Positions 1 through 64,000 of a stretch of 64,000 bases of DNA are shown here, one piece after another (positions within the stretch are counted from its first letter, which is position 1; every line of letters starts with the position of its first letter). The DNA lies in contig JAUYKZ010000006.1 of assembly GCA_030704845.1 (NCBI GenBank), positions 18,046-82,045 of the forward strand, read 5' to 3'. The notes below the pieces were generated by a model, which was not told the DNA's origin, ran no database searches, and saw only the letters and a list, made by a program, of their open reading frames with translations. Source of the stretch: an archaeon (lineage in GTDB: Archaea > Nanobdellota > Nanobdellia > Woesearchaeales > GW2011-AR9). Both the position numbers and the translations under genes were made by a program.

Positions 1-375
1 ATATATGCTAAAAGAAATCTTCCAATACATTATATCACCAACTGGGAAGGAATTGAAACTGTTATTCCAAGCAAAGAAGATTTAAAGGCATACATAGAAA
101 TCGAACGAGAATTTAGGGAAACACCTGATCAAAAACAGAAATTAGAAATTGATTATCGAATAGTTTCTCCACACGGAATGATTGTTATAAGAAATCTTCA
201 GTTAGGATATAACGAAGATGATCTAGTTAAATTCTATGAACACATTACATATCAACAATTAAAAGAGAAAGCCAGTATAGAAAGTAAATCAGAAGCTATC
301 AGAGAAGCAATGAAAAGTATTGCAAGAAGTATGGACGGAATCTGTTCAGTTAATTTTATTGAGAGGAAGAGATAA
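1..375 (+). CDS. 5'-truncated hypothetical protein. The open frame runs from position 1 with no upstream stop. Its C-terminal domain is paralogous to ORF 5867..6658 (LEIDYRIVSPHGMIVI vs LEIDFRIASPHGLITMVF).
   Basis: Frame traced back to nt 1 without a stop; shared motif with 5867..6658. Confidence 0.4.
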   Translation: MYAKRNLPIHYITNWEGIETVIPSKEDLKAYIEIEREFRETPDQKQKLEIDYRIVSPHGMIVIRNLQLGYNEDDLVKFYEHITYQQLKEKASIESKSEAIREAMKSIARSMDGICSVNFIERKR

Positions 376-376
376 A

Positions 377-940
377 ATGCGAGAACTAGATGAAACTAGA
401 AGAGGATATCTTGAACGAGCATTAGAAATGTTAAAGGAATACGAACCTTCAGCAGAATTTATTGAACCATTTTATAGTGGCCCTAGCGCCATTTTACATG
501 TTAAATTAAATGAAGTGGAATATGTTTTCAAACCAGCATTAGTTATAGCAGACAATGAACAGTTACCAAAGGAAGCAAGAATATTAAACGATTTGAGAAA
601 TGTTAGAGGAATAACTCATCTCGTTGAGAAGTATTGTAATAAATTAGGAGTAAGAGCTATATTAAAAGAATTTTTTCCTGGAAAAAAACTAGGATGGCAT
701 GAACAGATTAGAAGTCCTCAACTACGGAAAAAACTTGAAGATACTATTGCAGAAATTCATCAAGTAGGATATGTTCATTTAGATCTTCATGAAGGGAACA
801 TTATTATTAGTGATGATGAAACCAACATTTGTTTTATTGATCCAATTCAAGGCCACACATTAATGTCAACTAGTGAACGAAAAAGAAACATCGACAAATC
901 CTTGTTAAAACAATTATTCTATCCGGCAAATTATATTTAA
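377..940 (+). CDS. Atypical protein-kinase-like fold protein (RIO/Bud32/Kdo-kinase-like). Start placed at the internal Met preceded by GAGG, which avoids overlap with the upstream gene.
   Basis: Catalytic-loop-like VHLDLHEGNIII, DFG-equivalent ICFIDP, YVFKP lysine motif. Confidence 0.45.
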   Translation: MRELDETRRGYLERALEMLKEYEPSAEFIEPFYSGPSAILHVKLNEVEYVFKPALVIADNEQLPKEARILNDLRNVRGITHLVEKYCNKLGVRAILKEFFPGKKLGWHEQIRSPQLRKKLEDTIAEIHQVGYVHLDLHEGNIIISDDETNICFIDPIQGHTLMSTSERKRNIDKSLLKQLFYPANYI

Positions 941-950
941 TAGATTATAT

Positions 951-3900
951 TTAATCATACAACAGTTCTCGGTCATTCCTTCTTTTAACGATAAATAATA
1001 CCAATAATCCAAGTAATACAAGAACAACTAATGCTGAACCGCCAATAGCAATCATGTTTGGATTGAACCAACTTTTCTTACCTGCAATTGCAAAATAAGA
1101 GAAATGTTTCACAACCGCTTCATATTTAACCGGTTCAGAATCTTCAATCATTTCCGTTGGTAAAGATTTCCATTTACCATCTTGGAAAGTCATTAGAACA
1201 ACATCATTAATATCAAAACCTTTTTCTTCAAGCCAATTTCTACTTACAGCAAAAGTTATTACGGCTTCGTCAAGTTCATCATTTTCAATTCCGATATTAA
1301 TATCCAAATATTTGAAAGTGCCATCTAACTCCGGAAGATCTTCCGGCAACTCGTTTAATACATTAACCCTAACGTTAGCTTCTTTTCCAGTCGAGGATGT
1401 TATTTTTAATTGAGTGATAGGTATTGAGGGATGATTAATTTCTATAATGTATGGTTCGCCTTCCGAGACCATATATCTATCTAAGAACTGCCCTTCCTTT
1501 TCAGGAGAATCCTCGTTAACTGCTAAAGGTGATGCTTCCAAACTACTTGTTTGAAGTTCTGGTTCCTGAGCAGATGTTTCTGAAGATTGACTACTTCCGC
1601 CCGAACCACCGCTACCGCCTCCGCCACCACCGGAAGAACTCGATGAACTGGAACTATCAGATGAATCGTCAGAAGAATCGGTTGCAGCTACAGTTGTAAA
1701 TGTATTTGTACTTGAAGTTTCACAATTTCCAACATCATCACAAGAAGTTACCTTGTAAGAATATTCTGTACCAGCCGTAAGACCAGATAAATCAATATCG
1801 TGAGAATCTGTGAATGAAGTACTTTCTTCAATTAAATTGAGACTGCCGTTAACCCCATATTCAACTGATGAATTTGCATCTTCATCAGTAGTCCAAGTGA
1901 TTGTTGTTTCTGTTTCAGTAGGTGCCCCAGCACTAATACTACTAACACTTGGAGAAGTTAAATCAACCGCGATTGTAAAATTAGATGAAGCGAATGATGA
2001 ATGAGAACTGTTGTCTGTAGCTAAACAATTCCAAACGAAATCTCCTTCAGTTAGAGTTTGATCAAATGTATGGTTTGTTTCAGTTACCGTTTCTACTGCT
2101 TGCCATGAACCACCCCAATCCGTATAAATAGTTAAATTCTCGATAACAGCATCATCCGTTGCCGAACAGGTAAATGATATGGTTGATGAAGAAGTTTTAT
2201 CTTCATTTGCAGGGGATTCAAGAGTTACTTGAGGGATTGTATTAATTACATTGAGGGTATTATTTTCAGAGAAACCGACATTTCCTACAACATCATCACA
2301 ATAAACTTGCCAAATATGTTCACTGAACAAAAAATTGTTAACAAAATTTAATGAATCATTTACAGTGATATTATTATCTGTGCTAACTAATGTACCATCA
2401 ACAAGAAGAGAACAAGAAGTTACCTCAGAGTCGTCAGTAACATGATATAATAAGGATAAAGATGATTCTTCAGAAGAACTTCCGTTAAGTGGTGATTCTA
2501 ATTCTACTGTTGGAGCAGTAATATCTACAACAATATTTCTTAATTCGCTATCGTTCAAATTACCTAAAGAATCTTCCGCAAGAACGGTTATTATTTGTGA
2601 CCCCTCATTAAGTGCAGAAAGATTTAATGAAACTAACCATTCGGTGCCATCTTGAGTAGAAGTAACTAATGAAGATTCATTTCCATTACCATTAGTAATA
2701 TTAAATTGAACAGAGATTATAGATGAAGCCGTATCAACCACGGTTACATTCAATATTAATTCGCCAGATCCTACAACTTGCCCTTCTTGAGGAGAATTAA
2801 AAGTTACCGAAGGCGGAACATTATCAACTTGAAAACTTCTAGATTCTGTTGTGCCAAAAAGATTTGTTGAATCATTACCGAATACTTTGAAGGAGTATGA
2901 TGCAACCGCAAGATCGGATTGAGATAAACTAAAATGGGTTAAATTAACCATAGTCATTGAAAAATTTTCAGAAGTGCCATTCTCATTTGTCCATTGAAGG
3001 ATTGCTGCGTTTAAAGAAACATCTGAAGTAACCGAGATGGTAACGTTATTTCCAGTTAAAGAATTATCGGCAGGGACATTCTCATCAAAATTAATTAACG
3101 GTTTAATTGCTTGATAAAGATCAATCCTGGAATAATTTCTGCCAGAACTTGCAGTATCGTCAATAACTGCACCTGTTAAGAATAATTTATTTTCTAACTC
3201 TGAAGGAGACGGTACAAGATTATAAGCTAATTTCCAATATTGATGCAATAACGCAATCGAACCGGAAACGTGTGGGGTAGCCATTGATGTTCCGGAAGAT
3301 GTTGCCAGTCCTCCGCCAAGATATGGGGCGGTGATTGAAATACCTGGAGCGAGAAGATTAAGAATTAATCCGCGATTGAATGAAATACTATCTGCACCAT
3401 TTACTGCGCCAACGGGAGTTACATTTTCTACACATGCCGGACTGCTTATACCATTTGTGTAGCCATTATTTCCAGATGCGATAACCACGCTAACATTATT
3501 TTCTACAGCTAGATTTATTGATGGGTTGAATGGGTCGTCACTACAATAAGAATTGTGCGGGGTTGAATCGCCAATACTGATACTAATTACGGAGATGTTA
3601 TATTCCTCAGCTTTACTAATACAATAATCAATTCCAGCGATAACATCGTCAGCAGAACAAGATCCCGCAGAGTTACATACTTTCACTGCAACAATTCCTG
3701 CTTCATAAGCTACACCCCGATAAGTACTATGATTACCCGCAGCAATCCCCGCTACATGAGTTCCGTGACCACGATCATCTTCCGCCGTATTTGCTTCAGA
3801 AGTCCCATTAATGCAACATCCACCGCCTATATTACAATAACAATATTGGTCAAGAATTCTACCTTCAAATGCTGGATGGTCCGTGTCAATCCCAGTATCA

Positions 3901-4331
3901 ACTATACAAATAGATTCACCGGCCCCGGTAATTTTCTGCCCATTAATTTCATAACTTTGAACATCGTCAGCATTTATTTGAGGTATACTTTCATCAAGTA
4001 AGATTTGGTATATTTTATTTTCGTGAATAGATTCAACGTTAGGGTTATCTTCTAATTTATTAAGAGTTTCTTGATCAACAGTCGTACTAAAACCGGATGA
4101 AAGATTTCTGGAGATTAAAATATCTTTATCTTCATTAAAAATAGAAAACATTCCGCCATTGTTAAGATCATCAATGACTTCTTGTTGTGTTCCTTCTTTA
4201 ACTGTAACAATTACTGAAACTTGACCATTCTCTTGAGCTGTTTGGACAACTGAATTTTCAATATCGGCTGCAATTGCAGACATTGAAAGTAGAATGAGTA
4301 CAAATAGAACAACCAAACCACCTTTTCTCAT
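951..4331 (-). CDS. Giant secreted S8 subtilisin-like serine protease. It has a signal peptide, multiple Ig-like repeats, a long Ser/Asp/Gly linker, a PGF-pre-PGF-like C-terminal domain and a C-terminal TM anchor with a KRR stop-transfer.
   Basis: Catalytic triad motifs DTGIDTDHP, HGTHVAGIAAG, GTSMATPHVSG; N-terminal signal peptide; C-terminal hydrophobic helix + KRRNDRE. Confidence 0.85.
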   Translation of the reverse strand: MRKGGLVVLFVLILLSMSAIAADIENSVVQTAQENGQVSVIVTVKEGTQQEVIDDLNNGGMFSIFNEDKDILISRNLSSGFSTTVDQETLNKLEDNPNVESIHENKIYQILLDESIPQINADDVQSYEINGQKITGAGESICIVDTGIDTDHPAFEGRILDQYCYCNIGGGCCINGTSEANTAEDDRGHGTHVAGIAAGNHSTYRGVAYEAGIVAVKVCNSAGSCSADDVIAGIDYCISKAEEYNISVISISIGDSTPHNSYCSDDPFNPSINLAVENNVSVVIASGNNGYTNGISSPACVENVTPVGAVNGADSISFNRGLILNLLAPGISITAPYLGGGLATSSGTSMATPHVSGSIALLHQYWKLAYNLVPSPSELENKLFLTGAVIDDTASSGRNYSRIDLYQAIKPLINFDENVPADNSLTGNNVTISVTSDVSLNAAILQWTNENGTSENFSMTMVNLTHFSLSQSDLAVASYSFKVFGNDSTNLFGTTESRSFQVDNVPPSVTFNSPQEGQVVGSGELILNVTVVDTASSIISVQFNITNGNGNESSLVTSTQDGTEWLVSLNLSALNEGSQIITVLAEDSLGNLNDSELRNIVVDITAPTVELESPLNGSSSEESSLSLLYHVTDDSEVTSCSLLVDGTLVSTDNNITVNDSLNFVNNFLFSEHIWQVYCDDVVGNVGFSENNTLNVINTIPQVTLESPANEDKTSSSTISFTCSATDDAVIENLTIYTDWGGSWQAVETVTETNHTFDQTLTEGDFVWNCLATDNSSHSSFASSNFTIAVDLTSPSVSSISAGAPTETETTITWTTDEDANSSVEYGVNGSLNLIEESTSFTDSHDIDLSGLTAGTEYSYKVTSCDDVGNCETSSTNTFTTVAATDSSDDSSDSSSSSSSSGGGGGGSGGSGGSSQSSETSAQEPELQTSSLEASPLAVNEDSPEKEGQFLDRYMVSEGEPYIIEINHPSIPITQLKITSSTGKEANVRVNVLNELPEDLPELDGTFKYLDINIGIENDELDEAVITFAVSRNWLEEKGFDINDVVLMTFQDGKWKSLPTEMIEDSEPVKYEAVVKHFSYFAIAGKKSWFNPNMIAIGGSALVVLVLLGLLVLFIVKRRNDRELLYD

Positions 4332-4334
4332 TTT

Positions 4335-5255
4335 CTAAATAAGCATAATTCCTTGCCCTGCCTCCTCTTTTAATTGTGACGCGAATCCTTCGCCGATATG
4401 AAATGAAAATGAGGAAAACACACTGGTTAATAAATCTAACAGTCCCGTCGGCGGTTGATAAGTAACATAAGAAATTTCTTGTAATCCATATTTTGTTCTG
4501 AGATATTGTTCTGCAGTTGAAAGATCTCCCAATTGATCAATTAATCCAAGGTTTAATGCTTCCACACCTAAATAAAATTCTCCTGTAGCCAAACGAGCAA
4601 TTTCTTCCCGAGGAATATTTCTGTTTTCTGAAACTTCGTCAACAAAAAATTCATGAATAAATTGGATTTTATTCTGAAGAATATTTTTTTCAGTTGGTTG
4701 TAGACTTTTGAATGGAGTTCCAAGATCCTTAAATGGTCCGGAAACGAGACGTTCATAACCTACCCCGTAATCTTCCATCATACCACTGAATTCTAAATAA
4801 GATGATATTACGCCAATACTTCCAGTGATTGACATCCTATTTGCAATAATATAATCGGTTGAAGAAGCTATCCAATATCCACCAGAAGCACCAGCTTCTC
4901 TGATAACAGCAACTGTTGGTTTGGTAGATTTTTTTACAGCCGATGCAATTTCATCTGATGCTACAGCTGAACCGCCGGGAGAGTTAATTTCTAGAATGAT
5001 AGCTTGAATATGAGAATCTCTTTCAGCATCCGCCAGAAATTCTGTAATTTGAGATGAAGAAACGGTTGTTTGACCAAGAGTGCTTGCTCCGCCATCTGTA
5101 GTAATTACTCCCTCAATTGGTATAATTGCAACGTTGCCTTTAGATGATGGCCCATCATCAAATAATATTGGGATTAAGAGGAATAATATAATTATGGGAC
5201 CAAGGGTATAAAGAATTATTTTAACGGTATCTCTCTTACGATCCCTCTTTTTCAT
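4335..5255 (-). CDS. sppA: Signal peptide peptidase SppA (S49 family, 36K type). Lies 3 nt upstream of the S8 protease gene, so likely the same operon.
   Basis: LEINSPGGSAVASDEIASAV and GASGGYWIASSTDYIIANRMSITGSIGV motifs; N-terminal TM. Confidence 0.8.
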   Translation of the reverse strand: MKKRDRKRDTVKIILYTLGPIIILFLLIPILFDDGPSSKGNVAIIPIEGVITTDGGASTLGQTTVSSSQITEFLADAERDSHIQAIILEINSPGGSAVASDEIASAVKKSTKPTVAVIREAGASGGYWIASSTDYIIANRMSITGSIGVISSYLEFSGMMEDYGVGYERLVSGPFKDLGTPFKSLQPTEKNILQNKIQFIHEFFVDEVSENRNIPREEIARLATGEFYLGVEALNLGLIDQLGDLSTAEQYLRTKYGLQEISYVTYQPPTGLLDLLTSVFSSFSFHIGEGFASQLKEEAGQGIMLI

Positions 5256-5352
5256 AGGAAAAGTTAAAAGAAAGAGGTATTTAAATGTTTCTTGGAAAAC
5301 CTCAGTGCCTAAAAGGGAAAGTTTTATAAGTAATTACTGAGGGGAAGATTTT

Positions 5353-5856
5353 ATGATATACAAATCACCAGAAGAACGCAGAATAAGAAAACTAACAGAA
5401 TGGGAAGAAAGAGTATCTAGAGAAATCTCCCCAAAGCTAGAATTCTTGAAAGAAGGTGCCAGAAATTCATTATTTAAAATCCCAATTAGCTACCAGATTT
5501 ACATTAAATATCACGAAACCCACATGCATGCTTTAGTTGCAAAACTGGAAGATTTTCAAGATGGACTTTTGGTCTATGTAGAGAGCGGTTCTCAGCATGA
5601 CGATTTACGATTATATCAAATTCCCAAAGTTCTAACAGAGGCTAGAGCCGAACCGGTAAGAGTTATAGGAAGCTACGAGAGAATAAGTAAGAGAATAGAA
5701 TCAATATTTATTCCGAGAGATGCAATATTATCTGCTTCTTATCAAGGAACATTTGAAGACTTGATTACAAATCCAAATATTAGCTTACGTTTACCAGAAG
5801 ATAAGAATTTGGCTGAGAAAATTCTTGAAGAGATTGAGAGATTAACGAATGCTTAA
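5353..5856 (+). CDS. Hypothetical protein
   Basis: Intact ORF with a TTTTATAA box ~30 nt upstream; no recognisable motif. Confidence 0.4.
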   Translation: MIYKSPEERRIRKLTEWEERVSREISPKLEFLKEGARNSLFKIPISYQIYIKYHETHMHALVAKLEDFQDGLLVYVESGSQHDDLRLYQIPKVLTEARAEPVRVIGSYERISKRIESIFIPRDAILSASYQGTFEDLITNPNISLRLPEDKNLAEKILEEIERLTNA

Positions 5857-5866
5857 ATAATCAAAA

Positions 5867-6658
5867 ATGGCAACAACTATTTATTACAATACTAACAGCG
5901 GGGAACCCTTTAGAGATTTAAGTAGGGATAGAAAAAAACTTTTCTTATCAACAGAACCATACTTCATAAAAAGAAGCCGTGAAGACGAAGAAAGAGATCT
6001 GGAAGAACTTGTTGACACGGAAGAAAATGAAGGCGTATGGTTATTTGATGCTAAAGGATCAAGATGGTATAATTTGGTTCAAAGACAATCTAAATTAGAA
6101 GAAAATGGAGAGATAGTAGAACTGTCTTGTGAGACTATCCCTCTTGAAGCTGTCGACGGGATGCAGTTAAAAGTAGAGAATTGCAGCCATTATCATACTC
6201 ACCCCCTAAAAATCGGTGAAATATTTAAAAGACAGATTAAACAAAGAGAAACAACATCTGATAAACCACTTTCAGAGAAAGAAAAAAGATTCATAGATTG
6301 CAGTGTTGCTATAAATCTATCTCTGCCTTCATTAGACGATATAAGAACTTATAAAAACATTTTAAAGAGACTTCCCGTATTAGAGATAGATTTCAGAATA
6401 GCCTCCCCACACGGATTAATAACGATGGTTTTTAAGAACGGAGCAATAGAAGCAGATGAGACCTATCAAAATTACCATAAAATGAGAGAAAATGGACTTC
6501 AGGTAACACACTCAAAAGACTGGTTTTACTCATCAGAATACGAAAGCCATGCTGTCTTGCAAGGAATTCAATATTTCAGAAGCGTAATGAAGCCGTATTT
6601 AAAGATAGATTTCAAATTTAGAGAAGAATTAGCAAAGAGACCATTTGGATTTATATGA
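5867..6658 (+). CDS. Hypothetical protein. Paralogous domain to the truncated ORF at 1..375. Contains HYHTHP, a weak resemblance to the JAMM H-S/T-H-P motif, but the rest of the motif is not conserved.
   Basis: Shared LEID(F/Y)RI(A/V)SPHG motif; HYHTHP. Confidence 0.4.
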   Translation: MATTIYYNTNSGEPFRDLSRDRKKLFLSTEPYFIKRSREDEERDLEELVDTEENEGVWLFDAKGSRWYNLVQRQSKLEENGEIVELSCETIPLEAVDGMQLKVENCSHYHTHPLKIGEIFKRQIKQRETTSDKPLSEKEKRFIDCSVAINLSLPSLDDIRTYKNILKRLPVLEIDFRIASPHGLITMVFKNGAIEADETYQNYHKMRENGLQVTHSKDWFYSSEYESHAVLQGIQYFRSVMKPYLKIDFKFREELAKRPFGFI

Positions 6659-6675
6659 TCTTAGCCGATTTTCCC

Positions 6676-6701
6676 AAAACATTTATAAATAACCACCTTC
6701 T
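6676..6701 (+). promoter_or_regulatory. Candidate archaeal BRE/TATA promoter for the ribosomal-protein operon (AAAACATTTATAAAT)
   Basis: Same AAACATTTATAAA motif recurs upstream of the rRNA operon and the L41e gene. Confidence 0.35.
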
Positions 6702-6778
6702 CAAACCAATAATCAGCCCGAGTTAACGCGCTTTAGGGTTCAAAAGATTATTCTTGAGCTGACTATAATATTCATAAA

Positions 6779-7243
6779 ATGGCAGAACAACCAAAAGAAA
6801 ATTTCAAGTATATTGTTAGGATTGCAAACGTTGATATTCCTGGAGAGAAACAAGTTCGTATTGCTCTCACTAAAATAAAAGGAATTGGAACAAATCTTGC
6901 AGATGTATTATGTACCCTAGCTGGAATTAATAAATCTGCTAAGACAGGTAATCTTTCTGACAAAGATATTGCTTCTTTAAATACAATTGTTTCTGATCCA
7001 TTAAAACATGGTCTTCCAACTTGGTTTGTTAACAGAAGGAAAGATTATGAAACAGGAGAAACAACTCATCTTATTACGGGAAAATTACAATTCACTCAAG
7101 ATAATGATCTTAAAAGATTAAAGAAAATTAAAACTCTTAGAGGAGCTAGACATCAGAAAGGCCTTACAGTAAGAGGTCAAAGAACAAGGTCTAATTTCAG
7201 AAAGAGTAAAGGTAAGGTAATTGGTGTTAAGAAGAAGAAATAG
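6779..7243 (+). CDS. rps13: 30S ribosomal protein S13 (uS13)
   Basis: IRIANVDIPGEKQVRIALTKIKGIG signature; operon context. Confidence 0.9.
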   Translation: MAEQPKENFKYIVRIANVDIPGEKQVRIALTKIKGIGTNLADVLCTLAGINKSAKTGNLSDKDIASLNTIVSDPLKHGLPTWFVNRRKDYETGETTHLITGKLQFTQDNDLKRLKKIKTLRGARHQKGLTVRGQRTRSNFRKSKGKVIGVKKKK

Positions 7244-7254
7244 GTGAACATTAA

Positions 7255-7872
7255 ATGGGAGATCCAAAAAAGTTTAGGAAAAAGTACGAAACTCCAATGC
7301 ATCCTTGGAAAAAGAATGTTATTGAAGAAGAGAAACAGTTAAAACGAGACTTTGGACTTAACACTCAAAAAGAAATTCTTATCGCTAAAACATTTTTAAA
7401 GAAATATAAAAATATTGCAAAAAGATTAATTGCTCAAAAAACAGCACAGGGATTAAAAGAAAAAGAGCAAATTTTGGGTAAATTACAACGCTTAGGTTTC
7501 CTTCCTGTTGGATCAGATCTTGATCAAATTCTAAATTTGGGTATAACTGATGTTCTTAACAGAAGACTTCAAAGCGTAGTAACAAAGAAAGGCTTAGCAA
7601 GAACATCAAAACAAGCAAGACAATTTATTGTACACAGACATATTGTTATTGGAGATAAAGAAATCACCTCACCATCATATTTAATTTCTCTTGAAGAAGA
7701 ATCTCTTGTTGGTTTTAAAACAAAATCAACTTTAGCTAGTGAAGATCATCCTGAAAGAGTTACCGTTGAAAAACCAAAAGAAGATAAAAAGAAAGAAATT
7801 AAAACAGAAGAACCTCAAAGAGAAGAATTTACTGAAGAAGAATTAGCTCCAGTAAAGGAATTGGAGATTTAG
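7255..7872 (+). CDS. rps4: 30S ribosomal protein S4 (uS4), with a Lys/Glu-rich C-terminal extension
   Basis: Archaeal S4 N-terminus [14 protein letters not shown]; S4 domain; operon order S13-S4-S11. Confidence 0.9.
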
Positions 7873-7876
7873 TATA

Positions 7877-8326
7877 ATGGCAAAGAAAGATGCAATAGAA
7901 GAACAAGTTGAACGACAAGATAGACCTATGAGGCAGCAAAGAATACGCTGGGGTATCGCTCACATTTTATCTACATATAACAATACAATCATAACCGTAA
8001 CTGACGTTACAGGAACCGAAACATTAGCAAGATCAAGCGGTGGACAAATTGTAAAATCTGACCGACTTGAAAGTTCACCTTCCGCAGCGATGGGAGTTGC
8101 AAAAAAGATTGCAGAGATTTGTAAAGAAAAAGGTGTTAACGGTTTATTTATCAAAGTTAGAGCAAGAGGAGGTCATAATGGACCTAAAACTCCTGGACCT
8201 GGAGCTCAAGCTGCAATTAGAGCATTATCAAGAGTAGGAATCAGAATTGGAAAAATTGAAGAAGTAACTCCTGAGCCACATAATGGTTGTAGAGTAAAAG
8301 GCGGCCGTCGTGGAAGAAGAGTATAA
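7877..8326 (+). CDS. rps11: 30S ribosomal protein S11 (uS11)
   Basis: [21 protein letters not shown] and C-terminal RGGHNGP S11 motifs. Confidence 0.9.
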
Positions 8327-9124
8327 TTGGAAAATAATACAATGACAATAAAAATTGAAAAAATCAAAGAAGAGAAGAAAATAAACAAGCTAACTTTTAT
8401 GATTAAAGGAAGCGATGAAGTATTTGCAAATACCATCCGCCGAATGATTTTAGAAGAAGTTCCAGTGCTTGCGATAGAAGATATCGAAGTTAAAGCAAAT
8501 AGTTCAGCTCTTTACGATGAAATGCTTGCATTGAGATTAGGTTTAGTTCCAATTAAAACAGATCTTTCAAGTTACCGATTACCAAAAAATCAAGACGAAA
8601 TTGATGAAAAAAGTGCTCAATGTACCTTACAAATTAAATTAAAAGCAAGTAAGAAAGGATATGTTTATGCTGAAGAAGCAGAAAGCACTGACCCTAAATG
8701 CACCTTTGTTTATCCAAAAATGCCTGTTGGAAAATTACTAGCTAAACAAAAATTAGATTTAGTGATGACAGCAGTTATGGGAAAAGGACGAGATCACGCT
8801 AAATGGATCCCAGGATGGGCGTTCTATAGGAACGAACAAAAATTGAAAATTGGAAAAGTAAAAGATGCGGGATTATTGTTAAGCAAATGTACAGATGGAG
8901 TTTTCAAGAAAGACGGTTTAGGCTTGACTGTTGTTGAAGATAAAGCTGCTGAAAGTAACTTACTTGAATACTATGCCGAACTTGACAGTGGTTTAACTGT
9001 TGAATATACTGATAACATCATATTTACATTAGAAAGCTGGGGACAACTCAGCTGTAAACAATTGCTTGAAGCAAGTGCAGATATACTTGCAGAAAAAGCA
9101 AAAGAGCTTGAAGCTCAGTTATAA
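8327..9124 (+). CDS. rpoD: DNA-directed RNA polymerase subunit D (Rpo3)
   Basis: Position after S11 as in archaeal operons; RpoD-like dimerisation motifs. Confidence 0.85.
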   Translation: MENNTMTIKIEKIKEEKKINKLTFMIKGSDEVFANTIRRMILEEVPVLAIEDIEVKANSSALYDEMLALRLGLVPIKTDLSSYRLPKNQDEIDEKSAQCTLQIKLKASKKGYVYAEEAESTDPKCTFVYPKMPVGKLLAKQKLDLVMTAVMGKGRDHAKWIPGWAFYRNEQKLKIGKVKDAGLLLSKCTDGVFKKDGLGLTVVEDKAAESNLLEYYAELDSGLTVEYTDNIIFTLESWGQLSCKQLLEASADILAEKAKELEAQL

Positions 9125-9151
9125 TAATAATAATAATACGAGACAAATAAA

Positions 9152-9508
9152 ATGAGACGAACAGGACCAACCAACTACCAACTGCAAAATCTGTTGAAGG
9201 AATTAGAGACTAAAGCTCTTAGCAGTAAATTTTGGAAAAGAATTGTTACCGATCTCAAAAAACCTTCTAGACAAAGAAGAACAGTTAATGTTTACAAAAT
9301 TGATAAAGTAGCAAAAGACGGCGATACTGTTATCATTCCTGGAAAAGTTCTAAGCGTAGGTGATTTAACTAAGAAAGTTAATGTTGCTGCCTTTACATTT
9401 TCAACTGAAGCAGCTAAAAAAATTACCGATGCTAAAGGAACAATTATGACAATTGAAGAACTCCTTAAACAAAATCCTGATGGAAAGAAAGTGAGGATAC
9501 TTGGATAA
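9152..9508 (+). CDS. rpl18e: 50S ribosomal protein L18e (eL18)
   Basis: Conserved archaeal position RpoD-L18e-L13-S9-RpoN; basic N-terminus. Confidence 0.85.
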   Translation: MRRTGPTNYQLQNLLKELETKALSSKFWKRIVTDLKKPSRQRRTVNVYKIDKVAKDGDTVIIPGKVLSVGDLTKKVNVAAFTFSTEAAKKITDAKGTIMTIEELLKQNPDGKKVRILG

Positions 9509-9932
9509 AATGAAAGTATACGACGGAAAAGATATGATCCTTGGACGACTTGCATCACAAGTTGCAAAAGATTTACTCTTAGGAGAAGAAGTTGCTATTG
9601 TAAACTGTGAATCTGTTGTTATCAGCGGACGTAAAATAAATACTGTTGAGCGTGAAACACAGAAAAGAGATCGAAAAGGATATCCATTAAAAAGTGCTAA
9701 ACATCCAAGACTTCCAGACAGATTTGTAAGAAGAATTATCCGAGGAATGCTTCCATGGAAATTTACAAGAGGTAAAGAAGCTTACAAACGAGTAATGTGT
9801 TACAGAGGAGTTCCAGACGAATTTGTAAATCAACCATTAATCACAATTAAAAAAGCATCATCTAAAAAACTGCCTACCCTAAGATATATGACGGTGGGAG
9901 AAGTTTGCAAAACTATTGGTGGTAAAGCATAA
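9501..9932 (+). CDS. rpl13: 50S ribosomal protein L13 (uL13)
   Basis: ILGRLASQVAKDLLLGEEVAIVNCE L13 signature. Confidence 0.9.
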   Translation: MDKMKVYDGKDMILGRLASQVAKDLLLGEEVAIVNCESVVISGRKINTVERETQKRDRKGYPLKSAKHPRLPDRFVRRIIRGMLPWKFTRGKEAYKRVMCYRGVPDEFVNQPLITIKKASSKKLPTLRYMTVGEVCKTIGGKA

Positions 9933-10327
9933 TGAAAGGATTTATTCAAGAACAAGGTAAAAGGAAACAAGCAATTGCTAGAGCTACTATTCAGTCTGGG
10001 TCTGGTAAAGTTTCAATCAATGGACAAGAATTATCATCTTTTGGAAATGATATGGTGCGATTAAGAATCAGCGAACCATTAGTATTAGCTGGAGATGTTG
10101 TAAAAACTGTAAATATTAATGTAAACTCTCGTGGTGGAGGAATTTACGGACAAGCGGATGCAATTAGGTTAGCAATTGCTAGAGCTTTAGTTGAAAATGA
10201 TAAAAAATTGAAGAAAACATTCACAGAATACGACCGTTTATTACTTGTTGCAGACGTTAGACGTAAAGAAACTTGTAAACCTAACGATTCAAAAGCTAGA
10301 GCTAAGAGACAAAAATCATACAGGTAG
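9932..10327 (+). CDS. rps9: 30S ribosomal protein S9 (uS9)
   Basis: GGGIYGQADAIRLAIARAL and C-terminal KRQKSYR S9 signatures. Confidence 0.9.
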   Translation: MKGFIQEQGKRKQAIARATIQSGSGKVSINGQELSSFGNDMVRLRISEPLVLAGDVVKTVNINVNSRGGGIYGQADAIRLAIARALVENDKKLKKTFTEYDRLLLVADVRRKETCKPNDSKARAKRQKSYR

Positions 10328-10398
10328 AGGAATTAAAAAATGATTACAATAAAAATTCACAAATTTTTAAGCAACCATTGCTTCACTGAGGTGGAACA

Positions 10399-10596
10399 AT
10401 GATTATACCTATCCGATGTTTCAGTTGTGGAAAACCAGTAGGCCACCTTTGGGAAGAATTTAGCGAACGCCGTGAAAAAGGCGATGAAGTTAAAAAAGTT
10501 CTTGATGATTTTGGTTTAGAAAGATACTGTTGCAGATCTATAATGATGGGACATGTCGAATTAATTGATGTAGCTGCCGAATTTAGAAAAGCTTAG
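10399..10596 (+). CDS. rpoN: DNA-directed RNA polymerase subunit N (Rpo10)
   Basis: [15 protein letters not shown] ... [16 protein letters not shown] zinc-binding motif. Confidence 0.85.
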
Positions 10597-10645
10597 TTAC
10601 ATCGACTATTCTTTTTTTTCTATTTATTTGTTGAAATTTACTTTT
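10597..10645 (+). terminator. T-rich putative archaeal terminator after the ribosomal-protein operon
   Basis: TTCTTTTTTTTCTATTTATTTG run immediately after the rpoN stop. Confidence 0.3.
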
Positions 10646-10724
10646 AGGTTTTTTGTCACCAACTAGTGACCCCTTACGAAAACTTTATAAAGTAGTGCCT
10701 AAGAAGACAGTTAGGTAATTCAAA

Positions 10725-11150
10725 ATGTCAATAATTTACGATTTATGTCAACAAATGAGGCCACATTTACATGAGATTGGTCAGGCCGGCTTAATTGGTT
10801 TAACTGCAACTACCGCTCTTGCTACCGCAAGATCACTCAAAGGATCAAATACATTTGCAGATCAAATGAAAGATTCATTTAATTGGGCTACTGGCGCAGG
10901 ATTAGCAACTTTAGCTTACCTATATGACGTTCAACTTCCACCTGAAATAATTACAACTGATAAAGTTTCTACAGCTATTGATTATGTTGGAGCAGCGACT
11001 GCCGGAGCTGGAATTGGAGCTCTTTTAAGAGGAGTGTCTGGACCTGCTGATTGTTCTCTATCGGATAAAGTACGTGAAGGAGCAATAAGAGGAGCAATAG
11101 CTTTCCCGGTGGGATATGCTTTGTTTAATTATATCAGTCAAAGAATTTGA
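10725..11150 (+). CDS. Hypothetical Gly/Ala-rich membrane-associated protein. Its stop overlaps the start of the L,D-transpeptidase gene by 4 nt.
   Basis: ORF with CTTTATAAAG box ~35 nt upstream; hydrophobic Gly/Ala segments. Confidence 0.4.
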   Translation: MSIIYDLCQQMRPHLHEIGQAGLIGLTATTALATARSLKGSNTFADQMKDSFNWATGAGLATLAYLYDVQLPPEIITTDKVSTAIDYVGAATAGAGIGALLRGVSGPADCSLSDKVREGAIRGAIAFPVGYALFNYISQRI

Positions 11151-11932
11151 TTAAAATGAAGAAAGTTACACAAATTGCAATTGCTTTACTTGCGTCCTTA
11201 GGAATACACCAAGAAATAAACTATTATTCTAATTCTAGAAAAAATGAAGTTAAAGCGGAATATTCTAATTCTAAAGAAAAATTAAAAAAAGACTTAGAAA
11301 GTAAAATAGGGGATAATAATTACCAGAGTTCCAATAATGCAAATAAAAAAGAAGTTCTATCAAGATATAACTTTACAAGAAAATCTTTACAAGAGATATT
11401 TGATGAATATCAAAAAGAACATCCTGAAGAAAAATTTGAAAAATCTATTATCGTAGAAAAAGAACCTAGAGTCTTAACAGTTTATGTAAATAATATTCCT
11501 TTAAAATCATATAGAATTGCTCTAAGCGGTGTTCCTGGAGATAAAGTCTTGGAAGGAGATATGAAAACACCTGAAGGAGATTTTTTTATTGAAAGAAAAA
11601 GATATAGTAATTTTGACCATCCTTTAATTATCAGTTATCCGCTTCCAGAAGATGCAGAAAGAGGATTAAAATATGGTATTATTAAGAGATGGAGATATAA
11701 AGAAATAATTGATGCACATAAAAACTGCAAAGTTCCTCCCCAAAGAAATGATGGTCTTGGAAGTAATATTTTAATTCATGGCGGCGGTGGTTATTCTAGA
11801 GGTGATTGGACAGCTGGATGTATTGCATTAAATAATTCTGAGAAAGATGAATTATATCAGTTTATTAAACCGGGATGTAAAGGAACAAAAGTTATAGTCG
11901 TAGGTAGATACTACGATTTTGATGAAGAATAA
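11147..11932 (+). CDS. Secreted L,D-transpeptidase (YkuD-fold) domain protein
   Basis: N-terminal signal peptide; catalytic motif ILIHGGGGYSRGDWTAGCIALN (His...Cys). Confidence 0.7.
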   Translation: MIKMKKVTQIAIALLASLGIHQEINYYSNSRKNEVKAEYSNSKEKLKKDLESKIGDNNYQSSNNANKKEVLSRYNFTRKSLQEIFDEYQKEHPEEKFEKSIIVEKEPRVLTVYVNNIPLKSYRIALSGVPGDKVLEGDMKTPEGDFFIERKRYSNFDHPLIISYPLPEDAERGLKYGIIKRWRYKEIIDAHKNCKVPPQRNDGLGSNILIHGGGGYSRGDWTAGCIALNNSEKDELYQFIKPGCKGTKVIVVGRYYDFDEE

Positions 11933-11955
11933 GAAGAATCAGAATTTTCTTAAGA

Positions 11956-14229
11956 TTATCTTGATGATGTGATAAACGTTTTTCCGTCTTTCGTCCAGAT
12001 CAGTTTTCCAATAGCCATATCACGGAAAAGCCAGGATCTTTCCCCTTTAGTCTTACCAGTATCCGGATCGATTGGACGCACAAGTATGTTATCATTTATG
12101 TCAGATTGGCCAATAACACCAGGCATCAGCTCATTAAGTGGAGCTAGACCATACCACCCTTGAATAAGGTCAACTTCCGGGTATTTATCTATCAGAACAA
12201 CAAGATGTGGCCTAAGTTCACCAGTAGAATCTGGAGGAGGTACCGTATTACAAGAACTATAAAATACCTTTTTTACATCTCCTTCTGGGAAGTCTTTAAA
12301 ATCAATTCGATCTATCGGGTTATGGCTATCATCTTTAGTCTTTACTGATGGTGCATCACGCCAGATATAATCAGAATTTGCCCAATGATGTCCCGTGATT
12401 ACAAGATTTTTACTATTAGTTTTTGGTGGTAAATCTCTGCTGTTAAGAATAAGACATCCAGTGCCACTTTTCCTGCACCATTTTTCCATGCTTTGACCCG
12501 ATGATGCGGCGTCACCAGCAATAATAATCGTCGTGGTTGGGGAAGAACCATCTTTCGATTTAATCACTTTACCAAAAGATTCAGCAAATTTCTGTTCGCA
12601 ATCCTTGTCAACATAACAGGTGACAAATGAGTTTTGTCTTGATGATTCAAAGTAGTTTTCAACATATGCTGACTTTTCGATGTTATAAGTTTTATATCCA
12701 CTGTTAGAAGACCAATGTTGCATCTTTTCTTCATTGGTAACTGGATCTTTAGAAGTCACATCAAAACGACCAACATTCAGTTTAGCCAAATCTTTGTCTA
12801 CGGAGACATCACCATTGCCACTAACAATGACTTCGCTAATAACTTTTTGTTCGGTGGAAGAAATATCTTTCTTTTCGGTTGAACGATAAATTGCTTTTCC
12901 GTTATCAATATGATCAACCAGAACTTTATTAAAATAAGCAGAAGATGAGACAGAAACTTCATCTCCTTGTTTAATTCCCACGTAACGCAATTCTGTACGA
13001 TAACTCGGATCTCTAGTGTTACCATCACGATTAATTAAACAACTGAAACCAGTTTTACAGAAAGTATCTCTTTCTTTATTCTCAGAGTAGTATAATCGAT
13101 CACCTTTAAAATTAATTGTCGTGTCACCAAGTTGATCTTTCATTGACCCATCACCAATTAAAATAAATTCGTTCATAGCCGAAAGAAATTGATTCTTTGT
13201 CCTATCTCCCGGCTCAAGGACTGTTCCTTTAATCACCTGGGCAGTAGCTGTATATTCTTCAACACCAAAAGTATAATGTTTTGAAGATACTGACGATAAA
13301 CGTAAAAAGTCTTCACCTTCTGTACTTGCGACAATATCACCCTCATCTCCCCTAAAAAAACGAAAACTACCTTTGTAAAGAATCTTTCCAGAAACTGATT
13401 CCCGCGTCGGGGTATCTTTAGGGAGAACTTTTTTTGGTAAATTAACCTCAATACTTGCACACTTTCTGATATCTGTACCAGGACAATCAGCAAAAATAGC
13501 GACTTCTTTAACATCGGCATCAATTTGAAGAGTTCCCCCGGTGATCTGATAATTATTCTGTCCTTCAGTGATTAATGGATTTCCACCCGGACCTCTAGCT
13601 AATTTGAAATCCTCGGTTCCGCTAACTTCACCAAATGGAACTATTAATCTTCCATCTTTTAATACTCTAGAACCGAGAGGTACTTCATTAACTGTAAATT
13701 TAGTAGTTCTAATATTTTTATTAACATTATCCAGTCCAAGAATTTCTATTTTTTTTCCATCAAAAGAATTGATTTCCGCCCCTTCATCTTTAACACCATA
13801 ATTATAAAACCAAACTTCTTTGATTTTATAATTGTCATTTAAGATGGAAGTATCTTGCTGAAGTCTTGTACTTACATCTAGAAAAATTGGATTAAGTTTT
13901 CCGTTGATTAAAGAAGGATTAAAATTTACAGCGCGGACAAGATCTGGAGTTTGAAGTTTATTACTTACAGATGGATTAATATCCAAAGCAGAAGCTAATT
14001 TGTCAGTCGTGACAATAGACATGTCGCTTATTTTCCCTTGTTCAATAGCGGTAGCTAAATCTGTGGGTCCAAGATTATTCACATAATCAGGACTACTATA
14101 ATCTGCTTGCTGGTCTTCTGCTGGACAATCTGGTGGACATTCAGCTAAAGCTAACGGAAGTACAACTAACAAAACCATCATAACCAACAGTACTTTTCCT
14201 ACCTTACTTCCAGTAACCATCTTTTCCAT
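11956..14229 (-). CDS. Large Sec-secreted surface protein (757 aa), Cys-containing, no recognisable catalytic motif
   Basis: Signal peptide MEKMVTGSKVGKVLLVMMVLLVVLPLALA; start overlaps the stop of the upstream prepilin-like gene. Confidence 0.6.
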   Translation of the reverse strand: MEKMVTGSKVGKVLLVMMVLLVVLPLALAECPPDCPAEDQQADYSSPDYVNNLGPTDLATAIEQGKISDMSIVTTDKLASALDINPSVSNKLQTPDLVRAVNFNPSLINGKLNPIFLDVSTRLQQDTSILNDNYKIKEVWFYNYGVKDEGAEINSFDGKKIEILGLDNVNKNIRTTKFTVNEVPLGSRVLKDGRLIVPFGEVSGTEDFKLARGPGGNPLITEGQNNYQITGGTLQIDADVKEVAIFADCPGTDIRKCASIEVNLPKKVLPKDTPTRESVSGKILYKGSFRFFRGDEGDIVASTEGEDFLRLSSVSSKHYTFGVEEYTATAQVIKGTVLEPGDRTKNQFLSAMNEFILIGDGSMKDQLGDTTINFKGDRLYYSENKERDTFCKTGFSCLINRDGNTRDPSYRTELRYVGIKQGDEVSVSSSAYFNKVLVDHIDNGKAIYRSTEKKDISSTEQKVISEVIVSGNGDVSVDKDLAKLNVGRFDVTSKDPVTNEEKMQHWSSNSGYKTYNIEKSAYVENYFESSRQNSFVTCYVDKDCEQKFAESFGKVIKSKDGSSPTTTIIIAGDAASSGQSMEKWCRKSGTGCLILNSRDLPPKTNSKNLVITGHHWANSDYIWRDAPSVKTKDDSHNPIDRIDFKDFPEGDVKKVFYSSCNTVPPPDSTGELRPHLVVLIDKYPEVDLIQGWYGLAPLNELMPGVIGQSDINDNILVRPIDPDTGKTKGERSWLFRDMAIGKLIWTKDGKTFITSSR

Positions 14230-15530
14230 GTTCCGCCAAATTCATTTTTTACATTTACCCTTATTGAATGGGTTCCTAGATCATCTTTTGTTGGCGTAAA
14301 ATTAATAATTCCGGTTTCAGAATTGATATCAAATAAATAACTTTCATCGGTATATGTAATTCCACCACGATCATTAGAAATTGGAATTTTAAACACGTAC
14401 TCCTTACCTACTTCAGCAGTCTGTTGAGGAATGTTTTGAATTATTGGTAAATTGCCCGGATTTACATTAACATTTATCACAAAAGGAGCAATATTTTCAT
14501 TGTCAAAATTATCAGTTGCAATAACATAATAAAGATATTCGTCATTGGGAAAATTTTTTGTATCTAACGTAATAATTCCAGTTACCGGATTTATCGGAAG
14601 AGTTGATGGATCAGTGCTGAATGACACTTTATCATTTTCGCTTCTTGCTTCCAAATTATAAATTCCAGGCATGTCAATATTCCATTCGTCAGGTAAGATA
14701 ATTGAAACTGAAGGTTCTGGTTCAAAATCAGTAGGCGGAATTTCTATCGTTTCGGTAACCCAATCAAATCCTAAACCAAACCGATATAAAATTGGTTCTT
14801 CCTCTAACCCTTCATCGTAAACAAAATTTAGAACAACGTCTTTCCCCTCATCTCCGTACTGATTAAACCCGTAAATGAAATTATTCTCATATGCGGCCGA
14901 AGATAAAGGACTTATTTGGAATGTTTCCGGAGATTCTTCCTGCGTTTCAAGGTATCCTTGAACAAATTCATATTTACTGACAAAATCAAACGGAATCAAT
15001 GAAATGAATTGATTATAACCGCTTTCCGTTTCTCCAAGTTTTATTGTGACCGGATGTGATAAAGAAACCCTTGTTCCTGAACGTGTGAAAGCAATTTTAA
15101 TTTCGGGCTGGCCAGCATTAATAACATATCCTTTTTCTTTGAAAAAATTAAAATTATCGAGACATTCTTCATATATAGGGATAGCTCCCAAAGCAGTCTG
15201 GTCTGCAACAGTATTCAAAGATGGCAAGGAAGATTGTTTATTTTGGAAATAGTATGGAAGCGCAAAAACATTTTCTTTCTCAGTGAACGAAAGAAGAGAA
15301 AGGTCTAACGGATATTGGTTATATCCACCATTGTTAAGAGTTGTATATAACGATTTAGTTGTACTTTTTTCTAAACATTGTTCAATAAATGAAGTAACTG
15401 AAGCCGTTTCAACTTGATTAATAGATTTAGTATCACCAAAATTATCTTTAAGGAAGAAAAAAGATCCAGCTACAAGCAGAATAATTATACCTATAATTAT
15501 AAAAATCGTAACTTGTCCCCTTTTTTGCAT
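14199..15530 (-). CDS. Large protein with a class-III (prepilin/archaellin-like) signal peptide (443 aa), a putative pilin-like adhesin
   Basis: N-terminus MQKRG|QVTIFIIIGIIILLVAG: a basic residue-Gly cleavage-site-like motif followed by a hydrophobic helix; paralogous N-terminus in ORF 24676..27198. Confidence 0.55.
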   Translation of the reverse strand: MQKRGQVTIFIIIGIIILLVAGSFFFLKDNFGDTKSINQVETASVTSFIEQCLEKSTTKSLYTTLNNGGYNQYPLDLSLLSFTEKENVFALPYYFQNKQSSLPSLNTVADQTALGAIPIYEECLDNFNFFKEKGYVINAGQPEIKIAFTRSGTRVSLSHPVTIKLGETESGYNQFISLIPFDFVSKYEFVQGYLETQEESPETFQISPLSSAAYENNFIYGFNQYGDEGKDVVLNFVYDEGLEEEPILYRFGLGFDWVTETIEIPPTDFEPEPSVSIILPDEWNIDMPGIYNLEARSENDKVSFSTDPSTLPINPVTGIITLDTKNFPNDEYLYYVIATDNFDNENIAPFVINVNVNPGNLPIIQNIPQQTAEVGKEYVFKIPISNDRGGITYTDESYLFDINSETGIINFTPTKDDLGTHSIRVNVKNEFGGTWKRWLLEVR

Positions 15531-15549
15531 AATGTTAACACCTAACTAA

Positions 15550-15588
15550 AAAAAGGTCTAAAGGACATAGTCCTTTCTCTACCTTTTT
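15550..15588 (-). terminator. Nested palindrome followed by a T-run on the minus strand. Candidate terminator of the NT/HEPN pair and/or an operator before the prepilin-like gene.
   Basis: AAAGGAC-ATA-GTCCTTT inside AAAAAGGT...ACCTTTTT arms. Confidence 0.35.
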
Positions 15589-15645
15589 TGCATATGAAAT
15601 AAGTAAGAAATGGACGTATTTAAAGGTAACTATTCGAGAGGTATT

Positions 15646-16089
15646 TTATTTTAACATCTCTCTTAATTTTAAGTATTGTTTCTTTGTAAATTCAATAGCT
15701 TTTTGAGCATAGTTCTTCTCAAGCATTGTTCCATAATAAAGCATTCCATTCCTGAAATATCTTAATTGGTCTGCAAACTGAACATCACGTTCATTAAATC
15801 CTACGGTTCTCATATAAGCTACTTCTGCTTCGTGAGCTCCAAAGCCAGATGCATTATATCCATCTAAAAGCATTTTTGCTCTTATCAACTCCATTAAAAT
15901 ATCATAACATACTTTTATTAACATGTTTGCAGTATCATCAGAAACTTTTAATTTTTCTATTATCTTTAATAAATTGTTATAGCTATTTTCAGATTCTTCA
16001 ATTAGGAATTTTGCTCTTGATTTGTCAGGATATTGTTTCTTTACAACATTATCCTTAATAAACTCTTCAAAATGCCTTATTGCCTTCAT
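15646..16089 (-). CDS. HEPN-like protein paired with the upstream nucleotidyltransferase (putative toxin partner). The Rx4-6H motif is not canonical.
   Basis: 4-nt overlap with the NT gene; all-helical ~150 aa; synteny with MNT. Confidence 0.45.
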   Translation of the reverse strand: MKAIRHFEEFIKDNVVKKQYPDKSRAKFLIEESENSYNNLLKIIEKLKVSDDTANMLIKVCYDILMELIRAKMLLDGYNASGFGAHEAEVAYMRTVGFNERDVQFADQLRYFRNGMLYYGTMLEKNYAQKAIEFTKKQYLKLREMLK

Positions 16090-16634
16090 AATTCAACGCC
16101 ACCAACCAGAACAATACCATTGAAAAGGTTCTCTTTTAAGTGTTTATGTATTTTATTGAATGATTCATAGAAATTAATGTTTATTGTTCTTTCAAGTAAT
16201 TTTTCATAGACAGACACCACAAACAGTTTATCTTTTCTTCCGATTACTGCAATATCTATATCTGAGTTTATTAAGTCATCTCCTCTTGCATATGATCCAA
16301 ATAGTATTATAGTTGCTCCAGCAAATTCCTTTTCAAGAAAATCCGCTAGCCCAGATTCATAAATTTGTCGTAGGTTGTCTACTCGTTTTAACTGCATAAC
16401 TGTTTGAGAACTTCTATTTAACTCTATAGACCACCTTTTAGATGCTTTATCCTGCTGTACTTTTACAAAGTGCTCTTTTTCCAATGTTGGAATTGCCTTC
16501 ATAACAGCTGGTTGTGATACATCCAGAAACAGGGATATTTGTCTTTGGTTTAATGCTGTGCCAGCTTTTACAAATAATAATCTCAAAATCTCCTGTTGCA
16601 AGTTTGTTAACTTAAGTTTATATGTGTTTGCCAT
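16086..16634 (-). CDS. wHTH-fused minimal nucleotidyltransferase (MNT-type antitoxin-like)
   Basis: GSYARGDDLINSDIDIAV polymerase-beta-type NT motif; N-terminal winged-helix. Confidence 0.7.
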   Translation of the reverse strand: MANTYKLKLTNLQQEILRLLFVKAGTALNQRQISLFLDVSQPAVMKAIPTLEKEHFVKVQQDKASKRWSIELNRSSQTVMQLKRVDNLRQIYESGLADFLEKEFAGATIILFGSYARGDDLINSDIDIAVIGRKDKLFVVSVYEKLLERTININFYESFNKIHKHLKENLFNGIVLVGGVEL

Positions 16635-16682
16635 AGTTTAGATATGTAAACCCTTGTTAATATTTAAATGTTTTGGTTAGAT

Positions 16683-16748
16683 GGGCTCCGTAGAAAGAGT
16701 CTCGTTCAGAGCCCTGCCAAAAGCTGTTTAATCCTCGTCATGCAGGGC
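16683..16748. ncRNA. Candidate small structured RNA: two overlapping GC-rich hairpins in an otherwise AT-rich intergenic region
   Basis: GGGCTC-19nt-GAGCCC and GCCCTGC-24nt-GCAGGGC stems; local GC well above background. Confidence 0.2.
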
Positions 16749-16877
16749 GACCTTATTTAGTTTTACCAAGAATTGTTTTTATTTCTTTTTCAAACTTTCT
16801 TAGTGTCCGGAAGAATCTCATCTAGTTCATTTAAATAAGTATTCATTATATAAAGAAAGACCAGTGATTATTTGAAA

Positions 16878-17699
16878 TTATCCCTTAACAATTCTTGCCA
16901 CATATAACCTAGCCCAAGCAATTACTATCAGAAGGAAACCTAACCCAATCATAGTAAGAATCCATTTTGGCTGGTAAATAAATACTCTTTGGATAAGGTA
17001 ACTTATCACGTTAGCTGCAAGCATTACAACTAGCATCAGAAGAATTCCATACGATAACAAAGACCAATTTTTCTTCCAGTTATGGAAAGACATCCCAATA
17101 GATTCCCAAACCTTGTTACTTTTTGCAAAAGATTTGTATGCAAGGAACATGAAAACAAGGAATATAAACATGAAGAAAGCCGTAATCATGTTCGTATAAA
17201 ATAAACCTAACACTTGATTCTTAAAAGGAGTAAGGAATACGAACGGCGATTTAAGAGCAATTGATAGTAAAGAGTATAACACTCCGGTTACAATCATCAA
17301 CAATGAAATTAAATTCCATTTAAGGAAACTTCTCACGGAAGTATGTTTCTTCATGATAGTATCCCAGATAACCATTCTTGAGAATGAATATACGGCTAAC
17401 GCTAAGAGTATTATTAAAAGAGAACCGCCAACCATGATAAACAAGAAATTTCTTACATTATCCGAGAATGCTTTATTATAATCTTGTGAGCCGGAAAGAA
17501 GTGCTGTTTTAAGTTGTTCAACAGTTAAACCGCCACTGATATCGTAAGCTTTCGCAGTTAGCAATGAGCCGAAACTTAAGAATAACCCGATGATTAGCGC
17601 GAACGCTATAACGTCAGTTAAAAGAGTTTTCCAAAAAATGTGATCTAATTTAAACGAATCCAAGAATGTTTTCAGATGTCGATTTATTTTTAGTTTCAT
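16878..17699 (-). CDS. Polytopic integral membrane protein (about 6-7 TM)
   Basis: Multiple ~20-aa hydrophobic segments; 1-nt spacing from the upstream 604-aa gene. Confidence 0.55.
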   Translation of the reverse strand: MKLKINRHLKTFLDSFKLDHIFWKTLLTDVIAFALIIGLFLSFGSLLTAKAYDISGGLTVEQLKTALLSGSQDYNKAFSDNVRNFLFIMVGGSLLIILLALAVYSFSRMVIWDTIMKKHTSVRSFLKWNLISLLMIVTGVLYSLLSIALKSPFVFLTPFKNQVLGLFYTNMITAFFMFIFLVFMFLAYKSFAKSNKVWESIGMSFHNWKKNWSLLSYGILLMLVVMLAANVISYLIQRVFIYQPKWILTMIGLGFLLIVIAWARLYVARIVKG

Positions 17700-17700
17700 T

Positions 17701-19515
17701 TTATATATTCAACGTAACTCCGGGTGATGACGAAGTAATTGAAGGTAATCTTTGGGAACCTTCATATTCAATTTCTCCTTTCTCTATTTCTTTTATGTCA
17801 GCACAAATTTCTGAGATGTCACTTCCAACAGAGGATTTTATGTTATGTTTAAACCGGATACATGCTCGCGTGAAATCTTCCGGCCTATATTTAGCAACGA
17901 TAGCCCCATCTGTATCTCCGTTATTTAATTGAATTACATCCGTACCAGTTATGAATTCTCCCCGTTTATACACTGGAAGAGCTTGACCAGATCCTTCTAG
18001 GAATATGTTGAATGAAACAGCTACCCCGTTCTCGTCAACGAATGGAGTGAATTTCTCATCCTGCGGAGCAGTTACTCTCCAATGAATTTTATAAAATTTA
18101 CCTTTAACTGGTTCTTCATCATCTTCGTTCTTGTAACAGAACTCATCATTTTTACATACGAAATCTTCCGGACAAATAAATTCTTGATCTGATTCCTCGT
18201 CAGGATTTCTGTCGCAAAGAATAAATGATTGTCTTGGCGATTTTTCTACTTGAAGTGCGCCAACAGATTGGTACGTTCCAGATTGAGTTCTGAAAAATGC
18301 AGTAGATTGTCCAGGGGATTCTGCTCTTTGCCGATCGTCATTTAAACAAACCGCTGAACTAGCGAATGCAGGAAGATCTGCAAAAAAGTTAAGAGTTTCA
18401 TCATTTGCATCTATCAACCAGCCATTCTTAGTTGCATCTGGGAAAATTAAATTTGATAATGATCTATAACTTCCTAAAGCTTGCAATGCTCTAATTCCGC
18501 CGCCAGCAACTTGACCGAAACCACTTTGACCTTTAACAAGAGTTTGGTATCCTTCGCTACCAATTCCTTGCCACCATCGAGTTTTTACTGAAGCAGATTC
18601 CGCATCTTGTCTTGCTGCTTCTGCGCGTTTTTTAGTAGCTGCGTATTCTGATGATTGGATTGATTCTGCATTTTGTTGCACTTCTAGATCAGATTTTACT
18701 TCTCCAGTTTTTGTTTCTCTCCATAATTCACCTTCTTTTACATAGGTTTTTCCGCCAATTGTTGCTTGCCAACCATCGACTGCTGACGAGAATAATTCTT
18801 TGTTTTCTTTTAATTCTTGTTGGGTGTGGATAAATGAATCTGCTTTCTCTTCATAACCAACGGCAAGACCTTCATATAAAGTTGCTGCATCGTTGTCTGA
18901 TAGTTTGAAGTTTTTGCAGGTTGGGGTGTGGAAACAATTGGTTGCTTGTTTTATTTCTTCACGATTTAAACCTTTTTTAGGAACAGTAGTAAGCCCCATC
19001 TCTTCTGCGATATTGGCGACTGCTATCCTTTCGGCATTATTTTGTTGTTTTAATTCTTCATCTATTTTAGCTGCTTTGGCTTGAAGACCGTTTGCTTTCG
19101 CTTTTTGTTGTGCTGCTTGGAGATTTTTTAAAGCTGTTGGGTTCGCCTTTATTTTGTCTGTGTATTCTTTTTGTTTTGCTTGATCGACTTGCTTACTATT
19201 TTGATAGAATATCCCATTTTCATCAACACTAATGTCGTCAAATAATGTTTCAGTAAATTGTGCTGCAACTTGAACACCACTCGGAGTAGTTGAAGACGCA
19301 GAAGCTTTTAACCATTCATCGAAAGTAGCTGGAATGGGGTTTGCTGGGGGATTTTTCACTCTTTCTTCCTTTTCATTTAACAACAAGCTAAGGGGACTAC
19401 CCTTAATAACAGCCTCTCCTGTTTCACCGTTAGACTTAACCTCTTCTTGAGCGACTATCAACGTACTTAAAACTATTACAAAGAGTACAAACATCATCGC
19501 TTTTTTTAAATTCAT
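17701..19515 (-). CDS. Sec-secreted protein (604 aa) with an Ala/Gln/Lys-rich coiled-coil segment and a Cys/acidic-rich C-terminal module
   Basis: Signal peptide MNLKKAMMFVLFVIVLSTLIVA; CxxxxxC clusters near the C-terminus. Confidence 0.55.
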   Translation of the reverse strand: MNLKKAMMFVLFVIVLSTLIVAQEEVKSNGETGEAVIKGSPLSLLLNEKEERVKNPPANPIPATFDEWLKASASSTTPSGVQVAAQFTETLFDDISVDENGIFYQNSKQVDQAKQKEYTDKIKANPTALKNLQAAQQKAKANGLQAKAAKIDEELKQQNNAERIAVANIAEEMGLTTVPKKGLNREEIKQATNCFHTPTCKNFKLSDNDAATLYEGLAVGYEEKADSFIHTQQELKENKELFSSAVDGWQATIGGKTYVKEGELWRETKTGEVKSDLEVQQNAESIQSSEYAATKKRAEAARQDAESASVKTRWWQGIGSEGYQTLVKGQSGFGQVAGGGIRALQALGSYRSLSNLIFPDATKNGWLIDANDETLNFFADLPAFASSAVCLNDDRQRAESPGQSTAFFRTQSGTYQSVGALQVEKSPRQSFILCDRNPDEESDQEFICPEDFVCKNDEFCYKNEDDEEPVKGKFYKIHWRVTAPQDEKFTPFVDENGVAVSFNIFLEGSGQALPVYKRGEFITGTDVIQLNNGDTDGAIVAKYRPEDFTRACIRFKHNIKSSVGSDISEICADIKEIEKGEIEYEGSQRLPSITSSSPGVTLNI

Positions 19516-19829
19516 ACTATCTTAATCCCATTCTTTACTGCTTCTTTAACTATACCAATCTCTTTCTTTCGTTTATTAAATTCTTCAGGAGTTAAACATA
19601 CAAAATCAACAGGATATCCTAGATCCCACATCAGATATAATGGTGGAGATCTCTTTAAATGTCTTTTTCCTCGGAATTTTGATGAGACCATAATCAAATC
19701 TACGTCACTATCTTTTCTCACCTTTCCAGTTGCCCTTGAACCGAATAAGTACATTGAGCGTAAAGGGTACTCCTTAGAGATACTTTCTGCAAAACCTTTC
19801 AAAGATCCAATTAATTTTTTTGTATCCAT
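19512..19829 (-). CDS. Minimal nucleotidyltransferase (MNT antitoxin-like)
   Basis: LFGSRATGKVRKDSDVDLIMV motif. Confidence 0.75.
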   Translation of the reverse strand: MDTKKLIGSLKGFAESISKEYPLRSMYLFGSRATGKVRKDSDVDLIMVSSKFRGKRHLKRSPPLYLMWDLGYPVDFVCLTPEEFNKRKKEIGIVKEAVKNGIKIV

Positions 19830-20188
19830 TGTAAAATTATTTCCGTAAGTTTTAGGATATATTCAGCTTCTTTTTTATTTACTTTCTCAAAAGGTAATTC
19901 ATTACCTTCTGGATATCTTACTTCCACATATACTGGGTTTATTTCAGCGCAGGCTTTAATAATATTGTCTGGTGCTCCAACTTCCCGCGCTAATTTTACT
20001 AAATCATGTATTCTTAATAAATCTTTATTTTTCTGCAGATAATGATATTTAAGAGATTTTTCAACCGCTTGTTGACAAAGTAAGGCCGTAACATAGTAAT
20101 CACCAGAAATTAAACTATTCTTAGCACTTTTAAGATCTCGTTTTGCTTGCTTCAACCATACCTCAACATCATTTCTCATTATTGACAA
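19811..20188 (-). CDS. HEPN domain protein (toxin-like partner of the MNT)
   Basis: AQQAVEKSLK ... LRIHDLVKL HEPN signature; overlaps both neighbours. Confidence 0.7.
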   Translation of the reverse strand: MSIMRNDVEVWLKQAKRDLKSAKNSLISGDYYVTALLCQQAVEKSLKYHYLQKNKDLLRIHDLVKLAREVGAPDNIIKACAEINPVYVEVRYPEGNELPFEKVNKKEAEYILKLTEIILQWIQKN

Positions 20189-20754
20189 TATACCTCTACA
20201 ACCTTAAAAACGTTTCCATAAATCAGATGATCCTTCCGTATCTCTATCGCTAAAGCATTCTTCCTACGTAAACTTTCAGCAAATCCTTTCCAAGTGCTAA
20301 ATTCTATGTTTATTTCCCGTGGAAAGACTCGTTTTGCCTTGTTAATATCATCTTTCTTTCCGCCAATAACAATTAAATCCAAATCTGAGCTTTCTTTTTG
20401 TCTTCCCTTTGCAAAACTTCCGAAAACAATTATCGTCTCTGCAAAAGGAATCAAGCCTTTCATAATCAATGAAAATTCACTCTCCTTCAAAAGAAAAGAG
20501 GCTTTATAAGTCTCCACAATCTGAATCATTTGCTTCGCGAGAACACTTTTCCTATTAAGAACATATTTTTTGTTCCTTCCCTCTTTTGTGAAGAGAATAA
20601 TTTTATCTTTTACTAACCCATTCAATATTGTAAGAGCATTCTGCGGACTTGTTCCTACCGCCCTTGAGATTTCTCTGCCAGTGAAAGAAGCAGAGTAGTC
20701 CCTCGTGTAAAGCGCAAGAATGTCCATTTTTTTAGACATATGTCTATTTTTCAT
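20179..20754 (-). CDS. wHTH-fused nucleotidyltransferase (MNT-like)
   Basis: VFGSFAKGRQKESSDLDLIVIGG motif; N-terminal HTH. Confidence 0.7.
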   Translation of the reverse strand: MKNRHMSKKMDILALYTRDYSASFTGREISRAVGTSPQNALTILNGLVKDKIILFTKEGRNKKYVLNRKSVLAKQMIQIVETYKASFLLKESEFSLIMKGLIPFAETIIVFGSFAKGRQKESSDLDLIVIGGKKDDINKAKRVFPREINIEFSTWKGFAESLRRKNALAIEIRKDHLIYGNVFKVVEVYCQ

Positions 20755-21184
20755 TGATTTTCTTCCTCAATTGGATAATATCAAGCGCTTCTACAATAGC
20801 ATGACATTTAACTACAAATTTCTTCACTTCAGGTAAATTATCCAATTCTTGCTTCTCTAAATAATACTGAGCCCGTATTCTTTTATATTTAAGATTAGAC
20901 ATAAAGCTGTAATCATTTCCATTAAACTCATCAATTATTGTCATCAGCTCTATCGTGCAGTCATGGATTTCTGATTTAATCCCGGCTTTCATCAAGATGG
21001 AATATAACGCATTATAGCACGCATAGTACGCCATTATAACATCCCATTTTGATCCAGTTCCAGAAATCTGCTGTAAGGTTTCTTGCGCCTCACTAAAATA
21101 CTTCTCAGATAAATTCTCATTCTCTTCAACAAGTTCAATTCCTTTTTTCTGTTTTAAACACCAGTCAATCTTACTTCGCGTCAT
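20744..21184 (-). CDS. HEPN-like helical protein, first gene of the HEPN-NT-HEPN-NT tetrad
   Basis: SEIHDCTIELM region; size and synteny; 11-nt overlap with the NT gene. Confidence 0.45.
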   Translation of the reverse strand: MTRSKIDWCLKQKKGIELVEENENLSEKYFSEAQETLQQISGTGSKWDVIMAYYACYNALYSILMKAGIKSEIHDCTIELMTIIDEFNGNDYSFMSNLKYKRIRAQYYLEKQELDNLPEVKKFVVKCHAIVEALDIIQLRKKINEK

Positions 21185-21278
21185 TTTTTATACCTAAGTA
21201 GTTTTCTGTAATTGGGATATTTAAGATATTTCTGTCCAGATATGTCGGACAAATGTCCCTTTTTCTTAGACACAATTC

Positions 21279-24200
21279 TTATCCTCCAGTTAACTCATTT
21301 AAATCTATATTCTCAGCCATGTCACAATATGGAAGTTTAGTTGCATCGGGCGTTTGTTCAATAGCTCCAATTACCGTATCTGTAATATCTACTAAGATGT
21401 TAAGACCGGTAGTAATTTTACACAGTGGAATAGCTGCTGATGTTCCAGCCGGATCAAAACAAAGATCTGCACAAGCGGCCATTTCTATCCATTTAATAAC
21501 TCCAACTAGAGATGTGAACGCTGCTTTGATAGCTTTTCCGATATATGAAATACTTCCCAGAGGAGTGAAGTCAAATAATGGGCCGTAAACGAATTCACAC
21601 ATTTGGATGTCATATAAAGCATCACATCCTTCAAATGTAGTAAGACCGGATGGAACTTCACGACCATAACATACAATTTTTCTACACATAACTTGTCTTG
21701 CTTTTTCTGCTTGATATAATAATCCTGGGACACATAAACCCAAACCAGAAGTATAAAGATTTTCATATAATGATGTTGCTGGAATACCCAACAAACCTCT
21801 TCCAGAAAGAAGATTATAAGTTTCTAGAATATTGTCTTGGAATTGACCATATGCACCCAAATTTCCTGGATCTGGACTACAGCTTAAAATATCGATAGGA
21901 ATCTGGATATATTCTACAAATTCGAATGCCGTTTTCTGGCCAACTTCTAAGGTTAAACACTGACCACGTAAGGCCGTTCCAACACCAACTGCTCCACCAC
22001 CAGTCTTCTCTACAACTGTTGCAACTCCAACTAAATTACCGCTTACCAAATCAATAAATCTACTAGTCTTATCAATTATTGAAAGAATGTTTCCAATATA
22101 TCTAGCCCATTCAAGCGCAGTGTTAATATAACTCAATGCATCAAGGAATTCAAACCAATCTTCATTTTTCAATGCCCTTACTTTCTTCGCTAAATTTTCA
22201 TCCAATGCACCAATAGTACTAAATCCAAAAGGAACTTCAACTTGCACTTCCTGTAATTCAGGAGAAGCAATAGCATCTTTACCAACTTTAGAAAATACTC
22301 TTAATTGACATGAATAAGACACAACAGCTTCCGCAAATCCGCCTTCAGTAGCAAACATTTCTCTGCCATTGAATGGAGAAAATTCAAGAATCATTGTAGC
22401 CGTAGGTTCAATCTCACCGTCAGGATAATTTCCACCATATAATATAGTCCGGCTTACTTCAGGACCGCTAGAACTTTCGTTACCTTGATCAACAGGCGAA
22501 CAACCAACTAGATCTGCACGTAACATTTGCGCTTGCGGATGTCCGGCTCCGAATTTAAGTTCAACCGGCATTCTAGTATAAGTTAACTCGGTAGTATCTA
22601 AATCAATGAAATCTATTAAAGGACGTGGAGCTCTTTGAAGTTCCCAGTAATCAGGATTTTCTTCCGTAACTAATCCCAATAAATTAATTTTAAATTTCCC
22701 ATCTCTTCCAGAAACAACATTCTTAGATTCACCTTCCCAATCAATAGCCTTAGCTTCATTACCAGCAGTATCATGAACAAGAATCTCAACATCCGCACTT
22801 GGATCTGGACCGGATTTCATTGGAGTTGTTTCAATGGAACATACCCATCTTGCTTCGGAACGGACACAACTTTCTTCATTGAAAACTTGCCATCCGTCAC
22901 CTAATCCTCTACTAGCACTTCCTTCAGGGAAAGATAATTCTGAATCAAGAACGATATCTTTTGTATTTACTAATATATTAAGTCCGTTTGTTTCTCTTAT
23001 AGTGAAATCAATTCTTAACCGATCATTACTTTGGAAGAAATCTTTCACGCCAATTAAATCTGAAACACCAAATAATTCTACTTTCTCTATTACAGGTGCG
23101 GAAGCATCGGAGAATAATTGTACGTCCGGTGAACTTCCTTTATTACCCACGTTATCTTCAAACACAGATAACCCAGTTATCGCAACATCTGTACTTCCAG
23201 CAAAACTGACATCCCAGTAACAGAACAATTTTCCGTCTTCCGTTTCTGAACATTCATCAGGAGCTTCGGCTGCTCCCATGCCAAATGCACTTAACCTTGC
23301 TCTAATTCCGTTCTCGGTGATTCCTGCTCCTTGATCTCTAACTAATAAGATAATTCTATTTTCTCCTTTCATGATGAAACTCTTGTCATCAAATATTTGT
23401 TCAGTACCCATGAATTCAATCACGGGAGGAGAAGTATCTACCACAAAATCACTTCTGCCAATTCTTTGTTCAACCGAATTGCCAAACCTATCGGTTACAG
23501 TTACGGTTAATTCTAAACTGGTAGATGGCTGAATCTCAACATTCTCCCAAGTACAATGATATAAACCTAGTTCTTTATCATCTTCATAACAATTTGCGGG
23601 AGTTCTATCTAAATCAACTTGAATCGATGATGCAGTTACGCTAGCTAAATTATTTTCTTTAACATCAAGAGTAATATCCGTTTTGATAGAAAATTCGCCG
23701 ATAAATTTTCCTAAATCAGTGAAATTAAGAGTTCCGCCAAGAATAACCGGGTCAATGAAATCGCTTCTGAAAGAACCGATTGCAGGATGTTCAGTAATAT
23801 GTCCTAAACGATCTTCAGCAGTTATCTTTATTCTTTTAACTCCTTCCCCAGCAAGTTCCGCTTGAAGTTTTCCACCAAATTCAGCAATATTACTATATTT
23901 AAATTCTTTCTGACCAACTTCTAATCTTGAACCACCAATGGTTTGTAAGATTTGGTTAGTATCGGCGTCAATAATTTCAATCTTGCTTATGCCCACTGAA
24001 GGAATGTCTCCCCGGGTATCTTTAACAAGGAAATCAAGTTCAACTTCACCAAGAAGATTTTGTTTTAATTTAGTTATCTCAACTGTTGGAGCAGTTCCAT
24101 CTGCTCTAATTACATCTGCGTTTTTTACAGTTGCTGGATTTAAAACTTCATTTAAGTAATGATAAACAACTTCAAACAAGTATGCATCTTCACGAACACC

Positions 24201-24515
24201 ATCCGTTAAAGGACTGATATATTCACAAGAAACTCCTTGCGGTGTACTTGCGCAAGCATTGAATGGTGATTCTTTACTTCCAACTTTCATTACAACATTC
24301 TTTGGATCAATATTTTCTTCAGTTGCCGAAGTAATTAAAGCGTTAACTTTCCAAGTGTCCCCATCAGCGTCAATAAATTTGTCAATGTTAGCTTCTCCAG
24401 AATTTTTAGTTATGCTAACAAGTGGAACAGCCATAACACTTGCACTGTAAACAGGTAGAGTTACAAATAAGAAAATCATCCACAAACCTACCACTTGCAA
24501 CGCTCTTTTTTCCAT
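21279..24515 (-). CDS. Giant Sec-secreted protein (1078 aa), function unknown
   Basis: Signal peptide MEKRALQVVGLWMIFLFVTLPVYSASVMA; long uninterrupted ORF. Confidence 0.6.
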   Translation of the reverse strand: MEKRALQVVGLWMIFLFVTLPVYSASVMAVPLVSITKNSGEANIDKFIDADGDTWKVNALITSATEENIDPKNVVMKVGSKESPFNACASTPQGVSCEYISPLTDGVREDAYLFEVVYHYLNEVLNPATVKNADVIRADGTAPTVEITKLKQNLLGEVELDFLVKDTRGDIPSVGISKIEIIDADTNQILQTIGGSRLEVGQKEFKYSNIAEFGGKLQAELAGEGVKRIKITAEDRLGHITEHPAIGSFRSDFIDPVILGGTLNFTDLGKFIGEFSIKTDITLDVKENNLASVTASSIQVDLDRTPANCYEDDKELGLYHCTWENVEIQPSTSLELTVTVTDRFGNSVEQRIGRSDFVVDTSPPVIEFMGTEQIFDDKSFIMKGENRIILLVRDQGAGITENGIRARLSAFGMGAAEAPDECSETEDGKLFCYWDVSFAGSTDVAITGLSVFEDNVGNKGSSPDVQLFSDASAPVIEKVELFGVSDLIGVKDFFQSNDRLRIDFTIRETNGLNILVNTKDIVLDSELSFPEGSASRGLGDGWQVFNEESCVRSEARWVCSIETTPMKSGPDPSADVEILVHDTAGNEAKAIDWEGESKNVVSGRDGKFKINLLGLVTEENPDYWELQRAPRPLIDFIDLDTTELTYTRMPVELKFGAGHPQAQMLRADLVGCSPVDQGNESSSGPEVSRTILYGGNYPDGEIEPTATMILEFSPFNGREMFATEGGFAEAVVSYSCQLRVFSKVGKDAIASPELQEVQVEVPFGFSTIGALDENLAKKVRALKNEDWFEFLDALSYINTALEWARYIGNILSIIDKTSRFIDLVSGNLVGVATVVEKTGGGAVGVGTALRGQCLTLEVGQKTAFEFVEYIQIPIDILSCSPDPGNLGAYGQFQDNILETYNLLSGRGLLGIPATSLYENLYTSGLGLCVPGLLYQAEKARQVMCRKIVCYGREVPSGLTTFEGCDALYDIQMCEFVYGPLFDFTPLGSISYIGKAIKAAFTSLVGVIKWIEMAACADLCFDPAGTSAAIPLCKITTGLNILVDITDTVIGAIEQTPDATKLPYCDMAENIDLNELTGG

Positions 24516-24544
24516 ATTTTCTAACCTACTAATGTTAATCTATT

Positions 24545-24647
24545 TATATACTAAAAGGAATTAGGTTTCTAGACCTAATTCCTTTGGTATGTATAAAGGG
24601 ATAGTTTTCCCTTTTACATACAAAAGGCTTCTGCCTTTTAGTATATA
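24545..24647. repeat. 103-nt element bounded by perfect 14-nt inverted repeats (TATATACTAAAAGG / CCTTTTAGTATATA), containing a perfect 13-bp-arm palindrome and a second imperfect palindrome
   Basis: Read directly; terminal motif TATACTAAA shared with the 31.4-kb and 49.5-kb repeat elements. Confidence 0.4.
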
Positions 24648-24649
24648 CC

Positions 24650-24686
24650 AAAATTCATAGATTTCTGTTCGGAATCTATGAATTTT
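24650..24686 (-). terminator. Perfect 14-bp-arm hairpin overlapping the stop of the 840-aa gene
   Basis: AAAATTCATAGATT-9nt-AATCTATGAATTTT followed by T-run. Confidence 0.4.
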
Positions 24687-27198
24687 TAGTATATGTTGGT
24701 TCTAACGATGCTCTAACTTCCGGTCTTCTTGAAACTTCACCAAGCAATCCTGAAATTTGCATATCTTCAATGATTCTTCCCCCAGCCATAACTGAAGTGT
24801 CTTTACATACATCAAATAAACATCCCACACCAGGAATACAACTGTATCCGCCACATTCTTTCATTGGCACTTTAACTTGTTCTGGAATTGAAACAATATC
24901 TTGCACAGGGACATATAAAGTAATCTCATCCGCAGTATATAATTGTTCAGGAGTTATCGTTAAATAAGTAGCTGGTGTTTCCCAGGCAATATTACCCGTA
25001 ACAAAACCTTCGGAAACACTTTCATCAAGAGTGAATTTTTCTTCTTTATCATAACCTAGGATTGAATAAGTTGAACTTCTAGTTTCAGCTGGAATTCTTA
25101 CTTGCTGAGATGTAGTTGCGAATCCACTTATTTTATACACACCAGGAACTAACTGGACATTACTTCCAGCAGAACCTTTAACAGCTACCGAAGCAACAAA
25201 CTCATTACTTATAACTTCACCATGGAATCCGCTCACTCTTTCAAGAGTTAAAAGAACTTCTTCATCATCTCTTAAGTCAACAGATCTGTCATTCAAGTAA
25301 TAGTCATTATATTTAGTGATACTTTGATTTACTTCAAGAGATATAATTGGGGTTCCGGCACCAAGAACACTAGAACCGCTATCAAAGAAACATTGTTCTG
25401 CTCCTTGCGAACAAGATATATCACTGTAAGGAATAAAACTTACCCCATCGCCTGCTTGAGTTGGACCTGATCGGGTATATTTACATTCTAAAGCACGGAT
25501 ACATTTCTGGACTGGTTTTTTCTTAATATTAACATTAATCGTTTTGATTCTATCCATTTCTATAACTTTTTCAGTTGGTGCATTTGCAACCGCATATCCC
25601 AGAACAGCTGGCTGATCTTGATAATTATATGTGTCTATCGGATAGAAATTTGATAAGTAACCTAAAGCAGCAAAATTAATAACTCCACCATATACCGCAG
25701 GATATTTACTTTCTAATTCTCCACTTTGATCAGTTAACCCCATTTCACAACTTTGATCATCCGGAATTGTAAATCCGATTTTAACAGCTTCAATTGGTTC
25801 TTTAGTGAAAGAATCAACTACGACCGTTTTAAGCAATTCGGTATCTCGATGTGCTTCATCACAAGATATAGGAGATATTCCTTTTGGATAAACTTCCCGA
25901 ACAGATTCATCCTCAGCAGGTCTGTTGTTTCTAATATTAGATTCTAAGGCCATAACAAATCTGTAACCTTCGCCATTAAATGCAGCTTCATCTTTAATTG
26001 TAACAAGGACAGGGTAACTGACATCATAATGAGTTTCATATTGTTGATTTCCAAATGATAAGATTTCATAATTAATGTAAATACTGTTTGGTTTTATGAT
26101 TCCATCTTCGCTGTTTGTTTTAAAGTAAGGATTCCAGCCAAAATAATCAAATGAAACGCCCACATCATCAGCTCCACTTAATGGAAGAACCATATTATCT
26201 ACAACATGCTGAGCTAACCGTTCAGATTCAGGGAATGTTGAATAATAAAATCTTTCACTACCTAAAAATCTAAGCATTGGGACATAAGAGGTTAACAATC
26301 CTTTATATTGTTGTTCAACTGTATCTTCCTGCCAAGATAAAGAAGAAAATAATTGGTATCCGGTATCTGAAGTTGGAGGAAGCGCTTGAGCATCTTTCCT
26401 AGAATAAACTGAAATCAATTCCAATCCTTGCCGTTCCAAGAAATTAAATTCTTTTTCAGCATTTGCGATTTGTTCAGCAACTTCATAATAATGTCTTAAA
26501 TCTAACGGCACTCTTACAAAAAATACATTTAAATCAGTTGAAGCATCTCCTATTGAAACACTAACATCCATGTCCATTCGGAAATCAACCAAACCATCGC
26601 CGATAGTAACTTTAATCGTTTTATCTGGGTCTTGCACAACGTCAAATCCTTGAGAAGTAAATGGAGCGTAATCGTTTAGGCAACCATCAATTCTTTCATC
26701 AATAAACCTTTCAAGTTGAGATTCCATGCTTAACGCCGGATCATCTGCTTTTTTAATTTCTGGTTTTAAAGATGAGATTGCAATATTTTTAGCAGAATTT
26801 GGAGGCGTGTTATAATGCCAGTAAGGAACTTTAAGAGGTTCAAGATTTAATCCATCGCTATCTGTTGGATTAGTTGAAGAAAATTCCCCAGCCAACTCTG
26901 GATAGATATAACCGCCTTGATCTCCTAGAATAAGTAGCCCTCGTTTTGCAAGTTGTCCAACACATTGTTCGGTATAAGATTGAACCGGTCTAAATTCTTC
27001 GGGAACACTACTTAAAATTGGCAAACCTTCAGAAGTAAATTTTTGTTGGATAGAGCCCGATGTAAAATAAAGTATCCCTGCGAATGTAAAAAGAATAACG
27101 ATTCCGATAATAATAAATATCGTGATCTGCCCTTTCTTTGAAGAGAAGCCAAACCCTCCGGTATTACATCTACTAATACTACCTCTTTTTATCACCAT
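24676..27198 (-). CDS. Giant protein (840 aa) with a class-III prepilin-like signal peptide, paralogous at the N-terminus to ORF 14199..15530
   Basis: ...SSKKG|QITIFIIIGIVILFTFAG; palindromic TTTATAAA ~27 nt upstream of the ATG. Confidence 0.6.
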   Translation of the reverse strand: MVIKRGSISRCNTGGFGFSSKKGQITIFIIIGIVILFTFAGILYFTSGSIQQKFTSEGLPILSSVPEEFRPVQSYTEQCVGQLAKRGLLILGDQGGYIYPELAGEFSSTNPTDSDGLNLEPLKVPYWHYNTPPNSAKNIAISSLKPEIKKADDPALSMESQLERFIDERIDGCLNDYAPFTSQGFDVVQDPDKTIKVTIGDGLVDFRMDMDVSVSIGDASTDLNVFFVRVPLDLRHYYEVAEQIANAEKEFNFLERQGLELISVYSRKDAQALPPTSDTGYQLFSSLSWQEDTVEQQYKGLLTSYVPMLRFLGSERFYYSTFPESERLAQHVVDNMVLPLSGADDVGVSFDYFGWNPYFKTNSEDGIIKPNSIYINYEILSFGNQQYETHYDVSYPVLVTIKDEAAFNGEGYRFVMALESNIRNNRPAEDESVREVYPKGISPISCDEAHRDTELLKTVVVDSFTKEPIEAVKIGFTIPDDQSCEMGLTDQSGELESKYPAVYGGVINFAALGYLSNFYPIDTYNYQDQPAVLGYAVANAPTEKVIEMDRIKTINVNIKKKPVQKCIRALECKYTRSGPTQAGDGVSFIPYSDISCSQGAEQCFFDSGSSVLGAGTPIISLEVNQSITKYNDYYLNDRSVDLRDDEEVLLTLERVSGFHGEVISNEFVASVAVKGSAGSNVQLVPGVYKISGFATTSQQVRIPAETRSSTYSILGYDKEEKFTLDESVSEGFVTGNIAWETPATYLTITPEQLYTADEITLYVPVQDIVSIPEQVKVPMKECGGYSCIPGVGCLFDVCKDTSVMAGGRIIEDMQISGLLGEVSRRPEVRASLEPTYTKNS

Positions 27199-27298
27199 GG
27201 TATTGACTTTAGAAAGAGAAGATGATTTATAAAGCTTGTGGGAAGTGGAGTCTTGATTACAATCAAATTAACCATATTATAAAATCATTTTTGAAAGA

Positions 27299-29389
27299 TC
27301 AACAAATCTTAGACCCATCCTTAACCTTAACTACAACGTCTCGGCCGTCAACTTGCAAATTCTTACCATCAAAATTCACTCGACCATCCTTAACAGCCAT
27401 CTTAATTTTAACAAAATCCTCAAAACTAACCTCGGAAGATAACTCCGGAGGATTCATTTCTTCAAAACAAGCATTACTCCCTAAATTAGAATCAACCTCT
27501 AGTAAAGTTATTTTATGATCTTTATCTTCCGCAACAAGAGTCATCGCTTCTGACATCTCCCCCCGGATTTTTGCTTTCTTTAAATTAACTAGGAATAATG
27601 CTTTCTTTCCAACTAATTCCTTAACTGTAAAATGTTTCTTTAATCCGGCAACTACTTGTCTCTTCTCATTACCAATGTCAACTGTCATCACATAAAGGCT
27701 GTCGGCATTTGGATGATCTTTTACTTCAACAATCTTTCCAGATTTGATCAATAATGGAAATACCGGAGTTTCCAGGGGCACTTCAACTTTACTCATTAAC
27801 AGTTCTGGTTTTTTAACAGTTCCTTTCCAATTGAAAACGATGTCATCCCAATAAAGACTTTTCTTAGATTTACCAGAAAGACTTCCCTGAACCTTCTCTG
27901 AAAAAGAAGGTAAAATTGGTTGCAGGATTATCGATAAGGTTCTCGCTAGATTAACACAGAACCCAACTTCATCTTGCTTCATTTCCGGATTTTTCCATGG
28001 TTCAGCTTTCTGGAAATATGAATTTCCTTCGTCAGCAATTTGAAGAATTAATTTTACTGCGTCCTTGAAATTTTGATTAGAATAATGTTCCTTGATACTT
28101 TTCAAATGTTTCTCAATCTTTCTCTGGAGAGATTTTTCTTCCGTAACCTGGGTGATTTTTCCATAATTCTTGTTAGCAAAAACTAATGTCCGGTAACAAA
28201 AATTCCCGATGTTTGCAACTAGAACATTATTTGTTACGGCTTGGAAGTCGGAGAAATTGAAATCTATATCCACCACTTTTCGATCAAGATGGTTCGCATA
28301 ATAAAATCTTAATGATTCCGCTGAATATATCGATAAGAAATCTTTCAAAGTAAAGAAAGTTCCCCTTGACTTGCTCATCTTCTGACCGTTAACCGTAATA
28401 AATCCGTGCGTGGTTATTTTTGGGACAGGAATATTCATAGCCATCAACATAGCCGGCCAAAATAAGTAATGGAAATAGATGATATCTTTACCAATGAAAT
28501 GATATACTGAACCATTCATCCAATAATCTTCCCAAGAAGATTTTTTCTTACCACTTTGTTTATCGCAATAATTTTTAGTTGAAGAAATGTAACCAATCGG
28601 AGCGTCTAGCCAGACATAGAAATATTTTATCGCGCCGGCTTCTTTCTTTGATTCGGGAATTTCAAAACCGAAATAGGGAGCATCTCTGGAAATACACCAA
28701 TCCTGCAATCCTTCCTTAAGCCAGCCTTCAATGAAATTACGAATTTCCGGTTGAATGGTTTTATCGTTTTTCAACCAAGAAGTTATCTTAGGACTCATCT
28801 CTTTTAATTTGAAATAGTAATGGGTAGATTTTTTTAGGATGGGTTTAGTCTTTGTTAAGACAGAATAGGGGGTTTTTAATTCTGTAGGATTGTAAGTCGC
28901 GCCACATTTCTCGCAAGCATCGCCATACTGGTCTTCCCCACCACATTTGGGACAAGTACCTTTCACAAATCTATCCGGCAGGAACTGGTTTGCCTGCGAA
29001 TCGTACATTTGTTCTGTCTCTTTCAAATAGATTAATTTTTTTTCTTTTAGCGTCTTAAAAAACAATTCTGCTAACCCCTTATTTTCTTTAGAATGTGTTT
29101 TATGGAAATTATCAAACTCGACCAGTAAGTCCTTTAAATCACTTTGCTGGGATTTAGAAAACTGCTCGGCAAATTTCTCTGGGTCAATTCCTGCTTCCTT
29201 CGCTTTAACCTCGATTGGGGTCCCATGCATGTCGGAAGCACAGATAAATAATGCCTCTTTTCGGAAAAGTTTTAATGATCTGATAAAAATGTCGGTCTCA
29301 ATAAATCCCAAGCTATGCCCTAGATGAAGTTGCCCATTAGCATAAGGCAGAGCATAAGTCACGACGATTTTTTCCTGGTCAGATTTCAT
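27299..29389 (-). CDS. metG: Methionyl-tRNA synthetase with a zinc knuckle and a C-terminal EMAP/Trbp111-like tRNA-binding domain
   Basis: HLGH and KMSKS motifs; CPKCGGEDQYGDACEKCG; C-terminal OB-fold motif. Confidence 0.9.
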   Translation of the reverse strand: MKSDQEKIVVTYALPYANGQLHLGHSLGFIETDIFIRSLKLFRKEALFICASDMHGTPIEVKAKEAGIDPEKFAEQFSKSQQSDLKDLLVEFDNFHKTHSKENKGLAELFFKTLKEKKLIYLKETEQMYDSQANQFLPDRFVKGTCPKCGGEDQYGDACEKCGATYNPTELKTPYSVLTKTKPILKKSTHYYFKLKEMSPKITSWLKNDKTIQPEIRNFIEGWLKEGLQDWCISRDAPYFGFEIPESKKEAGAIKYFYVWLDAPIGYISSTKNYCDKQSGKKKSSWEDYWMNGSVYHFIGKDIIYFHYLFWPAMLMAMNIPVPKITTHGFITVNGQKMSKSRGTFFTLKDFLSIYSAESLRFYYANHLDRKVVDIDFNFSDFQAVTNNVLVANIGNFCYRTLVFANKNYGKITQVTEEKSLQRKIEKHLKSIKEHYSNQNFKDAVKLILQIADEGNSYFQKAEPWKNPEMKQDEVGFCVNLARTLSIILQPILPSFSEKVQGSLSGKSKKSLYWDDIVFNWKGTVKKPELLMSKVEVPLETPVFPLLIKSGKIVEVKDHPNADSLYVMTVDIGNEKRQVVAGLKKHFTVKELVGKKALFLVNLKKAKIRGEMSEAMTLVAEDKDHKITLLEVDSNLGSNACFEEMNPPELSSEVSFEDFVKIKMAVKDGRVNFDGKNLQVDGRDVVVKVKDGSKIC

Positions 29390-29576
29390 AGAACAAAGAA
29401 CGGAAGAGCTTTATATAAAGATTACTATCCAAATTTTAATTGTCAAAAAAAGGAGATTCTTAATTTCAAACCGTAAAACTTAAATACCTAGTTTCATATA
29501 CAGAAGTCGCTTTTAACTGTTTTTAACAAAGGGGGTTCAAAGCAAAAAAAAACAATACAAGGGAGGGTGTGTAAAA

Positions 29577-29741
29577 ATGGAGACAATAAACACCAAAGAT
29601 TTGATTGAAGAAGAAGTAAATAGCGTCTGGGAAGAGGAAGAAGAAGATGACGACGACGATTCCTGGGACGACGGCGATGATGACGACCAAGACGACGACA
29701 GCGATGACGGCGACTCGGACGATGATGATGACCAGTACTGA
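29577..29741 (+). CDS. Highly acidic 54-aa micro-protein (Asp/Glu >50%)
   Basis: GGGAGGGTG Shine-Dalgarno 8 nt before the ATG; METINTKDLIEEEVNSVWEEEEEDDDDD... Confidence 0.35.
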   Translation: METINTKDLIEEEVNSVWEEEEEDDDDDSWDDGDDDDQDDDSDDGDSDDDDDQY

Positions 29742-29767
29742 GGTCTATTAAAAAGGAGGTGACATAG

Positions 29768-29830
29768 ATGGCCGCTAAAAAGAAAGCTGCAGCTAAAAAA
29801 TCAGGAGCTAAGAAGAAAGGTAAAAAATAG
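29768..29830 (+). CDS. 20-aa Lys/Ala-rich basic micro-peptide (MAAKKKAAAKKSGAKKKGKK)
   Basis: AAGGAGGTGA Shine-Dalgarno 7 nt before the ATG; followed by T-rich terminator. Confidence 0.25.
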   Translation: MAAKKKAAAKKSGAKKKGKK

Positions 29831-29927
29831 GAGCATCGTTATTTTTGACTTTCTAACCTGAACATTTTATTTTTTTTTATTTTTTTGTTTATTCTTAAAA
29901 AATTGTGATGTCAAAATCCTTAATGTA

Positions 29928-30881
29928 TTATTTATTCTCGGGATTAATTATCAAATCGCATACTACCGACTTATGATCAGAATAATATACATCAGGAACA
30001 AAACAATCCTCGTAAATGAAATGTTTGCTTGCAATGATGTGATCTATGGCAACCGGATCATTATTAGAAGTAGGAAATTTTCCATCGTCTTTGAATAAAC
30101 TGAAATAGCCAGTATTTAGTAAAACATTAATAGCTGGACCACCAGGTTCAGTATTCAAATCGCCGGTAATGATTACTGGAGTATCTTCTATAAGATCATC
30201 TAGAACTTCATCCCTAATAATCTCAGCTTGACCGGTTTTATCTCCCCCACCAAGATGAGTATTAACAAAATTGATCTTGCGGCCGTTATCAAGATAGATA
30301 TCCATGAAACTATGTTCCCCAACAAAAGTGTCTACGAAAGAATCAGTTTTATCCAACGAAAGATTCCTGCCGGAAAGTGGATATTTACTAAGCACCCCAT
30401 TGCCGCAATGAATCTGAAAAAATAGTTGAGAATTCCATTTAGTGCCATAAGCATAATACTTCATACCTGTTTTTTCGGAGAGATATCTTAATTGGTCAAC
30501 TTCAAAACTCCAATAAGCATTAAAATCTATTTCGTTTAATGAAACTACTTCCGGATTAATTTGAATTATTAACTCAGCAATTTCATCAAGTTTACGATAC
30601 ATGCTTTCTTTGGTCATCTGAGAATTTAAACCAAACTCATAAAAGAATGAACCATAACTTCTAGGAAATCTTGATACATTCACTGGACCTCTACCATGGG
30701 CAATGTTATAAGTCATTACTCTAAGAGCATTATTACCATCAACATCGGGCATCTCTTGATTAATTGAAAGATTAATATTTGTTCTATCAGAGAAGTCTGG
30801 ACTGGTCGTATAATGTGATCCGCAAGAAGATAGAATTAACGATAATGCGGAATGTTTAAGAAAATCGAATAAACCTTTCAT
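29928..30881 (-). CDS. Endonuclease/exonuclease/phosphatase (EEP) family lipoprotein
   Basis: Lipobox-like LILSSCGS; EEP motifs VMTYNIAHGRG, GDLNTEP, SDHKSV. Confidence 0.6.
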   Translation of the reverse strand: MKGLFDFLKHSALSLILSSCGSHYTTSPDFSDRTNINLSINQEMPDVDGNNALRVMTYNIAHGRGPVNVSRFPRSYGSFFYEFGLNSQMTKESMYRKLDEIAELIIQINPEVVSLNEIDFNAYWSFEVDQLRYLSEKTGMKYYAYGTKWNSQLFFQIHCGNGVLSKYPLSGRNLSLDKTDSFVDTFVGEHSFMDIYLDNGRKINFVNTHLGGGDKTGQAEIIRDEVLDDLIEDTPVIITGDLNTEPGGPAINVLLNTGYFSLFKDDGKFPTSNNDPVAIDHIIASKHFIYEDCFVPDVYYSDHKSVVCDLIINPENK

Positions 30882-30897
30882 AATAATTATAATAAAC

Positions 30898-31392
30898 CTA
30901 TCCCTTAACCTTCTTAACCTTTAATTTCTTTAATTTCTTGGTTATAGGAATTGTTTGATGACAATGTTCGCAATCTACAAGATATGCTTGGGCACCTTTG
31001 AAGGATTTTCTTTGATATGTCGTAGTTCCTTCACCATCTTTGCCACAATATGGGCAGGTATATTTTGCTTCTAAAGTCAAAGATTCTTCATGTTCTTTTT
31101 TCTCTTCCTCATACCCGCACGAATGACAAACATATTTAATTGCCCTAGTTTTAACCTTACCTTTCTCAATTGGTTTGCCCATTTTATCTTTTTTACATTT
31201 AGGACATTCTTTTCGATAAACCCAAGCTAGAACATTTCCATCATCAATAGAACGATTACTAAAGTAAAGACATTCATCCATTGACGTTGGTACCTTAAGA
31301 GCCATATTTTCAAAATAACCCTGATTATATTTAAATGTTGTTGTTAAGTTACTCCAAGCCACTAGTATACCTATTGAATAATAGACTTTCAA
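30898..31392 (-). CDS. Zinc-ribbon protein with four CxxC pairs
   Basis: CPKCKKD, CHSCGYEE, CPYCGKDG, CEHCHQT. Confidence 0.5.
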   Translation of the reverse strand: MKVYYSIGILVAWSNLTTTFKYNQGYFENMALKVPTSMDECLYFSNRSIDDGNVLAWVYRKECPKCKKDKMGKPIEKGKVKTRAIKYVCHSCGYEEEKKEHEESLTLEAKYTCPYCGKDGEGTTTYQRKSFKGAQAYLVDCEHCHQTIPITKKLKKLKVKKVKG

Positions 31393-31407
31393 CCTTAATG
31401 AAGGATA

Positions 31408-31502
31408 TATACTAAAGTGCCAAAGCTTTCGAACTTATTTTTGGCACTTGATATATATATAAAATGCGTTAATATATTCGAAATCTAACGCATTTTAGTA
31501 TA
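31408..31502. repeat. Copy A of a ~95-nt element with two internal hairpins and TATACTAAA...TTTAGTATA termini
   Basis: Near-identical (2-nt indel in an AT run) to the reverse complement of 49461..49554. Confidence 0.7.
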
Positions 31503-31596
31503 AATAAATCAAATAAAAAAAGGTTATGATTTTGAAGGAAACGAAATACCTTCAAATAGAATAGTCTGTGAATATTTTAGAATTTGCCGATAACAG

Positions 31597-32418
31597 TTAA
31601 ACAATCCGTTTTATTTCGATACTTATCGCTTTCCGATTAACTCGAATATATCTTGGACATTCTGTCCATTCAAGGTCGTTTACCTTACAATAAGAGATTA
31701 ATTTTTCTTTCTCGGCATCAGTAGAAAATGCTACAACTACAACAAATCCGAGATCCGTTGGATGAAGGATTTCTAATGAAGATAAATCGTCAATTACTTT
31801 TTTTCGTATTGTTAAAAGGGAATTTATTCTTTCTGGAAGTTCAGTTAATTTTTTTTCGATGATATTTAAAGAACTTTCATCTACTAACTCTTCTACATTT
31901 AATTTATTAAATATCTTATCATCCTTACAAGAAATAAATCCGCCAACATGAGCTTCCACTAATTTCCATTCTCCAAAGCTCCCAACCATAATATCAGCAT
32001 AATTACCATCACAAAGAGAAGTGCCGATACAACCAGAAACGTCCATGATTACTAAACAATCGTTCTTTTCACATAATTCAAATATTCTCTTAGAATTCTG
32101 TTCTGCAAAATATCCCCCGGGATTTTCATAAAGGAAAGCCGACGGTTTCAGTTTGATTAATTTATCTTCAAGGTCAATCAAATCGATAACCGCATCATTA
32201 CATTTTACTTCAATTTCTTGCAATCCTTGTTTTTTAGGAAGAGTTCTATAACTTAACCAGCCACCTTCTTCCGGAATTAATATTGTACTACTTTCAGCAA
32301 AAATAGAAAGGGCAGCTGCAATAGCAGTATTACCTCGAGTGGTTATCTTTAGATGAGAATGACCAGTAAGACTTATAATTTTATTAGATACGACTTCCAC
32401 GACACTTAAATGATTCAT
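31597..32418 (-). CDS. Short fold-type-I PLP-dependent enzyme-like protein (aminotransferase/desulfurase-like). Tentative.
   Basis: TTRGNTAIAAAL, IMDVSGCIG, SFGEWK motifs. Confidence 0.35.
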   Translation of the reverse strand: MNHLSVVEVVSNKIISLTGHSHLKITTRGNTAIAAALSIFAESSTILIPEEGGWLSYRTLPKKQGLQEIEVKCNDAVIDLIDLEDKLIKLKPSAFLYENPGGYFAEQNSKRIFELCEKNDCLVIMDVSGCIGTSLCDGNYADIMVGSFGEWKLVEAHVGGFISCKDDKIFNKLNVEELVDESSLNIIEKKLTELPERINSLLTIRKKVIDDLSSLEILHPTDLGFVVVVAFSTDAEKEKLISYCKVNDLEWTECPRYIRVNRKAISIEIKRIV

Positions 32419-32441
32419 GAACCTTTAATTAAGCTAGTTTA

Positions 32442-33545
32442 TTAAATATCTTTCCGTGAGAATTTTAATTCCCAAAGTAAGCGGTTAATCACGGCTTTCT
32501 GGGAAACAATACCTGAGAGTTTACCTTTCTCCATTACCGGAAGTACTTCCATGTTTCTTTCAGAGAATAAGCGGAAAGCATCATAAACCGATTGGGAAGG
32601 TTTCAAGGAATCCACTGAATTATAACCTGGAGTGATTTGGCGAAGAGTAATCCTTGATTGAATCTTTGGAGGCACTTTTGAGATTTGTTTTATATCAAGT
32701 AATCCAAGAAAATTTTTTCCTTTCACAACAAAAACATCCACTTCAGTATTTTTATATTTCTGAAGGAAATTACTGAAACTCATGCTGGGATCTAATGTAA
32801 GAAATTTTTTCTGAATTAATTCTTTAAGAGAGATTTTACCTAGAGCTTCCTTGATAACAACCTGTTCATAACTTGCACCGGCAATGAAATATAAAAACAT
32901 CCCAATAAGAATAAACCAAAGACCACCACCACTAAAGGTAAGTATTCCAAGAACGATAAGTAGTAGTGCTACAATTCTTCCACCATAAGAAGCTATCCTG
33001 GTAGCTTTTCGTAGATCTTTATAATGCCAAAATAATATTGCTCTAAAGGCTCTTCCACCATCTAAAGGATATCCTGGTACAAGATTAAATGCTCCAACAA
33101 TGAAATTTATTTGGTAAAGGTAATATGATATGGCATGAAGATATCCATTTCCATTAAAGGCATAGATCAAATAAAATAAACCGGCGATAGAAAATGAAAA
33201 TATTGGTCCAGCGATGGCCATCAGGAATTCTGAAGCAGGTTCAAGATCTTCCCTAGTTATTCCGGCAACTCCACCAAAAAAGAACAAAGTAATACTCTCA
33301 ACTTTGATTTTTCTAAATCTAGCTACAATTGAATGACTTAGTTCATGTAATAAAACTGAAACGAAGAGAAGTAATGAAGAGATAACTCCCATAACCCAAT
33401 ATTCGATAGAGGTATATGTCGGGAAGAAAACTGGAAAGAAAGCCGTAGATAAACTCCAGGTCAAAATAGCAAAGATAATCCACCAAGAATAATGTAATCG
33501 GATATCAATCCCTAAAATAGTAAAGAGTTTTAAACCTTTCTTCAT
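32442..33545 (-). CDS. Site-2 protease (M50) family metalloprotease with a C-terminal CBS domain pair
   Basis: HELSHSIVAR HExxH in a TM helix; multiple TM; CBS-like C-terminus. Confidence 0.8.
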   Translation of the reverse strand: MKKGLKLFTILGIDIRLHYSWWIIFAILTWSLSTAFFPVFFPTYTSIEYWVMGVISSLLLFVSVLLHELSHSIVARFRKIKVESITLFFFGGVAGITREDLEPASEFLMAIAGPIFSFSIAGLFYLIYAFNGNGYLHAISYYLYQINFIVGAFNLVPGYPLDGGRAFRAILFWHYKDLRKATRIASYGGRIVALLLIVLGILTFSGGGLWFILIGMFLYFIAGASYEQVVIKEALGKISLKELIQKKFLTLDPSMSFSNFLQKYKNTEVDVFVVKGKNFLGLLDIKQISKVPPKIQSRITLRQITPGYNSVDSLKPSQSVYDAFRLFSERNMEVLPVMEKGKLSGIVSQKAVINRLLWELKFSRKDI

Positions 33546-33624
33546 AATATTAAGAAGAATTATTTACTTTAAAAGAATGTGTGTTCATTTTAGAATAAGA
33601 AAAAAAAGAAAAAAAAGTTAAAAA

Positions 33625-34176
33625 CTAATTGTTACAAGTTCCCGCTTTTTCACATTGGGATAGATGAGTAGTTACATCCATACATCCAGAGTAGGTAGTA
33701 TTATCAGTTCTACACCAACTATTGTAACTTTGACAATCAAATGTTCCTGTTGAATTAGTTGCTACAGCCATATTACAACTAGGAGCTGCAACTGGAGCTA
33801 CACATTGAGCATCTTTAACACCAACCGTTTCACATCCGTCTTCACAAGCAGTAACACATAATCTTACAATACCATTAACACAACTGACTTCTGTTAATTG
33901 GCCAGGAACCCTAGTTGAACATTGATCCCAGGTACCAACATCTTTTTTAGTACTCGTATCGTATCTAATTGAACTATTTGTAATTTGTCTACAATTAAAT
34001 CGAGTTGGATAATCCTTACAAGCACCAGCAATAGCTTGACCAGCAATAGCGCCACCTTCATCTTCCCAATCAAGGTTACCTTCAAAATCCTCTGACGTTT
34101 CCGGTTCAGTAGGAACACAACCAACAACAAGAACAAATAACGCTAAAACACTTAACACCAAAATTAATTTCTTCAT
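33625..34176 (-). CDS. Small Cys-rich secreted protein (lipobox-like Cys after the signal peptide), paralogue of 34261..34620
   Basis: Signal peptide + VVGCVPTEPETSEDFEG; about 16 Cys. Confidence 0.5.
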   Translation of the reverse strand: MKKLILVLSVLALFVLVVGCVPTEPETSEDFEGNLDWEDEGGAIAGQAIAGACKDYPTRFNCRQITNSSIRYDTSTKKDVGTWDQCSTRVPGQLTEVSCVNGIVRLCVTACEDGCETVGVKDAQCVAPVAAPSCNMAVATNSTGTFDCQSYNSWCRTDNTTYSGCMDVTTHLSQCEKAGTCNN

Positions 34177-34260
34177 CTATAAACACCTCATTAAATAAAT
34201 TTTTATTAGAAGAAGAAGAAGAAGAAGAAGTATATATATCTTTCTAAAAATTAAAATTAA

Positions 34261-34620
34261 TCATCTACATGAAGATTTATTTCCACAGCCATCAACACAT
34301 TCAACTTCACAACGCACAAGAACACCTTCAGAACAACTATAATGCAACATTAAATTATCGTAACATTCATTTAACAAAGAAAATGAAACACCAGTTGAGG
34401 TTCTAACATTAACTGAAGCACCATTATCATTACACCCATAACGAACATAACGCTGACAATTATCTGATTGAACAAGATCATTTTCAAATGCATGACCCGC
34501 GATTGAACCTCTGATTGCTTGTTCCTCAAACTCTTCTTGATTTAATGGCTCGCTAGGTAGACAACCGGAAATTAATAATAATGTTAAAAAAATAATTATT
34601 GACAATAATATTCTCTTCAT
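34261..34620 (-). CDS. Small Cys-rich secreted protein, paralogue of 33625..34176
   Basis: Signal peptide + LISGCLPSEPLNQEEFEE; about 12 Cys. Confidence 0.5.
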   Translation of the reverse strand: MKRILLSIIIFLTLLLISGCLPSEPLNQEEFEEQAIRGSIAGHAFENDLVQSDNCQRYVRYGCNDNGASVNVRTSTGVSFSLLNECYDNLMLHYSCSEGVLVRCEVECVDGCGNKSSCR

Positions 34621-34904
34621 AATACTTTGAAATAAAATAAAGGTATAAATATCTTTTTAATTTTTTACAGATTGATTTAGACTGCGATCAAACTCTTGAT
34701 AGAACTATTATAGAACTAGTGATTGCTCATCATTAAAGAGCTAGGAAAAACGCAAATAGTTTGTTTGAATATAGCTAAAGCTAATTTTGAAAAAATTAAA
34801 AAAAAAAGAGTAATGAAAAAATCATTACTTGTTTTTGTAAAAAAAAACAAGAGGACAAAAGCCCTCTTGTTTTGTAAGGAAAACCATATGTACATTTAAC
34901 ACAA

Positions 34905-37800
34905 AAATTGTGAACGTTAGTAAGCGCATGCTGAATACCTCGTTGCCTTGGTACTTACACATCGCTTCTATCAAACGGCTGTTCTTGCCGTGTTCTAAGG
35001 TGTCTCTTTTCAAGGGGCACTTCGTGCTTAGATGCTTTCAGCACTTATCGCTTATAGCGTAGCTGCCCGGCGTACCTTGTCAGATAACCGGTCGACCAGA
35101 GGCTACGAACCTTCGTTCCTCTCGTACTAAAAGGTCCTTCCTTTCAGACACCCAACACTCCCAGTAGATATCAAACAAACTGCCTCACAGCGTTCTGAAC
35201 CCAGCTCACGAACCCTTTTAATGGGTGAACACCCCCACCCTTGGCAGCTTCTGCACCGCCAGGATAGGATGAGCCGACATCGAAGTAGCAAACCGCGCCG
35301 TCGATATGAACTCTCGGGCGCGACAACTCAGTTATCCCCGGAGTAACTTTTCAGTCATTCCCAGCCCTCATTAAGAAGGCATGGGAGTTCGCTAGGCCAC
35401 ACTTTCGTGTTTGAAGTTCTTTATGTTCGAATTTCAATCAGGCTGGCTTATGCCCTTGCACTCAACTCCGGATTTCTAAACCGGATGAGCCAACCGTTGG
35501 GCGCTATTGATATCTTTTCAACAGCGTGCCACCCCAGCCAAACTGTCCACCAACCGGTGTCCCTTCAAAAGAAGGTAAGTGATGTAATTCATGAAAAGTG
35601 GTGTTACATCGTTGCCTAAGCCAGTATCTGACGACATTGGCCTCAAACGGCTCCCACTTACGCTATATAGCACGAACCACAACACAGCGACAGGCTACAG
35701 TAAAGTTTCACGGGGTCTTCGCTTCCCACTGGAAGTCCCTGGCCTTTGCACCAGGAAAGTGTATTCGGGAGACTCTAGGTTGGGACAGTGGCGATCTCGT
35801 TACACCATTCATGCAAGCCGGCATTCAACCGGCAAGGTATTACGCTACCTTAAGAGAGTTATAGTTACTCCCGCCGTTTACCAGCTCTTCACTCCGTTGA
35901 AACGAAGCTTAAAGTACTGGCACTGGGCAGATGTCACCTTCTATACACAGCGTTACCGCCTAGCAGAAAGTTAAGTTTTTGTTAAACAGTCGGACCGCCT
36001 TTGTTACTGAGCCCTGACATCGCATCCATACGGATACGAAAGCAGGGATCCCTTATACCGAAGGTACGGGACTAATTTGCCGAATTCCCTAACCTAGATT
36101 AAACTCACACATCTTAGGCTTCTCACCTAGGGGCACCTGTGCCGGTTCTGGGTACGGTTACCTTGTATCTATCGTTGTTCCCTTTTCAGGGACTCCAGAA
36201 ATCAGCCAAACAGACCATAGGCCTGCTATTCTACAGTTTACTCTGGTTCTCATCATTACGATACTCCCCAGACTTATCTGCATTAACACTTCAGACAAGA
36301 AGTGTTAGCTTATCCCAAAGCGTCAGAAACAACGCTTGTGTTGCCACGTATAACAAAGTAGTAGTGGAGTATTAACCACTTTCCCTTTCCCGTACATCCG
36401 TTAGGAGTACAGTTAGGACCGACTAACCCTTGGCTGATGAACATCGCCAAGGAACCCTTGCCCTTACGATGACAGGGATTCACACCCTGCTAGGATCCTA
36501 CTCTCACCAGGATTTTCATTCCATAGAGGTCCACTTCTCCTCACGGAGAAGCTTCTGCCCTCTAAAGACGCCTGCCTATACCCACTTATCGTGGTCTATG
36601 GTATCGGCAATCAGCTTAGACCCGTCAATCTTCCGGGCCCACGACCTCAACGAGTAAGCTGTTACGCACTTTTTAAAGGATGGCTGCTTCTAAGCCAACC
36701 TCCTCGCTGTCTCAGATCACGGACACCGTTAACCCTTTCTCACTTAGCTGATATTTAGGGGCCTTAACCATAGGCTGGGTTGTTCCCCTTTCGGAAATCA
36801 AGTTTACCCCAAGATTCCCTGTTTCCCAGAGTCTACAACGTTATGGCATTCGGAGTTGGACAGAAGGCCGACAGGTTTCCCCGCCTAAGCTTCCTATCCG
36901 TAGCTCTACAACCATAACCATCTCGTCTGAGACTTGACTAAGGTCAATTTCGGCAGGAACCTGCTATCGCCGAGCTCGATTGGCTTTTCACCCCTATTCC
37001 CAGGTCAGAAGAACACTTGCACGTAGAACCTCTTCAGACCTCCACGAAGTTTTACCCTCGCTTCATCTTGCCCAGGAATAGATCGCTCGGTTTCAGGTCG
37101 TGTCCATGTGACTTATGGCACTTTCATACCACTCCCCTCGCATGCTGCGGGATCTTGCTTTCGCTTAGGATGCCCCTTTTCGGGTTATCCTCGCCACATA
37201 AACACACTCCCTGGCCCGTTATTCAAAACGCACGGTGGAACTCCTAAAAGCACCACCATACTATAACTACTAGGTTTCAGAGTCTTTTAACTCCCTGTTA
37301 AGGGTTCTTTTCAACTTTCCCTCACGGTACTGTTTTCTATCGGTTTCGAAACGTATTTAGTATTAGAGGTTAATGCCCCCCAGATTCCCACTCCAATATC
37401 GAGGAGTAGTACTCAGGATACTTCCTAAGACCTTTCTTCTTTCCTCTACGGGACTATCACCCTATAGTGTGTTCCTTTCCAGGAAACTTCGAGTCAGAAT
37501 TAAGGCCGTAAGAGAAGTCCTACAACACCACATCTCCATTACCTTACGGCAACGGATTCAGTTTGTACTGGACCGCTTTCAGTCGCTCTTACTAACGGTA
37601 TCTCGGTTGATTTCTTTTCCTGCAGGTACTAAGACGCTTCAATTCCCTGCGTTCCCCGGCTCCAAAGAGCCATCAAAGAGAGAAGTCTCATTCGGAAATC
37701 TTTGGTTCAAAGCTTACGTTCAACTCGCCAAAGCATATCGTAGCTTGTCACGTCCTTCATCGGCGTTTCGAACCGAGTCATCCACCTAGTAGCGTACCTA
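34905..37800 (-). rRNA. 23S rRNA; ends are approximate
   Basis: Sarcin-ricin loop AGTACGAGAGGAAC (reverse complement at ~35110); 5' GGTGGATG...GAAGGACGTG; perfect 19-nt inverted repeats flank it at 34885..34903 and 37807..37825. Confidence 0.9.
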
Positions 37801-37960
37801 GATGTGTTAAATGTACATATGGCTCATTACTATGATGTGATAGCGTATAAGATTAAACCCATACTCCATCATGTTCAACCATTGCCGCCAGGATTTGGCC
37901 ATTCCTGAAGGCACCTATTGCCCGTAACCTCTTTTGAGAGATTTTCGGGAACATTAAATG

Positions 37961-38054
37961 TGGACCCGACGGGATTTGAACCCGTGGCCTCCTGCTTTCT
38001 ATGCTTGTTAAACAAGCGTGCAAGGCAGGCGCTCTCCCCCTGAGCTACGGGCCC
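37961..38054 (-). tRNA. tRNA-Ala(UGC) with a 21-nt intron at canonical position 37/38; CCA not encoded
   Basis: GGGCCCGTAGCTCAGGGGGAGAGCGCCTGCCTTGCA[CGCTTGTTTAACAAGCATAGA]AGCAGGAGGCCACGGGTTCAAATCCCGTCGGGTCCA. Confidence 0.8.
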
Positions 38055-38148
38055 TTTATTGAGGATTGTGATATTTTTATTTGTTAAACAACGTTAACCT
38101 TCCATGATATCAATCAAATTTTTTCTCATGATATTGTGAGTATAAAAA

Positions 38149-39622
<1,474 letters not shown>

Positions 39623-39820
39623 AGAAAATTTGTTTATTTGTACGATCGCGTACTTCCATCTTAAAAGAATTTCTGGATCACCTCGTTCGCACTCAAGATT
39701 AATTGAGCACACATGTTTTAAGATTGGCGATAAACAAAAACGGATAAGTTTTTGATGCTTGCTTAGAGCAAACAATCACCATCCCCGAGGACAAACCTCG
39801 AGTTTTATTCTTGGAATGCA

Positions 39821-39840
39821 GGTTGTTTATAAATGTTTCC
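39821..39840 (-). promoter_or_regulatory. Candidate rRNA operon promoter (GGAAACATTTATAAACAACC on the minus strand)
   Basis: BRE/TATA-like; ~190 nt upstream of the 16S 5' end; motif shared with the rps13 and rpl41e promoters. Confidence 0.3.
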
Positions 39841-40028
39841 CTATTATTTAATTCAATTCTACGGGTGATTTTCAATATTTTTACAACAGAATAGTTTCTA
39901 TAATTATTTTAATGCCTTTTTTTATTAAAATCTTTAGATTAATTCATTGAATTAATTCAAATAAAAGTAGAAAATAAATTAACAATCTGGTTCTAACTAT
40001 CAATGAGATTTAATTAAGTTAAGTATTT

Positions 40029-40078
40029 AAAAATAAATTAAAATAAATTAAAATAATTTAAAATAGATTAAAATGATC
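40029..40078. repeat. Five tandem 10-bp units AAAAT(R)RWTT: phased A-tracts, predicted intrinsically curved DNA
   Basis: aaaataaatt aaaataaatt aaaataattt aaaatagatt aaaatgatct. Confidence 0.3.
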
Positions 40079-40098
40079 TTAAAATTATATTCAAAAAT

Positions 40099-40206
40099 CT
40101 AACTAGCTTGGATTCTTCTACGTCTTTTAGCCTTCTTCATTTTCTTGCGTTGCCATTTCCAACGCATTTGGCCTTTCTTTTTCCAACGTCGTGAGCTTCT
40201 TTTCAT
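40099..40206 (-). CDS. rpl41e: 50S ribosomal protein L41e (eL41), 35 aa: MKRSSRRWKKKGQMRWKWQRKKMKKAKRRRRIQAS. Absent from the six-frame ORF track because it is under 60 aa.
   Basis: WKKKGxMRWKW matches the archaeal L41e core as recalled; TTTATAAA box 25 nt upstream implies a leaderless transcript. Confidence 0.55.
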   Translation of the reverse strand: MKRSSRRWKKKGQMRWKWQRKKMKKAKRRRRIQAS

Positions 40207-40295
40207 CTTTTGCTGTGGAGAAGTAATCCGTTTATAAATGTTTCTACGAGCAATTGTGTATCTTACCCTAAACACTTAACCTTCCGATAAGTTGT

Positions 40296-41318
40296 TTAAC
40301 CATAAACTCTCTCCCACTCTTTTAAAAATAATTGAGCGATATTCTCGTCTTCAATAATCAAAATATTTTCATCATTTCTGGTATTTCCACCACCAGTTGG
40401 ATTCATTGAACCAGTGATAACAGTTTTGCCATCAATAATGAATACTTTATGATGCATATTTTGTTTATTCTGATCTTTAACAACATCAACACCTTGATAT
40501 AATAACTGCTGATACACAGAATCTTTGGTAACTTGCCTTGCTTCCATAACCCCTCGAATAGTTAGATTATCCAATTTTTTGAGCAGTAGAATGTTTGAGA
40601 TCTCTTGGCTAGTGAAAGAAAAAGTCATGAAATGAATTGATTCTTTAGCTTTAGCAAGTTCCCCTTTTATTCTTTCAGTGCAATGATCTTCCGGGCAGAA
40701 ATAATTTTGTATTTTTGTTTCACTTAACATTACACGCGAATTTTTTACCGGATCTCCTTTCTTAAAAGTTCCAGACCACATCTCTTGGAATTCGTCATCA
40801 TAATTTTGAGCGAGAATTTGCGATTCAATCAGGAGAAGATTATTATCGTTTTTTGTAGCCCCGTTTAGGGTTGGATTCATTGAACCGGTAGATATTTTTT
40901 TGCTGTCAACAATACAAAATTTATTGTGCATCAAACCCCAAGAATCTTCCTGAACAAAAGGATAATCAAATTCATCCAGATAATCATTATCAGTTACAAC
41001 TTTAACATCAATAGAAGATGATTTTTCCAAAAGAACTTGCTGGACTTTTGGAAGATTGAGTTCAAACAATGCACAATGGATAGATTCCTGAGCTGATGCT
41101 AAGAAATTAGTGAGTATAGTTTCGCAATCTTCTTGCGGACAAAAATTGGTTTCAATTGAACCGTAATCTTGAACGAAAGATTCAGTTATTGAAGAGGGGG
41201 AATCTAACTCAGTTTGTGATAATAAAGAAGTTGTTCCACTGTAAATAAATGGAATTATTAAAATTAGAAAAATTGTAATAAATAGTTTCTTAACTGTAAA
41301 TCTTCTTTTTCCAGCCAT
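40296..41318 (-). CDS. Phospholipase D superfamily protein with two HKD motifs and an N-terminal membrane anchor
   Basis: HNKFCIVD...GSMNPT and HHKVFIIDGKTVITGSMNPT. Confidence 0.75.
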   Translation of the reverse strand: MAGKRRFTVKKLFITIFLILIIPFIYSGTTSLLSQTELDSPSSITESFVQDYGSIETNFCPQEDCETILTNFLASAQESIHCALFELNLPKVQQVLLEKSSSIDVKVVTDNDYLDEFDYPFVQEDSWGLMHNKFCIVDSKKISTGSMNPTLNGATKNDNNLLLIESQILAQNYDDEFQEMWSGTFKKGDPVKNSRVMLSETKIQNYFCPEDHCTERIKGELAKAKESIHFMTFSFTSQEISNILLLKKLDNLTIRGVMEARQVTKDSVYQQLLYQGVDVVKDQNKQNMHHKVFIIDGKTVITGSMNPTGGGNTRNDENILIIEDENIAQLFLKEWERVYG

Positions 41319-41420
41319 AAGTCGCTTAGAATTAAAATTGTTTATTAAGATTTAGAGAATTGAGGATAATTGTCTACACAGAAACCTATTTAAACCACAA
41401 AAATAATTCAAAATTAAAAG

Positions 41421-42128
41421 ATGGTGAAGAAGTTTATCATAGTAACGTTAATAGTACTAACAATTATTCTTATAGGTTGCAAGCCCGGAGAAACCTCTAG
41501 CGATTCTTTAGATAACGCATCAATAATTGGAGGATCGGATGTTGAAACAACTAACGAGAATCTTCCTGAAGGCCAATGCCTCCCTCAATGGAAATGTGTT
41601 AGTTCTACCTACAAAGCTTTCCAAAGTGAAGATTGTTCTTTTGGAGAAAAAACGGAATGTAAATTAGGTTGTGAAGATGGTAAATGTCATCTCCCAGCAA
41701 CTTGTGAAAGAAAATTTGCATGTAAGAACACAAGAGATAAAGGATTGCAAGTAGAAGACTGTTCTTGGGTTGGCGTAATTCAATGTGAATGGGGATGTAG
41801 TGAAAATGCATGTAATCCTGAACCAGAACCAAGTAATGTAACGACTAGCACTGTTAATGAAACAGAGGAAGTTATTCCAAAAGCAACAGTTTATTCAGTA
41901 AAACAAGGAGAAAGTATTTCTTTAAGTGCCGGAGGAACAGAACATAACATCAGCATTTATATTATTGAAACCGGAAAAGCTCGATTAAATGTAGATCAAT
42001 ACAAAACTGAATGGTTGGAGGAAGGTGGTAACGCAACATTTAGCACAGGAATAACTATTTACATTAAAGAAATATTATTTCAACCATATGATGGTGGACA
42101 AAGATCTGTTGGATTTACAACAGAATGA
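41421..42128 (+). CDS. Cys-rich secreted lipoprotein-like protein
   Basis: Signal peptide ...ILIGCKPGETSS; about 14 Cys in CxxxxC patterns. Confidence 0.5.
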   Translation: MVKKFIIVTLIVLTIILIGCKPGETSSDSLDNASIIGGSDVETTNENLPEGQCLPQWKCVSSTYKAFQSEDCSFGEKTECKLGCEDGKCHLPATCERKFACKNTRDKGLQVEDCSWVGVIQCEWGCSENACNPEPEPSNVTTSTVNETEEVIPKATVYSVKQGESISLSAGGTEHNISIYIIETGKARLNVDQYKTEWLEEGGNATFSTGITIYIKEILFQPYDGGQRSVGFTTE

Positions 42129-42137
42129 TTTAGTTTC

Positions 42138-42482
42138 TTAGTTTAATTTTTTCCCTTTAGAATATCCAATATAACAATCCATAAATTGATTTATCAATCC
42201 ATGGGCAGAATGATCTATCCTGACTGTTAAATAAACTGTAACATCATCGATCGTTACAATTCTAAATCGATCCGAATTGTCTTTCAAAAATCTTTCAAGA
42301 GTTGAAGATTTGTTAACATCCCCTTGCAATTTCAATGCTGAGCTACCATTAATAGAAGTGTCTGTATACCATTTTCCATCCCTACCTCTCGCAACAAGAA
42401 ACACAGTATTAGATCCTATTGAAGAAATCATGCGTGAAGTGGTATATAATTCCATACTCGCAGCGGTATTTTCTAAACCCAT
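42138..42482 (-). CDS. Hypothetical protein
   Basis: ORF only. Confidence 0.3.
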   Translation of the reverse strand: MGLENTAASMELYTTSRMISSIGSNTVFLVARGRDGKWYTDTSINGSSALKLQGDVNKSSTLERFLKDNSDRFRIVTIDDVTVYLTVRIDHSAHGLINQFMDCYIGYSKGKKLN

Positions 42483-42549
42483 TATTTTCGAAAATGATTA
42501 GATGAATTAAATAAATTTAGGTTATTCTCCATATACTTACGTTAAATAG

Positions 42550-42873
42550 TTATGAATAATCTATTAACAACACTGCATAACCCCAAGCACAAATTCCCGC
42601 CGGTTCAAGTTTGTTAAATTGATTATCACAATAAAAAGAAGGCACGTAAGTTACATGAACCAAATTATTTACCCCGGCCAGGTTAGCTGCTTTTTTTAAT
42701 GCTTCTCTAGATTCATCTATTGAAACAGGATAAAGATTATATCCCTTAAGATTACCGGTTGGTGGAGTAATTATTTTAACTGGATTATCATCTTTATCTC
42801 TTATTGGAAGATAAGAATGTCTAGTTAATCTTTCTAGATCATTTAAAGAACCTTCAAATAATAAAATAGTCAT
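42550..42873 (-). CDS. Hypothetical protein
   Basis: ORF only. Confidence 0.3.
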   Translation of the reverse strand: MTILLFEGSLNDLERLTRHSYLPIRDKDDNPVKIITPPTGNLKGYNLYPVSIDESREALKKAANLAGVNNLVHVTYVPSFYCDNQFNKLEPAGICAWGYAVLLIDYS

Positions 42874-42901
42874 AAGAAAAAGTATAAAAAAAAAGAAGAA
42901 T

Positions 42902-43423
42902 TTATGCTTTTCGCAATCCCCGACTAGTCTTTGCAGAAGATGTTTTACCTTGGAATACTCTACTGTGATGTTTTTTATCCTGTAACCATTGCAAATTCTT
43001 GTCAGATTTTATAACCGGATGATGCGGATCTACAAAGATTATTTCAAACCAGTAAAACTTACCATCGTCAGCAACCCAGTATGAGTTTAGAACAGTTAAG
43101 TTAACGAATTTTTTTTGCGCTCTTTCTTCAGCAATTTGTTGGTAACTCTTATCAAGATTAAGTCTGATACCATATCTCTTAGGTCTTCTTCCACCACCAG
43201 GCTTAGTACGTGTATGTCCACCACGTGGAACTCTTTGTCTTACAACAACGATACCTTGCTTAGCTTTGTAACCGAGAGAACGTGCTTTATCAATTCTTGT
43301 CGGTCTTTCAATTTTTATAGTGGTCGGTTCTCTTCTCCACTGAATTAAGCGTTCTCGCCATAATTCTGGCATGTTTGTTTTTGGTTTTTTCCATGCTTCC
43401 CTTACTCTTTGGTATAATCCCAT
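42902..43423 (-). CDS. rpl15e: 50S ribosomal protein L15e (eL15)
   Basis: PTRIDKARSLGYKAKQGIVVVRQRVPRGG; VLNSYWVADDGKFYWFEII. Confidence 0.9.
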   Translation of the reverse strand: MGLYQRVREAWKKPKTNMPELWRERLIQWRREPTTIKIERPTRIDKARSLGYKAKQGIVVVRQRVPRGGHTRTKPGGGRRPKRYGIRLNLDKSYQQIAEERAQKKFVNLTVLNSYWVADDGKFYWFEIIFVDPHHPVIKSDKNLQWLQDKKHHSRVFQGKTSSAKTSRGLRKA

Positions 43424-43630
43424 TTTTTAGCCTCCAGTTTTAGATTCTATATTACTCATCTCAGATTCAGGTAAGCTACTACCCACATCTCTGAATGATG
43501 GAAAGAATTGACAGTTTCTTTAAAAAGGTTTCCTAAAGGATGGCTCATGTTCCAAATAGACGACAACTTTAAATAATCCAAGATTCATCAAATTAGATAT
43601 ATATAGTGATAAAAAACGAGGTGTGTCTTA

Positions 43631-44773
43631 ATGGAAATAACTCCAGCAATTAATACGAATTTTCTTCAAATAGATGAAAGCGTAAGTCTTTCTCAAATGA
43701 TTGGAAAACTGAAAGAATCAGATAAAAAATCAGGACTCATTTTTCAGAAAGGAAAGTATATGGGAATTCTTGATAAAAAAAGAATACTTCAAACAAAGTT
43801 AGATTCTACTAATGTCGGATTAAGTAAATTTATACAAAGAACCCCAATGATTAACGAACATGCAGATATTATTGAAACATCGGCTATGATGTTTAAAAGT
43901 AATATTGACCTTCTTCCAGTTGAAAGACAGAAACAAGTAATTGGAGTAATTTCCAGTCTTAACCTAGCTAAAATTGGTTCGCAATTGCCAGAAACATCGG
44001 CAATGAAAGTTAAAGATTGTACTTTAGATAAACCAACCTTAATCCAAAAAGATGATTCTATCGCTAGAGCAATAGAAATCATGTATCAAGAACACACTGA
44101 ACACATCCCAATCTTTGATAAAGGTAAATTGTATGGAATAATCAGTTCACAAGATGTTCTTAAAAAATATTTAAGTTGGCCTTCCCAAAGATCAGTATCT
44201 TCAAGATTAGGGAAAGGTGTCGGAAAAGTAACCAGAGGATCTCAAACAGACACTTCTAAATTTGCTTTATTACCGATAGAAAATTTAAGCACGAACCAGG
44301 ACTTGGTAACGATAAGTAGTAAGAGTAGTTTAAAGGATGCCGTGAGTTTAATGGTGAAGAAAAATATTTCTGCTTTAATTGTAATGGATGGAAATAAGTT
44401 GATTGGATTACTTCCGGTAAAAAATGTACTTAGAGCAATTGGTAGTTTAGAAATTCCAGAAAATTTCAACATTAAATTTGTTGGATTAAAAGAATTGGAT
44501 TGGCATTCTTACGATGTTACTGCATTGAAAAAAATTGCAGGTAATGAAGCATTTAAATTACAGAGAGCTCTCAAAAATGATTTTGATCTAGTAATTCATA
44601 TGAAAGAATATCAAAAAGATGCCAAGAAACATAAATACTCTGTTCACATGAAAGTTGAATTCCCTGGCAGGATTGTAACCGTTTCACAAGATGATTGGGA
44701 TTGGAAAACCGCGGTTAGAAAGACTTTTGCTAATGCTAAGAATAAAGTTGGCAAACAATTTAAAGGAAAATAG
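43631..44773 (+). CDS. Four CBS domains fused to a C-terminal ~100-aa domain resembling ribosome hibernation factor HPF/YfiA/RaiA (S30AE family)
   Basis: Four CBS-like repeats; C-terminal NIKFVG...FKLQRALKNDFDLVIHMKE...VHMKVEFPGRIVTVSQDDWDWKTAVRKTF aligns by eye to E. coli HPF (QLNITG...FAKLEQYFDRINQVYVVLKVE...LHVNGGEIHASAEGQDMYAAIDGLIDKL). Confidence 0.55.
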   Translation: MEITPAINTNFLQIDESVSLSQMIGKLKESDKKSGLIFQKGKYMGILDKKRILQTKLDSTNVGLSKFIQRTPMINEHADIIETSAMMFKSNIDLLPVERQKQVIGVISSLNLAKIGSQLPETSAMKVKDCTLDKPTLIQKDDSIARAIEIMYQEHTEHIPIFDKGKLYGIISSQDVLKKYLSWPSQRSVSSRLGKGVGKVTRGSQTDTSKFALLPIENLSTNQDLVTISSKSSLKDAVSLMVKKNISALIVMDGNKLIGLLPVKNVLRAIGSLEIPENFNIKFVGLKELDWHSYDVTALKKIAGNEAFKLQRALKNDFDLVIHMKEYQKDAKKHKYSVHMKVEFPGRIVTVSQDDWDWKTAVRKTFANAKNKVGKQFKGK

Positions 44774-44795
44774 AAATTAAAAAATAATTCTTTTT

Positions 44796-45152
44796 TTATT
44801 GATTTTCATTCATTTTTTTTCTTCTAAATTTCTCAGCATTTTCTTCGCTAACAAATCTATAGATTTTTCCATCAATCTCAGCTTCAACCACATCTTCAAT
44901 GTCCATTAATGGTTCACCAGTAAGAGCATCTTTTCCTAACTGACCAGCGCCACTTGCGCCTTCCATGAAACCTTCTTCCCAAGAATCAATTTCATCGTCG
45001 TCTTCCAATTTCTCGCGACCTTCCTCAGTGTAGATATCTTCATCTTCTTCACCGTGTTCCATAGAATCTTTTTTTTCTTCAGAAGTTTCTTCCTCATCAA
45101 TGCCTTGTTCTTCAGCTGCATCGTATTCCTCTTCTTTTGTCTTTGTTGTCAT
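44796..45152 (-). CDS. Highly acidic protein with a C-terminal degenerate YHS/TRASH-like motif lacking the metal-binding cysteines
   Basis: IDGKIYRFVSEENAEKFRRK vs YHS consensus YKGKTYYFCSEGCKEKF. Confidence 0.4.
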   Translation of the reverse strand: MTTKTKEEEYDAAEEQGIDEEETSEEKKDSMEHGEEDEDIYTEEGREKLEDDDEIDSWEEGFMEGASGAGQLGKDALTGEPLMDIEDVVEAEIDGKIYRFVSEENAEKFRRKKMNENQ

Positions 45153-45374
45153 ATCTTCTAGGAAGAAAAATGAGATTTAAAAGGTTTTCTAGAGTAGAGG
45201 AGCTGTATGAATCAAATAAAAACAATAAAAGGGTTTATAAACTAAACGTTCTTTTTCAGAAAAACGAGTAAAATCCTTCAGAGTATAGAAGTTTTTAATC
45301 GATCTTTGATTGATCTTGATATAAATTATCAAGAAATAGATTAAGGACAGAAACAACCAAGAGGTTAAACGAAA

Positions 45375-45596
45375 ATGAATGACAGAAATAATCGGCGGGA
45401 TAACAACCGACCACAAGGCGGAAATCAATACGGCGGCGGAGGCTTTAGAAGTTCAGGACCAAGCACAGGACCAAGAGAAATGCATAAAGCAACTTGTTCA
45501 GAATGTGGAAACGAATGTGAAGTTCCTTTCAAACCAACCGAAGGAAAACCAGTGTATTGTAGAGACTGCTTCAATAAAAGAAAACCACGATTCTAG
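45375..45596 (+). CDS. Small protein with a Gly/Arg-rich N-terminus and a C4 zinc ribbon, putatively nucleic-acid binding
   Basis: CSECGNECEVPFKPTEGKPVYCRDCF; GGAGG-like RBS (GAGGTTAAACGAAA ATG). Confidence 0.5.
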   Translation: MNDRNNRRDNNRPQGGNQYGGGGFRSSGPSTGPREMHKATCSECGNECEVPFKPTEGKPVYCRDCFNKRKPRF

Positions 45597-45743
45597 ATAA
45601 GCATCCTTAGTTTTCTATTTTCAGGTAAAATCTTTTAAGAAATTTTTTATTATTTTTTTTTCACATTTATTCTAATTTAAGTTTATAGAATTAAATTTAT
45701 AGAAATGAACAATAAATGAAATGGGTTAAATAAATTATAATTC

Positions 45744-46202
45744 TCAGATTACAATATACTCTTCTTCCTTAGAAAGATCTTGCAATCGCAATACTTCTTT
45801 AACAGTATCCAGAATTGAAGATATTTTCGGTTCAAACTCTGACAAGTTTTTAATAGAAACCCACTGATACTCAGAATATTCTTCATTTAAAATAACTTCT
45901 CCTTCAAGATGAATTGCTAAATAATGTGGAAGAATCATAGAATTTCCAGCCTTTTTTCTGAAAAGTAAATTATAACTAAATTTGGGATAAATTTTAATCT
46001 TAAAATTTTCTCCAACTTCTTCGTTCTTTTCTCTTTGTAATCCTTCAATGATATTTTCGTCAGTAGTTTCCATCTTTCCACCAATGAATGAAAATATTCC
46101 ATCATAGTCAGCTTCCCCTTTTCTTTTACATAGAAGAACTTTAGTTTGATCACTAGAAAGAACTACTATTTTCTGGCAGTATTGAAAGTTGTATTGTTCC
46201 AT
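45744..46202 (-). CDS. NUDIX hydrolase
   Basis: Nudix box GGKMETTDENIIEGLQREKNEEVGE. Confidence 0.75.
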   Translation of the reverse strand: MEQYNFQYCQKIVVLSSDQTKVLLCKRKGEADYDGIFSFIGGKMETTDENIIEGLQREKNEEVGENFKIKIYPKFSYNLLFRKKAGNSMILPHYLAIHLEGEVILNEEYSEYQWVSIKNLSEFEPKISSILDTVKEVLRLQDLSKEEEYIVI

Positions 46203-46255
46203 AGATCCGGTTTATTAAAGATTATTTTTAAGATTTATGTTAGAATATTGATATT

Positions 46256-47491
46256 TTAAACAAAATCTATTTCCATTTCAAGCTGATCAGCAGTTGGATA
46301 TTCCACAACTATTGCCGGAACTAAACCAACATTCTTTATAGCTTGAGATTTCTTCTGAACAATCTTTTTAGAAGTAAGAATTCTTAATTTGGCGGTATCA
46401 ATTACCATCATGTCATCTTCTGCTTTGGTGATTTTTTTTAAATCAGGCAGTAGTTTAGTTAATTTTGCTAAGATTTCTACCTTGTTAGCTTTAGATAATT
46501 CTTCCCGATATTGAAAACCAGGTTTTAATTCAGGGAGATAGATTGCTCCCCGATGAAAAAGACCTTCCTTATCAACGATATCAAACGGCCTTTTACTAAA
46601 TTCTCCTTCTCTCTTAATTCGATTTGCAAGTTGAGTTCTATCTTTCAATTTAGCTGTACAAAGATGTACCGAAAGAGAATATCCTTTATTCTCAGCATAT
46701 TTCATTAATTTAAAACCAGTAATTAAAGAACCTTCAATTGCGTAACTGAATTGTTCCTTAGTTTTCATTCCTCTTTCTGACAATTCAGATAAAGTATTAT
46801 CTGCTCTTTCCAACTCATTCAAATTAATGAATTTAACTTTGTCATGGATGAAATCAATTAATTGAGTTAATTCTTTTTCTTTATCTGGAACAAGCGGAAC
46901 TTCTACCCCAATATCCCAGGAATATTCTGCAGCAAGTTTAATTCTATCCCATAATTTTTCGTCATCTAAATCGAAATGGAACCTAATTTCATCTAAACCG
47001 GCATCAAATAATTTTTTAAGAATACTTGAAGTTACTAAATTTAATGAAGTATAAAGATGAATATGAAATTCAGGGCCAAAAGTGTTTTTCAAAGCGATGA
47101 TATAATCGCAAACTCGATCGACTTTCATTAAAGGATCTCCACCAGTAATACCTGCCCCTTTAGCACCCATAGCTTTAATTTCAGAAAGAATATCTTCAAT
47201 CTCTCTTACTTCTCTCTCGTTAGCAAATTGTACGTCGTGACCATATTTTTGATCTGAAACAGGGCAGAAGTAACATTTTCTTGGACACATGCCAGTTACA
47301 AAGATAACTACCTTTTCTCCTTTTACACAGTACTGGCAGCCTTTCGGCAATTCTCCTTGATTATAGGAATAAAATTCATTTACTTTAACCATAAAGCTTG
47401 AATTTAAGACTTGCTTTAAAAGATTTACTGGAGAGATGGTGATTATGAGATTTGTGAAGGTGTTATAATTGATTATATCACAAAAAGCCAC
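46256..47491 (-). CDS. Radical SAM domain protein. The true start is probably the internal Met at 47392 (MVKVNEF...).
   Basis: CPRKCYFCP CxxxCxxC motif. Confidence 0.7.
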   Translation of the reverse strand: MAFCDIINYNTFTNLIITISPVNLLKQVLNSSFMVKVNEFYSYNQGELPKGCQYCVKGEKVVIFVTGMCPRKCYFCPVSDQKYGHDVQFANEREVREIEDILSEIKAMGAKGAGITGGDPLMKVDRVCDYIIALKNTFGPEFHIHLYTSLNLVTSSILKKLFDAGLDEIRFHFDLDDEKLWDRIKLAAEYSWDIGVEVPLVPDKEKELTQLIDFIHDKVKFINLNELERADNTLSELSERGMKTKEQFSYAIEGSLITGFKLMKYAENKGYSLSVHLCTAKLKDRTQLANRIKREGEFSKRPFDIVDKEGLFHRGAIYLPELKPGFQYREELSKANKVEILAKLTKLLPDLKKITKAEDDMMVIDTAKLRILTSKKIVQKKSQAIKNVGLVPAIVVEYPTADQLEMEIDFV

Positions 47492-47515
47492 TGGTCACTT
47501 AGACAACCGCAAGCA

Positions 47516-47860
47516 ATGTTTATATATACAAACAAATCGGAAAAAGGAAGAAAAATGAAAATAAAATATACTTCAAAAAATCAAAGAATGAACGTAGAAA
47601 TAGATTCTGATTCAGTAAAAGATACGTTCAAAAAACTTGCTGAATTTCAAGAAGTTTTTGATGAGTCTAGTTGTACATTATGCAATAACGATGACCTGCA
47701 ATTTGTAGTTAGAACCGTTGATGGAAATGATTTCTATGAACTAAAATGCAAAAAATGTTCTGCTAAACGAGCTTTTGGTCAGCATAAATCTGGAGGTAGT
47801 TTATTCCCAAAGAATGGTTGGCATAAATGGAACGGCAATCAGAACGGAACAACCGGATAA
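47516..47860 (+). CDS. Small zinc-finger protein (CxxC...CxxC)
   Basis: CTLCNND ... CKKCSAKR. Confidence 0.35.
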   Translation: MFIYTNKSEKGRKMKIKYTSKNQRMNVEIDSDSVKDTFKKLAEFQEVFDESSCTLCNNDDLQFVVRTVDGNDFYELKCKKCSAKRAFGQHKSGGSLFPKNGWHKWNGNQNGTTG

Positions 47861-47863
47861 ATT

Positions 47864-49057
47864 ATGAACATTCAAAGGGTACGTTATAAGGATATCGAAC
47901 AAATTCCTCATCTTCATATCAAGAAAGATTTTAAACAAGATTTTCAGGGAACTGCGCCTGCCCCATTCATTGGACGGTTTGGTTATCCATACGTTAACGT
48001 AGGTATTCTATCCCCACAAATAATGGGTGAAACTTCACAGTACGATTCTCCGAGACATTGGAGTAACTCTAACACTTCGATAGGGCAAGTTGCTAGTTTA
48101 AGATATTCATTAGTTAATTCACGAACCCAAGCAACAGTAAAACAATTGTCTGGAAAATTCTTAGATGTGATTAAAGAAGTCGGCATGGCCAAAAGGCCCG
48201 CGGAAGTAGAAGTAGCATTGAAAACAAAACCATCTTTGAAAATGAATTCTGAAAGAGAAGTTACCCCATTTGGCCCAGGTAGTGAAATGATGAAAGCTAG
48301 AATAACAAGTAACGTAAACGTTGATTCAAGAGTTGAGAGAGTTATTTCTGATACTGATCTTAAAGCATCTTCGGCAATAATAGATTTGTATAAAAAAGGA
48401 TTTGAAGAAAGTACCTTAAACAAATTGATTTCCGTTGGTAATCTTGGAATTAAAAATAATCGAAAACTTGTTCCAACAAGATGGAGCATAACCGCTGTTG
48501 ATGATACTATTGGTAAAGAACTGATTAAAGATATCAAAGATTTTTCGGTGGGAGAATATGCTGCTTATTTTGGTGGGGAATGGGGAAATTATTATTTGTT
48601 ACTATTTTTTCCAGAAGTGTGGAGTTTTGAATTGTTTGAAACTTATCTAGCATCACCAGTTAATCCTTGGAGTAAAGGCGGACATAAATATTCTACCGAT
48701 TATGAAGCTTATGAAGGTAGAAAGAATTATGCGGAAGAAACTGCGGGAGGATATTATGCTTGCAGAATTGGAGTTCTTGAAAAAATTAAAATGTTAAAGA
48801 GACAACAGTCTTGTTTAGCTTTAAGATTTATCACGCCAGAATATAACATCCCTTTAGGCGTCTGGGTTTGCCGAGAAGCAACAAGGAAAAGTACGGAGAC
48901 TAAGCCGATATATTTCGGTGATGAGAAATTATTATTACAATATGCTAGAACATTTATCCAGAATAAATTTGGGTTTGATTTAGATTTATTATTAAAAGAA
49001 TCTAAACTTCTCAAAGAGAAAAAACAGCAAGTTAAATTGAAAACTTTTTTTACATGA
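47864..49057 (+). CDS. Conserved hypothetical protein (397 aa)
   Basis: ORF 4 nt after the previous gene; no confident motif. Confidence 0.4.
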   Translation: MNIQRVRYKDIEQIPHLHIKKDFKQDFQGTAPAPFIGRFGYPYVNVGILSPQIMGETSQYDSPRHWSNSNTSIGQVASLRYSLVNSRTQATVKQLSGKFLDVIKEVGMAKRPAEVEVALKTKPSLKMNSEREVTPFGPGSEMMKARITSNVNVDSRVERVISDTDLKASSAIIDLYKKGFEESTLNKLISVGNLGIKNNRKLVPTRWSITAVDDTIGKELIKDIKDFSVGEYAAYFGGEWGNYYLLLFFPEVWSFELFETYLASPVNPWSKGGHKYSTDYEAYEGRKNYAEETAGGYYACRIGVLEKIKMLKRQQSCLALRFITPEYNIPLGVWVCREATRKSTETKPIYFGDEKLLLQYARTFIQNKFGFDLDLLLKESKLLKEKKQQVKLKTFFT

Positions 49058-49460
49058 AAATCGGCGAGAAAACTTAGGTTTTATGAGAGAGGATAATTCT
49101 CGCTAATTTTCTGTTCCAAAAGTCCACGGACTTTTGTTACCTAACCAATAACAACTTAACTTCCCTTTCTGCAGTGATAAACAAACTTTATAAATAAAAG
49201 ATTGATTTGAATTTTCGTCAAGGAGGTGGTTTTTGATGGTAAAAGATATCGATCAAGAATTCGAAGAATTTGTCAGGAAGAACCCCCAAAAACTAACGAA
49301 AAATCAAAGAGAGATTTGCAAGATACTTGGCATATCCCTTAGTTAGTTTTGAAATCATATGCCACAATGGCGCGAGATATAATCTAATTCATTTCCTGGG
49401 GGGAATTATGAGTTTGATTCATAAAAAATTATCTTGCCGCCAACGTGGAACCTTTTTTTC

Positions 49461-49554
49461 TATACTAAAATGCGTTAGATTTCGAATATATTAACGCATT
49501 TTATATATATAAAGTGCCAAAAATAAGTTCGAAAGCTTTGGCACTTTAGTATAC
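49461..49554. repeat. Copy B of the ~95-nt hairpin-rich element, inverted relative to copy A
   Basis: Reverse complement matches 31408..31502 except for a 2-nt AT-run indel. Confidence 0.7.
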
Positions 49555-49621
49555 ATAGAAAGGCTCTCAAATAAGGAGATATAGAGAAAAATTTATAATC
49601 CCTCTTCCCTTAATCTAGATA

Positions 49622-49963
49622 ATGAGCATCTATAAAAAGACGTGGTGGCAGAAATTACATAAGAAAAGTTCTACACAAAAAGTTGATATTCTCCATGATA
49701 TTGAAGCTATCAAAGAATTTCTAGGTGATGTTAACCTTGATTCTAAAAGACTTCTAAAACAATTAGATCTAATTGAAGAGTTTGAAAAAGAAAGGAAAGT
49801 AGGAAGAAAAGAAATTAAAAAAATCGCTTCACAAACTGAAGAGAAAACCTTAACAGAATTTTCTAAGCAGTATGGTTTCTTTCAAAATGATGTAATCCTT
49901 AATGGAGTAAGAGTTAGGATGATTAAAGAACAATTTGATAAAGAAGTTTTTGATGAAGAATAA
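49622..49963 (+). CDS. Hypothetical Lys/Glu-rich protein
   Basis: TTTATAAT box 15 nt upstream of the ATG (leaderless); ORF. Confidence 0.4.
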   Translation: MSIYKKTWWQKLHKKSSTQKVDILHDIEAIKEFLGDVNLDSKRLLKQLDLIEEFEKERKVGRKEIKKIASQTEEKTLTEFSKQYGFFQNDVILNGVRVRMIKEQFDKEVFDEE

Positions 49964-49977
49964 ATTAAAAATTAATG

Positions 49978-50538
49978 TTAAGTAAATATTCTATATTTTT
50001 CTTTTCCATCCAATTCTGACATTATTCTTTTAACAATTGCTTGCTTTGGATTTGGCAATAGTTTAACTCTAGATTTAAGATCGTCAAAACCTTCAAATGG
50101 TCTTTCTCTTCTAGCTTCAAGGATTTCCCACATGTGTTTCTTACCTAAACCTGGAAGAAGTTCTAATTGATGCATTCTCATACTTAATGGTTGAGCCTTA
50201 TTGAAAAACTCAACAAACCGTTTCTCATCACTAGAAACTAATTTTTCAACCGCGTGAGGAAGTTCTGCCCTTGCCGTTGAAGTTAATTTCTCTGAAGGAA
50301 TTCTTCCTTTAATATGATGAATTTCATCCCGCTTACCTTCCCCGATGTAAACTTCCTGATGTAAATTAAGAAAAACATCTTTTTTAGGTATTAATTCAAG
50401 TAATGTAAGATGGCTTAATCCCAAAGCTTGAGCTATAGAACTTTTTAATGCACCCTGTTCAGTAGCATAGCCGTGTGGGAGAAAATCTAAAATAATCGCT
50501 TTTTCTTCCCGTACTTGTTGGCTTTGTTGTTGTTCCAT
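49978..50538 (-). CDS. DUF655/COG1491-like nucleic-acid-binding protein with a helix-hairpin-helix motif
   Basis: LELLPGLGKKHMWEIL HhH; conserved archaeal synteny L21e-RpoF-DUF655. Confidence 0.55.
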   Translation of the reverse strand: MEQQQSQQVREEKAIILDFLPHGYATEQGALKSSIAQALGLSHLTLLELIPKKDVFLNLHQEVYIGEGKRDEIHHIKGRIPSEKLTSTARAELPHAVEKLVSSDEKRFVEFFNKAQPLSMRMHQLELLPGLGKKHMWEILEARRERPFEGFDDLKSRVKLLPNPKQAIVKRIMSELDGKEKYRIFT

Positions 50539-50604
50539 TTTTGTTTTGTTTTCTTAGTAAGTAGTTTATCTTAATAAAAATTATGCTTTTTCCAAAGAAA
50601 AAGA

Positions 50605-50985
50605 TTATAGAACGGCCTTTACCGCATCAACAATGCTTTCCTGATCCTTTTTAGGAAGGCTTAGCGGGTATGCCTGAAATACTGTTTTCAAGTCATCCAC
50701 CGTTTTAGGTAGAAAATCGATAATTTTCACAAAATGTTCTTCTTTTAACCTAGTTAAATTAAGTTCTTGAAGTTTTTTAAGTAATTCTTCCCGTTTTTCT
50801 ACGGTAACAATTTCTAAAGAAAAGTTTTCTACAAAATCTTTAGCTCTAGTAGACCTGAAAGCTACTTCTGCTTCTATTTCAGTCACTTCTTTTAGAAGCT
50901 CCGCTACTTCACTTAAAGTTACTGGCTTCTCTCCTATAAATTCAGGGTTATGCATTGTGTGAATGTAAATGAATTGGATGTACAA
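50605..50985 (-). CDS. rpoF: DNA-directed RNA polymerase subunit F (Rpo4). The start is likely the internal Met at 50955.
   Basis: Synteny downstream of rpl21e; RpoF-like helical pattern VTLSEVAELLKEV ... VKIIDFLPKTVDDLKTVF. Confidence 0.6.
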   Translation of the reverse strand: MYIQFIYIHTMHNPEFIGEKPVTLSEVAELLKEVTEIEAEVAFRSTRAKDFVENFSLEIVTVEKREELLKKLQELNLTRLKEEHFVKIIDFLPKTVDDLKTVFQAYPLSLPKKDQESIVDAVKAVL

Positions 50986-51247
50986 AAACTAGTTTTTCCT
51001 TGTCACCATCACGGATTTTTACTTCATAGCAGGATCCCTGCAATTTTCCGGTGATTGTTCCTGTGAAACCATGAAATCTTGGGAAAAATCTTCCTTTTTG
51101 GACTGCTGGATGAAGTTTCATACCAACTTTTTCTCCTTTTTGGAATTCCTGAAAGTATTTACTAACAGAGATTTTTCCTTTTTCTCGGTAATTTCTAAGA
51201 AGCTTATGCCGAGTTTTCCTTTGTTTTGTTCCAATCCTAGTTACCAT
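50948..51247 (-). CDS. rpl21e: 50S ribosomal protein L21e (eL21)
   Basis: TRHKLLRNYREKGKISVSKYFQEFQKGEKVGMKLHPAVQKG. Confidence 0.85.
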   Translation of the reverse strand: MVTRIGTKQRKTRHKLLRNYREKGKISVSKYFQEFQKGEKVGMKLHPAVQKGRFFPRFHGFTGTITGKLQGSCYEVKIRDGDKEKLVFVHPIHLHSHNA

Positions 51248-51306
51248 AGCAGTCTGGGAGAACGGTTGGTTTATAAATATTACGCTTTAAACTTGAGATT
51301 TCTGGT

Positions 51307-52086
51307 CTAAGACCCATCATTTCTCTGTTGTTTTAATATATTTTCATAAATTGATAAATTCCCGATTTCAAGCTCAGCTATGGTGAAGATAGCAATCCCC
51401 AAGCTATATTTACCCGGCCTTGGGAACTGAAATTTAGTTCTTTTTCGTTCATCAGATCCTGAAATTTTCTGCATAAATTCTTTTCTGGGGTTTACATTAT
51501 GACCTCTGCAAAGAAGATCATAAACCATAACTAAGGCTTTATGTGTTTCTTCATGAACTGGCCTATACCATCTTGAATCGTTTTCTGTTCTAGCCTTAAC
51601 TAAAGAACCCCACCGTTCAATACGCATGGCATAGCCTTCTAGGAAAATGTCGTTTAAGGAAAGTAATCTCATATCTTTTAGTTGCGTTGCCCTATATGAA
51701 ATATGATGAGCATATTCATGCAAACAATGAGAATAAACCCGTGCTTCGTCTCTTGGCCAGAGAGTTATTTCTCTTCGAGATGGAGAATATAAACTAGCAG
51801 GAAATTTGATCATTTTCTCAAAAAAACTGTAAAATCTAACTTCTTTAACTGGTGGTGGATTTACTCTAAGAAATCCGTCAACAAATCTTTTAGCTTCTTC
51901 AAAAACTGCTGGAAGTTCTTTCTTTGAAACTCGTTTATCTTTAGTTTTACGTGCCGGAAGAGATTTCATAGTTCTTTCTTCCATTGAAATAATTTCTTCT
52001 AGTGCTTCAACAAAATGTTTGTCAGAGTGAATAAGTTCTTTAAGAGCGTTATCCGTTACAGATTCCAGATATTGTCTAGGGATCAT
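51307..52086 (-). CDS. Hypothetical protein with an HExxH motif (LHEYAHH), possible metallopeptidase-like
   Basis: Motif only. Confidence 0.35.
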   Translation of the reverse strand: MIPRQYLESVTDNALKELIHSDKHFVEALEEIISMEERTMKSLPARKTKDKRVSKKELPAVFEEAKRFVDGFLRVNPPPVKEVRFYSFFEKMIKFPASLYSPSRREITLWPRDEARVYSHCLHEYAHHISYRATQLKDMRLLSLNDIFLEGYAMRIERWGSLVKARTENDSRWYRPVHEETHKALVMVYDLLCRGHNVNPRKEFMQKISGSDERKRTKFQFPRPGKYSLGIAIFTIAELEIGNLSIYENILKQQRNDGS

Positions 52087-52197
52087 TTAGGCACTTAAAC
52101 AGAGATCTATTTAAAAACTTTAGCAGAGAAATTGAATTAAACCAAGTATCAATTTCCGACCAAAACCCTAATAAAAGAACTAAGAAATTAATTAGCC

Positions 52198-53889
52198 ATG
52201 TCTTGGGAGATAGCACTTACAGAAATCATTGAACAAATTAAATTACAAAACATAACAGCTCAAGCATCATTAAATTTTCTTAAAAGAGATATTTCTAAAA
52301 AGTATAAACTTCCAAGAACACCAACAAACATTGAAATTCTTCTTTCGCTACCTGAAGAAGCTATCCCCGATTATAAAAAAATTCTTTTAACAAAACCAAC
52401 CAGAACAATTTCAGGAGTTTCGCCAGTTGCTATCATGACCAAACCAGACAGATGTCCACATGGTAAATGTACTTTCTGTCCAGGTGGAATTAATTCGCCG
52501 TGGGGAGATGTTCCTCAATCATATTCCGGCCACGAACCAGCAACAATGAGGGGAATTAGAAACGATTATGATGCATATTTACAGGTGTTTAATCGGCTAC
52601 AACAATATGTTCTGTTAGGACAAACCCTTGATAAAATAGAAATCATTGTTATGGGAGGGACATTCACCGCAACACCTAAAGAATACCAAGAAGAATTCAT
52701 TCTAGGAGCATTTCAAGCCATGAACGATTTCTCAGAATTATTTTTTGATCAGAATGGAGAAGTAGATTACCTTAAATTCAAACAATATTTCCTTCTTCCA
52801 GGAAAACTTCATGACAAAGTGCGTGAAGAAAAAATAAAACAGAAAGTTGCCGAAAATAAATTAAGAAGAGTTACAACCCTAGAAGAAGAACAGGTTAAAA
52901 ATGAAAATTCTGCGGTGAGATGTGTAGCATTATGCATTGAAACCAAACCGGACTGGGGATTCCTGGAACATGGAAACGAAATGTTACGGCAAGGTTGCAC
53001 CAGAGTAGAATTAGGTATCCAATCTGTTTACGATGATGTACTTGAATATGTGCATCGAGGACATACAACTCAAGATTCAATTAAATCTATTCAAATTTTG
53101 CGTGACTTAGGCTTCAAGATTAATTTCCATTACATGCCTGGATTGCCATTAACCAATTACAAAAGAGACATGGACGGCATGAAACAATTATTTTCTGATC
53201 CAGACTACTGCCCAGACATGATTAAGTTATATCCATGTATGGTTGGTCCAGGGACTGCATTGTATCATCAATGGAAAAAAGGTGAATTCACTCCAATAAC
53301 TACAGAAGAAGCTGCAAAGAGAGTAGCAGAATTTTATGATTTTGTACCGGAATATTGCAGAATTCAACGAGTTCAAAGAGATGTTCCAACAAAATTCTGG
53401 GAAGCTGGTGTTGATAGAACAAATCTCCGCCAATATGCCGATGAAAAATATGGCGTAAGTTCCAGAGATATCAGAGCTAGAGAACCAAAAGGTAAAGATA
53501 TTAATTGGGAAAATATTCAAATACGTGTTACCGAATTTGCTGCATCTAAAGGAAAAGAATTTTTTATCCAAGCAGAAGATCCACAGAACGATGTGATTAT
53601 CGGTTTCTGTAGATTACGATTTCCGAAAGAGTTCCTTAGAGAGGAGATTATAGAAGGAAGTGCTTTGTTAAGAGAACTTCATGTTTATGGAACAGCTACA
53701 GCTATTGGAGAAAAAGGAGTTGTACAACATAAGGGATGGGGAAGAAAATTAATGGAGAAAGCTGAAGAGATAGCTAAAGAACATGGAAAAATTAAAATGG
53801 TGGTTATCTCGGGAGTTGGTGTGAAAGAATATTATAGAAAAAAATTGGGATATCATAAAGAAGGACCATACATGGTAAAGGAGTTATAA
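52198..53889 (+). CDS. elp3: Elongator protein 3 homologue (radical SAM + GNAT)
   Basis: CPHGKCTFCPGG radical SAM; C-terminal GNAT HKGWGRKLMEKAEEIAKEHG. Confidence 0.85.
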   Translation: MSWEIALTEIIEQIKLQNITAQASLNFLKRDISKKYKLPRTPTNIEILLSLPEEAIPDYKKILLTKPTRTISGVSPVAIMTKPDRCPHGKCTFCPGGINSPWGDVPQSYSGHEPATMRGIRNDYDAYLQVFNRLQQYVLLGQTLDKIEIIVMGGTFTATPKEYQEEFILGAFQAMNDFSELFFDQNGEVDYLKFKQYFLLPGKLHDKVREEKIKQKVAENKLRRVTTLEEEQVKNENSAVRCVALCIETKPDWGFLEHGNEMLRQGCTRVELGIQSVYDDVLEYVHRGHTTQDSIKSIQILRDLGFKINFHYMPGLPLTNYKRDMDGMKQLFSDPDYCPDMIKLYPCMVGPGTALYHQWKKGEFTPITTEEAAKRVAEFYDFVPEYCRIQRVQRDVPTKFWEAGVDRTNLRQYADEKYGVSSRDIRAREPKGKDINWENIQIRVTEFAASKGKEFFIQAEDPQNDVIIGFCRLRFPKEFLREEIIEGSALLRELHVYGTATAIGEKGVVQHKGWGRKLMEKAEEIAKEHGKIKMVVISGVGVKEYYRKKLGYHKEGPYMVKEL

Positions 53890-53890
53890 A

Positions 53891-54274
53891 ATGACATATT
53901 TGGTGATAAGTAATAGGGAATATTTTGTTAACAAAGAAGGATTGACTAAAAAAGAATATAAGGATTTAATTAAAATATTTGTAGAAACAATTTTATCGTT
54001 ATCCAAACCGTTCTTACAAAAGGATAGATTAAATTTTGTGAGAGGAAGTATTGACAATCTAGAAAGAGTTGTCAGTGAATATTTTACTGCCGATAAGCCC
54101 AGAATTGAAGAAGATAATGATGGATTCTTTCCACCACATAATTGGTTAGCTTACGAATTAAACGGGAAAACGATTGTAATCGATCCAAGTTATGGATACA
54201 TAGGTATACCCCAATTTGCTGAAGGTGGTGGTTTTACTTATTATATGACTAAACAACCCACATTTAATTATTAA
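53891..54274 (+). CDS. Hypothetical protein
   Basis: ORF 1 nt after elp3. Confidence 0.35.
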   Translation: MTYLVISNREYFVNKEGLTKKEYKDLIKIFVETILSLSKPFLQKDRLNFVRGSIDNLERVVSEYFTADKPRIEEDNDGFFPPHNWLAYELNGKTIVIDPSYGYIGIPQFAEGGGFTYYMTKQPTFNY

Positions 54275-54579
54275 TCTCTTGGAATTAAAGTGTATTTTGC
54301 ATTAAGTCCTTCATGGGTTAATGAAGCATAATTTCCAGAAATTTTAACCAACCCAGCTTTTTCTAATTGTCTTATCCTAGATTCTAATGAAGGGTTTGGC
54401 CCAGTGATTAACTTTTTTTTAGTATCATAGATGTCTTTTAACAATATGGCATCTGGCGGGATTATAGTGTGTGTGGAAGTTAAAACAGAACTGGCTCTAT
54501 AGGTGATTACACAACTGTGATAAGCATCTAAATATCGAGGAATGTCCCCAATGGCAATATTTTCAAGTTTATCTACCAT
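54271..54579 (-). CDS. Hypothetical protein
   Basis: ORF only. Confidence 0.3.
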   Translation of the reverse strand: MVDKLENIAIGDIPRYLDAYHSCVITYRASSVLTSTHTIIPPDAILLKDIYDTKKKLITGPNPSLESRIRQLEKAGLVKISGNYASLTHEGLNAKYTLIPRD

Positions 54580-54650
54580 GCCCTTGGGATATTTTAGTTA
54601 TTTAAATATTTAATGTGAAAATTTATAAAAACGGTGGTTAAATAGACAAC

Positions 54651-55406
54651 ATGTTATATATTATAGGAATCGGTTTAAGCAACGAGAAAGATATCACAGT
54701 TAAAGGACTGGAAGCAGTAAAACACTGTGAGAAGATTTACGTAGAGAATTATACCTCACTTCTTCAATGTTCATTGCAAGATCTTGAAAAGTTTTATGGT
54801 AAAGAAATAACTCCGGCTCCGAGAGATTTAGCGGAACAAGGAGTTGACCAGATCATTAAAGAAGCAGAAGAAAAAAATGTTGCATTTTTGGTTATAGGAG
54901 ATCCGTTCTCAGCAACAACTCACGTAGAGATATTTAAACAAGCAAAATTGCTCGGAATTAAAGTTGAAATTATCCATAATGCTTCAGTTCTTACAGCGGT
55001 TGGAATTACAGGATTACAATTATACCAATTTGGCAAAACTACTTCCATCCCTTTCCTTGAAGACCATCCAAATTTAGAGACACCATATAATGTGATTTTA
55101 GAAAATAAAAAGAATGGATTACACACTCTTTGTTTATTAGATATTAAAGCTGATCAGAATAAATTTATGACGGTTTCACAAGCTTTGGAAGTCTTGAAGG
55201 ACATAGAGATACGTAAAGAAGAAGGATTGGTAAATGATGATCTTCTAGTTATCGGTTGCGCTCGTTTAGGAAGTGACGATTTCATTGTTAAAGCTGGAAC
55301 CGTTTCAGAAATTAAAAAGATGGATTTCGGAAAACAACCACATTGTTTAGTAATTCCAGGTAAGATGCATTTTATCGAAGAAGAAATGCTTGAATTATGG
55401 AAGTAG
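54651..55406 (+). CDS. dph5: Diphthine synthase
   Basis: MLYIIGIGLSNEKDITVKGLEAVKHCEKIYVENYTS; TTTATAAA 20 nt upstream (leaderless). Confidence 0.85.
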   Translation: MLYIIGIGLSNEKDITVKGLEAVKHCEKIYVENYTSLLQCSLQDLEKFYGKEITPAPRDLAEQGVDQIIKEAEEKNVAFLVIGDPFSATTHVEIFKQAKLLGIKVEIIHNASVLTAVGITGLQLYQFGKTTSIPFLEDHPNLETPYNVILENKKNGLHTLCLLDIKADQNKFMTVSQALEVLKDIEIRKEEGLVNDDLLVIGCARLGSDDFIVKAGTVSEIKKMDFGKQPHCLVIPGKMHFIEEEMLELWK

Positions 55407-55417
55407 AAATTAGTTAA

Positions 55418-55678
55418 CTATTTACGCTTACCAATTGTCAAATTTAATTCTTTGATACAAGATTGGAGGAGTTGACAAATATCGTCGCTTTCTATCCATG
55501 AATCTCTAATACTAGAAATATAATCCAACCCTTGTTGAGTTAGAAATTGTCTGTTATCAAAGTGTTCTGGTTGAAAACCATATTTATCGTTTTTAAAAAC
55601 TGTATCCAAAAAATATAACGAGCCCGCAAAGCAGGATAAAACAAACAAATCCGATAATTCATTGATATATTTTCCCAT
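55418..55678 (-). CDS. Hypothetical small protein
   Basis: ORF only. Confidence 0.25.
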   Translation of the reverse strand: MGKYINELSDLFVLSCFAGSLYFLDTVFKNDKYGFQPEHFDNRQFLTQQGLDYISSIRDSWIESDDICQLLQSCIKELNLTIGKRK

Positions 55679-55706
55679 TATTATTTTTTAGAACAAACAG
55701 ACATAT

Positions 55707-56855
55707 TCAAAAAACCTGGCCCGTAAATCCTTCCTCAGCTGCTGCTTTCTTAAGATATCGTCTTTCGTCTTTAATTACAACATCAAAATCAAACAAACTT
55801 CTTTCTATTTGAACCTCAACTACTTCCCAATTTACTTCATCATTCTCAGAGACTTCAACACGCACATACCTTTTTTTCTTAGGGGTTAGTTTCCTAGTTT
55901 CTTCATCCAGGATATATTCATCACGCCAAGTATCTGGATGAATTACTACCCACCCGTCTTTCTCTTCAATATACTTTTTATGGATATGACCCAAAATATG
56001 AACCTTATTCTGCAATCGTTTTCTTCGTTTACGTTTCGTTTTAAATTTTTCAACGATATCATCCAAATCCCAATGAACACTCTTAATTCTTCGATATAAT
56101 TCACGGAACAATTCTCTGGGCATCATGTAATAAGTGGGATCATAAAAATATCTGAATGGGTAGTATAATGTGCTCTTGATAACGTAGTCTAACGAACGCC
56201 AACTTAATTTTTTTAAAACAACTTTATGGTGTGAAAATAAAACTGGATACGGACTGATTCTTTCAAGGAATGGGTGTTCTTCTTTAAGATTCATGAATTT
56301 ACTTACGACACTTAACGAAATCCAGGGGATGTTCAGAATTTTCTGTTTACGATATGTAAGAAATGGCCGTTTAGGATTTATTCTATTTAAGAAATCTAAC
56401 TGATGACCATGTTCAGCATAAACATTATGATAATGGTATTGAAGTCTGAAATAAATATTAGAATGACTCTTTAACAGAGATTTTATCTTTGTCTGAACTT
56501 TTTTGAAAAACAAATCGTGATCATGATTGCCAATAATAAAGAATATTTTGTTTTTCTTTTTCTGACAGAACTGTTTAAGAGCATCAAAAACCAGTTTATG
56601 GGCCTTATAGATACCAGCTAATTTGCCTAAAGATACATCTTCTGTAATATGCCTCGGAAAATTCTTTTTACCATTTTCAATGTATGGACATTTCAAAAAA
56701 TCTAAAGTGTCTCCATTTAAAACTAAATCAATCGGATGTTCCCGCTTACTTAAATCAACTATTAAAGAAGAAAGAGCTCCATCGCTGATAAAATCATCCG
56801 TCAAAGTGCCAGCCCCGAGTTCTATATCACCAAGAACTATGATTTCCTTCTTCAT
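55707..56855 (-). CDS. Calcineurin-like metallophosphoesterase
   Basis: VLGDIELGAG, LNGDTLDF, GNHDHD motifs. Confidence 0.65.
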   Translation of the reverse strand: MKKEIIVLGDIELGAGTLTDDFISDGALSSLIVDLSKREHPIDLVLNGDTLDFLKCPYIENGKKNFPRHITEDVSLGKLAGIYKAHKLVFDALKQFCQKKKNKIFFIIGNHDHDLFFKKVQTKIKSLLKSHSNIYFRLQYHYHNVYAEHGHQLDFLNRINPKRPFLTYRKQKILNIPWISLSVVSKFMNLKEEHPFLERISPYPVLFSHHKVVLKKLSWRSLDYVIKSTLYYPFRYFYDPTYYMMPRELFRELYRRIKSVHWDLDDIVEKFKTKRKRRKRLQNKVHILGHIHKKYIEEKDGWVVIHPDTWRDEYILDEETRKLTPKKKRYVRVEVSENDEVNWEVVEVQIERSLFDFDVVIKDERRYLKKAAAEEGFTGQVF

Positions 56856-56947
56856 TACTGAGATGTAAGGAAAATATCTATTTAAATATTTGGGAATATA
56901 ACTGATTATTCTAATTCGCTAACTTTATAAGCTTCTTTTCCTTTATA

Positions 56948-57568
56948 ATGAATATGATAAAAGTAAAAATCATATCTGTAGATTTCCAAAAAGATTTTAC
57001 TTCAAAAGGGGGAGTATGTTATAAACAGCGCCAAAGCGTGGGATTCATAAAGAAAATTCTAGTACCTTTTTTAAGAGAACATAAGATAAAAATTGCTGAA
57101 ATAATCTCAGATTATAGACAACCTCGTCCAGGAGATAAAGGCGATTGTTGTCACCCAGGTGAGAATGGTTATGAATCTGAAATCCCCGAAGATGTAAAGT
57201 TGAAAAATATTTGGATTAAGTGTATGAATTCACCAATATGGGTTAGAAACAATATCGGTCTTGCCAATAAAAAACCAGGACTTCCTTATCAAGATATAAA
57301 TTATTTTAACAAATGGTTAGAAACAGTTATTGGTAAACCTAAAGATGTTGACGAAGTGATATTAATTGGTTTAACTGTTGATTGCTGCGTATTATGTCTA
57401 GCACAAGAACTGAATTGGCGGGGTTATAACGTTAAAATTCTTGAAGAAGCCGTTGATAGTTACAACGGAGGTACAATAGAAAAGAAACAGATACTTGATA
57501 ATCCACCATTAGCTAATTGGGCCAATAAAATTTCTTGGAAAAAACTTCGAAGTAAACTTTTAGAATAG
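56948..57568 (+). CDS. Isochorismatase-like cysteine hydrolase family protein. Tentative.
   Basis: ILIGLTVDCCVLCLAQEL resembles the catalytic-Cys motif. Confidence 0.45.
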   Translation: MNMIKVKIISVDFQKDFTSKGGVCYKQRQSVGFIKKILVPFLREHKIKIAEIISDYRQPRPGDKGDCCHPGENGYESEIPEDVKLKNIWIKCMNSPIWVRNNIGLANKKPGLPYQDINYFNKWLETVIGKPKDVDEVILIGLTVDCCVLCLAQELNWRGYNVKILEEAVDSYNGGTIEKKQILDNPPLANWANKISWKKLRSKLLE

Positions 57569-57601
57569 TTTAAATGAAATGGTTAATAATTATAAACCAA
57601 C

Positions 57602-60103
57602 TCAATACTCTCCTAAATTCTTCTGATCTTCTAATTTCTTAGCATTAAGCTTTTTCATCATATCATCATCTTTCTCAAGCAAATTTTGAATTTCTCTAGC
57701 TCTTAAAACTACTTCGGAAGGCAAACCAGCTAATTGAGCAACATGAATCCCATAACTTTGATCGGTACTTCCCGGAATCAATTTATGTAAGAAAACAACG
57801 TCCCCTTTTTTTTCTCGGACAGCAATAGTATAATTCTTTACCCGGCTACATTTATCAGCAAGTTTATTCATAACATGATAATGGGTAGCAAACAAAGTTT
57901 TTGCCTTAATTGAATTATAAATATGTTCAGCGACACTCCAAGCAATAGATACCCCATCGAAAGTAGAAGTTCCCCTACCGATTTCATCAAGAATAATTAA
58001 ACTTTTACGGGTAGCATTGTTAAGAATTGATGCTGTTTCGTTCATCTCAACCATGAATGTAGATTGACCTGAAGTTAAATCATCATGCGCTCCAACCCGG
58101 GTGAATATTCTATCAGTGATTCCTAATATCACTTCTTCCGCTGGTACGAAAGAACCAATCTGTGCCATTAAAACAATTAATGCTGTTTGACGCATAACTG
58201 TTGATTTCCCAGCCATGTTTGGACCAGTGATAATCATCATTTCGCCGTTGTTAAGAAGAACATCGTTAGCGATAAAACGAGGAGTGTATTGTTCAATTAC
58301 CGGATGACGACCGTTTTTAATGTGAAGAATATTATCTTCTACAAATAAAGGTTTAACATAATTGTGTTCCGCGGCAACTTTCGCAAATGAACAAAGAACG
58401 TCAAGTGCTGCAAGATGAATCGATGCTTGCTGAATTTCAGAAGTTTTCTCAGAGATTGTATGAAGAAGTTCTTGATATAAAGAATATTCTAATTCCACCA
58501 TTTTTTCTTGAGCTCCAAGAATTTTTTCTTCTTCCAATTTTAATTCTTCAGTAATATAGCGTTCAGAATTAGCTGTCGTTTGTTTCCGGATATATGATGG
58601 CGGAACCAAAGAAACATTTTTTCTAGTTACCTCAATATAATATCCGAAAACTCTAGTGTAACCAATCTTCAAAGTAGAAATTCCGGTTTTTTCTTTCTCC
58701 CGTTGTTCCAATTTTTGTAAGTAAGATTTACTATTTTTAGTTATCTCAGTAAGCGCAGCCAATTCTTGGTTATAACCTGGTTTAATCATGCCACCTTCAC
58801 GCAAGGTTAATGGAGCATCCACACGGATAGAATTCTCAAGCAAAGCCTGAACCCATTCCAAACTTTTAACCTCTTTAACATTGTTAAAAAAATGTCCAGA
58901 TAACGAATGTAGAACTTTCTGAATTTTTGGAATTTGAGCTAGTGACTGTTTCATCGCCAGAAGATCTTTCGGATTAGCGTTCCCATAATTAATTCGACTG
59001 ATTAATCTTTCCATGTCATATAAATTACGGAAAAGTTCGTTCAATTCTTCGCGGATAATTAAATTTTTTACGAGAACTTCTACTGTCCCAAGACGTTGAT
59101 CAATCATCTCAACATGTAGTAAAGGATTTTTCAACCATTGTTTAAGCATACGTGCACCCATTGCGGTAACAGTTTTATCTAACACCTCCAACAAAGTTCC
59201 TTTGGAAGAACCGTCACGCATATTTTTTACAAGTTCTAAATTACGGTAAGTGCTTCCTTCAAGTAACATAGTTAACGTATTGCTTCGTACAGAAATTTTT
59301 GTGATATGATTTAATGATTTTCTCTGAGTTTCGGTAAGGTAATATAACAAAGCTCCCGCGGAAGAAATAGTTTTATCATATTCACTCATTCCAAAAGAGT
59401 CTAAAGAAGTTTTATTGAAATGTTCAAGTAAAACTGACCTCGCCGTATCCATCTTGAAATGAGAATCATCTAACGGATTAAGAAAACAACCCGCATCTTT
59501 CATCTTCTTAATTATCTCTTGATTTACTTGTAAGCTTGCCGGGATTAAACATTCTCGCGGACTAAATCTGATTAATTCATTAAGAGCCGAAGAGAAAGAA
59601 GGATGAGTTGTAGTGAAAAATTCGCCAGTAGAAAAATCAGAAAATGCTAACGCGAAAGAATTACCAAACGATGTTAAAGCTGCCAGATAATTGTTTTCGT
59701 TTTCTTCAAGCAAGGAAGATTCAATTAGTGTACCAGGAGTTACAATTCTAACAAGACCGCGTTTCACTAACCCTTTTGCTTTCTTTGGATCTTCAAGTTG
59801 TTCAATGATTGCTACTTTATGTCCCTTTTTTACAAGTCTACCTAAGTAAGGTTCTAATGCATGAAAAGGTATCCCCGCTAAAGGGGCTCGTTTCTCACCT
59901 TGGCCTCTCGCCGTAAGAGTGATTTCTAATTCTCTTGAAGCGGTTATTGCGTCTTCATAGAACATTTCATAAAAATCGCCCATCCGAAGCATTATTAAAC
60001 AATCAGGATTTGCCATTTTAGCTTCCTGATATTGCTTCATTCCGGGAGTTAATTGCGAGGACGGAATGTTCAGAATACTTACCTCTTTAATCTCGTCCAC
60101 CAT
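57602..60103 (-). CDS. mutS: DNA mismatch repair protein MutS
   Basis: Walker A GPNMAGKSTVMRQ; DEIGRGTSTFDG; N-terminal mismatch-binding region. Confidence 0.9.
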   Translation of the reverse strand: MVDEIKEVSILNIPSSQLTPGMKQYQEAKMANPDCLIMLRMGDFYEMFYEDAITASRELEITLTARGQGEKRAPLAGIPFHALEPYLGRLVKKGHKVAIIEQLEDPKKAKGLVKRGLVRIVTPGTLIESSLLEENENNYLAALTSFGNSFALAFSDFSTGEFFTTTHPSFSSALNELIRFSPRECLIPASLQVNQEIIKKMKDAGCFLNPLDDSHFKMDTARSVLLEHFNKTSLDSFGMSEYDKTISSAGALLYYLTETQRKSLNHITKISVRSNTLTMLLEGSTYRNLELVKNMRDGSSKGTLLEVLDKTVTAMGARMLKQWLKNPLLHVEMIDQRLGTVEVLVKNLIIREELNELFRNLYDMERLISRINYGNANPKDLLAMKQSLAQIPKIQKVLHSLSGHFFNNVKEVKSLEWVQALLENSIRVDAPLTLREGGMIKPGYNQELAALTEITKNSKSYLQKLEQREKEKTGISTLKIGYTRVFGYYIEVTRKNVSLVPPSYIRKQTTANSERYITEELKLEEEKILGAQEKMVELEYSLYQELLHTISEKTSEIQQASIHLAALDVLCSFAKVAAEHNYVKPLFVEDNILHIKNGRHPVIEQYTPRFIANDVLLNNGEMMIITGPNMAGKSTVMRQTALIVLMAQIGSFVPAEEVILGITDRIFTRVGAHDDLTSGQSTFMVEMNETASILNNATRKSLIILDEIGRGTSTFDGVSIAWSVAEHIYNSIKAKTLFATHYHVMNKLADKCSRVKNYTIAVREKKGDVVFLHKLIPGSTDQSYGIHVAQLAGLPSEVVLRAREIQNLLEKDDDMMKKLNAKKLEDQKNLGEY

Positions 60104-60205
60104 AAGATTATTTGTTATGATTGATTTTAAAAAGATTGTTGTGATTGAGCGTTAAACTGGAAAAGAACAGAACTATCCAAAACATTTAAAAAACACCACC
60201 TTACA

Positions 60206-61426
60206 GTGATGGACATGGCAGAACTAAGCTTTGAAACATTAACCTTTAGAACCACCAAAGACGAATTAGTGATAACTCTGCTTAATATCTGTAATACAAA
60301 AATTCCTAAAGAAGAAGTGGAAGCGATAGCTCCGTTTACTTTGAGTGATAACCACACCATGGTCTTTGATAAAATTGATCAAGAAAAAGCTTCAACAAAA
60401 TTTTCTTTTCTTCTTACAAAATATTTTGATTCTTTAAAAAATATCCTTACTGGCAATAAAGTAACATACATCCATCGTAATTCTGGTATTCCTTTAATTG
60501 GTAATGTAGCTTTCGGAATCGTTTACAGAGGTTCATCCATAATTGAGATTAAACCAGTAACCTCTTGTAATTTAGATTGTGTTTATTGTTCAATTTCAGA
60601 AGGATTATCATCTAAAAAAAATGATTTCATTATCGAGAAAGAATATCTCATCGAAGAATTAGAGAAACTGGTTAAATTTATTGATGAACCAGTCGAGATT
60701 CATATCGGAGTACAAGGAGAACCATTTCTTTATTCTGACATGGAAGGCTTGATTGCTGATTTACAGGCAATGGAGAATGTTCGTACGATTTCAATTGATA
60801 CCAACGGTACAATTCTAAATAAGGATAAAATTGATCGACTAGCTAAAAATAACAAGTTACAGGTTAATTTATCCCTTGATGCAATTAATGAAGAAGAAGC
60901 AAGGAAAATAGCGGGAGTTAAGACATATAATGTTAAACACGTAAAAGAAGTAATTAGTTATGCCTCCCAAAAATTAAAAGTAATCGTAGCTCCAGTTCTC
61001 GTTCAAGGATTTAATGACGAGGAATTAGAAGAGATTATTAAATTTGTCAAATCTCTGCCAGTGCAACCAATACTTGGAATCCAAAATTTCTTGCGATATA
61101 AAACTGGAAGAAATCCGGGCAAGGAGATGTCTTGGGAAAAATTTTATTCGTTACTTGAAGAACTAGAGAAAAAACATCAGATTAAATTAAAATTACAGAA
61201 AGAAGATTTTAATATTAAAGAAACGAAAGAGTTGTCGAAACCATTTAAGGAAGGAGATATCGTAAAAGCCGTGATTAAATGTCCGGATAGATTTCCTAAT
61301 TCCTCCATTGCGGTTTCAGGAGAAAGAAGTATTTCTATCCCCAATTGCCAATTCAAGAAAGATAAAAAGGTTTCTGTAAAAATTGCTAGGGATAAACATA
61401 ATATCTTTGTGGGAAAGTTAGTTTAG
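60206..61426 (+). CDS. Radical SAM domain protein with a C-terminal TRAM-like domain
   Basis: CNLDCVYCS CxxxCxxC motif. Confidence 0.65.
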   Translation: MMDMAELSFETLTFRTTKDELVITLLNICNTKIPKEEVEAIAPFTLSDNHTMVFDKIDQEKASTKFSFLLTKYFDSLKNILTGNKVTYIHRNSGIPLIGNVAFGIVYRGSSIIEIKPVTSCNLDCVYCSISEGLSSKKNDFIIEKEYLIEELEKLVKFIDEPVEIHIGVQGEPFLYSDMEGLIADLQAMENVRTISIDTNGTILNKDKIDRLAKNNKLQVNLSLDAINEEEARKIAGVKTYNVKHVKEVISYASQKLKVIVAPVLVQGFNDEELEEIIKFVKSLPVQPILGIQNFLRYKTGRNPGKEMSWEKFYSLLEELEKKHQIKLKLQKEDFNIKETKELSKPFKEGDIVKAVIKCPDRFPNSSIAVSGERSISIPNCQFKKDKKVSVKIARDKHNIFVGKLV

Positions 61427-61448
61427 ACACAAAAGATTTATATATCAT

Positions 61449-61784
61449 ATGTTGATTTTATCATGCATGGATAATTCATTAGATGTTTACAAACTATTTT
61501 TTGGATCTCTAGCTAACCCAAACAGGTTACAAATTCTTACGATACTGCGTACTGGTGCAATGAATGTTACAGAAATCTGTAAGAAGTTGAAATTTGAACA
61601 AACCATGGTATCGCATAATCTTAAACGATTAGAAACTTGCGGGATGGTTTTTGCCGAACAAAGAGGAAAAAACAGGTATTATTCCTTAAATAATAAAACG
61701 ATTAAACCGTTAATGGAGTTAATTGATAAACATACATACCAATATTGTGAGCATGTTGTTAGTGAAAAAAAGTTCAATAAGTGA
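61449..61784 (+). CDS. ArsR/SmtB family metal-responsive transcriptional regulator
   Basis: [30 protein letters not shown]; directly upstream of the P-type ATPase. Confidence 0.75.
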
Positions 61785-61794
61785 GGTTAAAAAT

Positions 61795-64000
61795 ATGGTA
61801 GACAAAAAACAAGTTAGATTAGACATCAAAGGAATTCATTGTGCAAGTTGCGTTTCAAAGATAGAAAATGCTCTAAATAAAAAAGGAGGGATCACTAAAG
61901 CTACAGTGAATTTTGCCACATCGAAAGCTAGCATAGAATATTTGTCAGATAAAATTTCCACAAGAGAAGTCAAAAAAGTTATCGAAGATTTAGGATATAC
62001 TGCTTTAGAAACTGAAGAACGTAATAAAGGTGAAGCTATTGCTAATTTACGTATTATTGGTATGGATAATCCACACTGCGTAAGCATGATCGACAATGGT
62101 TTAAAAGTTCTCGAAGGAATAATATCAAAGAAGTTATTAGTTACCGGAAAAGCTGCAATAACTTATGACCCAAAAAAAGTATCATTAGATAAGATTAAGA
62201 AAACAATTAAAGACATAGGTTATAAAGCATTGGAAGGAAATGCACCACAAGACACAGAAAAAGAAGAGAGAGAGAAAGAAAGTCTTGATCTCAAACGCAG
62301 AACAGTTATAGCAATTATTCTTTCAATTCCATTATTATATATCGCAATGATTGCCCATCTTTTCGGATTACCTTTACCGCTCTTCATTAAAAACAACACA
62401 GCTATCTTTCAATTATTGTTAGCTACACCCGTATTATTTGCCGGATCAATGTTCTACACTCAAGGGATTGGATCGCTAATCAAAACAAGAACAGCCACCA
62501 TGGACACTTTAGTTGCCATAGGTACGGGAACGGCATACGTTTATTCATTGATTCAATCAGTTCTTTTATGGACCGGAAAAATTGCAATGGCCGAATTATA
62601 TTATGAAGTTGCTGCTCTGCTGGTGGCATTTATACTTCTGGGAAGATTCCTTGAAGCAAGAGCTAAAGGGAAAACTTCAGAAGCGATAAAGAAATTGATC
62701 GGTTTACAACCGAAGAAAGCTCTGGTAAAAAGAGGAAATAAAGAAGTTGAAGTTCCAATAGAAGAAGTTGTCGTTGGAGATTTGGTCATTGTTAAACCTG
62801 GACAAAAAATTCCCGTTGATGGAACAATTGTTGACGGTCATTCATCTGTAGATGAAAGCATGATTACCGGAGAAAGTATCCCCGTTGAAAAAAGTAAAGG
62901 AAGTAAAATTATCGGAGCAACTATTAACAAAAATGGTTCGTTCACATTTAAAGCCGAAAAAATTGGTGCAGAAACTGCACTTGCTCAGATTATCAAATTA
63001 GTTGAAGAAGCTCAAGGAAGTAAAGCACCAATTCAAAAATTGGCAGATAAAATTTCCGCGATTTTTGTGCCAACAATTGTTTCCCTAGCCGTGATTTCAT
63101 TCTTGGTATGGTACTTCTTAGGATTCGGTGTGTCATTCGCCTTAACTACTTTTGTTGCAGTTTTAATCATCGCTTGCCCATGTGCTTTAGGATTAGCTAC
63201 ACCAACCGCAATAATGGTTGGAACAGGTAAAGGAGCAGAGAACGGAATTTTAATCAAAAGTGCAGAAGCTTTACAGAAAGCTCAATCCGTCGACACAGTT
63301 GTGTTCGACAAGACCGGAACTTTAACTAACGGTAAACCAGAAGTTACAGAAGTTATTTCATTAAACGGTTTCTCTGAAAAAGAAGTTCTTCAATATGCCG
63401 CTATCGCTGAAAAAAGAAGCGAACACCCATTAGGAGAAGCTATCGTAAAAGAAGCTCACAGAAAGAAAATTACCGTGAATGATCCTAGCTCGTTCAAAGC
63501 AATTACCGGGAAAGGTTTAGAAGCCAAACATAACGGGAAAACTATTTACCTAGGTAACAGAAAATTGATGGAAGAAAAAAATATTCCAACCAAAAGTATC
63601 GAGAATGATTTGCAAAACCTAGAAAATGAAGGAAAAACAGCGATGATTCTAGCCGTTGATAAAAAAGTTGCAGGAATTATTGCAGTTGCTGACACAGTAA
63701 AAGAACATTCAGCAGAAGCTGTAGAATTACTAAACAAATTAGGATTAGAAGTAATAATGATTACCGGAGATAATAAACGAACTGGACAAGCTATCGCTAA
63801 ACAAGTTGGAATTAAAAACGTTCTAGCGGAAGTTCTTCCGGAAGATAAAGCTAAGGAAATAAAACGATTACAACATCAAAAAAAGAAAGTTGCAATGGTC
63901 GGAGATGGAATAAATGACGCGCCAGCATTAGCCCAAGCAGAGATAGGTATCGCAATCGGGTCAGGTACAGACGTCGCCATAGAATCGGCAGATATAGTTC
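61795..64000 (+). CDS. copA: Heavy-metal (Cu+/Ag+) P1B-type ATPase, 3'-truncated by the window end
   Basis: Two HMA domains ([12 protein letters not shown]; GMDNPHCV), CPC motif [27 protein letters not shown]. Confidence 0.85.

What the first reader, a model, noticed from the sequence alone, without database searches (positions are those of the whole stretch)
14199..15530. Paralogous class-III (prepilin-like) signal peptides on 443-aa and 840-aa proteins
The N-termini MQKRG-QVTIFIIIGIIILLVAG (14199..15530) and ...SSKKG-QITIFIIIGIVILFTFAG (24676..27198) share the motif basic-basic-Gly then Q(V/I)TIFIIIGI. This is the architecture of archaeal type IV pilin/archaellin precursors cleaved by a prepilin peptidase after the Gly. 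Pilins of 443 and 840 aa are unusually large, which suggests pilus-tip or minor-pilin adhesins. The 840-aa protein also has a 19-aa pre-sequence before the basic-Gly site.
Basis: partly seen in the sequence, partly recalled or inferred. Interest (0 to 1): 0.6.

Follow-up and report, generated by a model that had tools for sequence, protein, structure and literature searches.

The report
Prepilin-type leaders on Woesearchaeota surface proteins
The two proteins do share a prepilin-type N-terminus, but they belong to a very large, undescribed family of DPANN-archaeal surface proteins encoded in a conserved six-gene envelope cluster, and they look more like membrane-tethered adhesin-like proteins than giant pilus subunits.

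Summary
Both ORFs lie on the minus strand and start with [KR]-G-Q-[VI]-T-I-F-I-I-I-G-I followed by about 22 hydrophobic residues.

The similarity goes beyond the signal peptide. The two proteins share an N-terminal alpha/beta domain of about 230 aa with two invariant Cys. A profile of this domain finds 8,760 protein clusters. No Pfam or NCBIfam model matches it and I found no paper describing it. Nearly every full-length member examined starts M-x-K-[KR]-[G/A/S]-Q-[VI]-T-x-F.

This junction matches the EppA processing sites of Methanococcus Epd pilins (KGQV, KGQI, RAQI). It also matches the locus-inferred small pilins beside T2SSE/T2SSF genes in related Woesearchaeota (KKA-QAAMEF).

In the 840-aa family the leader varies from 5 to 54 aa, while the [KR][GA]-Q junction stays fixed. 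That pattern fits a cleaved leader.

The pilin reading is weaker:
- the globular domain has no pilin-like Foldseek match;
- a variable, low-confidence linker separates it from the hydrophobic helix;
- the genes sit in a conserved cluster, MetRS-A-B-C-D-E-F, with no pilus ATPase or platform gene.

No prepilin peptidase was found in the roughly 76 kb of this contig that I could read.

Best reading: surface proteins with a class III signal, tethered to the membrane as part of a new Woesearchaeal envelope module.

The parts
14199..15530 (-). Gene E: 443-aa protein with a class-III-like N-terminus, the shared N-domain and two Ig/cadherin-like domains
   Evidence: ORF. There are 38 homologues in Woesearchaeota/Nanoarchaeota MAGs. 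AF2 model has mean pLDDT 90.
15516..15530 (-). E leader MQKRG (residues 1-5), with the predicted cleavage after Gly5
   Evidence: G5 and Q6 are at least 90% conserved in 21 homologues. The leader is 5 aa long in 26 of 34 E-type sequences.
15447..15515 (-). E hydrophobic H-domain QVTIFIIIGIIILLVAGSFFFLK (residues 6-28)
   Evidence: Kyte-Doolittle mean 3.08. Helix 4-31 in the AF2 model. F10, I11, G14 and I15 are nearly invariant.
14745..15425 (-). E shared N-domain (residues 36-262): alpha/beta fold with invariant C52 and C123
   Evidence: AF2 gives pLDDT 91 and pTM 0.80. No Pfam hit. No Foldseek PDB or BFVD match at E<=1e-3. The profile finds 8,760 clusters.
14202..14693 (-). E C-terminal tandem Ig/cadherin-like domains (residues about 280-443)
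   Evidence: Pfam He_PIG at 362-433, E 2e-6. Foldseek top matches are cadherins and protocadherins.
24676..27198 (-). Gene A: 840-aa paralogue with a long leader, the class-III-like junction, the shared N-domain and a C-terminal region of about 540 aa of unknown fold
   Evidence: ORF. 348 homologues at E<=1e-3. At least 382 relatives in GTDB species genomes, all Woesearchaeota/Nanoarchaeota by record title or evidently mislabelled.
27130..27198 (-). A leader MVIKRGSISRCNTGGFGFSSKKG (residues 1-23)
   Evidence: In 112 family members the leader is 5-54 aa long (median 22) and rich in S/K/G/R/N. 56 of 103 long leaders begin M-x(1-3)-[KR][KR]?G.
27061..27129 (-). A hydrophobic H-domain QITIFIIIGIVILFTFAGILYFT (residues 24-46)
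   Evidence: Q24, F28, I29, I30, G32 and I33 are invariant in 24 homologues. Kyte-Doolittle mean 2.94.
26290..27021 (-). A copy of the shared N-domain (residues about 60-303)
   Evidence: BLASTP against E. Matched by the N-domain profile over residues 20-303. This sequence was part of the profile.
21279..24515 (-). Gene B: 1078-aa secreted protein with a Sec-type signal peptide, Ig-like repeats and a Cys-rich C-terminal region
   Evidence: Only an N-terminal hydrophobic segment; 21 Cys. Weak Big_3_3 hit. Follows A in most of the related loci where sequence downstream of A was held.
17701..19515 (-). Gene C: 604-aa secreted protein, variable in length in other genomes (650-2620 aa)
   Evidence: Sec-type N-terminus. 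Conserved position after B.
16878..17699 (-). Gene D: 273-aa membrane protein with six hydrophobic segments
   Evidence: Hydropathy. Conserved position before the second N-domain paralogue. Only one conserved Asp and no GxGD motif.
11956..14229 (-). Gene F: 757-aa secreted protein whose start overlaps the end of E
   Evidence: ORF and Sec-type N-terminus. Homologue in the same position in L001.
27299..29389 (-). Methionyl-tRNA synthetase gene, the conserved upstream neighbour of the cluster
   Evidence: MetRS directly precedes A in about 40 of the 79 related loci that hold an A-type gene. Pfam families as.
15646..16634 (-). Nucleotidyltransferase gene with a downstream ~147-aa partner that has no Pfam hit (HEPN-like is inference), inserted between D and E; not part of the module
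   Evidence: Pfam NTP_transf_2/Polbeta for 16086-16634. This pair is absent from the compact cluster in L001.
19512..21184 (-). Four small ORFs (inferred: two nucleotidyltransferase/HEPN-type pairs) inserted between B and C; not part of the module
   Evidence: ORFs. An equivalent NTase-containing insertion follows B in L005.

Best explanation
Genes A (840 aa) and E (443 aa) are two paralogues of a large, so far undescribed Woesearchaeota/Nanoarchaeota family. A family member consists of a short basic leader, an invariant [KR]-[G/A/S]|Gln junction, a hydrophobic helix of about 22 residues, a variable polar linker and an alpha/beta ectodomain of about 230 aa that probably carries a disulfide.

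Proposed mechanism:
1. The precursor inserts into the membrane with the N-terminus inside. (Inferred.)
2. The lineage's prepilin-type (class III) signal peptidase, which must accept Gln at +1 as EppA does, removes the leader after the Gly/Ala. (Inferred from the motif, not shown.)
3. The mature protein stays held in the membrane by its N-terminal hydrophobic helix, and the ectodomain sits on a flexible tether. (Inferred.)
4. A and E, together with the six-helix membrane protein D, anchor or organise the three large Sec-secreted proteins B, C and F, which have no membrane anchor of their own. (Inferred.)

Together these would form a cell-surface complex encoded by the conserved MetRS-A-B-C-D-E-F cluster. 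E exposes two cadherin-like Ig domains, which suggests adhesion, possibly to a host cell. (Inferred.)

What is shown: the motif, its conservation, the shared domain, the synteny and the predicted topology.
For: Motif:
- 145 of 158 homologues match the junction pattern (the rest are mostly N-terminally truncated).
- At -1 they have G (123) or A (22), and K/R dominate at -2 and -3. The selection pattern pre-required [GAS] at -1, Gln at +1 and restricted classes at +3, +5 and +9.
- Within those classes the residues are nearly fixed: T at +3 (142/145), F at +5 (144/145), G at +9 (142/145).
- 127 of 139 further cluster representatives match a looser version of the pattern.

The same junction is used by proven substrates. 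EppA processes M. maripaludis Epd pilins at KGQV, KGQI, KGQL and RAQI, and it needs Gln at +1 (PMC4371748).

The same junction is used by small class-III-signal proteins (inferred pilins) in the same lineage. They lie next to T2SSE plus two T2SSF genes: MNKKA|QAAMEF, NTKA|QFAMEY and SNKG|QAATEF in L089, and MVMKKKA|QAAMEF in L044. L044 also carries MetRS-A about 7 kb away.

The leader behaves like a removable pre-sequence. In the A family it is 5-54 aa long and poorly conserved, yet it always ends in the fixed junction.

Shared domain: BLASTP, alignment A4 with invariant E50, C52, GGY68-70, P92, C123 and F175, a confident AF2 model and 8,760 clusters.

Tether: pLDDT is below 50 at residues 32-38. 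The distance from Gln+1 to the first Cys ranges mostly 42-59 residues through polar or Pro-containing sequence.

Cluster: the gene order is the same in L001, L006 and L016. MetRS-A-B(-C-D-second paralogue) recurs in many of the 79 related loci that hold an A-type gene.

Topology: A and E have one N-terminal hydrophobic segment. B, C and F have only Sec-type signal peptides. D has six hydrophobic segments.

Adhesin-like C-terminus of E.

The lineage has the machinery. A conserved operon of a TPR-like protein, an ATPase and two platform genes occurs in the three Woesearchaeota loci fetched for it and, in the same arrangement, in L044; the ATPase has over 7,400 relatives. flaI, flaJ and flaK are reported in most Woesearchaeota MAGs (PMC11606122).
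Against: - Cleavage is not demonstrated.
- No Peptidase_A24 gene was found in the window, in about 12 kb of flanks, or in 1.27 Mb of related loci. The rest of this genome could not be read.
- In the loci sampled, the GQ-T-F form of the N-terminus occurs only on members of this family (108 of 115 family ORFs, none outside it). Its conservation could therefore reflect a family-specific helix-helix contact rather than a peptidase site.
- Position +5 is Phe. The Epd pilins and the Woesearchaeal locus pilins have Glu there.
- The idea that A, D and E anchor B, C and F rests on synteny and topology alone.
Confidence: 0.45

Rival explanations
1. A and E are uncleaved N-terminal signal anchors (type II membrane proteins). 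On this reading the conserved K-R-G-Q-V-T-I-F-I-I-I-G segment is a family-specific transmembrane helix. It is conserved because it packs against a partner such as D or the paralogue, not because a peptidase recognises it. The long A leader is then simply a cytoplasmic tail.
For: - In the loci sampled, the exact GQ-T-F motif is confined to this one family.
- No peptidase gene is seen anywhere in the sequence held.
- Basic residues before the helix fit the positive-inside rule, which any signal anchor obeys.
- A flexible linker after the helix is typical of tethered ectodomains.
- D, a six-helix membrane protein, is a conserved neighbour of the second paralogue.
- Pfam and NCBIfam class III/pilin models do not match.
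Against: - A plain anchor does not explain why nearly every full-length sequence of a family with thousands of clusters fits a junction with a small residue (G/A/S) at -1 and Gln at +1.
- It also does not explain why that junction matches the one on small class-III-signal proteins (inferred pilins) of the same lineage and the known EppA sites.
- The HMM misses are uninformative. The locus-inferred Woesearchaeal pilins used as a control were missed too.
Confidence: 0.3
2. A and E are genuine minor or tip pilins. After cleavage, their N-terminal helices are inserted into a type IV (Epd / system 1-like) filament that is assembled by the ATPase and platform genes encoded elsewhere in the genome. 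The large ectodomains are displayed as adhesins.
For: - The junction motif is the same as on the small class-III-signal proteins (inferred pilins) of the lineage.
- Woesearchaeal ATPase/platform operons often have no pilin gene beside them: none in L088 or L091, some in L089 and L044. Remote pilin genes are therefore normal here.
- Large class III proteins with Ig-like domains are proposed as minor pilins or adhesins in other archaea, for example arCOG02911 and DUF2341 proteins (PMC4858521).
- E ends in cadherin-like domains.
Against: - The N-domain has no pilin, archaellin or pseudopilin Foldseek match.
- The hydrophobic helix does not continue into a helix packed on the head domain. It is followed by a linker of low confidence and variable length.
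- Position +5 is Phe rather than Glu.
- The genes are fixed in a six-gene cluster with a polytopic membrane protein and three secreted proteins, rather than with pilus genes. Only 1 of the 87 related loci then in hand has T2SSE/T2SSF within 10 kb.
- Two paralogues per cluster and thousands of stand-alone 250-aa members suggest a membrane-proximal module rather than a filament tip.
Confidence: 0.18

Closest known systems
EppA-processed Epd type IV pilins of Methanococcus maripaludis (TFF 'system 1')
   Same: The processing-site tetrapeptide is identical: KGQV, KGQI and RAQI there, RGQV, KGQI and KAQV here. Gln at +1 is invariant, the residues before the site are basic, and a hydrophobic H-domain follows directly. 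System 1 is reported in DPANN (bioRxiv 10.64898/2026.04.22.720090). Its hallmark of one ATPase plus two platform genes is present in related Woesearchaeota.
   Different: Epd pilins are small and carry Glu at +5. Here +5 is an almost invariant Phe, and the proteins are 250-1,000 aa with an unrelated alpha/beta ectodomain behind a flexible linker. They are not encoded in the pilus locus. No EppA gene was identified.
Sulfolobus substrate-binding proteins with class III signal peptides (PibD substrates, 'bindosome')
   Same: These are large, non-filament extracellular proteins with a prepilin-type N-terminus. They are thought to stay attached through the N-terminal hydrophobic segment (the architecture is described from general knowledge). 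This is the closest analogue for how A and E would work.
   Different: The lineage is different (Crenarchaeota), the mature domains are unrelated ABC solute-binding folds, and the junction residues differ (K/R-A/G then I/L/S). No transporter genes lie near the cluster described here.
Large class III-signal proteins of archaeal T4P loci (arCOG02911 minor pilins of 250-550 aa; DUF2341/PilY-like adhesins)
   Same: They are large, score positive with FlaFind, contain Ig-like beta domains and have a proposed adhesin or minor-pilin role (PMC4858521). E also ends in Ig/cadherin-like domains.
   Different: Those proteins are all-beta and are encoded beside the ATPase and TadC genes. Here the conserved domain is alpha/beta, matches no Pfam family, and lies in a separate MetRS-linked cluster.

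Membership tests
Archaeal class III (prepilin-type) signal peptide proteins | N-terminal motif: a charged residue at -2, G/A at -1, then small or hydrophobic residues. The FlaFind-type rule [KRDE][GA][ALIFQMVED][ILMVTAS]x3 is recalled from memory. | tested here: met
   E has R-G|Q-V-T-I and A has K-G|Q-I-T-I. In 145 homologues -1 is G or A (the selection pattern pre-required [GAS]), and -2/-3 are mainly K/R.
Archaeal class III (prepilin-type) signal peptide proteins | A hydrophobic H-domain of about 20 residues directly after the cleavage site, near the N-terminus | tested here: met
   Kyte-Doolittle means are 3.08 (E) and 2.94 (A) over 19 residues starting 2-4 residues after the site. AF2 predicts helix 4-31.
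Archaeal class III (prepilin-type) signal peptide proteins | Cleavage of the leader by a prepilin/preflagellin peptidase (PibD/FlaK/EppA) | not testable with these tools
   This needs mass spectrometry or a co-expression assay. The only indirect support is the variable leader with a fixed junction.
Archaeal class III (prepilin-type) signal peptide proteins | A Peptidase_A24 gene in the same genome | tested here: inconclusive
   None was found in the 64-kb window, about 12 kb of flanks, or 1.27 Mb of related loci. flaK is reported in most Woesearchaeota MAGs.
Archaeal class III (prepilin-type) signal peptide proteins | Match to curated class III signal, pilin or archaellin N-terminal models in Pfam or NCBIfam | tested here: inconclusive
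   A and E match no such model, even at E<=10 on the N-terminal 60-80 aa. The locus-inferred pilins of L089 and L023, used as a control, were missed as well, so the models are insensitive in this lineage.
EppA-type substrates (Epd pilins) | Gln at +1, which M. maripaludis EppA requires | tested here: met
   Both window proteins have Gln at +1. About 92% of 297 sequences fit a junction pattern that requires Gln there, and only a few full-length variants lack it. The requirement is documented in PMC4371748.
EppA-type substrates (Epd pilins) | Glu at +5 | tested here: not met
   Position +5 is Phe in 144 of 145 sequences. The Woesearchaeal locus pilins do have Glu at +5.
Type IV pilin / archaellin (filament subunit) | A continuous N-terminal alpha-1 helix whose C-terminal half packs on the globular head | tested here: not met
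   AF2 breaks the chain at residues 32-38 with pLDDT below 50. The spacing from Gln+1 to the first invariant Cys ranges mostly 42-59 residues, through polar or Pro-containing sequence.
Type IV pilin / archaellin (filament subunit) | A head domain with a pilin or archaellin fold | tested here: not met
Type IV pilin / archaellin (filament subunit) | Genomic or functional association with a PilB/FlaI ATPase and a PilC/FlaJ platform | tested here: inconclusive
   No such genes are in the window. Only L044 among the 87 related loci then in hand has them within 10 kb. Woesearchaeal machinery operons often lack adjacent pilin genes anyway.

The most novel reading that the evidence does not exclude
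The MetRS-linked A-B-C-D-E-F cluster may encode a previously undescribed cell-surface apparatus that is near-universal in Woesearchaeales. In this reading its membrane anchors (A, E and the thousands of stand-alone 250-aa relatives) are a new class of non-pilin substrates of the prepilin peptidase. DPANN archaea would then have repurposed the class III secretion signal to build a tethered adhesion or host-contact complex rather than a filament.
Probability: 0.35. Interest if true: 0.75.

Novelty: new variant of a known kind. Interest (0 to 1): 0.55.

Why it matters
DPANN archaea are thought to live attached to other cells, but the proteins that make contact are almost unknown.

This finding identifies a family of at least 8,760 sequence clusters with no Pfam or NCBIfam model. 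No paper in the searchable library describes it. It carries an almost invariant EppA-type prepilin junction and sits in a conserved six-gene envelope cluster beside core housekeeping genes.

If the leader is really cleaved, the known range of archaeal prepilin-peptidase substrates grows considerably. It would also give a concrete, testable candidate for the Woesearchaeal surface or attachment machinery.

If the leader is not cleaved, the family is a warning that FlaFind-type rules over-predict pilins in DPANN genomes.

Tried and rejected
- Pfam and NCBIfam scans of A-F and of the isolated N-termini gave nothing beyond He_PIG/Ig hits.
- PDB sequence searches with A, B and F gave nothing.
- Foldseek of the full E model returned only cadherin/Ig matches from the C-terminal domains. 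I therefore re-predicted the N-domain alone. Foldseek against PDB and BFVD gave no significant match.
- I tested whether D is a novel prepilin peptidase. It has only one conserved Asp and no GxGD motif, so I rejected the idea.
- I looked for a T4P ATPase, platform or A24 peptidase among window ORFs of at least 90-100 aa and in the flanks, and found none.
- Regex scans, and a phmmer search with a FlaK sequence recalled from memory, over 1.27 Mb of related loci found only the L044 ATPase/platform and no A24 peptidase. The weak phmmer hits were not A24 by Pfam.
- The stand-alone N-domain proteins P0026 and P0027 are not in pilus loci.
- The five tandem 240-aa genes in L005 are not pilins.
- The look-up of window:60206-61426 failed, probably because the start codon was called differently.
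- Literature searches for the motif strings and for DPANN/Woesearchaeota pilins found no description of this family.

Full report
**The observation**

The window is archaeal. It carries archaeal 16S and 23S rRNA genes and has about 34% G+C. The exact 443-aa protein is on record as a hypothetical protein, Q8Q01_01480, of an unclassified archaeal MAG on an 83-kb contig.

- 14199..15530, 443 aa, starting MQKRG|QVTIFIIIGIIILLVAG, here called E;
- 24676..27198, 840 aa, starting MVIKRGSISRCNTGGFGFSSKKG|QITIFIIIGIVILFTFAG, here called A.

A six-frame scan finds no other ORF in the window with a [KR][GA] junction followed by 20 strongly hydrophobic residues. The only other hit is the ordinary Sec signal peptide of the 604-aa ORF. 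No alternative start codon would shorten the A leader.

The resemblance is homology, not chance. BLASTP aligns E and A over 237 columns at 25% identity, E 4e-4, far beyond the hydrophobic segment. The alignment includes two Cys that are invariant in each family: C52 and C123 in E, C79 and C173 in A.

**What the proteins are**

E has 38 detectable relatives and A has 348. Every relative that carries a name comes from a Woesearchaeota or Nanoarchaeota MAG and is called hypothetical.

A profile of the shared N-terminal region (alignment A4) was searched exhaustively against 1.84 billion cluster representatives:
- 8,760 proteins match at E<=1e-3 and 6,597 at E<=1e-10;
- most are stand-alone proteins of 245-280 aa;
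- in all but one of the 150 listed matches the domain starts within the first ~40 residues (one starts at residue 191).

A and E are therefore members of this family that carry C-terminal extensions. Pfam and NCBIfam do not recognise the domain. No source gives any member a functional name. I found no paper describing it.

AlphaFold2 models are confident: pLDDT 90 for E and 91 (pTM 0.80) for residues 1-262. They show:
- a hydrophobic helix at residues 4-31;
- a break at residues 32-38 with pLDDT below 50;
- an alpha/beta domain built from three long helices, each followed by a beta-meander (residues 36-254);
- in E, two Ig-like domains after that.

**The N-terminus as a class III signal**

I aligned 145 homologues on the junction. 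The selection pattern pre-required [GAS] at -1, Gln at +1, [STAC] at +3, a hydrophobic residue at +5 and [GA] at +9. The evidence is therefore twofold: 145 of 158 sequences fit the pattern, and within the allowed classes the residues are nearly fixed.
- Position -1 is G (123) or A (22).
- Positions -2 and -3 are mainly K/R.
- Position +3 is T (142), +5 is F (144) and +9 is G (142).

Of 139 further cluster representatives, 127 match a looser version of the pattern, with Ser also seen at -1.

In the E family the leader is almost always 5 residues, M-x-K-R-G. In the A family it is 5-54 residues (median 22), rich in S/K/G/R/N and poorly conserved. It still always ends in the fixed junction. About half of the long leaders begin M-x-x-K-R-G, and three contain extra complete KRGQV copies. 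This suggests that the leader grew by tandem duplication of the original start.

A leader that varies in length in front of an invariant small-residue/Gln junction is what one expects of a removed pre-sequence.

The junction tetrapeptides are those at which EppA cleaves the M. maripaludis Epd pilins (KGQV, KGQI, KGQL, RAQI), and EppA requires Gln at +1 (PMC4371748).

The same junction occurs on small class-III-signal proteins, inferred here to be pilins from their size, N-terminus and position, in the same lineage:
- In L089, an operon of a T2SSE ATPase and two T2SSF platform genes is followed by small proteins starting MNKKA|QAAMEF, NTKA|QFAMEY and SNKG|QAATEF.
- In L044, the same machinery (Pfam-verified) is followed by MVMKKKA|QAAMEF. 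L044 also carries MetRS-A about 7 kb away.

The ATPase has more than 7,400 close relatives, about 66-70% identical across Woesearchaeota. A split platform is the hallmark of TFF system 1, which is reported in DPANN. flaI, flaJ and flaK are reported in most Woesearchaeota MAGs (PMC11606122).

The lineage therefore has the machinery and must have a peptidase that accepts Gln at +1. I could not show this for this particular genome. The window, about 12 kb of additional contig and 1.27 Mb of related loci contain no recognisable A24 peptidase.

**Why they are probably not pilus subunits**

1. The head domain does not resemble any solved pilin.
2. The hydrophobic helix does not run on into a helix packed against the head. 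It is followed by a polar linker, often containing Pro. As a result the distance from Gln+1 to the first invariant Cys ranges mostly 42-59 residues, and AF2 gives the linker low confidence. That describes a tether, not a rigid alpha-1 helix.
3. Position +5 is Phe, not the Glu found in Epd pilins and in the Woesearchaeal locus pilins.
4. The genomic context is a different, strongly conserved module.

In L001 the gene order is MetRS, A (786 aa), B (1102), C (822), D (268), E (441), F (727), then the S13/S4/S11/RpoD ribosomal cluster. This is the same order as in the window, where additional nucleotidyltransferase-type gene pairs are inserted. L006/L016 and L005 repeat the pattern.

The later genome scan and look-ups brought in 85 further loci. 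Of the 79 related loci that hold an A-type gene, about 40 show MetRS-A, and most loci where sequence downstream of A was held show A-B. Many continue with C, D and a second N-domain paralogue.

The predicted topology is as follows:
- B, C and F have Sec-type signal peptides and no other hydrophobic segment.
- D has six hydrophobic segments.
- A and E have only their N-terminal helix.

D has a single conserved Asp and no GxGD motif, so it is not an evident prepilin peptidase.

Only one of the 87 related loci in hand at that point has pilus machinery within 10 kb. This point is weakened by the fact that Woesearchaeal machinery operons often have no pilin gene beside them.

**Most likely mechanism**

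The evidence best supports proteins that carry a class III signal and are, I infer, processed by the lineage's prepilin peptidase. They would remain tethered to the membrane by the mature N-terminal helix, much like the class III substrate-binding proteins of Sulfolobus.

Two paralogues per cluster, together with D, would form the membrane base of a surface complex built from the large secreted proteins B, C and F. The cadherin-like domains of E point to adhesion.

What is shown: the motif and its conservation, the domain family, the synteny and the topology. What is inferred: the cleavage, the complex and the adhesive role.

Two alternatives remain open:
- **Uncleaved signal anchor.** It is favoured by the fact that, in the DNA sampled, the exact GQ-T-F form occurs only in this family. 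It does not explain the G/A/S-Gln rule shared with the locus-inferred pilins.
- **Minor or tip pilin.** It is not excluded, but it is the least consistent with the fold, the linker and the context.

**Comparison with what is known**

The signal belongs to a known kind, the EppA/Epd-type class III signal. Large class III proteins are known too. The mature domain, the size and uniformity of the family, and the MetRS-linked six-gene cluster appear to be undescribed.

Curated class III/pilin models miss both these proteins and the Woesearchaeal pilins inferred from locus context, so the lack of HMM matches says little either way.

I file this as a new variant of a known kind, of moderate to good interest. 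It gives a concrete candidate for the Woesearchaeal cell-surface or attachment apparatus, and a simple biochemical test: cleavage at G|Q.

Noticed in passing
window 15646-16634 and 19512-21184 (minus strand); L005 15789-16741: Small gene pairs of nucleotidyltransferase/HEPN (toxin-antitoxin-like) type interrupt the conserved A-F cluster in the window, after D and after B. A similar NTase pair follows B in L005. The compact cluster in L001 has none. The inter-gene gaps of this operon seem to be recurrent insertion sites. Only 16086-16634 was confirmed by Pfam (NTP_transf_2); its partner had no hit and 19512-21184 was not scanned.
   Followed up: partly
window 11956-14229 (protein F, C-terminal third); L001 11320-13503: F and its L001 homologue share a conserved ...L-V-[IV]-T-G-H-H... 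and ...[SA]-C-N-T-V... pair, with His before Cys. This order recalls clan CD (caspase/gingipain-like) cysteine peptidases. There is no Pfam or NCBIfam support, so this is untested speculation.
   Followed up: no
A-family leaders, e.g. P0054, P0083, P0122, P0017; window 27130-27198: Long leaders often begin M-x-x-K-R-G. Some contain two or three complete KRGQV copies, as if the leader arose by tandem duplication of the 5' end of the gene. It is unknown whether these are processed more than once.
   Followed up: partly
window 37960-38054 (minus strand): The tRNA-Ala(UGC) in the 16S-23S spacer is 95 nt long, which suggests an intron or an extended structure.
   Followed up: no
window 951-4331 (minus strand): A 1126-aa subtilase carries Ig-like and FN3 domains and a PGF-pre-PGF domain (TIGR04213), a domain NCBIfam names PGF-pre-PGF (associated, from memory, with PGF-CTERM/archaeosortase sorting). 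This would be a second kind of surface-anchoring signal in the same window. The neighbouring gene, 4335-5255, is an SppA signal-peptide peptidase.
   Followed up: no
window 11147-11932 (plus strand): This ORF is a YkuD-type L,D-transpeptidase domain protein in an archaeon, directly beside the surface-protein cluster. The enzyme family normally acts on bacterial peptidoglycan, so its role here is unclear.
   Followed up: no
L089 10001-19680; L044 1-3749; L088 and L091 7650-13332: Woesearchaeota share a conserved operon: a 610-780-aa HTH/TPR-like protein, a T2SSE ATPase and two T2SSF platform genes. In L089 and L044 it is followed by small pilins starting KKA|QAAMEFLMTYGWAILVV. Pfam and NCBIfam pilin models recognise none of these pilins.
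   Followed up: partly
loci L010, L012, L013, L016 and others: Many GTDB-representative records that hold the cluster are titled 'uncultured Methanosarcinales archaeon'. Their gene content and closest relatives are Woesearchaeota/Nanoarchaeota, so the titles look like mislabels from an automated pipeline.
   Followed up: no

Follow-up and report, generated by a model that had tools for sequence, protein, structure and literature searches.

Modules that combine a nucleotidyltransferase (NT) with a HEPN protein are among the most abundant and least understood two-gene systems of archaea. To our knowledge, all type VII systems characterised so far have both their RNase residues and the Tyr that becomes AMPylated within the RX4HXY motif, and we know of no experimentally established function for the class II dyads composed of a PF05168 HEPN and a minimal nucleotidyltransferase (MNT). 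Class I and class II HEPN-MNT systems have been distinguished (PMC11586414), and the MNT gene was described to be 'almost always' located 5' in canonical dyads (PMC3710099). Some MNT-associated HEPNs lacking Rx4-6H were still scored as toxins, and nucleotidylation was proposed to take place at a conserved C-terminal Tyr (PMC3710099). In addition, PDC-M05 was listed as an archaeal-enriched, as yet unvalidated NT + HEPN candidate (PMC12988326), and a DPANN-wide conserved MNT-HEPN gene, cls.004259, was found 'in house-keeping context' (Makarova et al. 2019, PMC6393860).

Here, we analysed a stretch of 64,000 nucleotides from a DPANN-type archaeon, referred to as the window, in which all positions are counted from the first nucleotide. 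The window harbours three two-gene NT/HEPN modules of the toxin-antitoxin/defence-candidate kind, which we take, with a probability of roughly 0.6, to be accessory cargo that occupies two variable slots within a conserved surface-protein cluster of DPANN (Woese-/Nanoarchaeota-type) archaea (Table 1). The six NT/HEPN ORFs, which had been proposed by a sequence-only reading of this DNA, were all confirmed on the minus strand at the coordinates first given. Since each of them has hundreds of conserved homologues, they are not chance ORFs. Beyond these three pairs, the 64-kb window contains no NT/HEPN genes.

Table 1. Modules A to C and their neighbouring features in the window.
Feature	Position	Strand	Basis or remark
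H2 (module C), 147-aa HEPN-fold protein, partner of wNT2	15646..16089	-	structure model
wNT2 (module C), 182-aa MarR-like wHTH + minimal nucleotidyltransferase	16086..16634	-	NTP_transf_2 3.1e-11, MarR 3.6e-5
Predicted promoter/operator of module C	16636..16668	-	TATA-like TTTAAATA at 16661-16668; near-palindrome GTTTAcATATcTAAAC at 16636-16651
TM273, six-TM membrane protein, 273 aa	16878..17699	-	context gene; hydropathy
S604, secreted 604-aa protein	17701..19515	-	context gene of surface cluster; N-terminal hydrophobic segment
MNT (module B), minimal nucleotidyltransferase, 105 aa, GS-x10-DVD	19512..19829	-	NTP_transf_2 1.6e-12
Classical PF05168 HEPN protein (module B), 125 aa from TTG	19811..20188	-	PF05168 E=7.9e-28
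wNT1 (module A), 191-aa wHTH + minimal nucleotidyltransferase	20179..20754	-	Pfam, PADLOC, family profiles
H1 (module A), 146-aa HEPN-fold protein, UPF0332/AF0298-like	20744..21184	-	fold model + family-level Pfam
Relic small ORF, GTG start, 30 codons, VSKKKGHLSDISGQ...	21181..21273	-	frame-shifted remnant of H1 N-terminal extension
S1078, secreted 1078-aa protein	21279..24515	-	upstream edge of variable slot; signal-like N-terminus

Modules A and B form a tetrad of overlapping genes that, as claimed before, runs into the 604-aa gene. The successive overlaps comprise 11 nt (20744/20754), 10 nt when the TTG start of the PF05168 gene is used (20179/20188), 19 nt between the co-oriented genes of module B (19811/19829) and 4 nt at the border to S604, whose start overlaps the MNT stop as ATGA (19512/19515). 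The PF05168 protein more likely starts with the ATG at 20179 than with the TTG, which yields 122 aa and makes a 1-nt TAATG overlap with wNT1 the more probable junction. In module C, the NT gene precedes the HEPN gene, in agreement with the earlier claim, and both are joined by an ATGA overlap (16086/16089). The flanking cluster follows the order MetRS, pilin-like and secreted giant proteins, 6-TM protein, and an N-terminal signal or anchor segment is present in all flanking large proteins. S1078 has 36 homologues and exhibits a weak Ig-like match (Big_3_3, E=0.0035). Homologues of S604, ranging from 516 to 1868 aa, come after the slot in many loci, and TM273 homologues are found downstream of S604-like genes in L004, L005, L007, L049 and L172. 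It was likewise borne out that the genes are co-oriented and overlap within a cluster encoding secreted and membrane proteins. Given these overlaps, one transcript probably covers the tetrad together with the 604-aa and 273-aa genes in the window. This co-transcription is a consequence of where the modules landed and no evidence for a service to the surface genes.

All six domain assignments hold, with those of H1 and H2 relying on fold rather than on HMM matches. The two weakest HEPN calls failed in the Pfam check: H1 alone scores E=0.068 against PF05168, a family matched by 19 of 46 H1 family members, and H2 has no Pfam match. Confident structure models nonetheless support the HEPN fold for both proteins, which match the HEPN core in structure comparison. 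For H1, sequence-profile searches of the PDB yielded AF0298 as sole match (E=0.022), and the AlphaFold model (pLDDT 95.6) retrieved 2hsb (E 2.8e-4), then sacsin HEPN, TT1696, 4nqf and HepT, the top 21 Foldseek matches in the PDB all being HEPN proteins. H2 went undetected as UPF0332 or HEPN by every sequence profile tried. Its model (pLDDT 95.8) matches 2hsb/AF0298 best (TM 0.75, rmsd 2.4 A), next TT1696 (TM 0.66) and then the HEPN toxins 7ae8 and 8xdj. The HEPN protein of module B reaches 97.4 bits against a PF05168 gathering cut-off of 22 and has TT1696, ST0689 and TM0613 as PDB relatives.

The GS-x9-10-DxD motif is intact in all three NTs and at least 90% conserved in both wHTH-NT families: G112-S113...D124-x-D126 is invariant across the wNT1 family and G113-S114...D125-x-D127 is conserved in wNT2, whose family has a median identity of 74%. 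wNT1 is matched by the Pfam families Polbeta (1.4e-7) and NTP_transf_2 (6.5e-7), and the NT profile matches the MntA structure 5yep_A at 1.8e-7. The MNT matches PADLOC PDC-S09 and, below threshold, the NCBIfam MntA model (4.2e-8), with which the NTs score 27–33 bits against a cut-off of 60. An N-terminal winged helix had been assigned to two of the three NTs, which is correct. The MarR match reveals it in wNT2. In wNT1 it is weak from the single sequence; about half of 27 family members match wHTH Pfams, and residues 5–89 of the family profile match BlaI/ArsR/AspA structures.

Alignments showed that all three HEPN-type proteins lack Rx4-6H/RX4HXY: the His is conserved in all of them and the Arg at positions -4 to -6 is missing. 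PF01934 gave no match among them either. In H1, I69 replaces the Arg (I69...H74-D-C) and the invariant residues include E72, H74, C76, K99, Q106, Y107 and Y108. In H2, there is no Arg 4–6 residues ahead of H86 (H86-E-A), and H86, E87, E89, R110, R113, N114, G115, Y118 and Y119 are invariant. The subfamily alignment of the PF05168 protein reveals H61, R91-Y92-P93 and QQxxEK as invariant. The R-x-HDL signature highlighted by the sequence-only reading is indeed present in this protein (R59-I-H61-D-L); however, it is not a canonical Rx4-6H and its Arg varies within the subfamily, so that its role as a mark of an RNase site is unsupported.

Each HEPN-like family is obligately paired with its own NT. 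The H1 family adjoins a wHTH-NT in 69 of 73 loci, in both gene orders and with junctions overlapping by 4–14 nt, and the order wNT2-H2 is kept in 74 of 80 loci, 67 of which have the 4-nt overlap. If the modules work like type VII HepT/MntA, the NT would bind its HEPN partner and keep it harmless, and it would probably nucleotidylate a conserved Tyr, candidates being Y107/Y108 in H1, Y118/Y119 in H2 and Y92 in the PF05168 protein. Without its partner, the HEPN might stop growth through a non-canonical site that binds or cuts RNA, and the wHTH of modules A and C might allow the NT, or the complex, to repress its own promoter. Toxicity and Tyr-nucleotidylation are extrapolations, because no HEPN-type protein at the locus has Rx4-6H/RX4HXY.

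Autoregulation through the wHTH, as suggested earlier, finds support in module C. The near-palindrome upstream of wNT2 stops 1 nt before the ATG. In the family consensus, a TATA box is invariant at -30 to -23 and the dyad AGTtAAT-N4-ATTAACT occupies -18 to -1, its outer positions being 85–100% complementary (39 loci). Of 54 loci, 19 contain perfect inverted repeats of at least 7 bp, where shuffles lead one to expect 2.5. Judged from the sequence, the cassette of this family is autonomous and combines a near-invariant, leaderless-type predicted promoter with a putative dyad operator at the start codon, which argues for autoregulation of the third pair only. The suggestion does not extend to the tetrad: palindromes between S1078 and H1 were considered as an operator and rejected, as they represent Gly-Gln codons of a relic coding segment.

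This near-invariance of the promoter would also suit a different role, namely that of domesticated, non-toxic two-subunit NTs, in which the HEPN is a regulatory subunit or the one that binds the substrate, comparable to kanamycin NT or GlnE-type enzymes, and the wHTH ties the enzyme level to a signal. The modules would then be housekeeping or regulatory rather than selfish or defensive. H1 and H2 lack the Arg of Rx4-6H, yet have a different set of invariant polar residues, HEPN domains are known as substrate-binding domains of NTs (PMC3710099), and the DPANN-wide gene 'in house-keeping context' (PMC6393860) points in the same direction. Moreover, the H2 family is narrow and highly conserved, with ~70% average identity and only 29 clusters at 50% identity below E 1e-30, and no consistent fusion occurs among its relatives, the longer ones being heterogeneous fusions to unrelated neighbours. 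H1/wNT1 and H2/wNT2 are unusually well conserved for toxin-antitoxin genes, which counts against our best explanation. However, H2 cassettes reside in variable contexts, at times as tandem duplicates, H1/wNT pairs occur twice over, in either gene order and with exchanges at the same slot, and in L172, the closest syntenic relative, the homologous region that we examined contains neither of the two pairs. Doubling, flipping, exchange and absence are features of accessory modules and not of core enzymes, and we consider domestication rather unlikely.

To assess the content of the S1078/S604 slot, we compared six independently chosen homologous clusters (L172 to L176 and the P0250 contig). The sequence-only reading had asked whether homologous surface loci carry the same insertions. 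Indeed, the tetrad recurs in three other genomes (L002, L036 and L063). Among the six clusters, the slot is empty in L176 and in the P0250 contig, and it contains DUF1016 and Schlafen/AlbA_2 ATPases in L173, NT/HEPN-like genes and DUF1016 in L174, and a class I MNT-HepT (PF01934) pair in L175. L172 has the identical cluster (S840 61%, S1078 56%, S604 39%, TM273 35%, S443 46%, S757 41%); its slot retains only a decayed, orphan MNT orthologue, 65% identical and with DVDL changed to DVNL, next to what is left of the H1 extension as a stub. An 88-nt gap of L172 corresponds in alignment to the flanks of the third pair. Elsewhere, the slot may carry one to three NT/HEPN pairs. The second module is replaced by an unrelated MNT-HEPN pair in L166 and L170, and pairs are doubled in L008 and L009. 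The modules are accessory and swappable, and this variable content supports the addiction or defence island envisaged earlier, though not its supposed role in stabilising the locus. The modules do not diverge in step with S1078 (rho 0.39, p 0.15; rho -0.02, p 0.95), and H1 and wNT1 reach 90% and 86% protein identity, respectively, where S1078 is at 55%.

The other option raised earlier, that the pairs control transcription (via the wHTH) or mRNA stability (via the HEPN) of the giant secreted-protein genes, fits with their overlap and co-orientation with the flanking surface genes, with the better conservation of module as compared to surface proteins, and with recurrent positions: in 14 of 23 loci the H1-wNT pair is preceded by an S1078 homologue, and NT/HEPN pairs follow TM273-like genes in L004, L005 and the window. 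Yet the cluster also occurs with an empty slot or unrelated cargo, and since it works without the modules in L172, L176 and the P0250 contig, regulation of the surface operon or its mRNAs is unsupported. In addition, the only operator, recognized at the sequence level, is located before the module's own genes, the palindromes ahead of H1 are relic codons, and most H2 cassettes and most wNT-H1 pairs reside far from such clusters. Dedicated regulators are improbable, and we favour defence or addiction over a dedicated control of the locus.

Searches of viral contigs yielded no relatives, and the modules are not flanked by mobile-element genes; both observations, as well as the stable position of the H1-wNT subfamily after S1078, count against our best explanation.

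The 94-nt gap upstream of the tetrad contains the frame-shifted relic of an H1 extension, whose TGA overlaps the H1 ATG (ATGA). The extension is in frame in L002, L063, L041 and L170 and reduced to a remnant or stub in L172. This relic, together with the deletion of three genes and the DxD-to-DxN exchange in the surviving MNT of L172, could indicate that the tetrad is a neutral leftover of once-active modules that is being lost. However, all six ORFs in the window are intact, invariant family residues and NT catalytic motifs are preserved, and the tetrad is held at 62–69% protein identity in L002, L036 and L063 (MNT orthologues 63–66% when L172 is included). Hence, decay is very unlikely to account for the tetrad.

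Within the accessory-cargo reading, one may speculate that the S1078/S604-type junction of a pilin-like surface operon is a dedicated landing slot for diverse toxin-antitoxin and defence cassettes, which would be co-transcribed and often ATGA-coupled with surface genes, and that the wHTH-NT/UPF0332-like pairs act via a non-RNase HEPN mechanism. Cassettes seen in the slot include PDC-M05-like pairs, class II and class I HEPN-MNT, DUF1016 nucleases and Schlafen-like ATPases. This proposal is tentative and rather unlikely to hold; if true, expression of the immunity or addiction modules would be tied to that of proteins likely acting as virus receptors or in host attachment. Irrespective of this, comparison of the locus with its relatives yields a clean natural series in which one genomic slot is occupied, vacant or filled with other cargo, and it illustrates that DPANN archaea, despite their small genomes, maintain room for variable cargo within a rapidly evolving cluster of surface-protein genes. 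How the characterised type VII systems work is explained by a motif that is missing from the PF05168 and UPF0332-like versions; acceptor tyrosine candidates are named here and one family offers a sharply defined predicted promoter/operator.

Taken together, the locus is a tidy specimen of an already-known kind, which adds no new system and leaves the basic classification unchanged. Similar to the class I type VII HepT/MntA systems (Shewanella SO_3166/3165, Aphanizomenon, Legionella), it comprises overlapping genes for a GSX10DXD NT and a small all-helical HEPN-fold protein, its NT profiles match MntA structures and its HEPN models match HepT/HEPN toxin structures. In contrast to these systems, its HEPNs lack RX4HXY and belong to PF05168 and UPF0332-like lineages rather than DUF86/PF01934, and two of its NTs carry an N-terminal wHTH. 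Furthermore, the HEPN gene lies 5' of the NT gene in both tetrad pairs, opposite to the canonical order, which counts against our best explanation. The DPANN fusion cls.004259 (NEQ050) is alike by description, combining NT and HEPN with unusually high conservation in a non-island context, but is a single fused protein, whereas the genes are separate here. AF0298 (UPF0332; PDB 2hsb), the best structural match of H1 and H2, shares with them a central His and a downstream R...Y; it has R-x4-H, where H1 has Ile and H2 no Arg. Module B, an above-cut-off PF05168 HEPN adjoining a co-oriented minimal NT, corresponds to a class II dyad, an assignment that follows from the lack of RX4HXY. It resembles the classical PF05168 dyads (TT1696, ST0689, TM0613) in combining a strong PF05168 member with a 105-aa MNT, and differs in the HEPN-MNT order, found in the window and in the L002, L036 and L063 orthologues, from their usual MNT-first order. 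Finally, modules A and C, each a wHTH-fused minimal NT paired with a UPF0332/AF0298-like HEPN, have the architecture of the PADLOC candidate PDC-M05 and share its two-gene organization and archaeal/DPANN bias. The H1 family differs in that it occurs in both gene orders, and H1 matches no M05B model. As profile matches, not PADLOC system calls, wNT1 and wNT2 fit M05A over their full length (1.8e-15 and 3.5e-14, respectively) and H2 fits M05B (3.2e-5), so that the third pair matches both models.

The six open reading frames of the three nucleotidyltransferase (NT)-HEPN modules all lie on the minus strand at the positions proposed from sequence alone (see the table). H1 and wNT1 overlap by 11 nt and the PF05168 HEPN gene and the minimal NT gene (MNT) by 19 nt, while one ATGA contains both the MNT stop and the start codon of the gene for the 604-aa protein S604. 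An ATGA overlap is also found within the third pair. The 10-nt overlap proposed between wNT1 and the PF05168 HEPN gene exists if the latter starts at TTG; however, an ATG at 20179 is the likelier start, giving TAATG and a 1-nt overlap. Embedding among secreted-protein genes was likewise borne out, as a signal or anchor is present at the N-terminus of every large flanking protein, and TM273 (273 aa) contains six TM segments. Since all ORF, junction, domain or fold and flank checks hold, the arrangement described by the sequence-only reading is confirmed. The window, with ~33-37% GC, derives from a low-GC archaeon and contains a complete archaeal 16S-tRNAAla-23S operon (34.9-39.6 kb). Locus tags Q8Q01_01485 to _01525 of the NCBI metagenome-assembled genome denote proteins identical to those studied here, and relatives of the module proteins belong with very few exceptions to DPANN lineages (Woese-, Pace-, Nano-, Aenigmat- and Nanohaloarchaeota).

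Positions of module genes and neighbouring features in the window
Feature	Position	Strand	Remark
H1	20744-21184	-	module A; HEPN fold
wNT1	20179-20754	-	module A; 191-aa wHTH-NT
PF05168 HEPN	19811-20188	-	module B
MNT	19512-19829	-	module B
wNT2	16086-16634	-	module C; 182-aa wHTH-NT
H2	15646-16089	-	module C; HEPN fold
S840	24676-27198	-	N-terminus KGQ[IV]TIFIIIGI, pilin-like
S443	14199-15530	-	pilin-like N-terminus; He_PIG Ig domain, E 2e-6
Relic ORF	21181-21273	-	30 codons, VSKKKGHLSDISGQKYLKYPNYRKLLRYKK then stop; stop overlaps H1 start; homologous to H1 extension
Dyad GTTTAcATATcTAAAC	16636-16651		upstream of wNT2
tRNA-Ala(UGC)	37960-38054	-	in 16S-23S spacer; 95 nt long, suggesting an intron

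A Pfam search supported the three NTs and one HEPN outright. The wHTH of wNT1 was weak on its own, but clear at the family level and upon alignment to the 182-aa NT. The two weakest HEPN calls failed in single-sequence HMM searches (H1 against PF05168, E=0.068; H2, no match), but gained support from family-level and fold evidence. Each protein belongs to a large conserved family; PF05168 is matched by 19 of 46 H1-family members, and the H1 profile retrieves AF0298/UPF0332 from the PDB. Sequence searches of the PDB returned nothing meaningful for H1 or H2 as single sequences, nor for the H2 profile. The AlphaFold models of both proteins (pLDDT ~96) have their secondary-structure elements in the same order, and the top matches of both among solved structures are HEPN proteins. 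AF0298 ranks first for H2 (TM 0.75, rmsd 2.4 A); behind it come TT1696, AMPylated HEPN toxins, sacsin HEPN and HepT. The sequence link between H1 and H2 is weak (BLASTP E=0.006 over 35 residues; hhalign probability 11.8%), and their relationship rests on the common fold, the common partner family and an HMM iteration that merges both families. A candidate fourth NT at 61449-61784 (+) was rejected; it is a 111-aa ArsR-type wHTH protein, matched via the wHTH part of the iterated NT HMMs.

The modules are of two kinds: in module B the partners are a 105-aa minimal NT and a classical PF05168 HEPN, in modules A and C an NT fused to a wHTH and a protein of UPF0332-like HEPN fold. According to family and subfamily alignments, the Rx4-6H/RX4HXY motif is absent from all three HEPN-type proteins. 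AF0298 has Arg at the motif position, whereas H1 has Ile there, and H2 lacks an Arg near H86. The R-x-HDL signature read in the PF05168 HEPN stood in part: H61 is invariant in the subfamily, together with RYP and QQxxEK, but K, Q or D replaces the R in its more distant members. All three proteins are thus not members of class I HEPN-MNT, which alone has an elucidated mechanism (PMC11586414). Motif-less MNT-associated HEPNs nevertheless scored as toxic in a genome-scale screen, and a conserved C-terminal Tyr is a possible nucleotidylation site of such HEPNs (PMC3710099). The candidate Tyr is kept in all three proteins (RYP, QYY, LYY), and the NTs retain an intact, conserved catalytic motif.

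Pairing of the HEPN-fold families with their NTs is obligate. Among 80 species-representative genomes with an H1 relative, H1 adjoins a wHTH-NT in 69 of the 73 evaluable loci, three of the four exceptions being at contig ends; the NT gene comes first in 46 cases and H1 in 23, with junction overlaps of 4-14 nt. In 80 metagenome contigs with an H2 relative, wNT2 precedes H2 in 74 (four more lie at contig edges), with a 4-nt overlap in 67 of the 74. The NT of this family is nearly always exactly 182 aa long, and the cassettes occur in varied surroundings, also as tandem duplicates. Fused NT-HEPN relatives of H2 were considered as a link to NEQ050 and rejected, the longer relatives being joined to a kinase, a HAD hydrolase or an epimerase; they look like gene-call or read-through artefacts. 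A search of IMG/VR revealed no relatives of either HEPN-like family on viruses.

Autoregulation through the winged helix found support for the third pair. The last ~45 nt upstream of the wNT2-H2 cassettes are conserved across 39 independent contigs, and wNT2 homologues (L086-L165; window counterpart of the upstream region, 16636-16668) are preceded by a BRE-like AAccgAAA, a (near-)invariant TATA box TATATAAA at -30..-23 and a dyad, AGTtAAT-N4-ATTAACT, which fills -18..-1 and whose outer positions are 85-100% complementary. Of 54 unique upstream sequences, 19 contain a perfect inverted repeat of at least 7 bp, whereas shuffled sequences predict 2.5 and a control segment gives 1 of 54. The dyad in the window is a 14-of-16 palindrome with both arms swapped relative to the consensus. 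The positions of TATA box and dyad place the ATG at the expected transcription start of a leaderless transcript; that is, the cassette mRNAs would be leaderless. Modules of the wNT-H1 type with their own promoter share this design but use other half-sites, which occur as three repeats and covary from one locus to the next (GAGTAAA/TTTACTC, L060-type; GAGTATA/TATACTC; GATGAA/TTCATC). There is good comparative evidence, drawn from these alignments, that the wHTH-NT would act as an autorepressor. A GC-rich inverted repeat in the AT-rich TM273-wNT2 gap (16680-16760, minus strand; GGGCTCTG...CGGAGCCC and CGCCCTGC...GCAGGGC) was considered as an ncRNA and rejected, since its fold is not significant (z = -1.3) and Rfam yields no match at E<=1.

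For the tetrad, i.e. modules A and B, comparable evidence of autoregulation was not found. The repeats GGACAttTGTCC...GGACA in the 94-nt gap upstream of the tetrad, with AGACAtaTGTCT of L012 as covarying counterpart, were rejected as a wNT1 operator because they are codons for Gly-Gln in a segment extending H1 at its N-terminus. This extension is in frame in four loci (L002, L063, L041, L170) and frame-shifted in the window, and L172, a locus with the window's exact surface cluster, partly keeps the segment; the slot of L172 lacks a wHTH-NT. A TTAAATAT box near 21220 is a candidate promoter.

The surface cluster, with the gene order MetRS, S840, S1078, variable slot, S604-like giant, TM273, S443 and S757, recurs in many Woese- and Nanoarchaeota genomes, and its MetRS-S840-S1078 part is kept in many. 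The order in the window (11956-29389, minus strand) equals that of L172 (2108-17254) at 35-61% protein identity. The large proteins all lack a confident Pfam domain. S840 and S443 have a common N-terminus, [KR]G-Q-[IV]-T-I-F-I-I-I-G-I, which resembles a class III (type IV pilin-like) signal peptide of archaea, and the cluster may encode pilus-like adhesins.

Do homologous surface loci carry the same insertions? The tetrad recurs in L002, L036 and L063 with 62-69% identical proteins, and an S1078 homologue precedes the H1-wNT subfamily in 14 of 23 loci. As this sample was picked via H1 and is hence biased, a second search was made with S1078 itself, and six of its homologues on long contigs were inspected; their slots are empty or filled differently. 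The slot is empty in L176 and the P0250 contig. In L172 its content is a stub of the H1 extension plus an orphaned orthologue of the MNT (10397-10717; 65% identical), which has no HEPN partner, carries DVNL in place of DVDL (DxD to DxN) and retains the 4-nt ATGA overlap with the S604-like gene; this orthologue is apparently left over from the tetrad and decaying. L172 has nothing between TM273 and S443, and the flanks of the third pair align to this 88-nt gap. The slot of L173 contains a DUF1016 nuclease and three Schlafen/AlbA_2 ATPases, that of L174 NT/HEPN-like genes and DUF1016. The DUF1016/YhcG protein is of PD-(D/E)XK type and accompanied by up to three SLFN_AlbA_2 + HATPase_c_4 proteins (L173 11742-17348; L174 12286-13311), which looks like defence-island content; L004 has a similar AlbA_2/HATPase protein upstream of its giant gene. 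L175 harbours a class I MNT-HepT pair (PF01934) that shares 4 nt with the giant gene downstream of it. In L166 and L170, the window's closest relatives, an unrelated pair, MNT (135 aa)-HEPN (153-168 aa), takes the place of the second module, and there is an additional wNT2-like/H2-like pair. In L166 (closest of all, H1 90% identical) three pairs follow S1078 in direct tandem (1112-4213), in the order wNT2-like/H2-like, H1/wNT1, MNT135/HEPN168; a 29-aa ORF ending in KIRWC there resembles a duplicated H1 N-terminus. H1/wNT divergence does not correlate significantly with S1078 divergence (n=15). Slot variation, swaps, lack of co-divergence and the L172 gap alignment identify the modules as accessory cargo of a recurrent hotspot in which modules are gained, lost, swapped and decay, and not as a fixed functional part of the surface operon. 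The earlier suggestion that the pairs are dedicated regulators acting on the surface locus is the least supported reading, because the cluster occurs intact without modules.

With the folds, NT active-site conservation, obligate pairing, operator and accessory status established, autoregulated NT-HEPN modules working along type VII lines are the best-supported reading. The NT would hold its HEPN partner in check, probably via nucleotidylation of the conserved Tyr, and free HEPN may impair growth through RNA binding or non-canonical cleavage. The outcome could be addiction or abortive-infection behaviour. The chief competing reading is a domesticated NT/HEPN enzyme-regulator without toxicity, which would account for the missing RNase motif and for unusually high conservation (H1 90% and wNT1 86% where S1078 is 55%; ~70% identity in the H2 family; no more than 29 clusters at 50% identity below E 1e-30), and which has a DPANN precedent in a conserved MNT-HEPN gene in a housekeeping context (PMC6393860). 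However, presence, absence and swapping of the modules speak against it.

Three observations appear to be new in detail, and are useful but unsurprising: the operator conserved in wNT2/H2 cassettes, the recurrence of the tetrad, and the finding that a conserved DPANN surface-protein cluster contains a slot for TA/defence cargo. The abundance of HEPN/MNT in archaea has been known since 2009-2013, and the components are catalogued families (PF05168 HEPN-MNT, PDC-M05, UPF0332). TT1696, ST0689 and TM0613 are relatives of module B. PADLOC PDC-M05A is matched along the whole length of wNT1 and wNT2, and PDC-M05B by H2; these are the two parts of an archaea-enriched NT + HEPN candidate of probable archaeal origin that is without experimental validation (PMC12988326).

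Follow-up and report, generated by a model that had tools for sequence, protein, structure and literature searches.

The window (the whole 64-kb stretch of DNA that was analysed) contains two large genes near 24.5 kb, encoding proteins of 840 and 1078 aa and separated by 160 nt. The genes on both sides of this spacer lie on the minus strand, which corrects the earlier note. The spacer and the last codons of the 840-aa gene are occupied by an array of palindromes in which two units, U1 and U2, can be delimited. The features of the locus are as follows.

24676-24693, minus strand: end of the 840-aa gene, with codons TAT ACT AAA AAT TCA and the TAG stop
24646-24691, minus strand: U1, 46 nt, TACTAAAAATTC...GAATTTTGGTA, a single hairpin with TA on either side
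within 24646-24691, minus strand: left arm of U1, which bears the IS630-type terminal repeat with a TCCGAA box 20 nt from the terminus
24644-24645, no strand: TA common to U1 and U2, forming the middle of the palindromic junction GTATATAC
24549-24643, minus strand: U2, 95 nt, TACTAAAAGG...CCTTTTAGTA; together with its flanking TATA, the 103-nt unit of the earlier note
24541-24548, minus strand: TATA-like box TATAAATA; the 1078-aa gene has its ATG about 30 nt downstream
24513-24515, minus strand: start codon of the 1078-aa gene

Every palindrome and motif previously described here was found again in the sequence. Perfect 14-nt inverted repeats (24545-24558 and 24634-24647) bound U2, which contains three hairpins; within the repeats lie a palindrome with perfect 13-bp arms (24554-24566 and 24573-24585) and an imperfect one with 19-nt arms of 84% identity (24581-24599 and 24609-24627). 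A perfect hairpin with 14-bp arms (24650-24663 and 24673-24686) overlaps the TAG stop of the 840-aa gene (24676-24678), and a third copy of TTTAGTATA follows at 24685-24693. The outer TA dinucleotides of the array are at 24692-24693 and 24547-24548. When folded as RNA and compared with shuffled sequences, the 24.5-kb region gave z = -10.2 and -10.6 for the two strands, and individual units folded as single-stranded DNA gave z = -6.6 to -9.9.

Exact TATACTAAA occurs eight times in the window against 1.24 expected, a count that was reached in 0 of 100 shuffles, and seven of the eight copies are clustered between genes at three places, 24.5, 31.4 and 49.5 kb, with the motif in inverted pairs. Variants with one mismatch are not enriched in the window (31 against 36 expected), so that TATACTAAA is a specific repeated sequence rather than a loose consensus. 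The palindrome near 15.56 kb (15.55 kb), which had been regarded as related, lacks TATACTAAA termini and itself resembles a terminator made of a hairpin plus T7; the proposed connection is not supported. At window positions 2-15, TATATGCTAAAAGA apparently lies within coding sequence, as judged from reading of the sequence and from Logan gene calls, and has no partner. The analysis also covered about 10 kb of this genome lying outside the window on the side of its first position; this stretch holds one unpaired TATACTAAAAA and no further units. At the other end of the window, contig L134 extends 1,119 nt past position 64000.

The clusters at 31.4 and 49.5 kb contain two copies of a longer unit, composed of two hairpins whose stems differ between the halves by compensatory changes.

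31408-31502, minus strand: two-hairpin unit of 95 nt (the 93-nt unit plus an indel of 2 nt, TC, in the TA-rich linker at its centre), with ends TATACTAAA/TTTAGTATA
49461-49553, plus strand: two-hairpin unit of 93 nt, 100% identical to a copy on contig L122 of a Pacearchaeota MAG

This 93-nt unit is found at 98-100% identity in five unrelated contexts, and the identity stops exactly at TATACTAAA/TTTAGTATA. Its settings vary, and include a position between divergent genes and one beside the 3′-end of a convergent gene. Short-read contigs break inside copies of the unit: Logan contigs end within the two window copies at 31433 and 49527, which correspond to the same internal k-mer. A 20-mer of the unit had one match in a species-representative set of 185,579 genomes (which omits the source genome), three in JGI metagenomes, one of them a spurious match in a coding region (L124), and none in viral contigs. 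The pattern TATACTAAA-N60-90-TTTAGTATA was also tried as a detector of the family; because its listed matches in viral contigs are single hits on unrelated contigs, it is useless for this purpose in large collections. Dispersal over several contexts with sharp boundaries was thus seen for the 93-nt unit and not for U1 or U2, neither of which has a second copy in any sequence searched. The units of 46, 93-95 and 95 nt contain no ORFs and have perfect terminal inverted repeats (TIRs) of 9-14 nt, with imperfect similarity reaching about 28-36 nt in the 93-nt unit.

Contig L122 also contains, about 2 kb from its identical 93-nt unit, a 1116-bp element at 4532-5647 with 35-nt TIRs (83% identity) and TA on both flanks. 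Its transposase is arranged as orfA-A8-orfB; the conceptual fusion of the two frames at the A8 run matches model NF033545 (IS630 family) with 205.7 bits, against a cutoff of 100, and the transposase also matches Pfam DDE_3 (101 bits) and HTH_33/32/23. By its DDE model match, TIRs and TA flanks, the element is assigned to the IS630 family of insertion sequences (IS). The ends of the units were compared with the left end of this IS in register from the terminus, excluding the terminal 9-mer, and the scores were set against 5000 shuffles. The left end of the 93-nt unit matches at 18/27 positions (0/5000 shuffles) and its right end at 15/27 (10/5000), while the left arm of U1 matches at 15/27 (12/5000) and the unit of L123 at 17/27 (0/5000). 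A T[TC]CGAA box (TAGAATCCGAACA / TAGATTTCGAATA) is located exactly 20 nt from the terminus in the L122 IS, the 93-nt unit, the U1 left arm and the L123 unit, and a leave-one-out position weight matrix (PWM) for the box-bearing ends gave p <= 1e-4.

For U1, 22 of 28 positions match the IS630 left end when counted ungapped from the terminus, and a scan of the whole window for IS ends returned U1 as the top match (score 19, against a background maximum of 14); its own leave-one-out PWM value was 1/10000. Beyond the terminal 10-14 nt, the U2 ends, the right arm of U1 and a small unit, L122b, do not significantly resemble the IS ends (p = 0.07-0.96). The 103-nt unit of the earlier note therefore holds its place in the family only in part: its terminal 10-14 nt are common to the other units, and the remainder is unlike them (PWM p for the internal box of U2 = 0.24 and 0.07), which makes U2 the weakest member. 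Inner arms of U2 resemble the terminus weakly (p = 0.013-0.10), which is suggestive of three degenerate mini-units, and U2 may accordingly be subdivided into m1 (24617-24645), m2 (24587-24621) and m3 (24547-24591). U2, which lacks the box, is probably a relic, either decayed or composite. Neither the 64-kb window nor the roughly 10 kb beyond it encodes an IS630 transposase. Three IS copies with close orfA homologues (88-96% and 72% identity) were considered as the parent; they end in TATAGTATAA / TATAGTTAA and not in TATACTAAA, and none of them is therefore the exact parent.

The array appears to have altered the end of the 840-aa gene. Starting with the final base of a Tyr codon, this end is encoded by U1, giving ...EPTY-TKNS* in place of the ...EPx[FY]x* of the family; 97 of 119 homologues of the protein end exactly one residue past P-x-[FYW]. 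The nearest relative (61% identity) has the identical gene order, with a spacer of 30 nt as against 160 nt here, and no TATACTAAA-type motif occurs in that orthologous spacer. Deletion of U1 and U2 with retention of one TA yields ...SLEPTYK* followed by a 24-nt spacer, so that the 1078-aa start codon, now 160 nt from the stop of the upstream gene, would lie 24 nt from the reconstructed ancestral stop. Two other excision models produce the wrong C-terminus. The TA model alone restores both the family C-terminus and the short spacer; the reconstruction is one at protein level, and its chance probability is estimated at about 3-4%. No empty site was found at the DNA level, and because the TA belongs to the palindromic terminus as well, the reconstruction is compatible both with a TA duplication and with target-specific insertion. 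TA flanks each of the units as well as the L122 IS, neighbouring units hold one TA in common, and the junction ...TTTAGTA-TA-TACT... recurs in L122 and L123. In a second spacer comparison, at the 31.4-kb unit, the spacer is likewise expanded (291 nt against 1 nt), and the reconstruction is not clean. If the units are insertions, empty sites should have the junctions GAACCAACATATAAATAGATTAAC at the 24.5-kb locus, CCTTTTTTTCTACATAGAAAGG at the 49.5-kb site and TTGATTTATTTATATCCTTC at the 31.4-kb site.

[quoted passage not shown] Of the two interpretations offered initially, that of a family of TIR-bounded miniature elements is thus favoured by termini homologous to IS630, TA flanks, dispersed identical copies and a gene end that is restored on removal of the units. 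IS630-family elements duplicate a TA target, and such a duplication may have occurred at the locus studied here. Copies of IS630-NC1 have TATA at both ends (PMC11544213).

The units would share a plan with ends 5′-TACTAAA...TTTAGTA-3′, flanking TA and, in the well-preserved 93-nt unit and U1, the box 20 nt inside the terminus. An IS630-family transposase (HTH-HTH-DDE), presumably supplied in trans, would bind the box as its putative recognition site, cut at the termini and integrate the element at a TA dinucleotide, which would be duplicated. Because each insertion recreates a TATATA context, later units could land on the flanking TA and stack into arrays of the form ...TTTAGTA-TA-TACTAAA...; the order of insertions is a presumed one. 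At the 24.5-kb locus, units of 46 and 95 nt would have entered the 840-aa gene at the TA in a Tyr codon that preceded the stop by one codon, changing the C-terminus from ...EPTYK* to ...EPTYTKNS* and widening the gap to the following gene from about 24 to 160 nt. For a DDE transposase to form a synapse, units of 30-50 nt are very short, which counts against the MITE interpretation.

A more specific version of this origin, which we consider rather unlikely, takes as its basic module a hairpin of about 46-48 nt, in which overlapping terminal repeats would share, in the loop, a single near-palindromic TTCGAA box for transposase binding. Two such modules joined head to head would make up the 93-nt unit, and the 24.5-kb locus would be a tetramer of progressively decayed modules; the module would multiply by stacking on its own TA flank. 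If this were true, the element would be an unusually compact IS630 derivative, which might be recognised in the form of an extruded hairpin or a cruciform, and it might have been co-opted as an insulator or attenuator splitting a formerly tight two-gene unit in a streamlined DPANN genome.

A primary role of the hairpins in RNA, with selection at transcript level for terminators, for structures that aid processing or stability, or for small RNA genes, and with the shared termini as part of that RNA, is improbable. In its favour, their folds are very stable (z about -10), several are followed by T4 runs, a few G-T wobbles occur on the transcribed strand (in the outer stems of U1 and L122b and in the L125 variant), and the halves of the 93-nt unit show compensatory stem changes. 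However, both strands and the single-stranded DNA fold equally well, as DNA palindromes would, and orientation to the neighbouring genes is inconsistent across the five contexts. An RNA origin also leaves the in-register match of termini and box to IS630 terminal repeats unexplained. No Rfam 15 family came near its gathering score; the best value, 33.8 bits against a gathering score of 64, was obtained with a plant snoRNA model and so reflects a generic hairpin match. The MITEs may nevertheless have been exapted secondarily and act as an attenuator in the spacer of the two genes.

Elements recognised as single-strand hairpins, of the REP/RAYT or IS200/IS605 (HUH Y1 transposase) type, would account for a conserved 9-mer beside a hairpin, for inverted doublets of about 93 nt with compensatory stem changes, and for mosaic arrays in intergenic space that resemble REPINs and BIMEs. 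The reconstructed insertion site fits equally well with target-specific insertion, without duplication, of an element to which one TA belongs. IS200/IS605-type elements have neither TIRs nor TA flanks, whereas the units described here have true TIRs and TA on both flanks, and their terminal 28-36 nt are homologous to the TIRs of a DDE-type IS630 element, in which the box has the same offset. Neither a Y1/HUH transposase (Y1_Tnp) nor TnpB was detected among the ORFs of the window or at the other loci examined. This origin is very improbable.

We give hardly any weight to the second of the initial interpretations, a recurring site for one DNA-binding protein, in which TATACTAAA and the palindromes would form an operator, or a special class of promoter, for the adjacent surface-protein genes. 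The rightmost motif does adjoin the TATA-like box that precedes the ATG of the 1078-aa gene by about 30 nt, and both window copies of the 93-nt unit are oriented like their flanking genes. However, promoters of this organism carry a different motif, AACATTTAWAWA, which ends 23-27 nt before start codons, and TATACTAAA is for this reason not a promoter or operator consensus. Near-matches with one mismatch are not enriched; the identity of 98-100% spans whole 93-nt units in unrelated contexts rather than a binding site alone; and the unit termini share homology with the ends of IS630. The units differ in how they are placed and oriented with respect to genes, with no fixed distance to start codons. 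One copy of the motif lies within the 840-aa coding sequence, where the unit supplies the stop codon, and the relative's orthologous 30-nt spacer is without the motif. The TATAAATA box, a putative promoter box by comparison with the AACATTTAWAWA promoters, consists of the TA flank together with ancestral sequence, and the sequence reconstructed for the state before insertion contains it too. As a candidate archaeal BRE/TATA promoter, TTTAGTATATA was likewise rejected, given the different motif that precedes genes and the unenriched near-matches.

Chance accumulation of palindromes in AT-rich intergenic DNA is effectively refuted by the eight motif copies against 1.24 expected, the fold z of about -10, the identical 93-nt units in five contexts and the IS-end p <= 1e-4, even though an 18-base inverted pair of the 9-mer is not in itself diagnostic in very large collections, as the unrelated single viral hits listed for it illustrate.

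As MITEs, the units resemble several known systems. Eukaryotic Stowaway/Tc1-mariner MITEs use a TA target, have short TIRs, can be cross-mobilised despite only partly similar TIRs, and often nest in TA-rich targets. The archaeal units share the TA flanks, the short TIRs and the nesting, and may share the TA preference and the cross-mobilisation; they differ in their host and much smaller size. Among archaea, Sulfolobus SM1 is reportedly mobilised by the IS630-type ISC1048. MITEEc1_IS630 is a named example of a prokaryotic IS630-derived MITE (PMC11602168). Like such elements, the units are short, non-coding and intergenic, have IS630-like TIRs and TA flanks, are not accompanied by their own transposase, and break short-read assemblies. 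Unlike them, they reside in a DPANN (Pace-/Woesearchaeota-type) host, have TIRs that lie within hairpins whose loop holds the putative binding box, and are very small (46-95 nt) and arranged in tandem on shared TAs. With REP/BIME/REPIN elements, which are mobilised by RAYT (PMC2817692), they have in common intergenic hairpins with a short conserved motif at the base, and an arrangement in mosaic arrays and in inverted doublets about 100 nt long; REPs, however, are hairpins that HUH Y1 transposases recognise in single-stranded form, and they have no DDE-type TIRs or TA flanks, whereas the present units have IS630-homologous ends and no RAYT was seen.

A 2024 census recorded a Woesearchaea genome with 105 MITEs/Mb (PMC11602168). 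It covers the same broad lineage and class of element, without mechanistic assignment. The abundance of MITEs in DPANN archaea is thus already known, and the array described here is a common kind of selfish DNA, unusual only in how cleanly its insertion can be reconstructed; no new biological principle is involved. It provides a defined terminal sequence, a candidate transposase-binding box at a fixed offset and a related autonomous IS630, as well as a worked example of how a MITE insertion would alter the C-terminus of a conserved gene and separate adjacent genes. The units account for breaks in short-read contigs of this lineage and could be used as strain markers. What had been noted as a cluster of palindromes would become a specific, testable mobile-element family in the DPANN archaea, which are poorly studied, have small genomes and usually lose their repeats in fragmented MAGs.

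The spacer between the 840-aa and 1078-aa genes, at about 24.5 kb, contains a nest of palindromes bounded by the 9-mer terminal motif TATACTAAA and its inverse TTTAGTATA. All the features listed there in an earlier note are found where it placed them.

Features at the junction (window positions)
24676-27198, minus strand, 840-aa gene, upstream of the 1078-aa gene
21279-24515, minus strand, 1078-aa gene, downstream of the 840-aa gene
24545-24558 and 24634-24647, perfect 14-nt inverted repeats
24554-24566 / 24573-24585, perfect palindrome, 13-bp arms
24581-24599 / 24609-24627, imperfect palindrome, 19-nt arms
24650-24663 / 24673-24686, perfect hairpin, 14-bp arms, overlapping the 840-aa gene stop codon
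24685-24693, third TTTAGTATA of the locus

Two units are distinguished here, U1 (46 nt; 24646-24691) and U2 (95 nt; 24549-24643, previously described as 103 nt). Exact TATACTAAA occurs eight times in 64 kb (1.24 expected), seven of them intergenic, in three groups at 24.5, 31.4 and 49.5 kb, whereas one-mismatch variants are not enriched in the window (31 against 36 expected); the motif is thus one particular sequence that recurs, rather than a loose consensus. The eighth copy, a TTTAGTATA at 7868-7876, is located at the stop/start junction of genes 7255-7872 and 7877-8326 and, because it has neither partner nor hairpin, is probably a chance occurrence. Compared with shuffled sequence, the 185-nt region folds with z = -10.2 and -10.6 on its two strands, and single-stranded DNA folding is strong for every unit. 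The palindrome AAAGGAC-ATA-GTCCTTT (15548-15591), once proposed as related, has no TATACTAAA termini and falls outside the family. It is nested within an outer stem, AAAAAAGGT/ACCTTTTTT, is followed by T7 on the transcribed minus strand, and looks like a terminator.

The 93-nt unit, a two-hairpin element with copies at 31.4 and 49.5 kb, behaves as a mobile element. A 2-nt indel is the sole difference between these copies, and their likeness ends exactly at TATACTAAA and TTTAGTATA. A search with a 20-mer taken from the unit located one additional copy in a Candidatus Pacearchaeota MAG contig (L122), with 100% identity to that at 49.5 kb, and one in each of the JGI metagenome contigs L123 and L125, the latter with one substitution. 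The five flanks are unrelated and the sharp boundaries are the same in all. In the short-read (Logan) assembly of the window's genome, contigs stop within the two window copies at one and the same k-mer, the way in which a multi-copy repeat breaks a de Bruijn assembly. Adjoining units (L122, L123 and the 24.5-kb locus) are always joined as ...TTTAGTA-TA-TACT..., with one TA in common. A bare inverted 9-mer pair was rejected as a family marker, being non-diagnostic in huge collections, with chance matches among the viral-contig matches listed. In L123 (1-96), two more small hairpins, CGGAAAC-AAT-GTTTCCG and CAGAAAT-CGCT-ATTTCTG, are found upstream of the unit with the terminal inverted repeat (TIR) box; the contig begins with TATATGCT, and the array may reach beyond its start.

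Approximately 2 kb from the 93-nt unit of L122 lies a 1116-bp element (4532-5647) with 35-nt TIRs and TA at both flanks, whose coding region consists of orfA (HTH) and orfB (DDE) with an A8 run between them. The conceptual orfA-orfB fusion (345 aa) scores 205.7 bits against NCBIfam NF033545 "IS630 family transposase" (cutoff 100) and also matches Pfam DDE_3 and HTH_33/32/23. Unit ends were aligned to the left end of this IS in register from the terminus (positions 10-36, 5000 shuffles), leaving out the 9-mer used for picking ends.

Identity to the IS630 left end, with shuffles scoring as well
93-nt unit, left end: 18/27, 0/5000
93-nt unit, right end: 15/27, 10/5000
U1, left arm: 15/27, 12/5000
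L123 upstream unit: 17/27, 0/5000

At a distance of exactly 20 nt from the terminus, a T[TC]CGAA box is found in both ends of the IS, a second IS copy, both 93-nt-unit ends and the U1 left arm, and the leave-one-out score over positions 11-30 gives p <= 1e-4 for every one of these ends. When the whole 64-kb window was scanned for IS ends, U1 was the top match (19; the background reached 14 at most). Three closer IS copies end in TATAGTATAA / TATAGTTAA, not TATACTAAA, and no exact parent IS with TATACTAAA ends was found among them. Neither the window nor about 10 kb of additional sequence from its genome codes for a transposase of any kind. The metagenome contig L132 (122-2258) has a copy from the same IS630 subfamily directly adjoining the gene for a different transposase (DDE_Tnp_1), a sign that ISs may be clustered there.

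IS630/Tc1-mariner elements insert at TA, which is duplicated. On the transcribed strand, the junction reads ...ACA-TA-(U1, 46 nt)-TA-(U2, 95 nt)-TA-TAAATAG.... In the nearest relative (61% identity), the gene order is likewise MetRS, 830 aa, 1099 aa, with 30 nt between the two large genes versus 160 nt in the window. Neither large window protein has a Pfam identity; the 840-aa protein is a member of a DPANN family that is well conserved, and 97 of its 119 homologues terminate exactly one residue past P-x-[FYW]. The window protein ends in ...EPTY-TKNS(stop), where U1 supplies the tail, starting with the third base of the Tyr codon, and the TAG stop. Deletion of U1 and U2 with one TA kept yields ...SLEPTYK(stop) and leaves 24 nt before the next ATG. 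The probability of this correct outcome by chance is estimated at ~3-4%, which is supportive but not proof, and it fits a true TA duplication and a target-specific insertion (one TA being element-owned) alike. Two other models were rejected: TATA duplication yields a 9-residue extension, and no duplication cuts off the conserved aromatic residue. IS630 copies with TATA at both ends have been described (PMC11544213). The spacer holding the 31.4-kb unit (291 nt, versus 1 nt between the relative's orthologous genes) follows the same trend, but is not a clean reconstruction because a terminator-like hairpin and a promoter are also present.

U2 has only its terminal 10-14 nt in common with the family, and inside these its likeness to the IS ends is not significant (p = 0.24 and 0.07). 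The inner arms of its mini-hairpins resemble the terminus (p = 0.013-0.10), which is only suggestive that U2 may comprise three decayed mini-hairpin units. U1 and U2 are each single-copy in the sequence covered. Compensatory changes distinguish the stems in one half of the 93-nt unit from those in the other. The TIRs of the family lie within hairpins, whereas the ends of the IS do not form any.

This architecture looks like that of REP/RAYT or IS200/IS605 elements, but such an origin is disfavoured: no gene of the HUH type was found in the window or the related loci retrieved, and terminal repeats of the DDE type do not fit it. A primary origin as RNA is likewise disfavoured: folding is as strong on one strand as on the other and in ssDNA, scores against all Rfam families stay well below the gathering thresholds, and the reading offers no account of the IS homology. 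An exapted attenuator role is conceivable. The operator alternative of the earlier note fails, as does a promoter role. An A/T-rich motif ahead of archaeal genes could be a BRE/TATA element, which prompted a promoter check; TATACTAAA was dropped because the recurring promoter motif of the organism is another sequence, AACATTTAWAWA. Near-matches of TATACTAAA are also not enriched, its position and orientation relative to genes vary, one copy intrudes into a coding region, and it is absent from the orthologous spacer. Chance palindromes are excluded by the excess of exact TATACTAAA, the five contexts of the 93-nt unit and the IS-end scores.

AACATTTAWAWA, probably the BRE/TATA promoter of the organism, ends 23-27 nt ahead of start codons and is also found upstream of the rRNA operon (16S rRNA gene); the motif implies that mRNAs are mostly leaderless.

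Occurrences of AACATTTAWAWA
5278-5289, 16661-16672, 31328-31339, 39826-39837 and 40231-40242, minus strand
6678-6689 and 60181-60192, plus strand

A 164-aa ORF with a TTG start (30898-31392, minus strand) is over-extended: because its orthologue alignment (74% identity) begins at residue 30, the true start is the ATG at 31305, 23 nt past a AACATTTAWAWA motif.

The window is archaeal, with a 16S-tRNA(Ala)-23S operon and a GC content of ~33%, and its proteins and related contigs place the host in DPANN (Pace-/Woese-/Nanoarchaeota type). The tRNA-Ala (37960-38054, minus strand), given its 95-nt length, probably contains an intron. Between the 1078-aa and 105-aa genes (19811-21184, minus strand) lie three genes, for a 146-aa protein of unknown function, a 191-aa nucleotidyltransferase and a 125-aa HEPN protein. 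All three are missing from the nearest relative's syntenic locus (L126), and they look like an inserted MNT/HEPN toxin-antitoxin-like module. The N-termini of the 1078-aa protein (24437-24515, minus strand) and its 1099-aa orthologue (L126 8524-8560) share M-x-K-R-(A/G)-L-Q and, after it, a hydrophobic stretch, a pattern that resembles an archaeal class III (prepilin-type) signal and agrees with the earlier 'prepilin-like' label. In the same genome, ~4.0-4.3 kb beyond window position 1 (L133 18338-18612), an ORF-free region of ~275 nt (GC 0.43-0.45, versus 0.33 nearby) is closed by a helix, GCCAGCA...GCUGGCG, with T5 after it (RNA fold z = -3.4). It contains GAAAGUCCGGG, which we take to be RNase P CR-I-like; Rfam gave no match, either at the gathering threshold or at E <= 0.1, and the region may be a divergent non-coding RNA gene.

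The element works like an IS630/Tc1-mariner MITE (a miniature non-coding transposable element) in its small size, TIRs, dispersed copies (of the 93-nt unit) and IS630-homologous termini, which supports the TIR-bounded miniature elements suggested earlier. MITEs are known from several archaea (PMC10969869), as are IS630 elements from archaeal genomes (PMC13343696), and a 2024 census places DPANN genomes among the most MITE-dense archaea, e.g., a Woesearchaea genome with 105 MITEs/Mb (PMC11602168). No description of a TATACTAAA-bounded family was found in the literature outside that census catalogue. The specialist interest of the family lies in its hairpin-embedded TIRs, very small units, stacking on a common TA and clean protein-level reconstruction.

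Follow-up and report, generated by a model that had tools for sequence, protein, structure and literature searches.

RUP of Streptococcus pneumoniae (107 bp) and the Correia/NEMIS elements of Neisseria (~105–155 bp) are bacterial MITEs flanked by TA. Another kind of short repeat, the REPIN, is defined by uniform inverted doublets, covarying stems and extragenic clusters of units (PMC3116915), and vertical inheritance is described as the main mode in REPIN populations (10.1101/2022.05.22.493013). Among archaea, some DPANN and Woesearchaeal genomes have been recorded as densely populated by MITEs (PMC11602168).

Here we describe a doublet of hairpins that occurs as two inverted copies, A and B, in a 64,000-nt stretch of DNA (the window) from a Pacearchaeota-like DPANN archaeon, and that is probably a palindromic repeat of the MITE class, mobile but non-autonomous. 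Like RUP and Correia elements it is ~100 bp long and encodes nothing; it is almost a palindrome, ends in inverted repeats and has TA on both sides; it is intergenic, often at gene 3′ ends; its ends may supply TATA-like promoter sequence, and it comes in many near-identical copies that fragment short-read assemblies. It differs from them in its archaeal DPANN host, in having no sequence similarity to either, and in that each TIR is a hairpin with a covarying stem, only a 7–9-bp terminus being common to the family. The MITEs of the archaeal census (PMC11602168) are likewise short non-coding repeats with TIRs, found between the genes of archaeal MAGs and restricted to particular lineages, but the census offers neither a mechanism nor a hairpin-unit anatomy.

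Anatomy of the doublet and of related hairpin units

The original prediction of two near-identical inverted copies was borne out (Table 1). The sole difference between them is a pure 2-nt indel, an extra GA in copy A between GGCACTT and (TA)5. Copy A had been placed correctly, whilst the end given for copy B (49554) was one base too far; similarly, the 14-nt loop of hairpin 2 was right, but the loop of hairpin 1 is 15 nt rather than 16 nt. The MITE-like inverted termini that had been noticed form a perfect 9-nt TATACTAAA/TTTAGTATA pair, and an imperfect repeat reaches 48 nt at 75% identity. Searches of the window with each 33–36-nt hairpin pattern, allowing up to three mismatches, returned only sites A and B (0 expected from 100 shuffles). 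At 93–95 nt the doublet is well under the ~500 bp of a MITE, noncoding and too short for any ORF. Its fold as ssDNA or RNA was far more stable than those of shuffled sequences (z = −5.2 to −6.7), and on the + strand of copy B the whole element can also fold as one long hairpin. Logan unitigs of SRR13727534, which carry no orientation information, end within both copies (window positions 31433, 31477, 49489 and 49527), as repeats should behave, confirming that the repeat is real in independent reads. The doublet thereby explains the fragmentation of this organism's short-read assembly at these points.

Table 1. Features of the two doublet copies, of the related array and of the neighbouring promoters (window positions).
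Feature	Position	Strand	Description
Copy A, 95-nt doublet element	31408..31502	+	TA-TACTAAA, hairpin 1, GA(TA)5, hairpin 2, TTTAGTA-TA
Hairpin 1 of copy A	31416..31448	+	AGTGCCAAA, 15-nt loop containing TTTCGAA, TTTGGCACT
Central spacer of copy A, GA + (TA)5	31449..31460	none	Read directly from sequence
Hairpin 2 of copy A	31461..31496	+	AAAATGCGTTA, 14-nt loop containing TTCGAAA, TAACGCATTTT
Copy B, 93-nt doublet element, in the opposite orientation to copy A	49461..49553	−	
Array of four related hairpin units	24547..24693	none	Feet of TATAC/GTATA type; ssDNA fold z = −13.2
TATA (ACATTTAAATATAATCAG) of zinc-ribbon gene, outside the element	31321..31338	−	Conserved; ~70 nt beyond copy A
BRE/TATA (AAAAATTTATAAT) of 113-aa gene, outside the element	49587..49599	+	Conserved; 22 nt before ATG 49622; between copy B and the gene

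Comparison of the doublet's halves showed one ~45-nt hairpin unit in two diverged, inverted copies (36/48 identities, a score reached by 0 of 5000 shuffles). When hairpin 2 was compared with the reverse complement of the hairpin 1 unit, all four stem differences were compensatory. The plan of the element reads TA, TACTAAA-stem-loop(TTTCGAA)-stem, (TA)5, stem-loop-stem-TTTAGTA, TA, with a short (TA)n run between two inverted, diverged units of ~45 bp.

Related units were found in the array of four, whose outer termini are TATACTAAA and TTTAGTATA as in the doublet, whose stems differ, and which contains an internal junction AGTA-TA-TACC. Across the window TATACTAAA occurs eight times against 1.24 expected, and the gapped terminal pattern three times against 0.00 expected. 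The units of this array and those in two contigs of other origin (L127 and L196, see below) have in common the terminus and a WAG-NTTYC motif; their stems are different yet still paired. The doublet copies themselves are essentially identical, and so provide no between-copy variation for testing constraint. Conservation between units extends over only 7–9 bp while the stems covary, a pattern that TIRs of DDE transposons do not usually show.

Further copies and element-free orthologous sites

The doublet is not confined to sites A and B. Matching copies lie at three more loci, giving at least five loci in at least two species. In a Pacearchaeota MAG (L127; JAUYJY010000011.1, 7505–7597) BLAST found a copy 93/93 identical to copy B; a JGI metagenome contig (L196; Ga0209541_10392949) was hit by an exact pattern search and shows, on reading, the sequence of copy B; and another contig of the window's organism (L206) carries the first 27 nt of the doublet at its end, where it breaks. 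In our density sample, which is small and partly biased, there were three doublets in ~93 kb. The gene flanking the L196 copy shares 82% amino acid and 81.5% nucleotide identity with its orthologue in the window's organism, and with a neighbour only ~82% identical this copy belongs to another species. Coding DNA of the two lineages has diverged by ~21–23%, and the doublet not at all. The presence of the same doublet in species with genes only ~80% identical marks recent DNA exchange among co-occurring Pacearchaeota.

Orthologous regions of relatives were found without the element at both sites. At locus B, three contigs (L197, L199 and L200) have the orthologous intergenic region but not the element; at locus A, the relatives have a 155–160-aa gene and no element (missing in L201, L202, L204 and L205). 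Reciprocally, the window's organism (L206) has no element at the L196 site, its genes there being just 34 nt apart. This reciprocal presence and absence was seen in a between-species comparison, with boundaries that are not nucleotide-exact. Spacers at these sites have drifted apart in sequence, and none of the compared contigs offers a nucleotide-exact empty site.

These dispersed copies and reciprocal sites, with the termini that the related units share, support the earlier suggestion of a miniature TIR element, and together with the TA junctions and the compensatory changes they are the data on which the MITE-class reading rests. On that reading a selfish repeat, active now or until recently, would persist even in a streamlined DPANN genome of ~1 Mb.

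Alternatively, the doublets might be ordinary bidirectional terminators or mRNA-stabilising hairpins, duplicated by local recombination or gene conversion and not by transposition. Each hairpin does consist of an A-run, a stem and a T-run, copies lie at gene 3′ ends, with A and B coming after an existing hairpin plus T7, and ~70 unrelated loci, most of them bacterial, were hit by the hairpin 1 pattern as well; these we took as ordinary hairpins of that kind. However, local duplication cannot give matching copies at five unlinked loci in different species (L206 matching over 27 nt only), an ancestral terminator-like T-run was already upstream of the insertion at A and B, and terminators have neither the conserved TATACTAAA termini nor the TA junction rule. 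We therefore consider this explanation very unlikely.

Putative target site and candidate mobilising enzymes

TA was present beside every element end examined, and three out of three abutting unit junctions read AGTA-TA-TAC(T/C), with exactly one TA common to both units. These TA flanks and TA-sharing junctions fit with insertion at a TA target, as in RUP and Correia elements. Judged from flanks and junctions only, they are consistent with duplication of TA at the target; alternatively, TATACT may be the element's own terminus.

For a MITE-class repeat we infer an act of transposition, a TA duplication and an enzyme. The doublet would be moved by a transposase encoded elsewhere, which may read the conserved 7–9-bp termini plus a subterminal hairpin or TIR. 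Insertion would take place at TA dinucleotides of AT-rich intergenic DNA, usually just past gene ends or terminators or beside an existing unit, and the TA would be duplicated in the process, as for MITEs mobilised by IS630/Tc1-mariner such as RUP and Correia. Neither the window nor a further ~30 kb from this organism contained a transposase or an autonomous partner bearing these termini, and no transposase was seen across ~110 kb of related sequence. The short conserved foot with its covarying stems fits better with hairpin-recognising enzymes or a role at the RNA level.

One such enzyme would make the doublet a REPIN- or REP-like element, copied via ssDNA hairpins by an HUH tyrosine (Y1) transposase of the RAYT or IS200/IS605 TnpA type that would recognise the hairpin and the conserved foot (TATAC/TACTAAA) and cause no target duplication. 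The repeat is mobile in this reading also, which differs from that of a MITE only in enzyme and mechanism; we regard it as possible, though unlikely. Much of the anatomy favors it. Like the RAYT-mobilised REP doublets (REPIN/BIME; PMC3116915), which combine inverted short palindromic units and a short spacer within 70–110 bp overall, the archaeal repeat is an inverted doublet of hairpin-forming palindromic units (~45 nt each, 93–95 nt in total) that can form a single long hairpin. In both, doublets are more uniform than single units, here matching one another while the single units have diverged; compensatory changes keep the hairpins, so that stems vary between units and are always paired, with the foot and part of the loop conserved; and units form extragenic arrays. 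Moreover, no IS family is more widespread among archaea than IS200/IS605 (PMC13343696). Against this, the palindrome foot is TATAC(T)AAA and lacks the GTAG or CGTC tag of REPIN-RAYT systems, the TA flanks and TA-sharing junctions are more simply due to TA duplication, and ~110 kb of related sequence contained no Y1 or RAYT gene. Identical copies across species with ~80% identical genes also suggest recent horizontal spread, a further difference from REPINs. The REP and RAYT literature that we found concerns bacteria, and we know of no RAYT/REPIN system in archaea.

We think it quite unlikely that the doublet and its relatives are the archaeal counterpart of REPIN-RAYT, with units of conserved TATAC/TACTAAA foot and freely covarying stems replicated through ssDNA in ultra-small DPANN genomes, by an HUH or other hairpin-recognising enzyme, and exchanged between species. 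With an enzyme of that kind, archaea too would have the REP/REPIN phenomenon; this would be, to our knowledge, the first REP/REPIN-type system described outside Bacteria. The hairpin-unit anatomy (foot, covarying stems and one-TA rule) offers a practical starting point in the search for the enzyme that moves the repeat.

Neighbouring genes and the rRNA segment

Copy A is intergenic, between the stop (31597) of a 273-aa MJ1341-like gene and a zinc-ribbon gene, and both copies lie between co-directional genes. A and B do, as originally noted, face their downstream genes the same way. The zinc-ribbon gene had been given a start at 31392, which is really at ~31305: a conserved ATG is found at 31305, with a TATA box ~22 nt before it.

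This arrangement had led to the proposal that a cis-regulatory module common to both small genes, or else a small RNA gene, lies upstream of them; for example, the central TTTATATATATAAA would be a TATA box and the hairpins operators or RNA. Besides the common orientation, the proposal is favored by the strong hairpins, by the similarity of the doublet's centre to an archaeal TATA box, and by the ability of element ends to abut real TATA boxes (at 24540–24552, the promoter of a 1078-aa gene overlaps a unit terminus). However, both real promoters sit between the element and the ATG (Table 1), and with conserved TATA boxes of their own in this position the two neighbours do not have the element as their promoter. 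Relatives that lack the doublet at these two loci keep the same conserved putative promoters for the orthologous genes. The other copies adjoin unrelated genes in varied contexts (after the stop codon of a 190-aa gene, within the 3′ end of an ORF, and upstream of a TauE gene), and that in L196 has the opposite orientation relative to its adjacent gene. Unlike operators, the 93 nt are unchanged at non-orthologous loci in species that differ at ~20% of coding positions. A search of the element against Rfam 15 gave only sub-threshold matches of 16–23 bits, none above noise, to plant miRNA-precursor and sRNA models (gathering thresholds 55–245 bits). A regulatory or RNA module placed upstream of the two genes is highly improbable, the regulatory reading being unsupported and that of a small ncRNA gene neither supported nor refuted.

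An archaeal 16S-tRNAAla-23S operon lies between the copies at 34895–39618 on the − strand, as predicted, and the inverted pair could be pictured as a recombination substrate or switch flipping the 18-kb rRNA-bearing segment. Perfectly identical stretches of 43 nt and 50 nt would be available to it, and co-directional genes would be expected at both junctions in either orientation. Inversion via the pair, possible in principle, is nevertheless unsupported and a switch exceedingly unlikely, as single copies of the element are present elsewhere, there is no adjacent recombinase gene, and synteny with relatives is not broken at either repeat. As MITE-class insertions, A and B would owe their inversion around the rRNA operon to two independent insertions, a by-product and no functional pair. 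Both the regulatory module and the rRNA-segment switch were tempting but wrong readings, and are now removed. The gene order at junction A is M50, MJ1341-like gene, zinc-ribbon gene and Exo_endo_phos, and that at junction B is Nre, conserved intergenic block, 113-aa gene, DUF655, Rpb4 and L21e, both being the same in the element-free relatives.

Anatomy of the repeat

The original prediction of two inverted, near-identical copies of a hairpin-rich element, A and B, on either side of the 18-kb rRNA-operon segment was borne out together with the hairpins and termini, and the sole difference between the copies is a GA dinucleotide in A, between GGCACTT and (TA)5. With up to three mismatches allowed, either hairpin pattern matched the window at copies A and B only, the expected number of matches being zero. 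Folded as RNA or as ssDNA, the element was much more stable than shuffled sequence (z = -5.2 to -6.7). Independent Logan unitigs (run SRR13727534) end within both copies (31433, 31477, 49489 and 49527), so the repeat is a property of the reads rather than of a single assembly.

Positions of the repeat, its units and adjacent features (window coordinates unless a contig is named)
Feature	Position	Strand	Details
Copy A	31408-31502	+	95 nt
Copy B	49461-49553	-	93 nt
Element termini			TATACTAAA and TTTAGTATA
Hairpin 1			AGTGCCAAA-15 nt-TTTGGCACT
Hairpin 2			AAAATGCGTTA-14 nt-TAACGCATTTT
Array of four units	24547-24693		with the doublet's terminus
Unit junction, window	24640-24649		AGTA-TA-TAC(T/C)
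Unit junction, L127	7592-7601		AGTA-TA-TAC(T/C)
Unit junction, L196	~91-100		AGTA-TA-TAC(T/C)
Archaeal 16S-tRNAAla(intron)-23S operon	34895-39618	-	between copies A and B
tRNA-Ala(UGC)	37960-38054		95 nt, 16S-23S spacer
Hairpin directly downstream of 23S gene	34842-34875		strong A-run/stem/T-run
TATA box, conserved block	49183-49195
SD, conserved block	49220-49228		AAGGAGGTG
36-aa ORF, conserved block	49236-49346		MVKDIDQEFEEFVRKNPQKLTKNQREICKILGISLS
Long hairpin after 36-aa ORF	49362-49379 with 49430-49448		followed by T7 run

Aligned with the reverse complement of the right half, the left half showed 36 identities over 48 nt, a score reached by 0 of 5000 shuffles, also when the termini were excluded. 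The loops of both halves share TTTCGAA. The halves differ at four stem positions (G-C to A-T, C-G to G-C, and A-T to T-A twice), both sides change, and the Watson-Crick pair is kept at all four. Judged from its sequence, the element is a doublet in which one ~45-nt hairpin unit occurs twice, in inverted orientation.

Related units carrying the doublet's terminus form the four-unit array, and one further unit adjoins each of the copies in L127 (a Pacearchaeota MAG locus) and L196 (a JGI metagenome contig from another species). Several of these units share a WAG-NTTYC motif near the loop, and their stems are wholly different, yet paired. Stem pairs were tabulated from folds of single units and not from a covariance model, because MAFFT misaligned the 3' arms of the units. 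The window contains 8 occurrences of the terminus TATACTAAA, where 1.24 would be expected. Among the strongest hairpins in the window, the intergenic ones all come from these units, except the one that follows the 23S gene, which is probably the terminator of the rRNA operon. The tRNA-Ala of that operon is intron-containing, given its length.

About 1.1 kb past the right end of the window (L217 13647-13671), a Logan contig ends 25 nt into a sequence starting with TATACT, TATACTCAACGCTAAATGAAATTTG, which points to a second family of repeats sharing this terminus. Ahead of it lies a GC-richer hairpin with GGTTCGCTC, a sequence also present at the 5' end of L127.

Filled and empty sites in other genomes

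Further copies, whose number the original prediction had left to be counted, were found at L127, L196 and L206. Among one genome per GTDB species, the hairpin 1 pattern occurred at 71 loci, of which L127 alone is the element; the other 70, mostly bacterial, were classed as unrelated from organism names alone and are presumably ordinary A-run/stem/T-run hairpins. L127 (Candidatus Pacearchaeota MAG, JAUYJY010000011.1, 7505-7597) holds a full copy that matches copy B at 93/93 positions; it lies upstream of a TauE gene, 47 nt from the contig end. Its proteins are recorded under the Pacearchaeota MAG only and those of the window have Q8Q01 locus tags, so L127 belongs to a different assembly. A metagenome scan added one copy, L196 (Ga0209541_10392949), which reads as the same sequence and begins ~10 nt past the stop codon of a 190-aa gene. 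The third, L206 (Logan SRR13727534_167385), is from the window's organism; the contig stops 27 nt into the copy, which overlaps the final codons of an ORF. Three doublets per ~93 kb sampled from this organism, a small and partly biased sample, would extrapolate to roughly tens per genome.

At locus B, the closest relatives (Nre 82% identical) have an integrase, Nre, ~400 nt of intergenic DNA, a 111-aa gene, DUF655, Rpb4 and L21e, and their intergenic DNA aligns with the window on either side of copy B without the 93 nt. At locus A, relatives (72–74% identical) have an M50 peptidase, an MJ1341-like gene, a 155–160-aa gene encoded on the opposite strand, the zinc-ribbon gene and Exo_endo_phos; in the window the 155–160-aa gene is missing, and copy A lies within a ~290-nt spacer in its place. 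Conversely, the 190-aa gene beside the L196 copy shares 82% amino acid and 81.5% nucleotide identity with its orthologue in the window's organism, where the element is absent and 34 nt separate the orthologue from the next gene. These reciprocal filled and empty sites therefore place the same element at different sites in different species. Coding DNA differs between these lineages at ~21–23% of positions, and we estimate the probability that a neutral 93-mer would be identical by descent at such divergence as roughly 1e-10. The element is identical despite this divergence, which we take to mean that it has spread recently between species.

The 155–160-aa gene, of unknown family (L201 2684-3166, L204 2479-2946), was compared with window 31503-31596. 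In the relatives at locus B, a Xer-like tyrosine recombinase (Phage_integrase) overlaps the Nre start (L200 253-1059, L197 1543-2355). The window instead has at 47516-47860, upstream of Nre, an ORF whose 114-aa product gives a weak CxxC zinc-binding match; this ORF on comparison proved unrelated and was rejected as a remnant of that integrase.

Ends, junctions and possible routes of movement

Identity between copies is limited exactly to TATACT...AGTATA, and TA therefore flanks every end examined. Where units abut, the junction has one TA common to both, as would result from insertion into the TA adjoining an existing unit with duplication of that TA. The RUP and Correia elements of bacteria are TA-duplicating MITEs, which these junctions resemble. 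TA target duplication may explain these flanks and junctions. The centre of the doublet in copy B (ATATATATA) equals a unit junction (AGTATATACT) minus its G and C, so the doublet may derive from two fused units with disabled inner ends.

We consider it probable that the element is a non-autonomous mobile repeat. Two features point to cut-and-paste by an IS630/Tc1-mariner-like enzyme, which would move it: the TA rule and a palindromic TIR architecture of ~100 bp. A hairpin-recognising, REPIN-like route through an HUH enzyme fits some features better: the terminus is conserved over 7–9 bp only, the unit stems covary, the element is built as a doublet and units occur in arrays (compare the REPIN features in PMC3116915). 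Searches of Pfam and NCBIfam with the window's ORFs and the genes flanking the copies gave no transposase, RAYT or recombinase adjoining any copy, and neither kind of transposase was found in the window or the other related sequence examined. IS200/IS605 and IS630 families are each present in archaea (PMC13343696). MITEs are known in archaea, and a census reports them at high density in certain DPANN and Woesearchaeal genomes (PMC11602168), so the kind of element is known and the family new; the REPIN-like unit structure is the sole feature here that could prove more than an archaeal MITE.

Neither the full-element pattern in viral contigs nor BLASTN against phage records gave a match, and the six viral matches to the unit-level pattern were all in hairpin-free sequence. 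The terminal-repeat-only pattern (TATACTAAA N60-90 TTTAGTATA) gave at least 120 matches on single-hit viral contigs, taken as AT-rich chance, and is uninformative for large collections. Rfam (E <= 1, both loci) returned only noise, with no family matching the element.

Neighbouring genes and the 18-kb segment

Both genes next to the copies have conserved promoters of their own, retained in relatives without the element, which argues against the proposed shared regulatory module. Between copy B and the 113-aa gene, 22 nt from the ATG of the latter, is a conserved AAAAATTTATAAT (49587-49599); the zinc-ribbon gene (- strand) has a conserved TATA TTTAAATATAAT at ~31334-31323, 22 nt upstream of its start. 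The start of the zinc-ribbon gene (ORF 30898-31392) is moved: relatives conserve ATGGCTCTTAAGG, so it probably begins at ATG 31305 (~135 aa), not TTG 31392. Both genes look leaderless, and from these alignments we regard the element as promoter of neither. An older hairpin with T7 immediately precedes each copy; at these two sites at least, the copies lie after a terminator-like signal and before the next promoter.

Elsewhere, AGTATATAAATAG at 24540-24552 (-), 27 nt before ATG 24515 of a 1078-aa surface-protein gene, is the likely TATA box of that gene and overlaps a hairpin-unit terminus, so unit ends can contribute to a promoter. The 840-aa ORF upstream terminates within the last unit of the array.

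Gene order at both junctions is that of relatives without the element, and the 18-kb segment is therefore in the ancestral orientation. Its predicted flip by homologous recombination between A and B, whose longest identical stretches are 43–50 nt, could occur, and the gene order gives no sign that it has. A composite transposon was rejected, since core genes in ancestral synteny lie within the 18 kb, and so was a replication origin with ORB repeats around a DUE, given a TA run of only 10 bp, at least five dispersed copies and no adjacent orc1/cdc6.

Between Nre and copy B lies an unannotated conserved block (49183-49455) without a match in Pfam, NCBIfam or Rfam; its 36-aa peptide is near-identical in three relatives' contigs. 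Left of the window, in the same organism, a GC-rich, structured-looking intergenic region of ~290 nt (L218 18320-18610), with a TATA box TTTATATACT before it and a T5 run after, looks like an ncRNA gene of RNase P or SRP type, and had no Rfam hit at E <= 0.01. The window also holds two nucleotidyltransferase modules (15646-16634 and 19811-21184). No partner was identified for the nucleotidyltransferase at 16086-16634; that at 20179-20754 lies next to a HEPN-type ORF, and the two look like a toxin-antitoxin-like pair.
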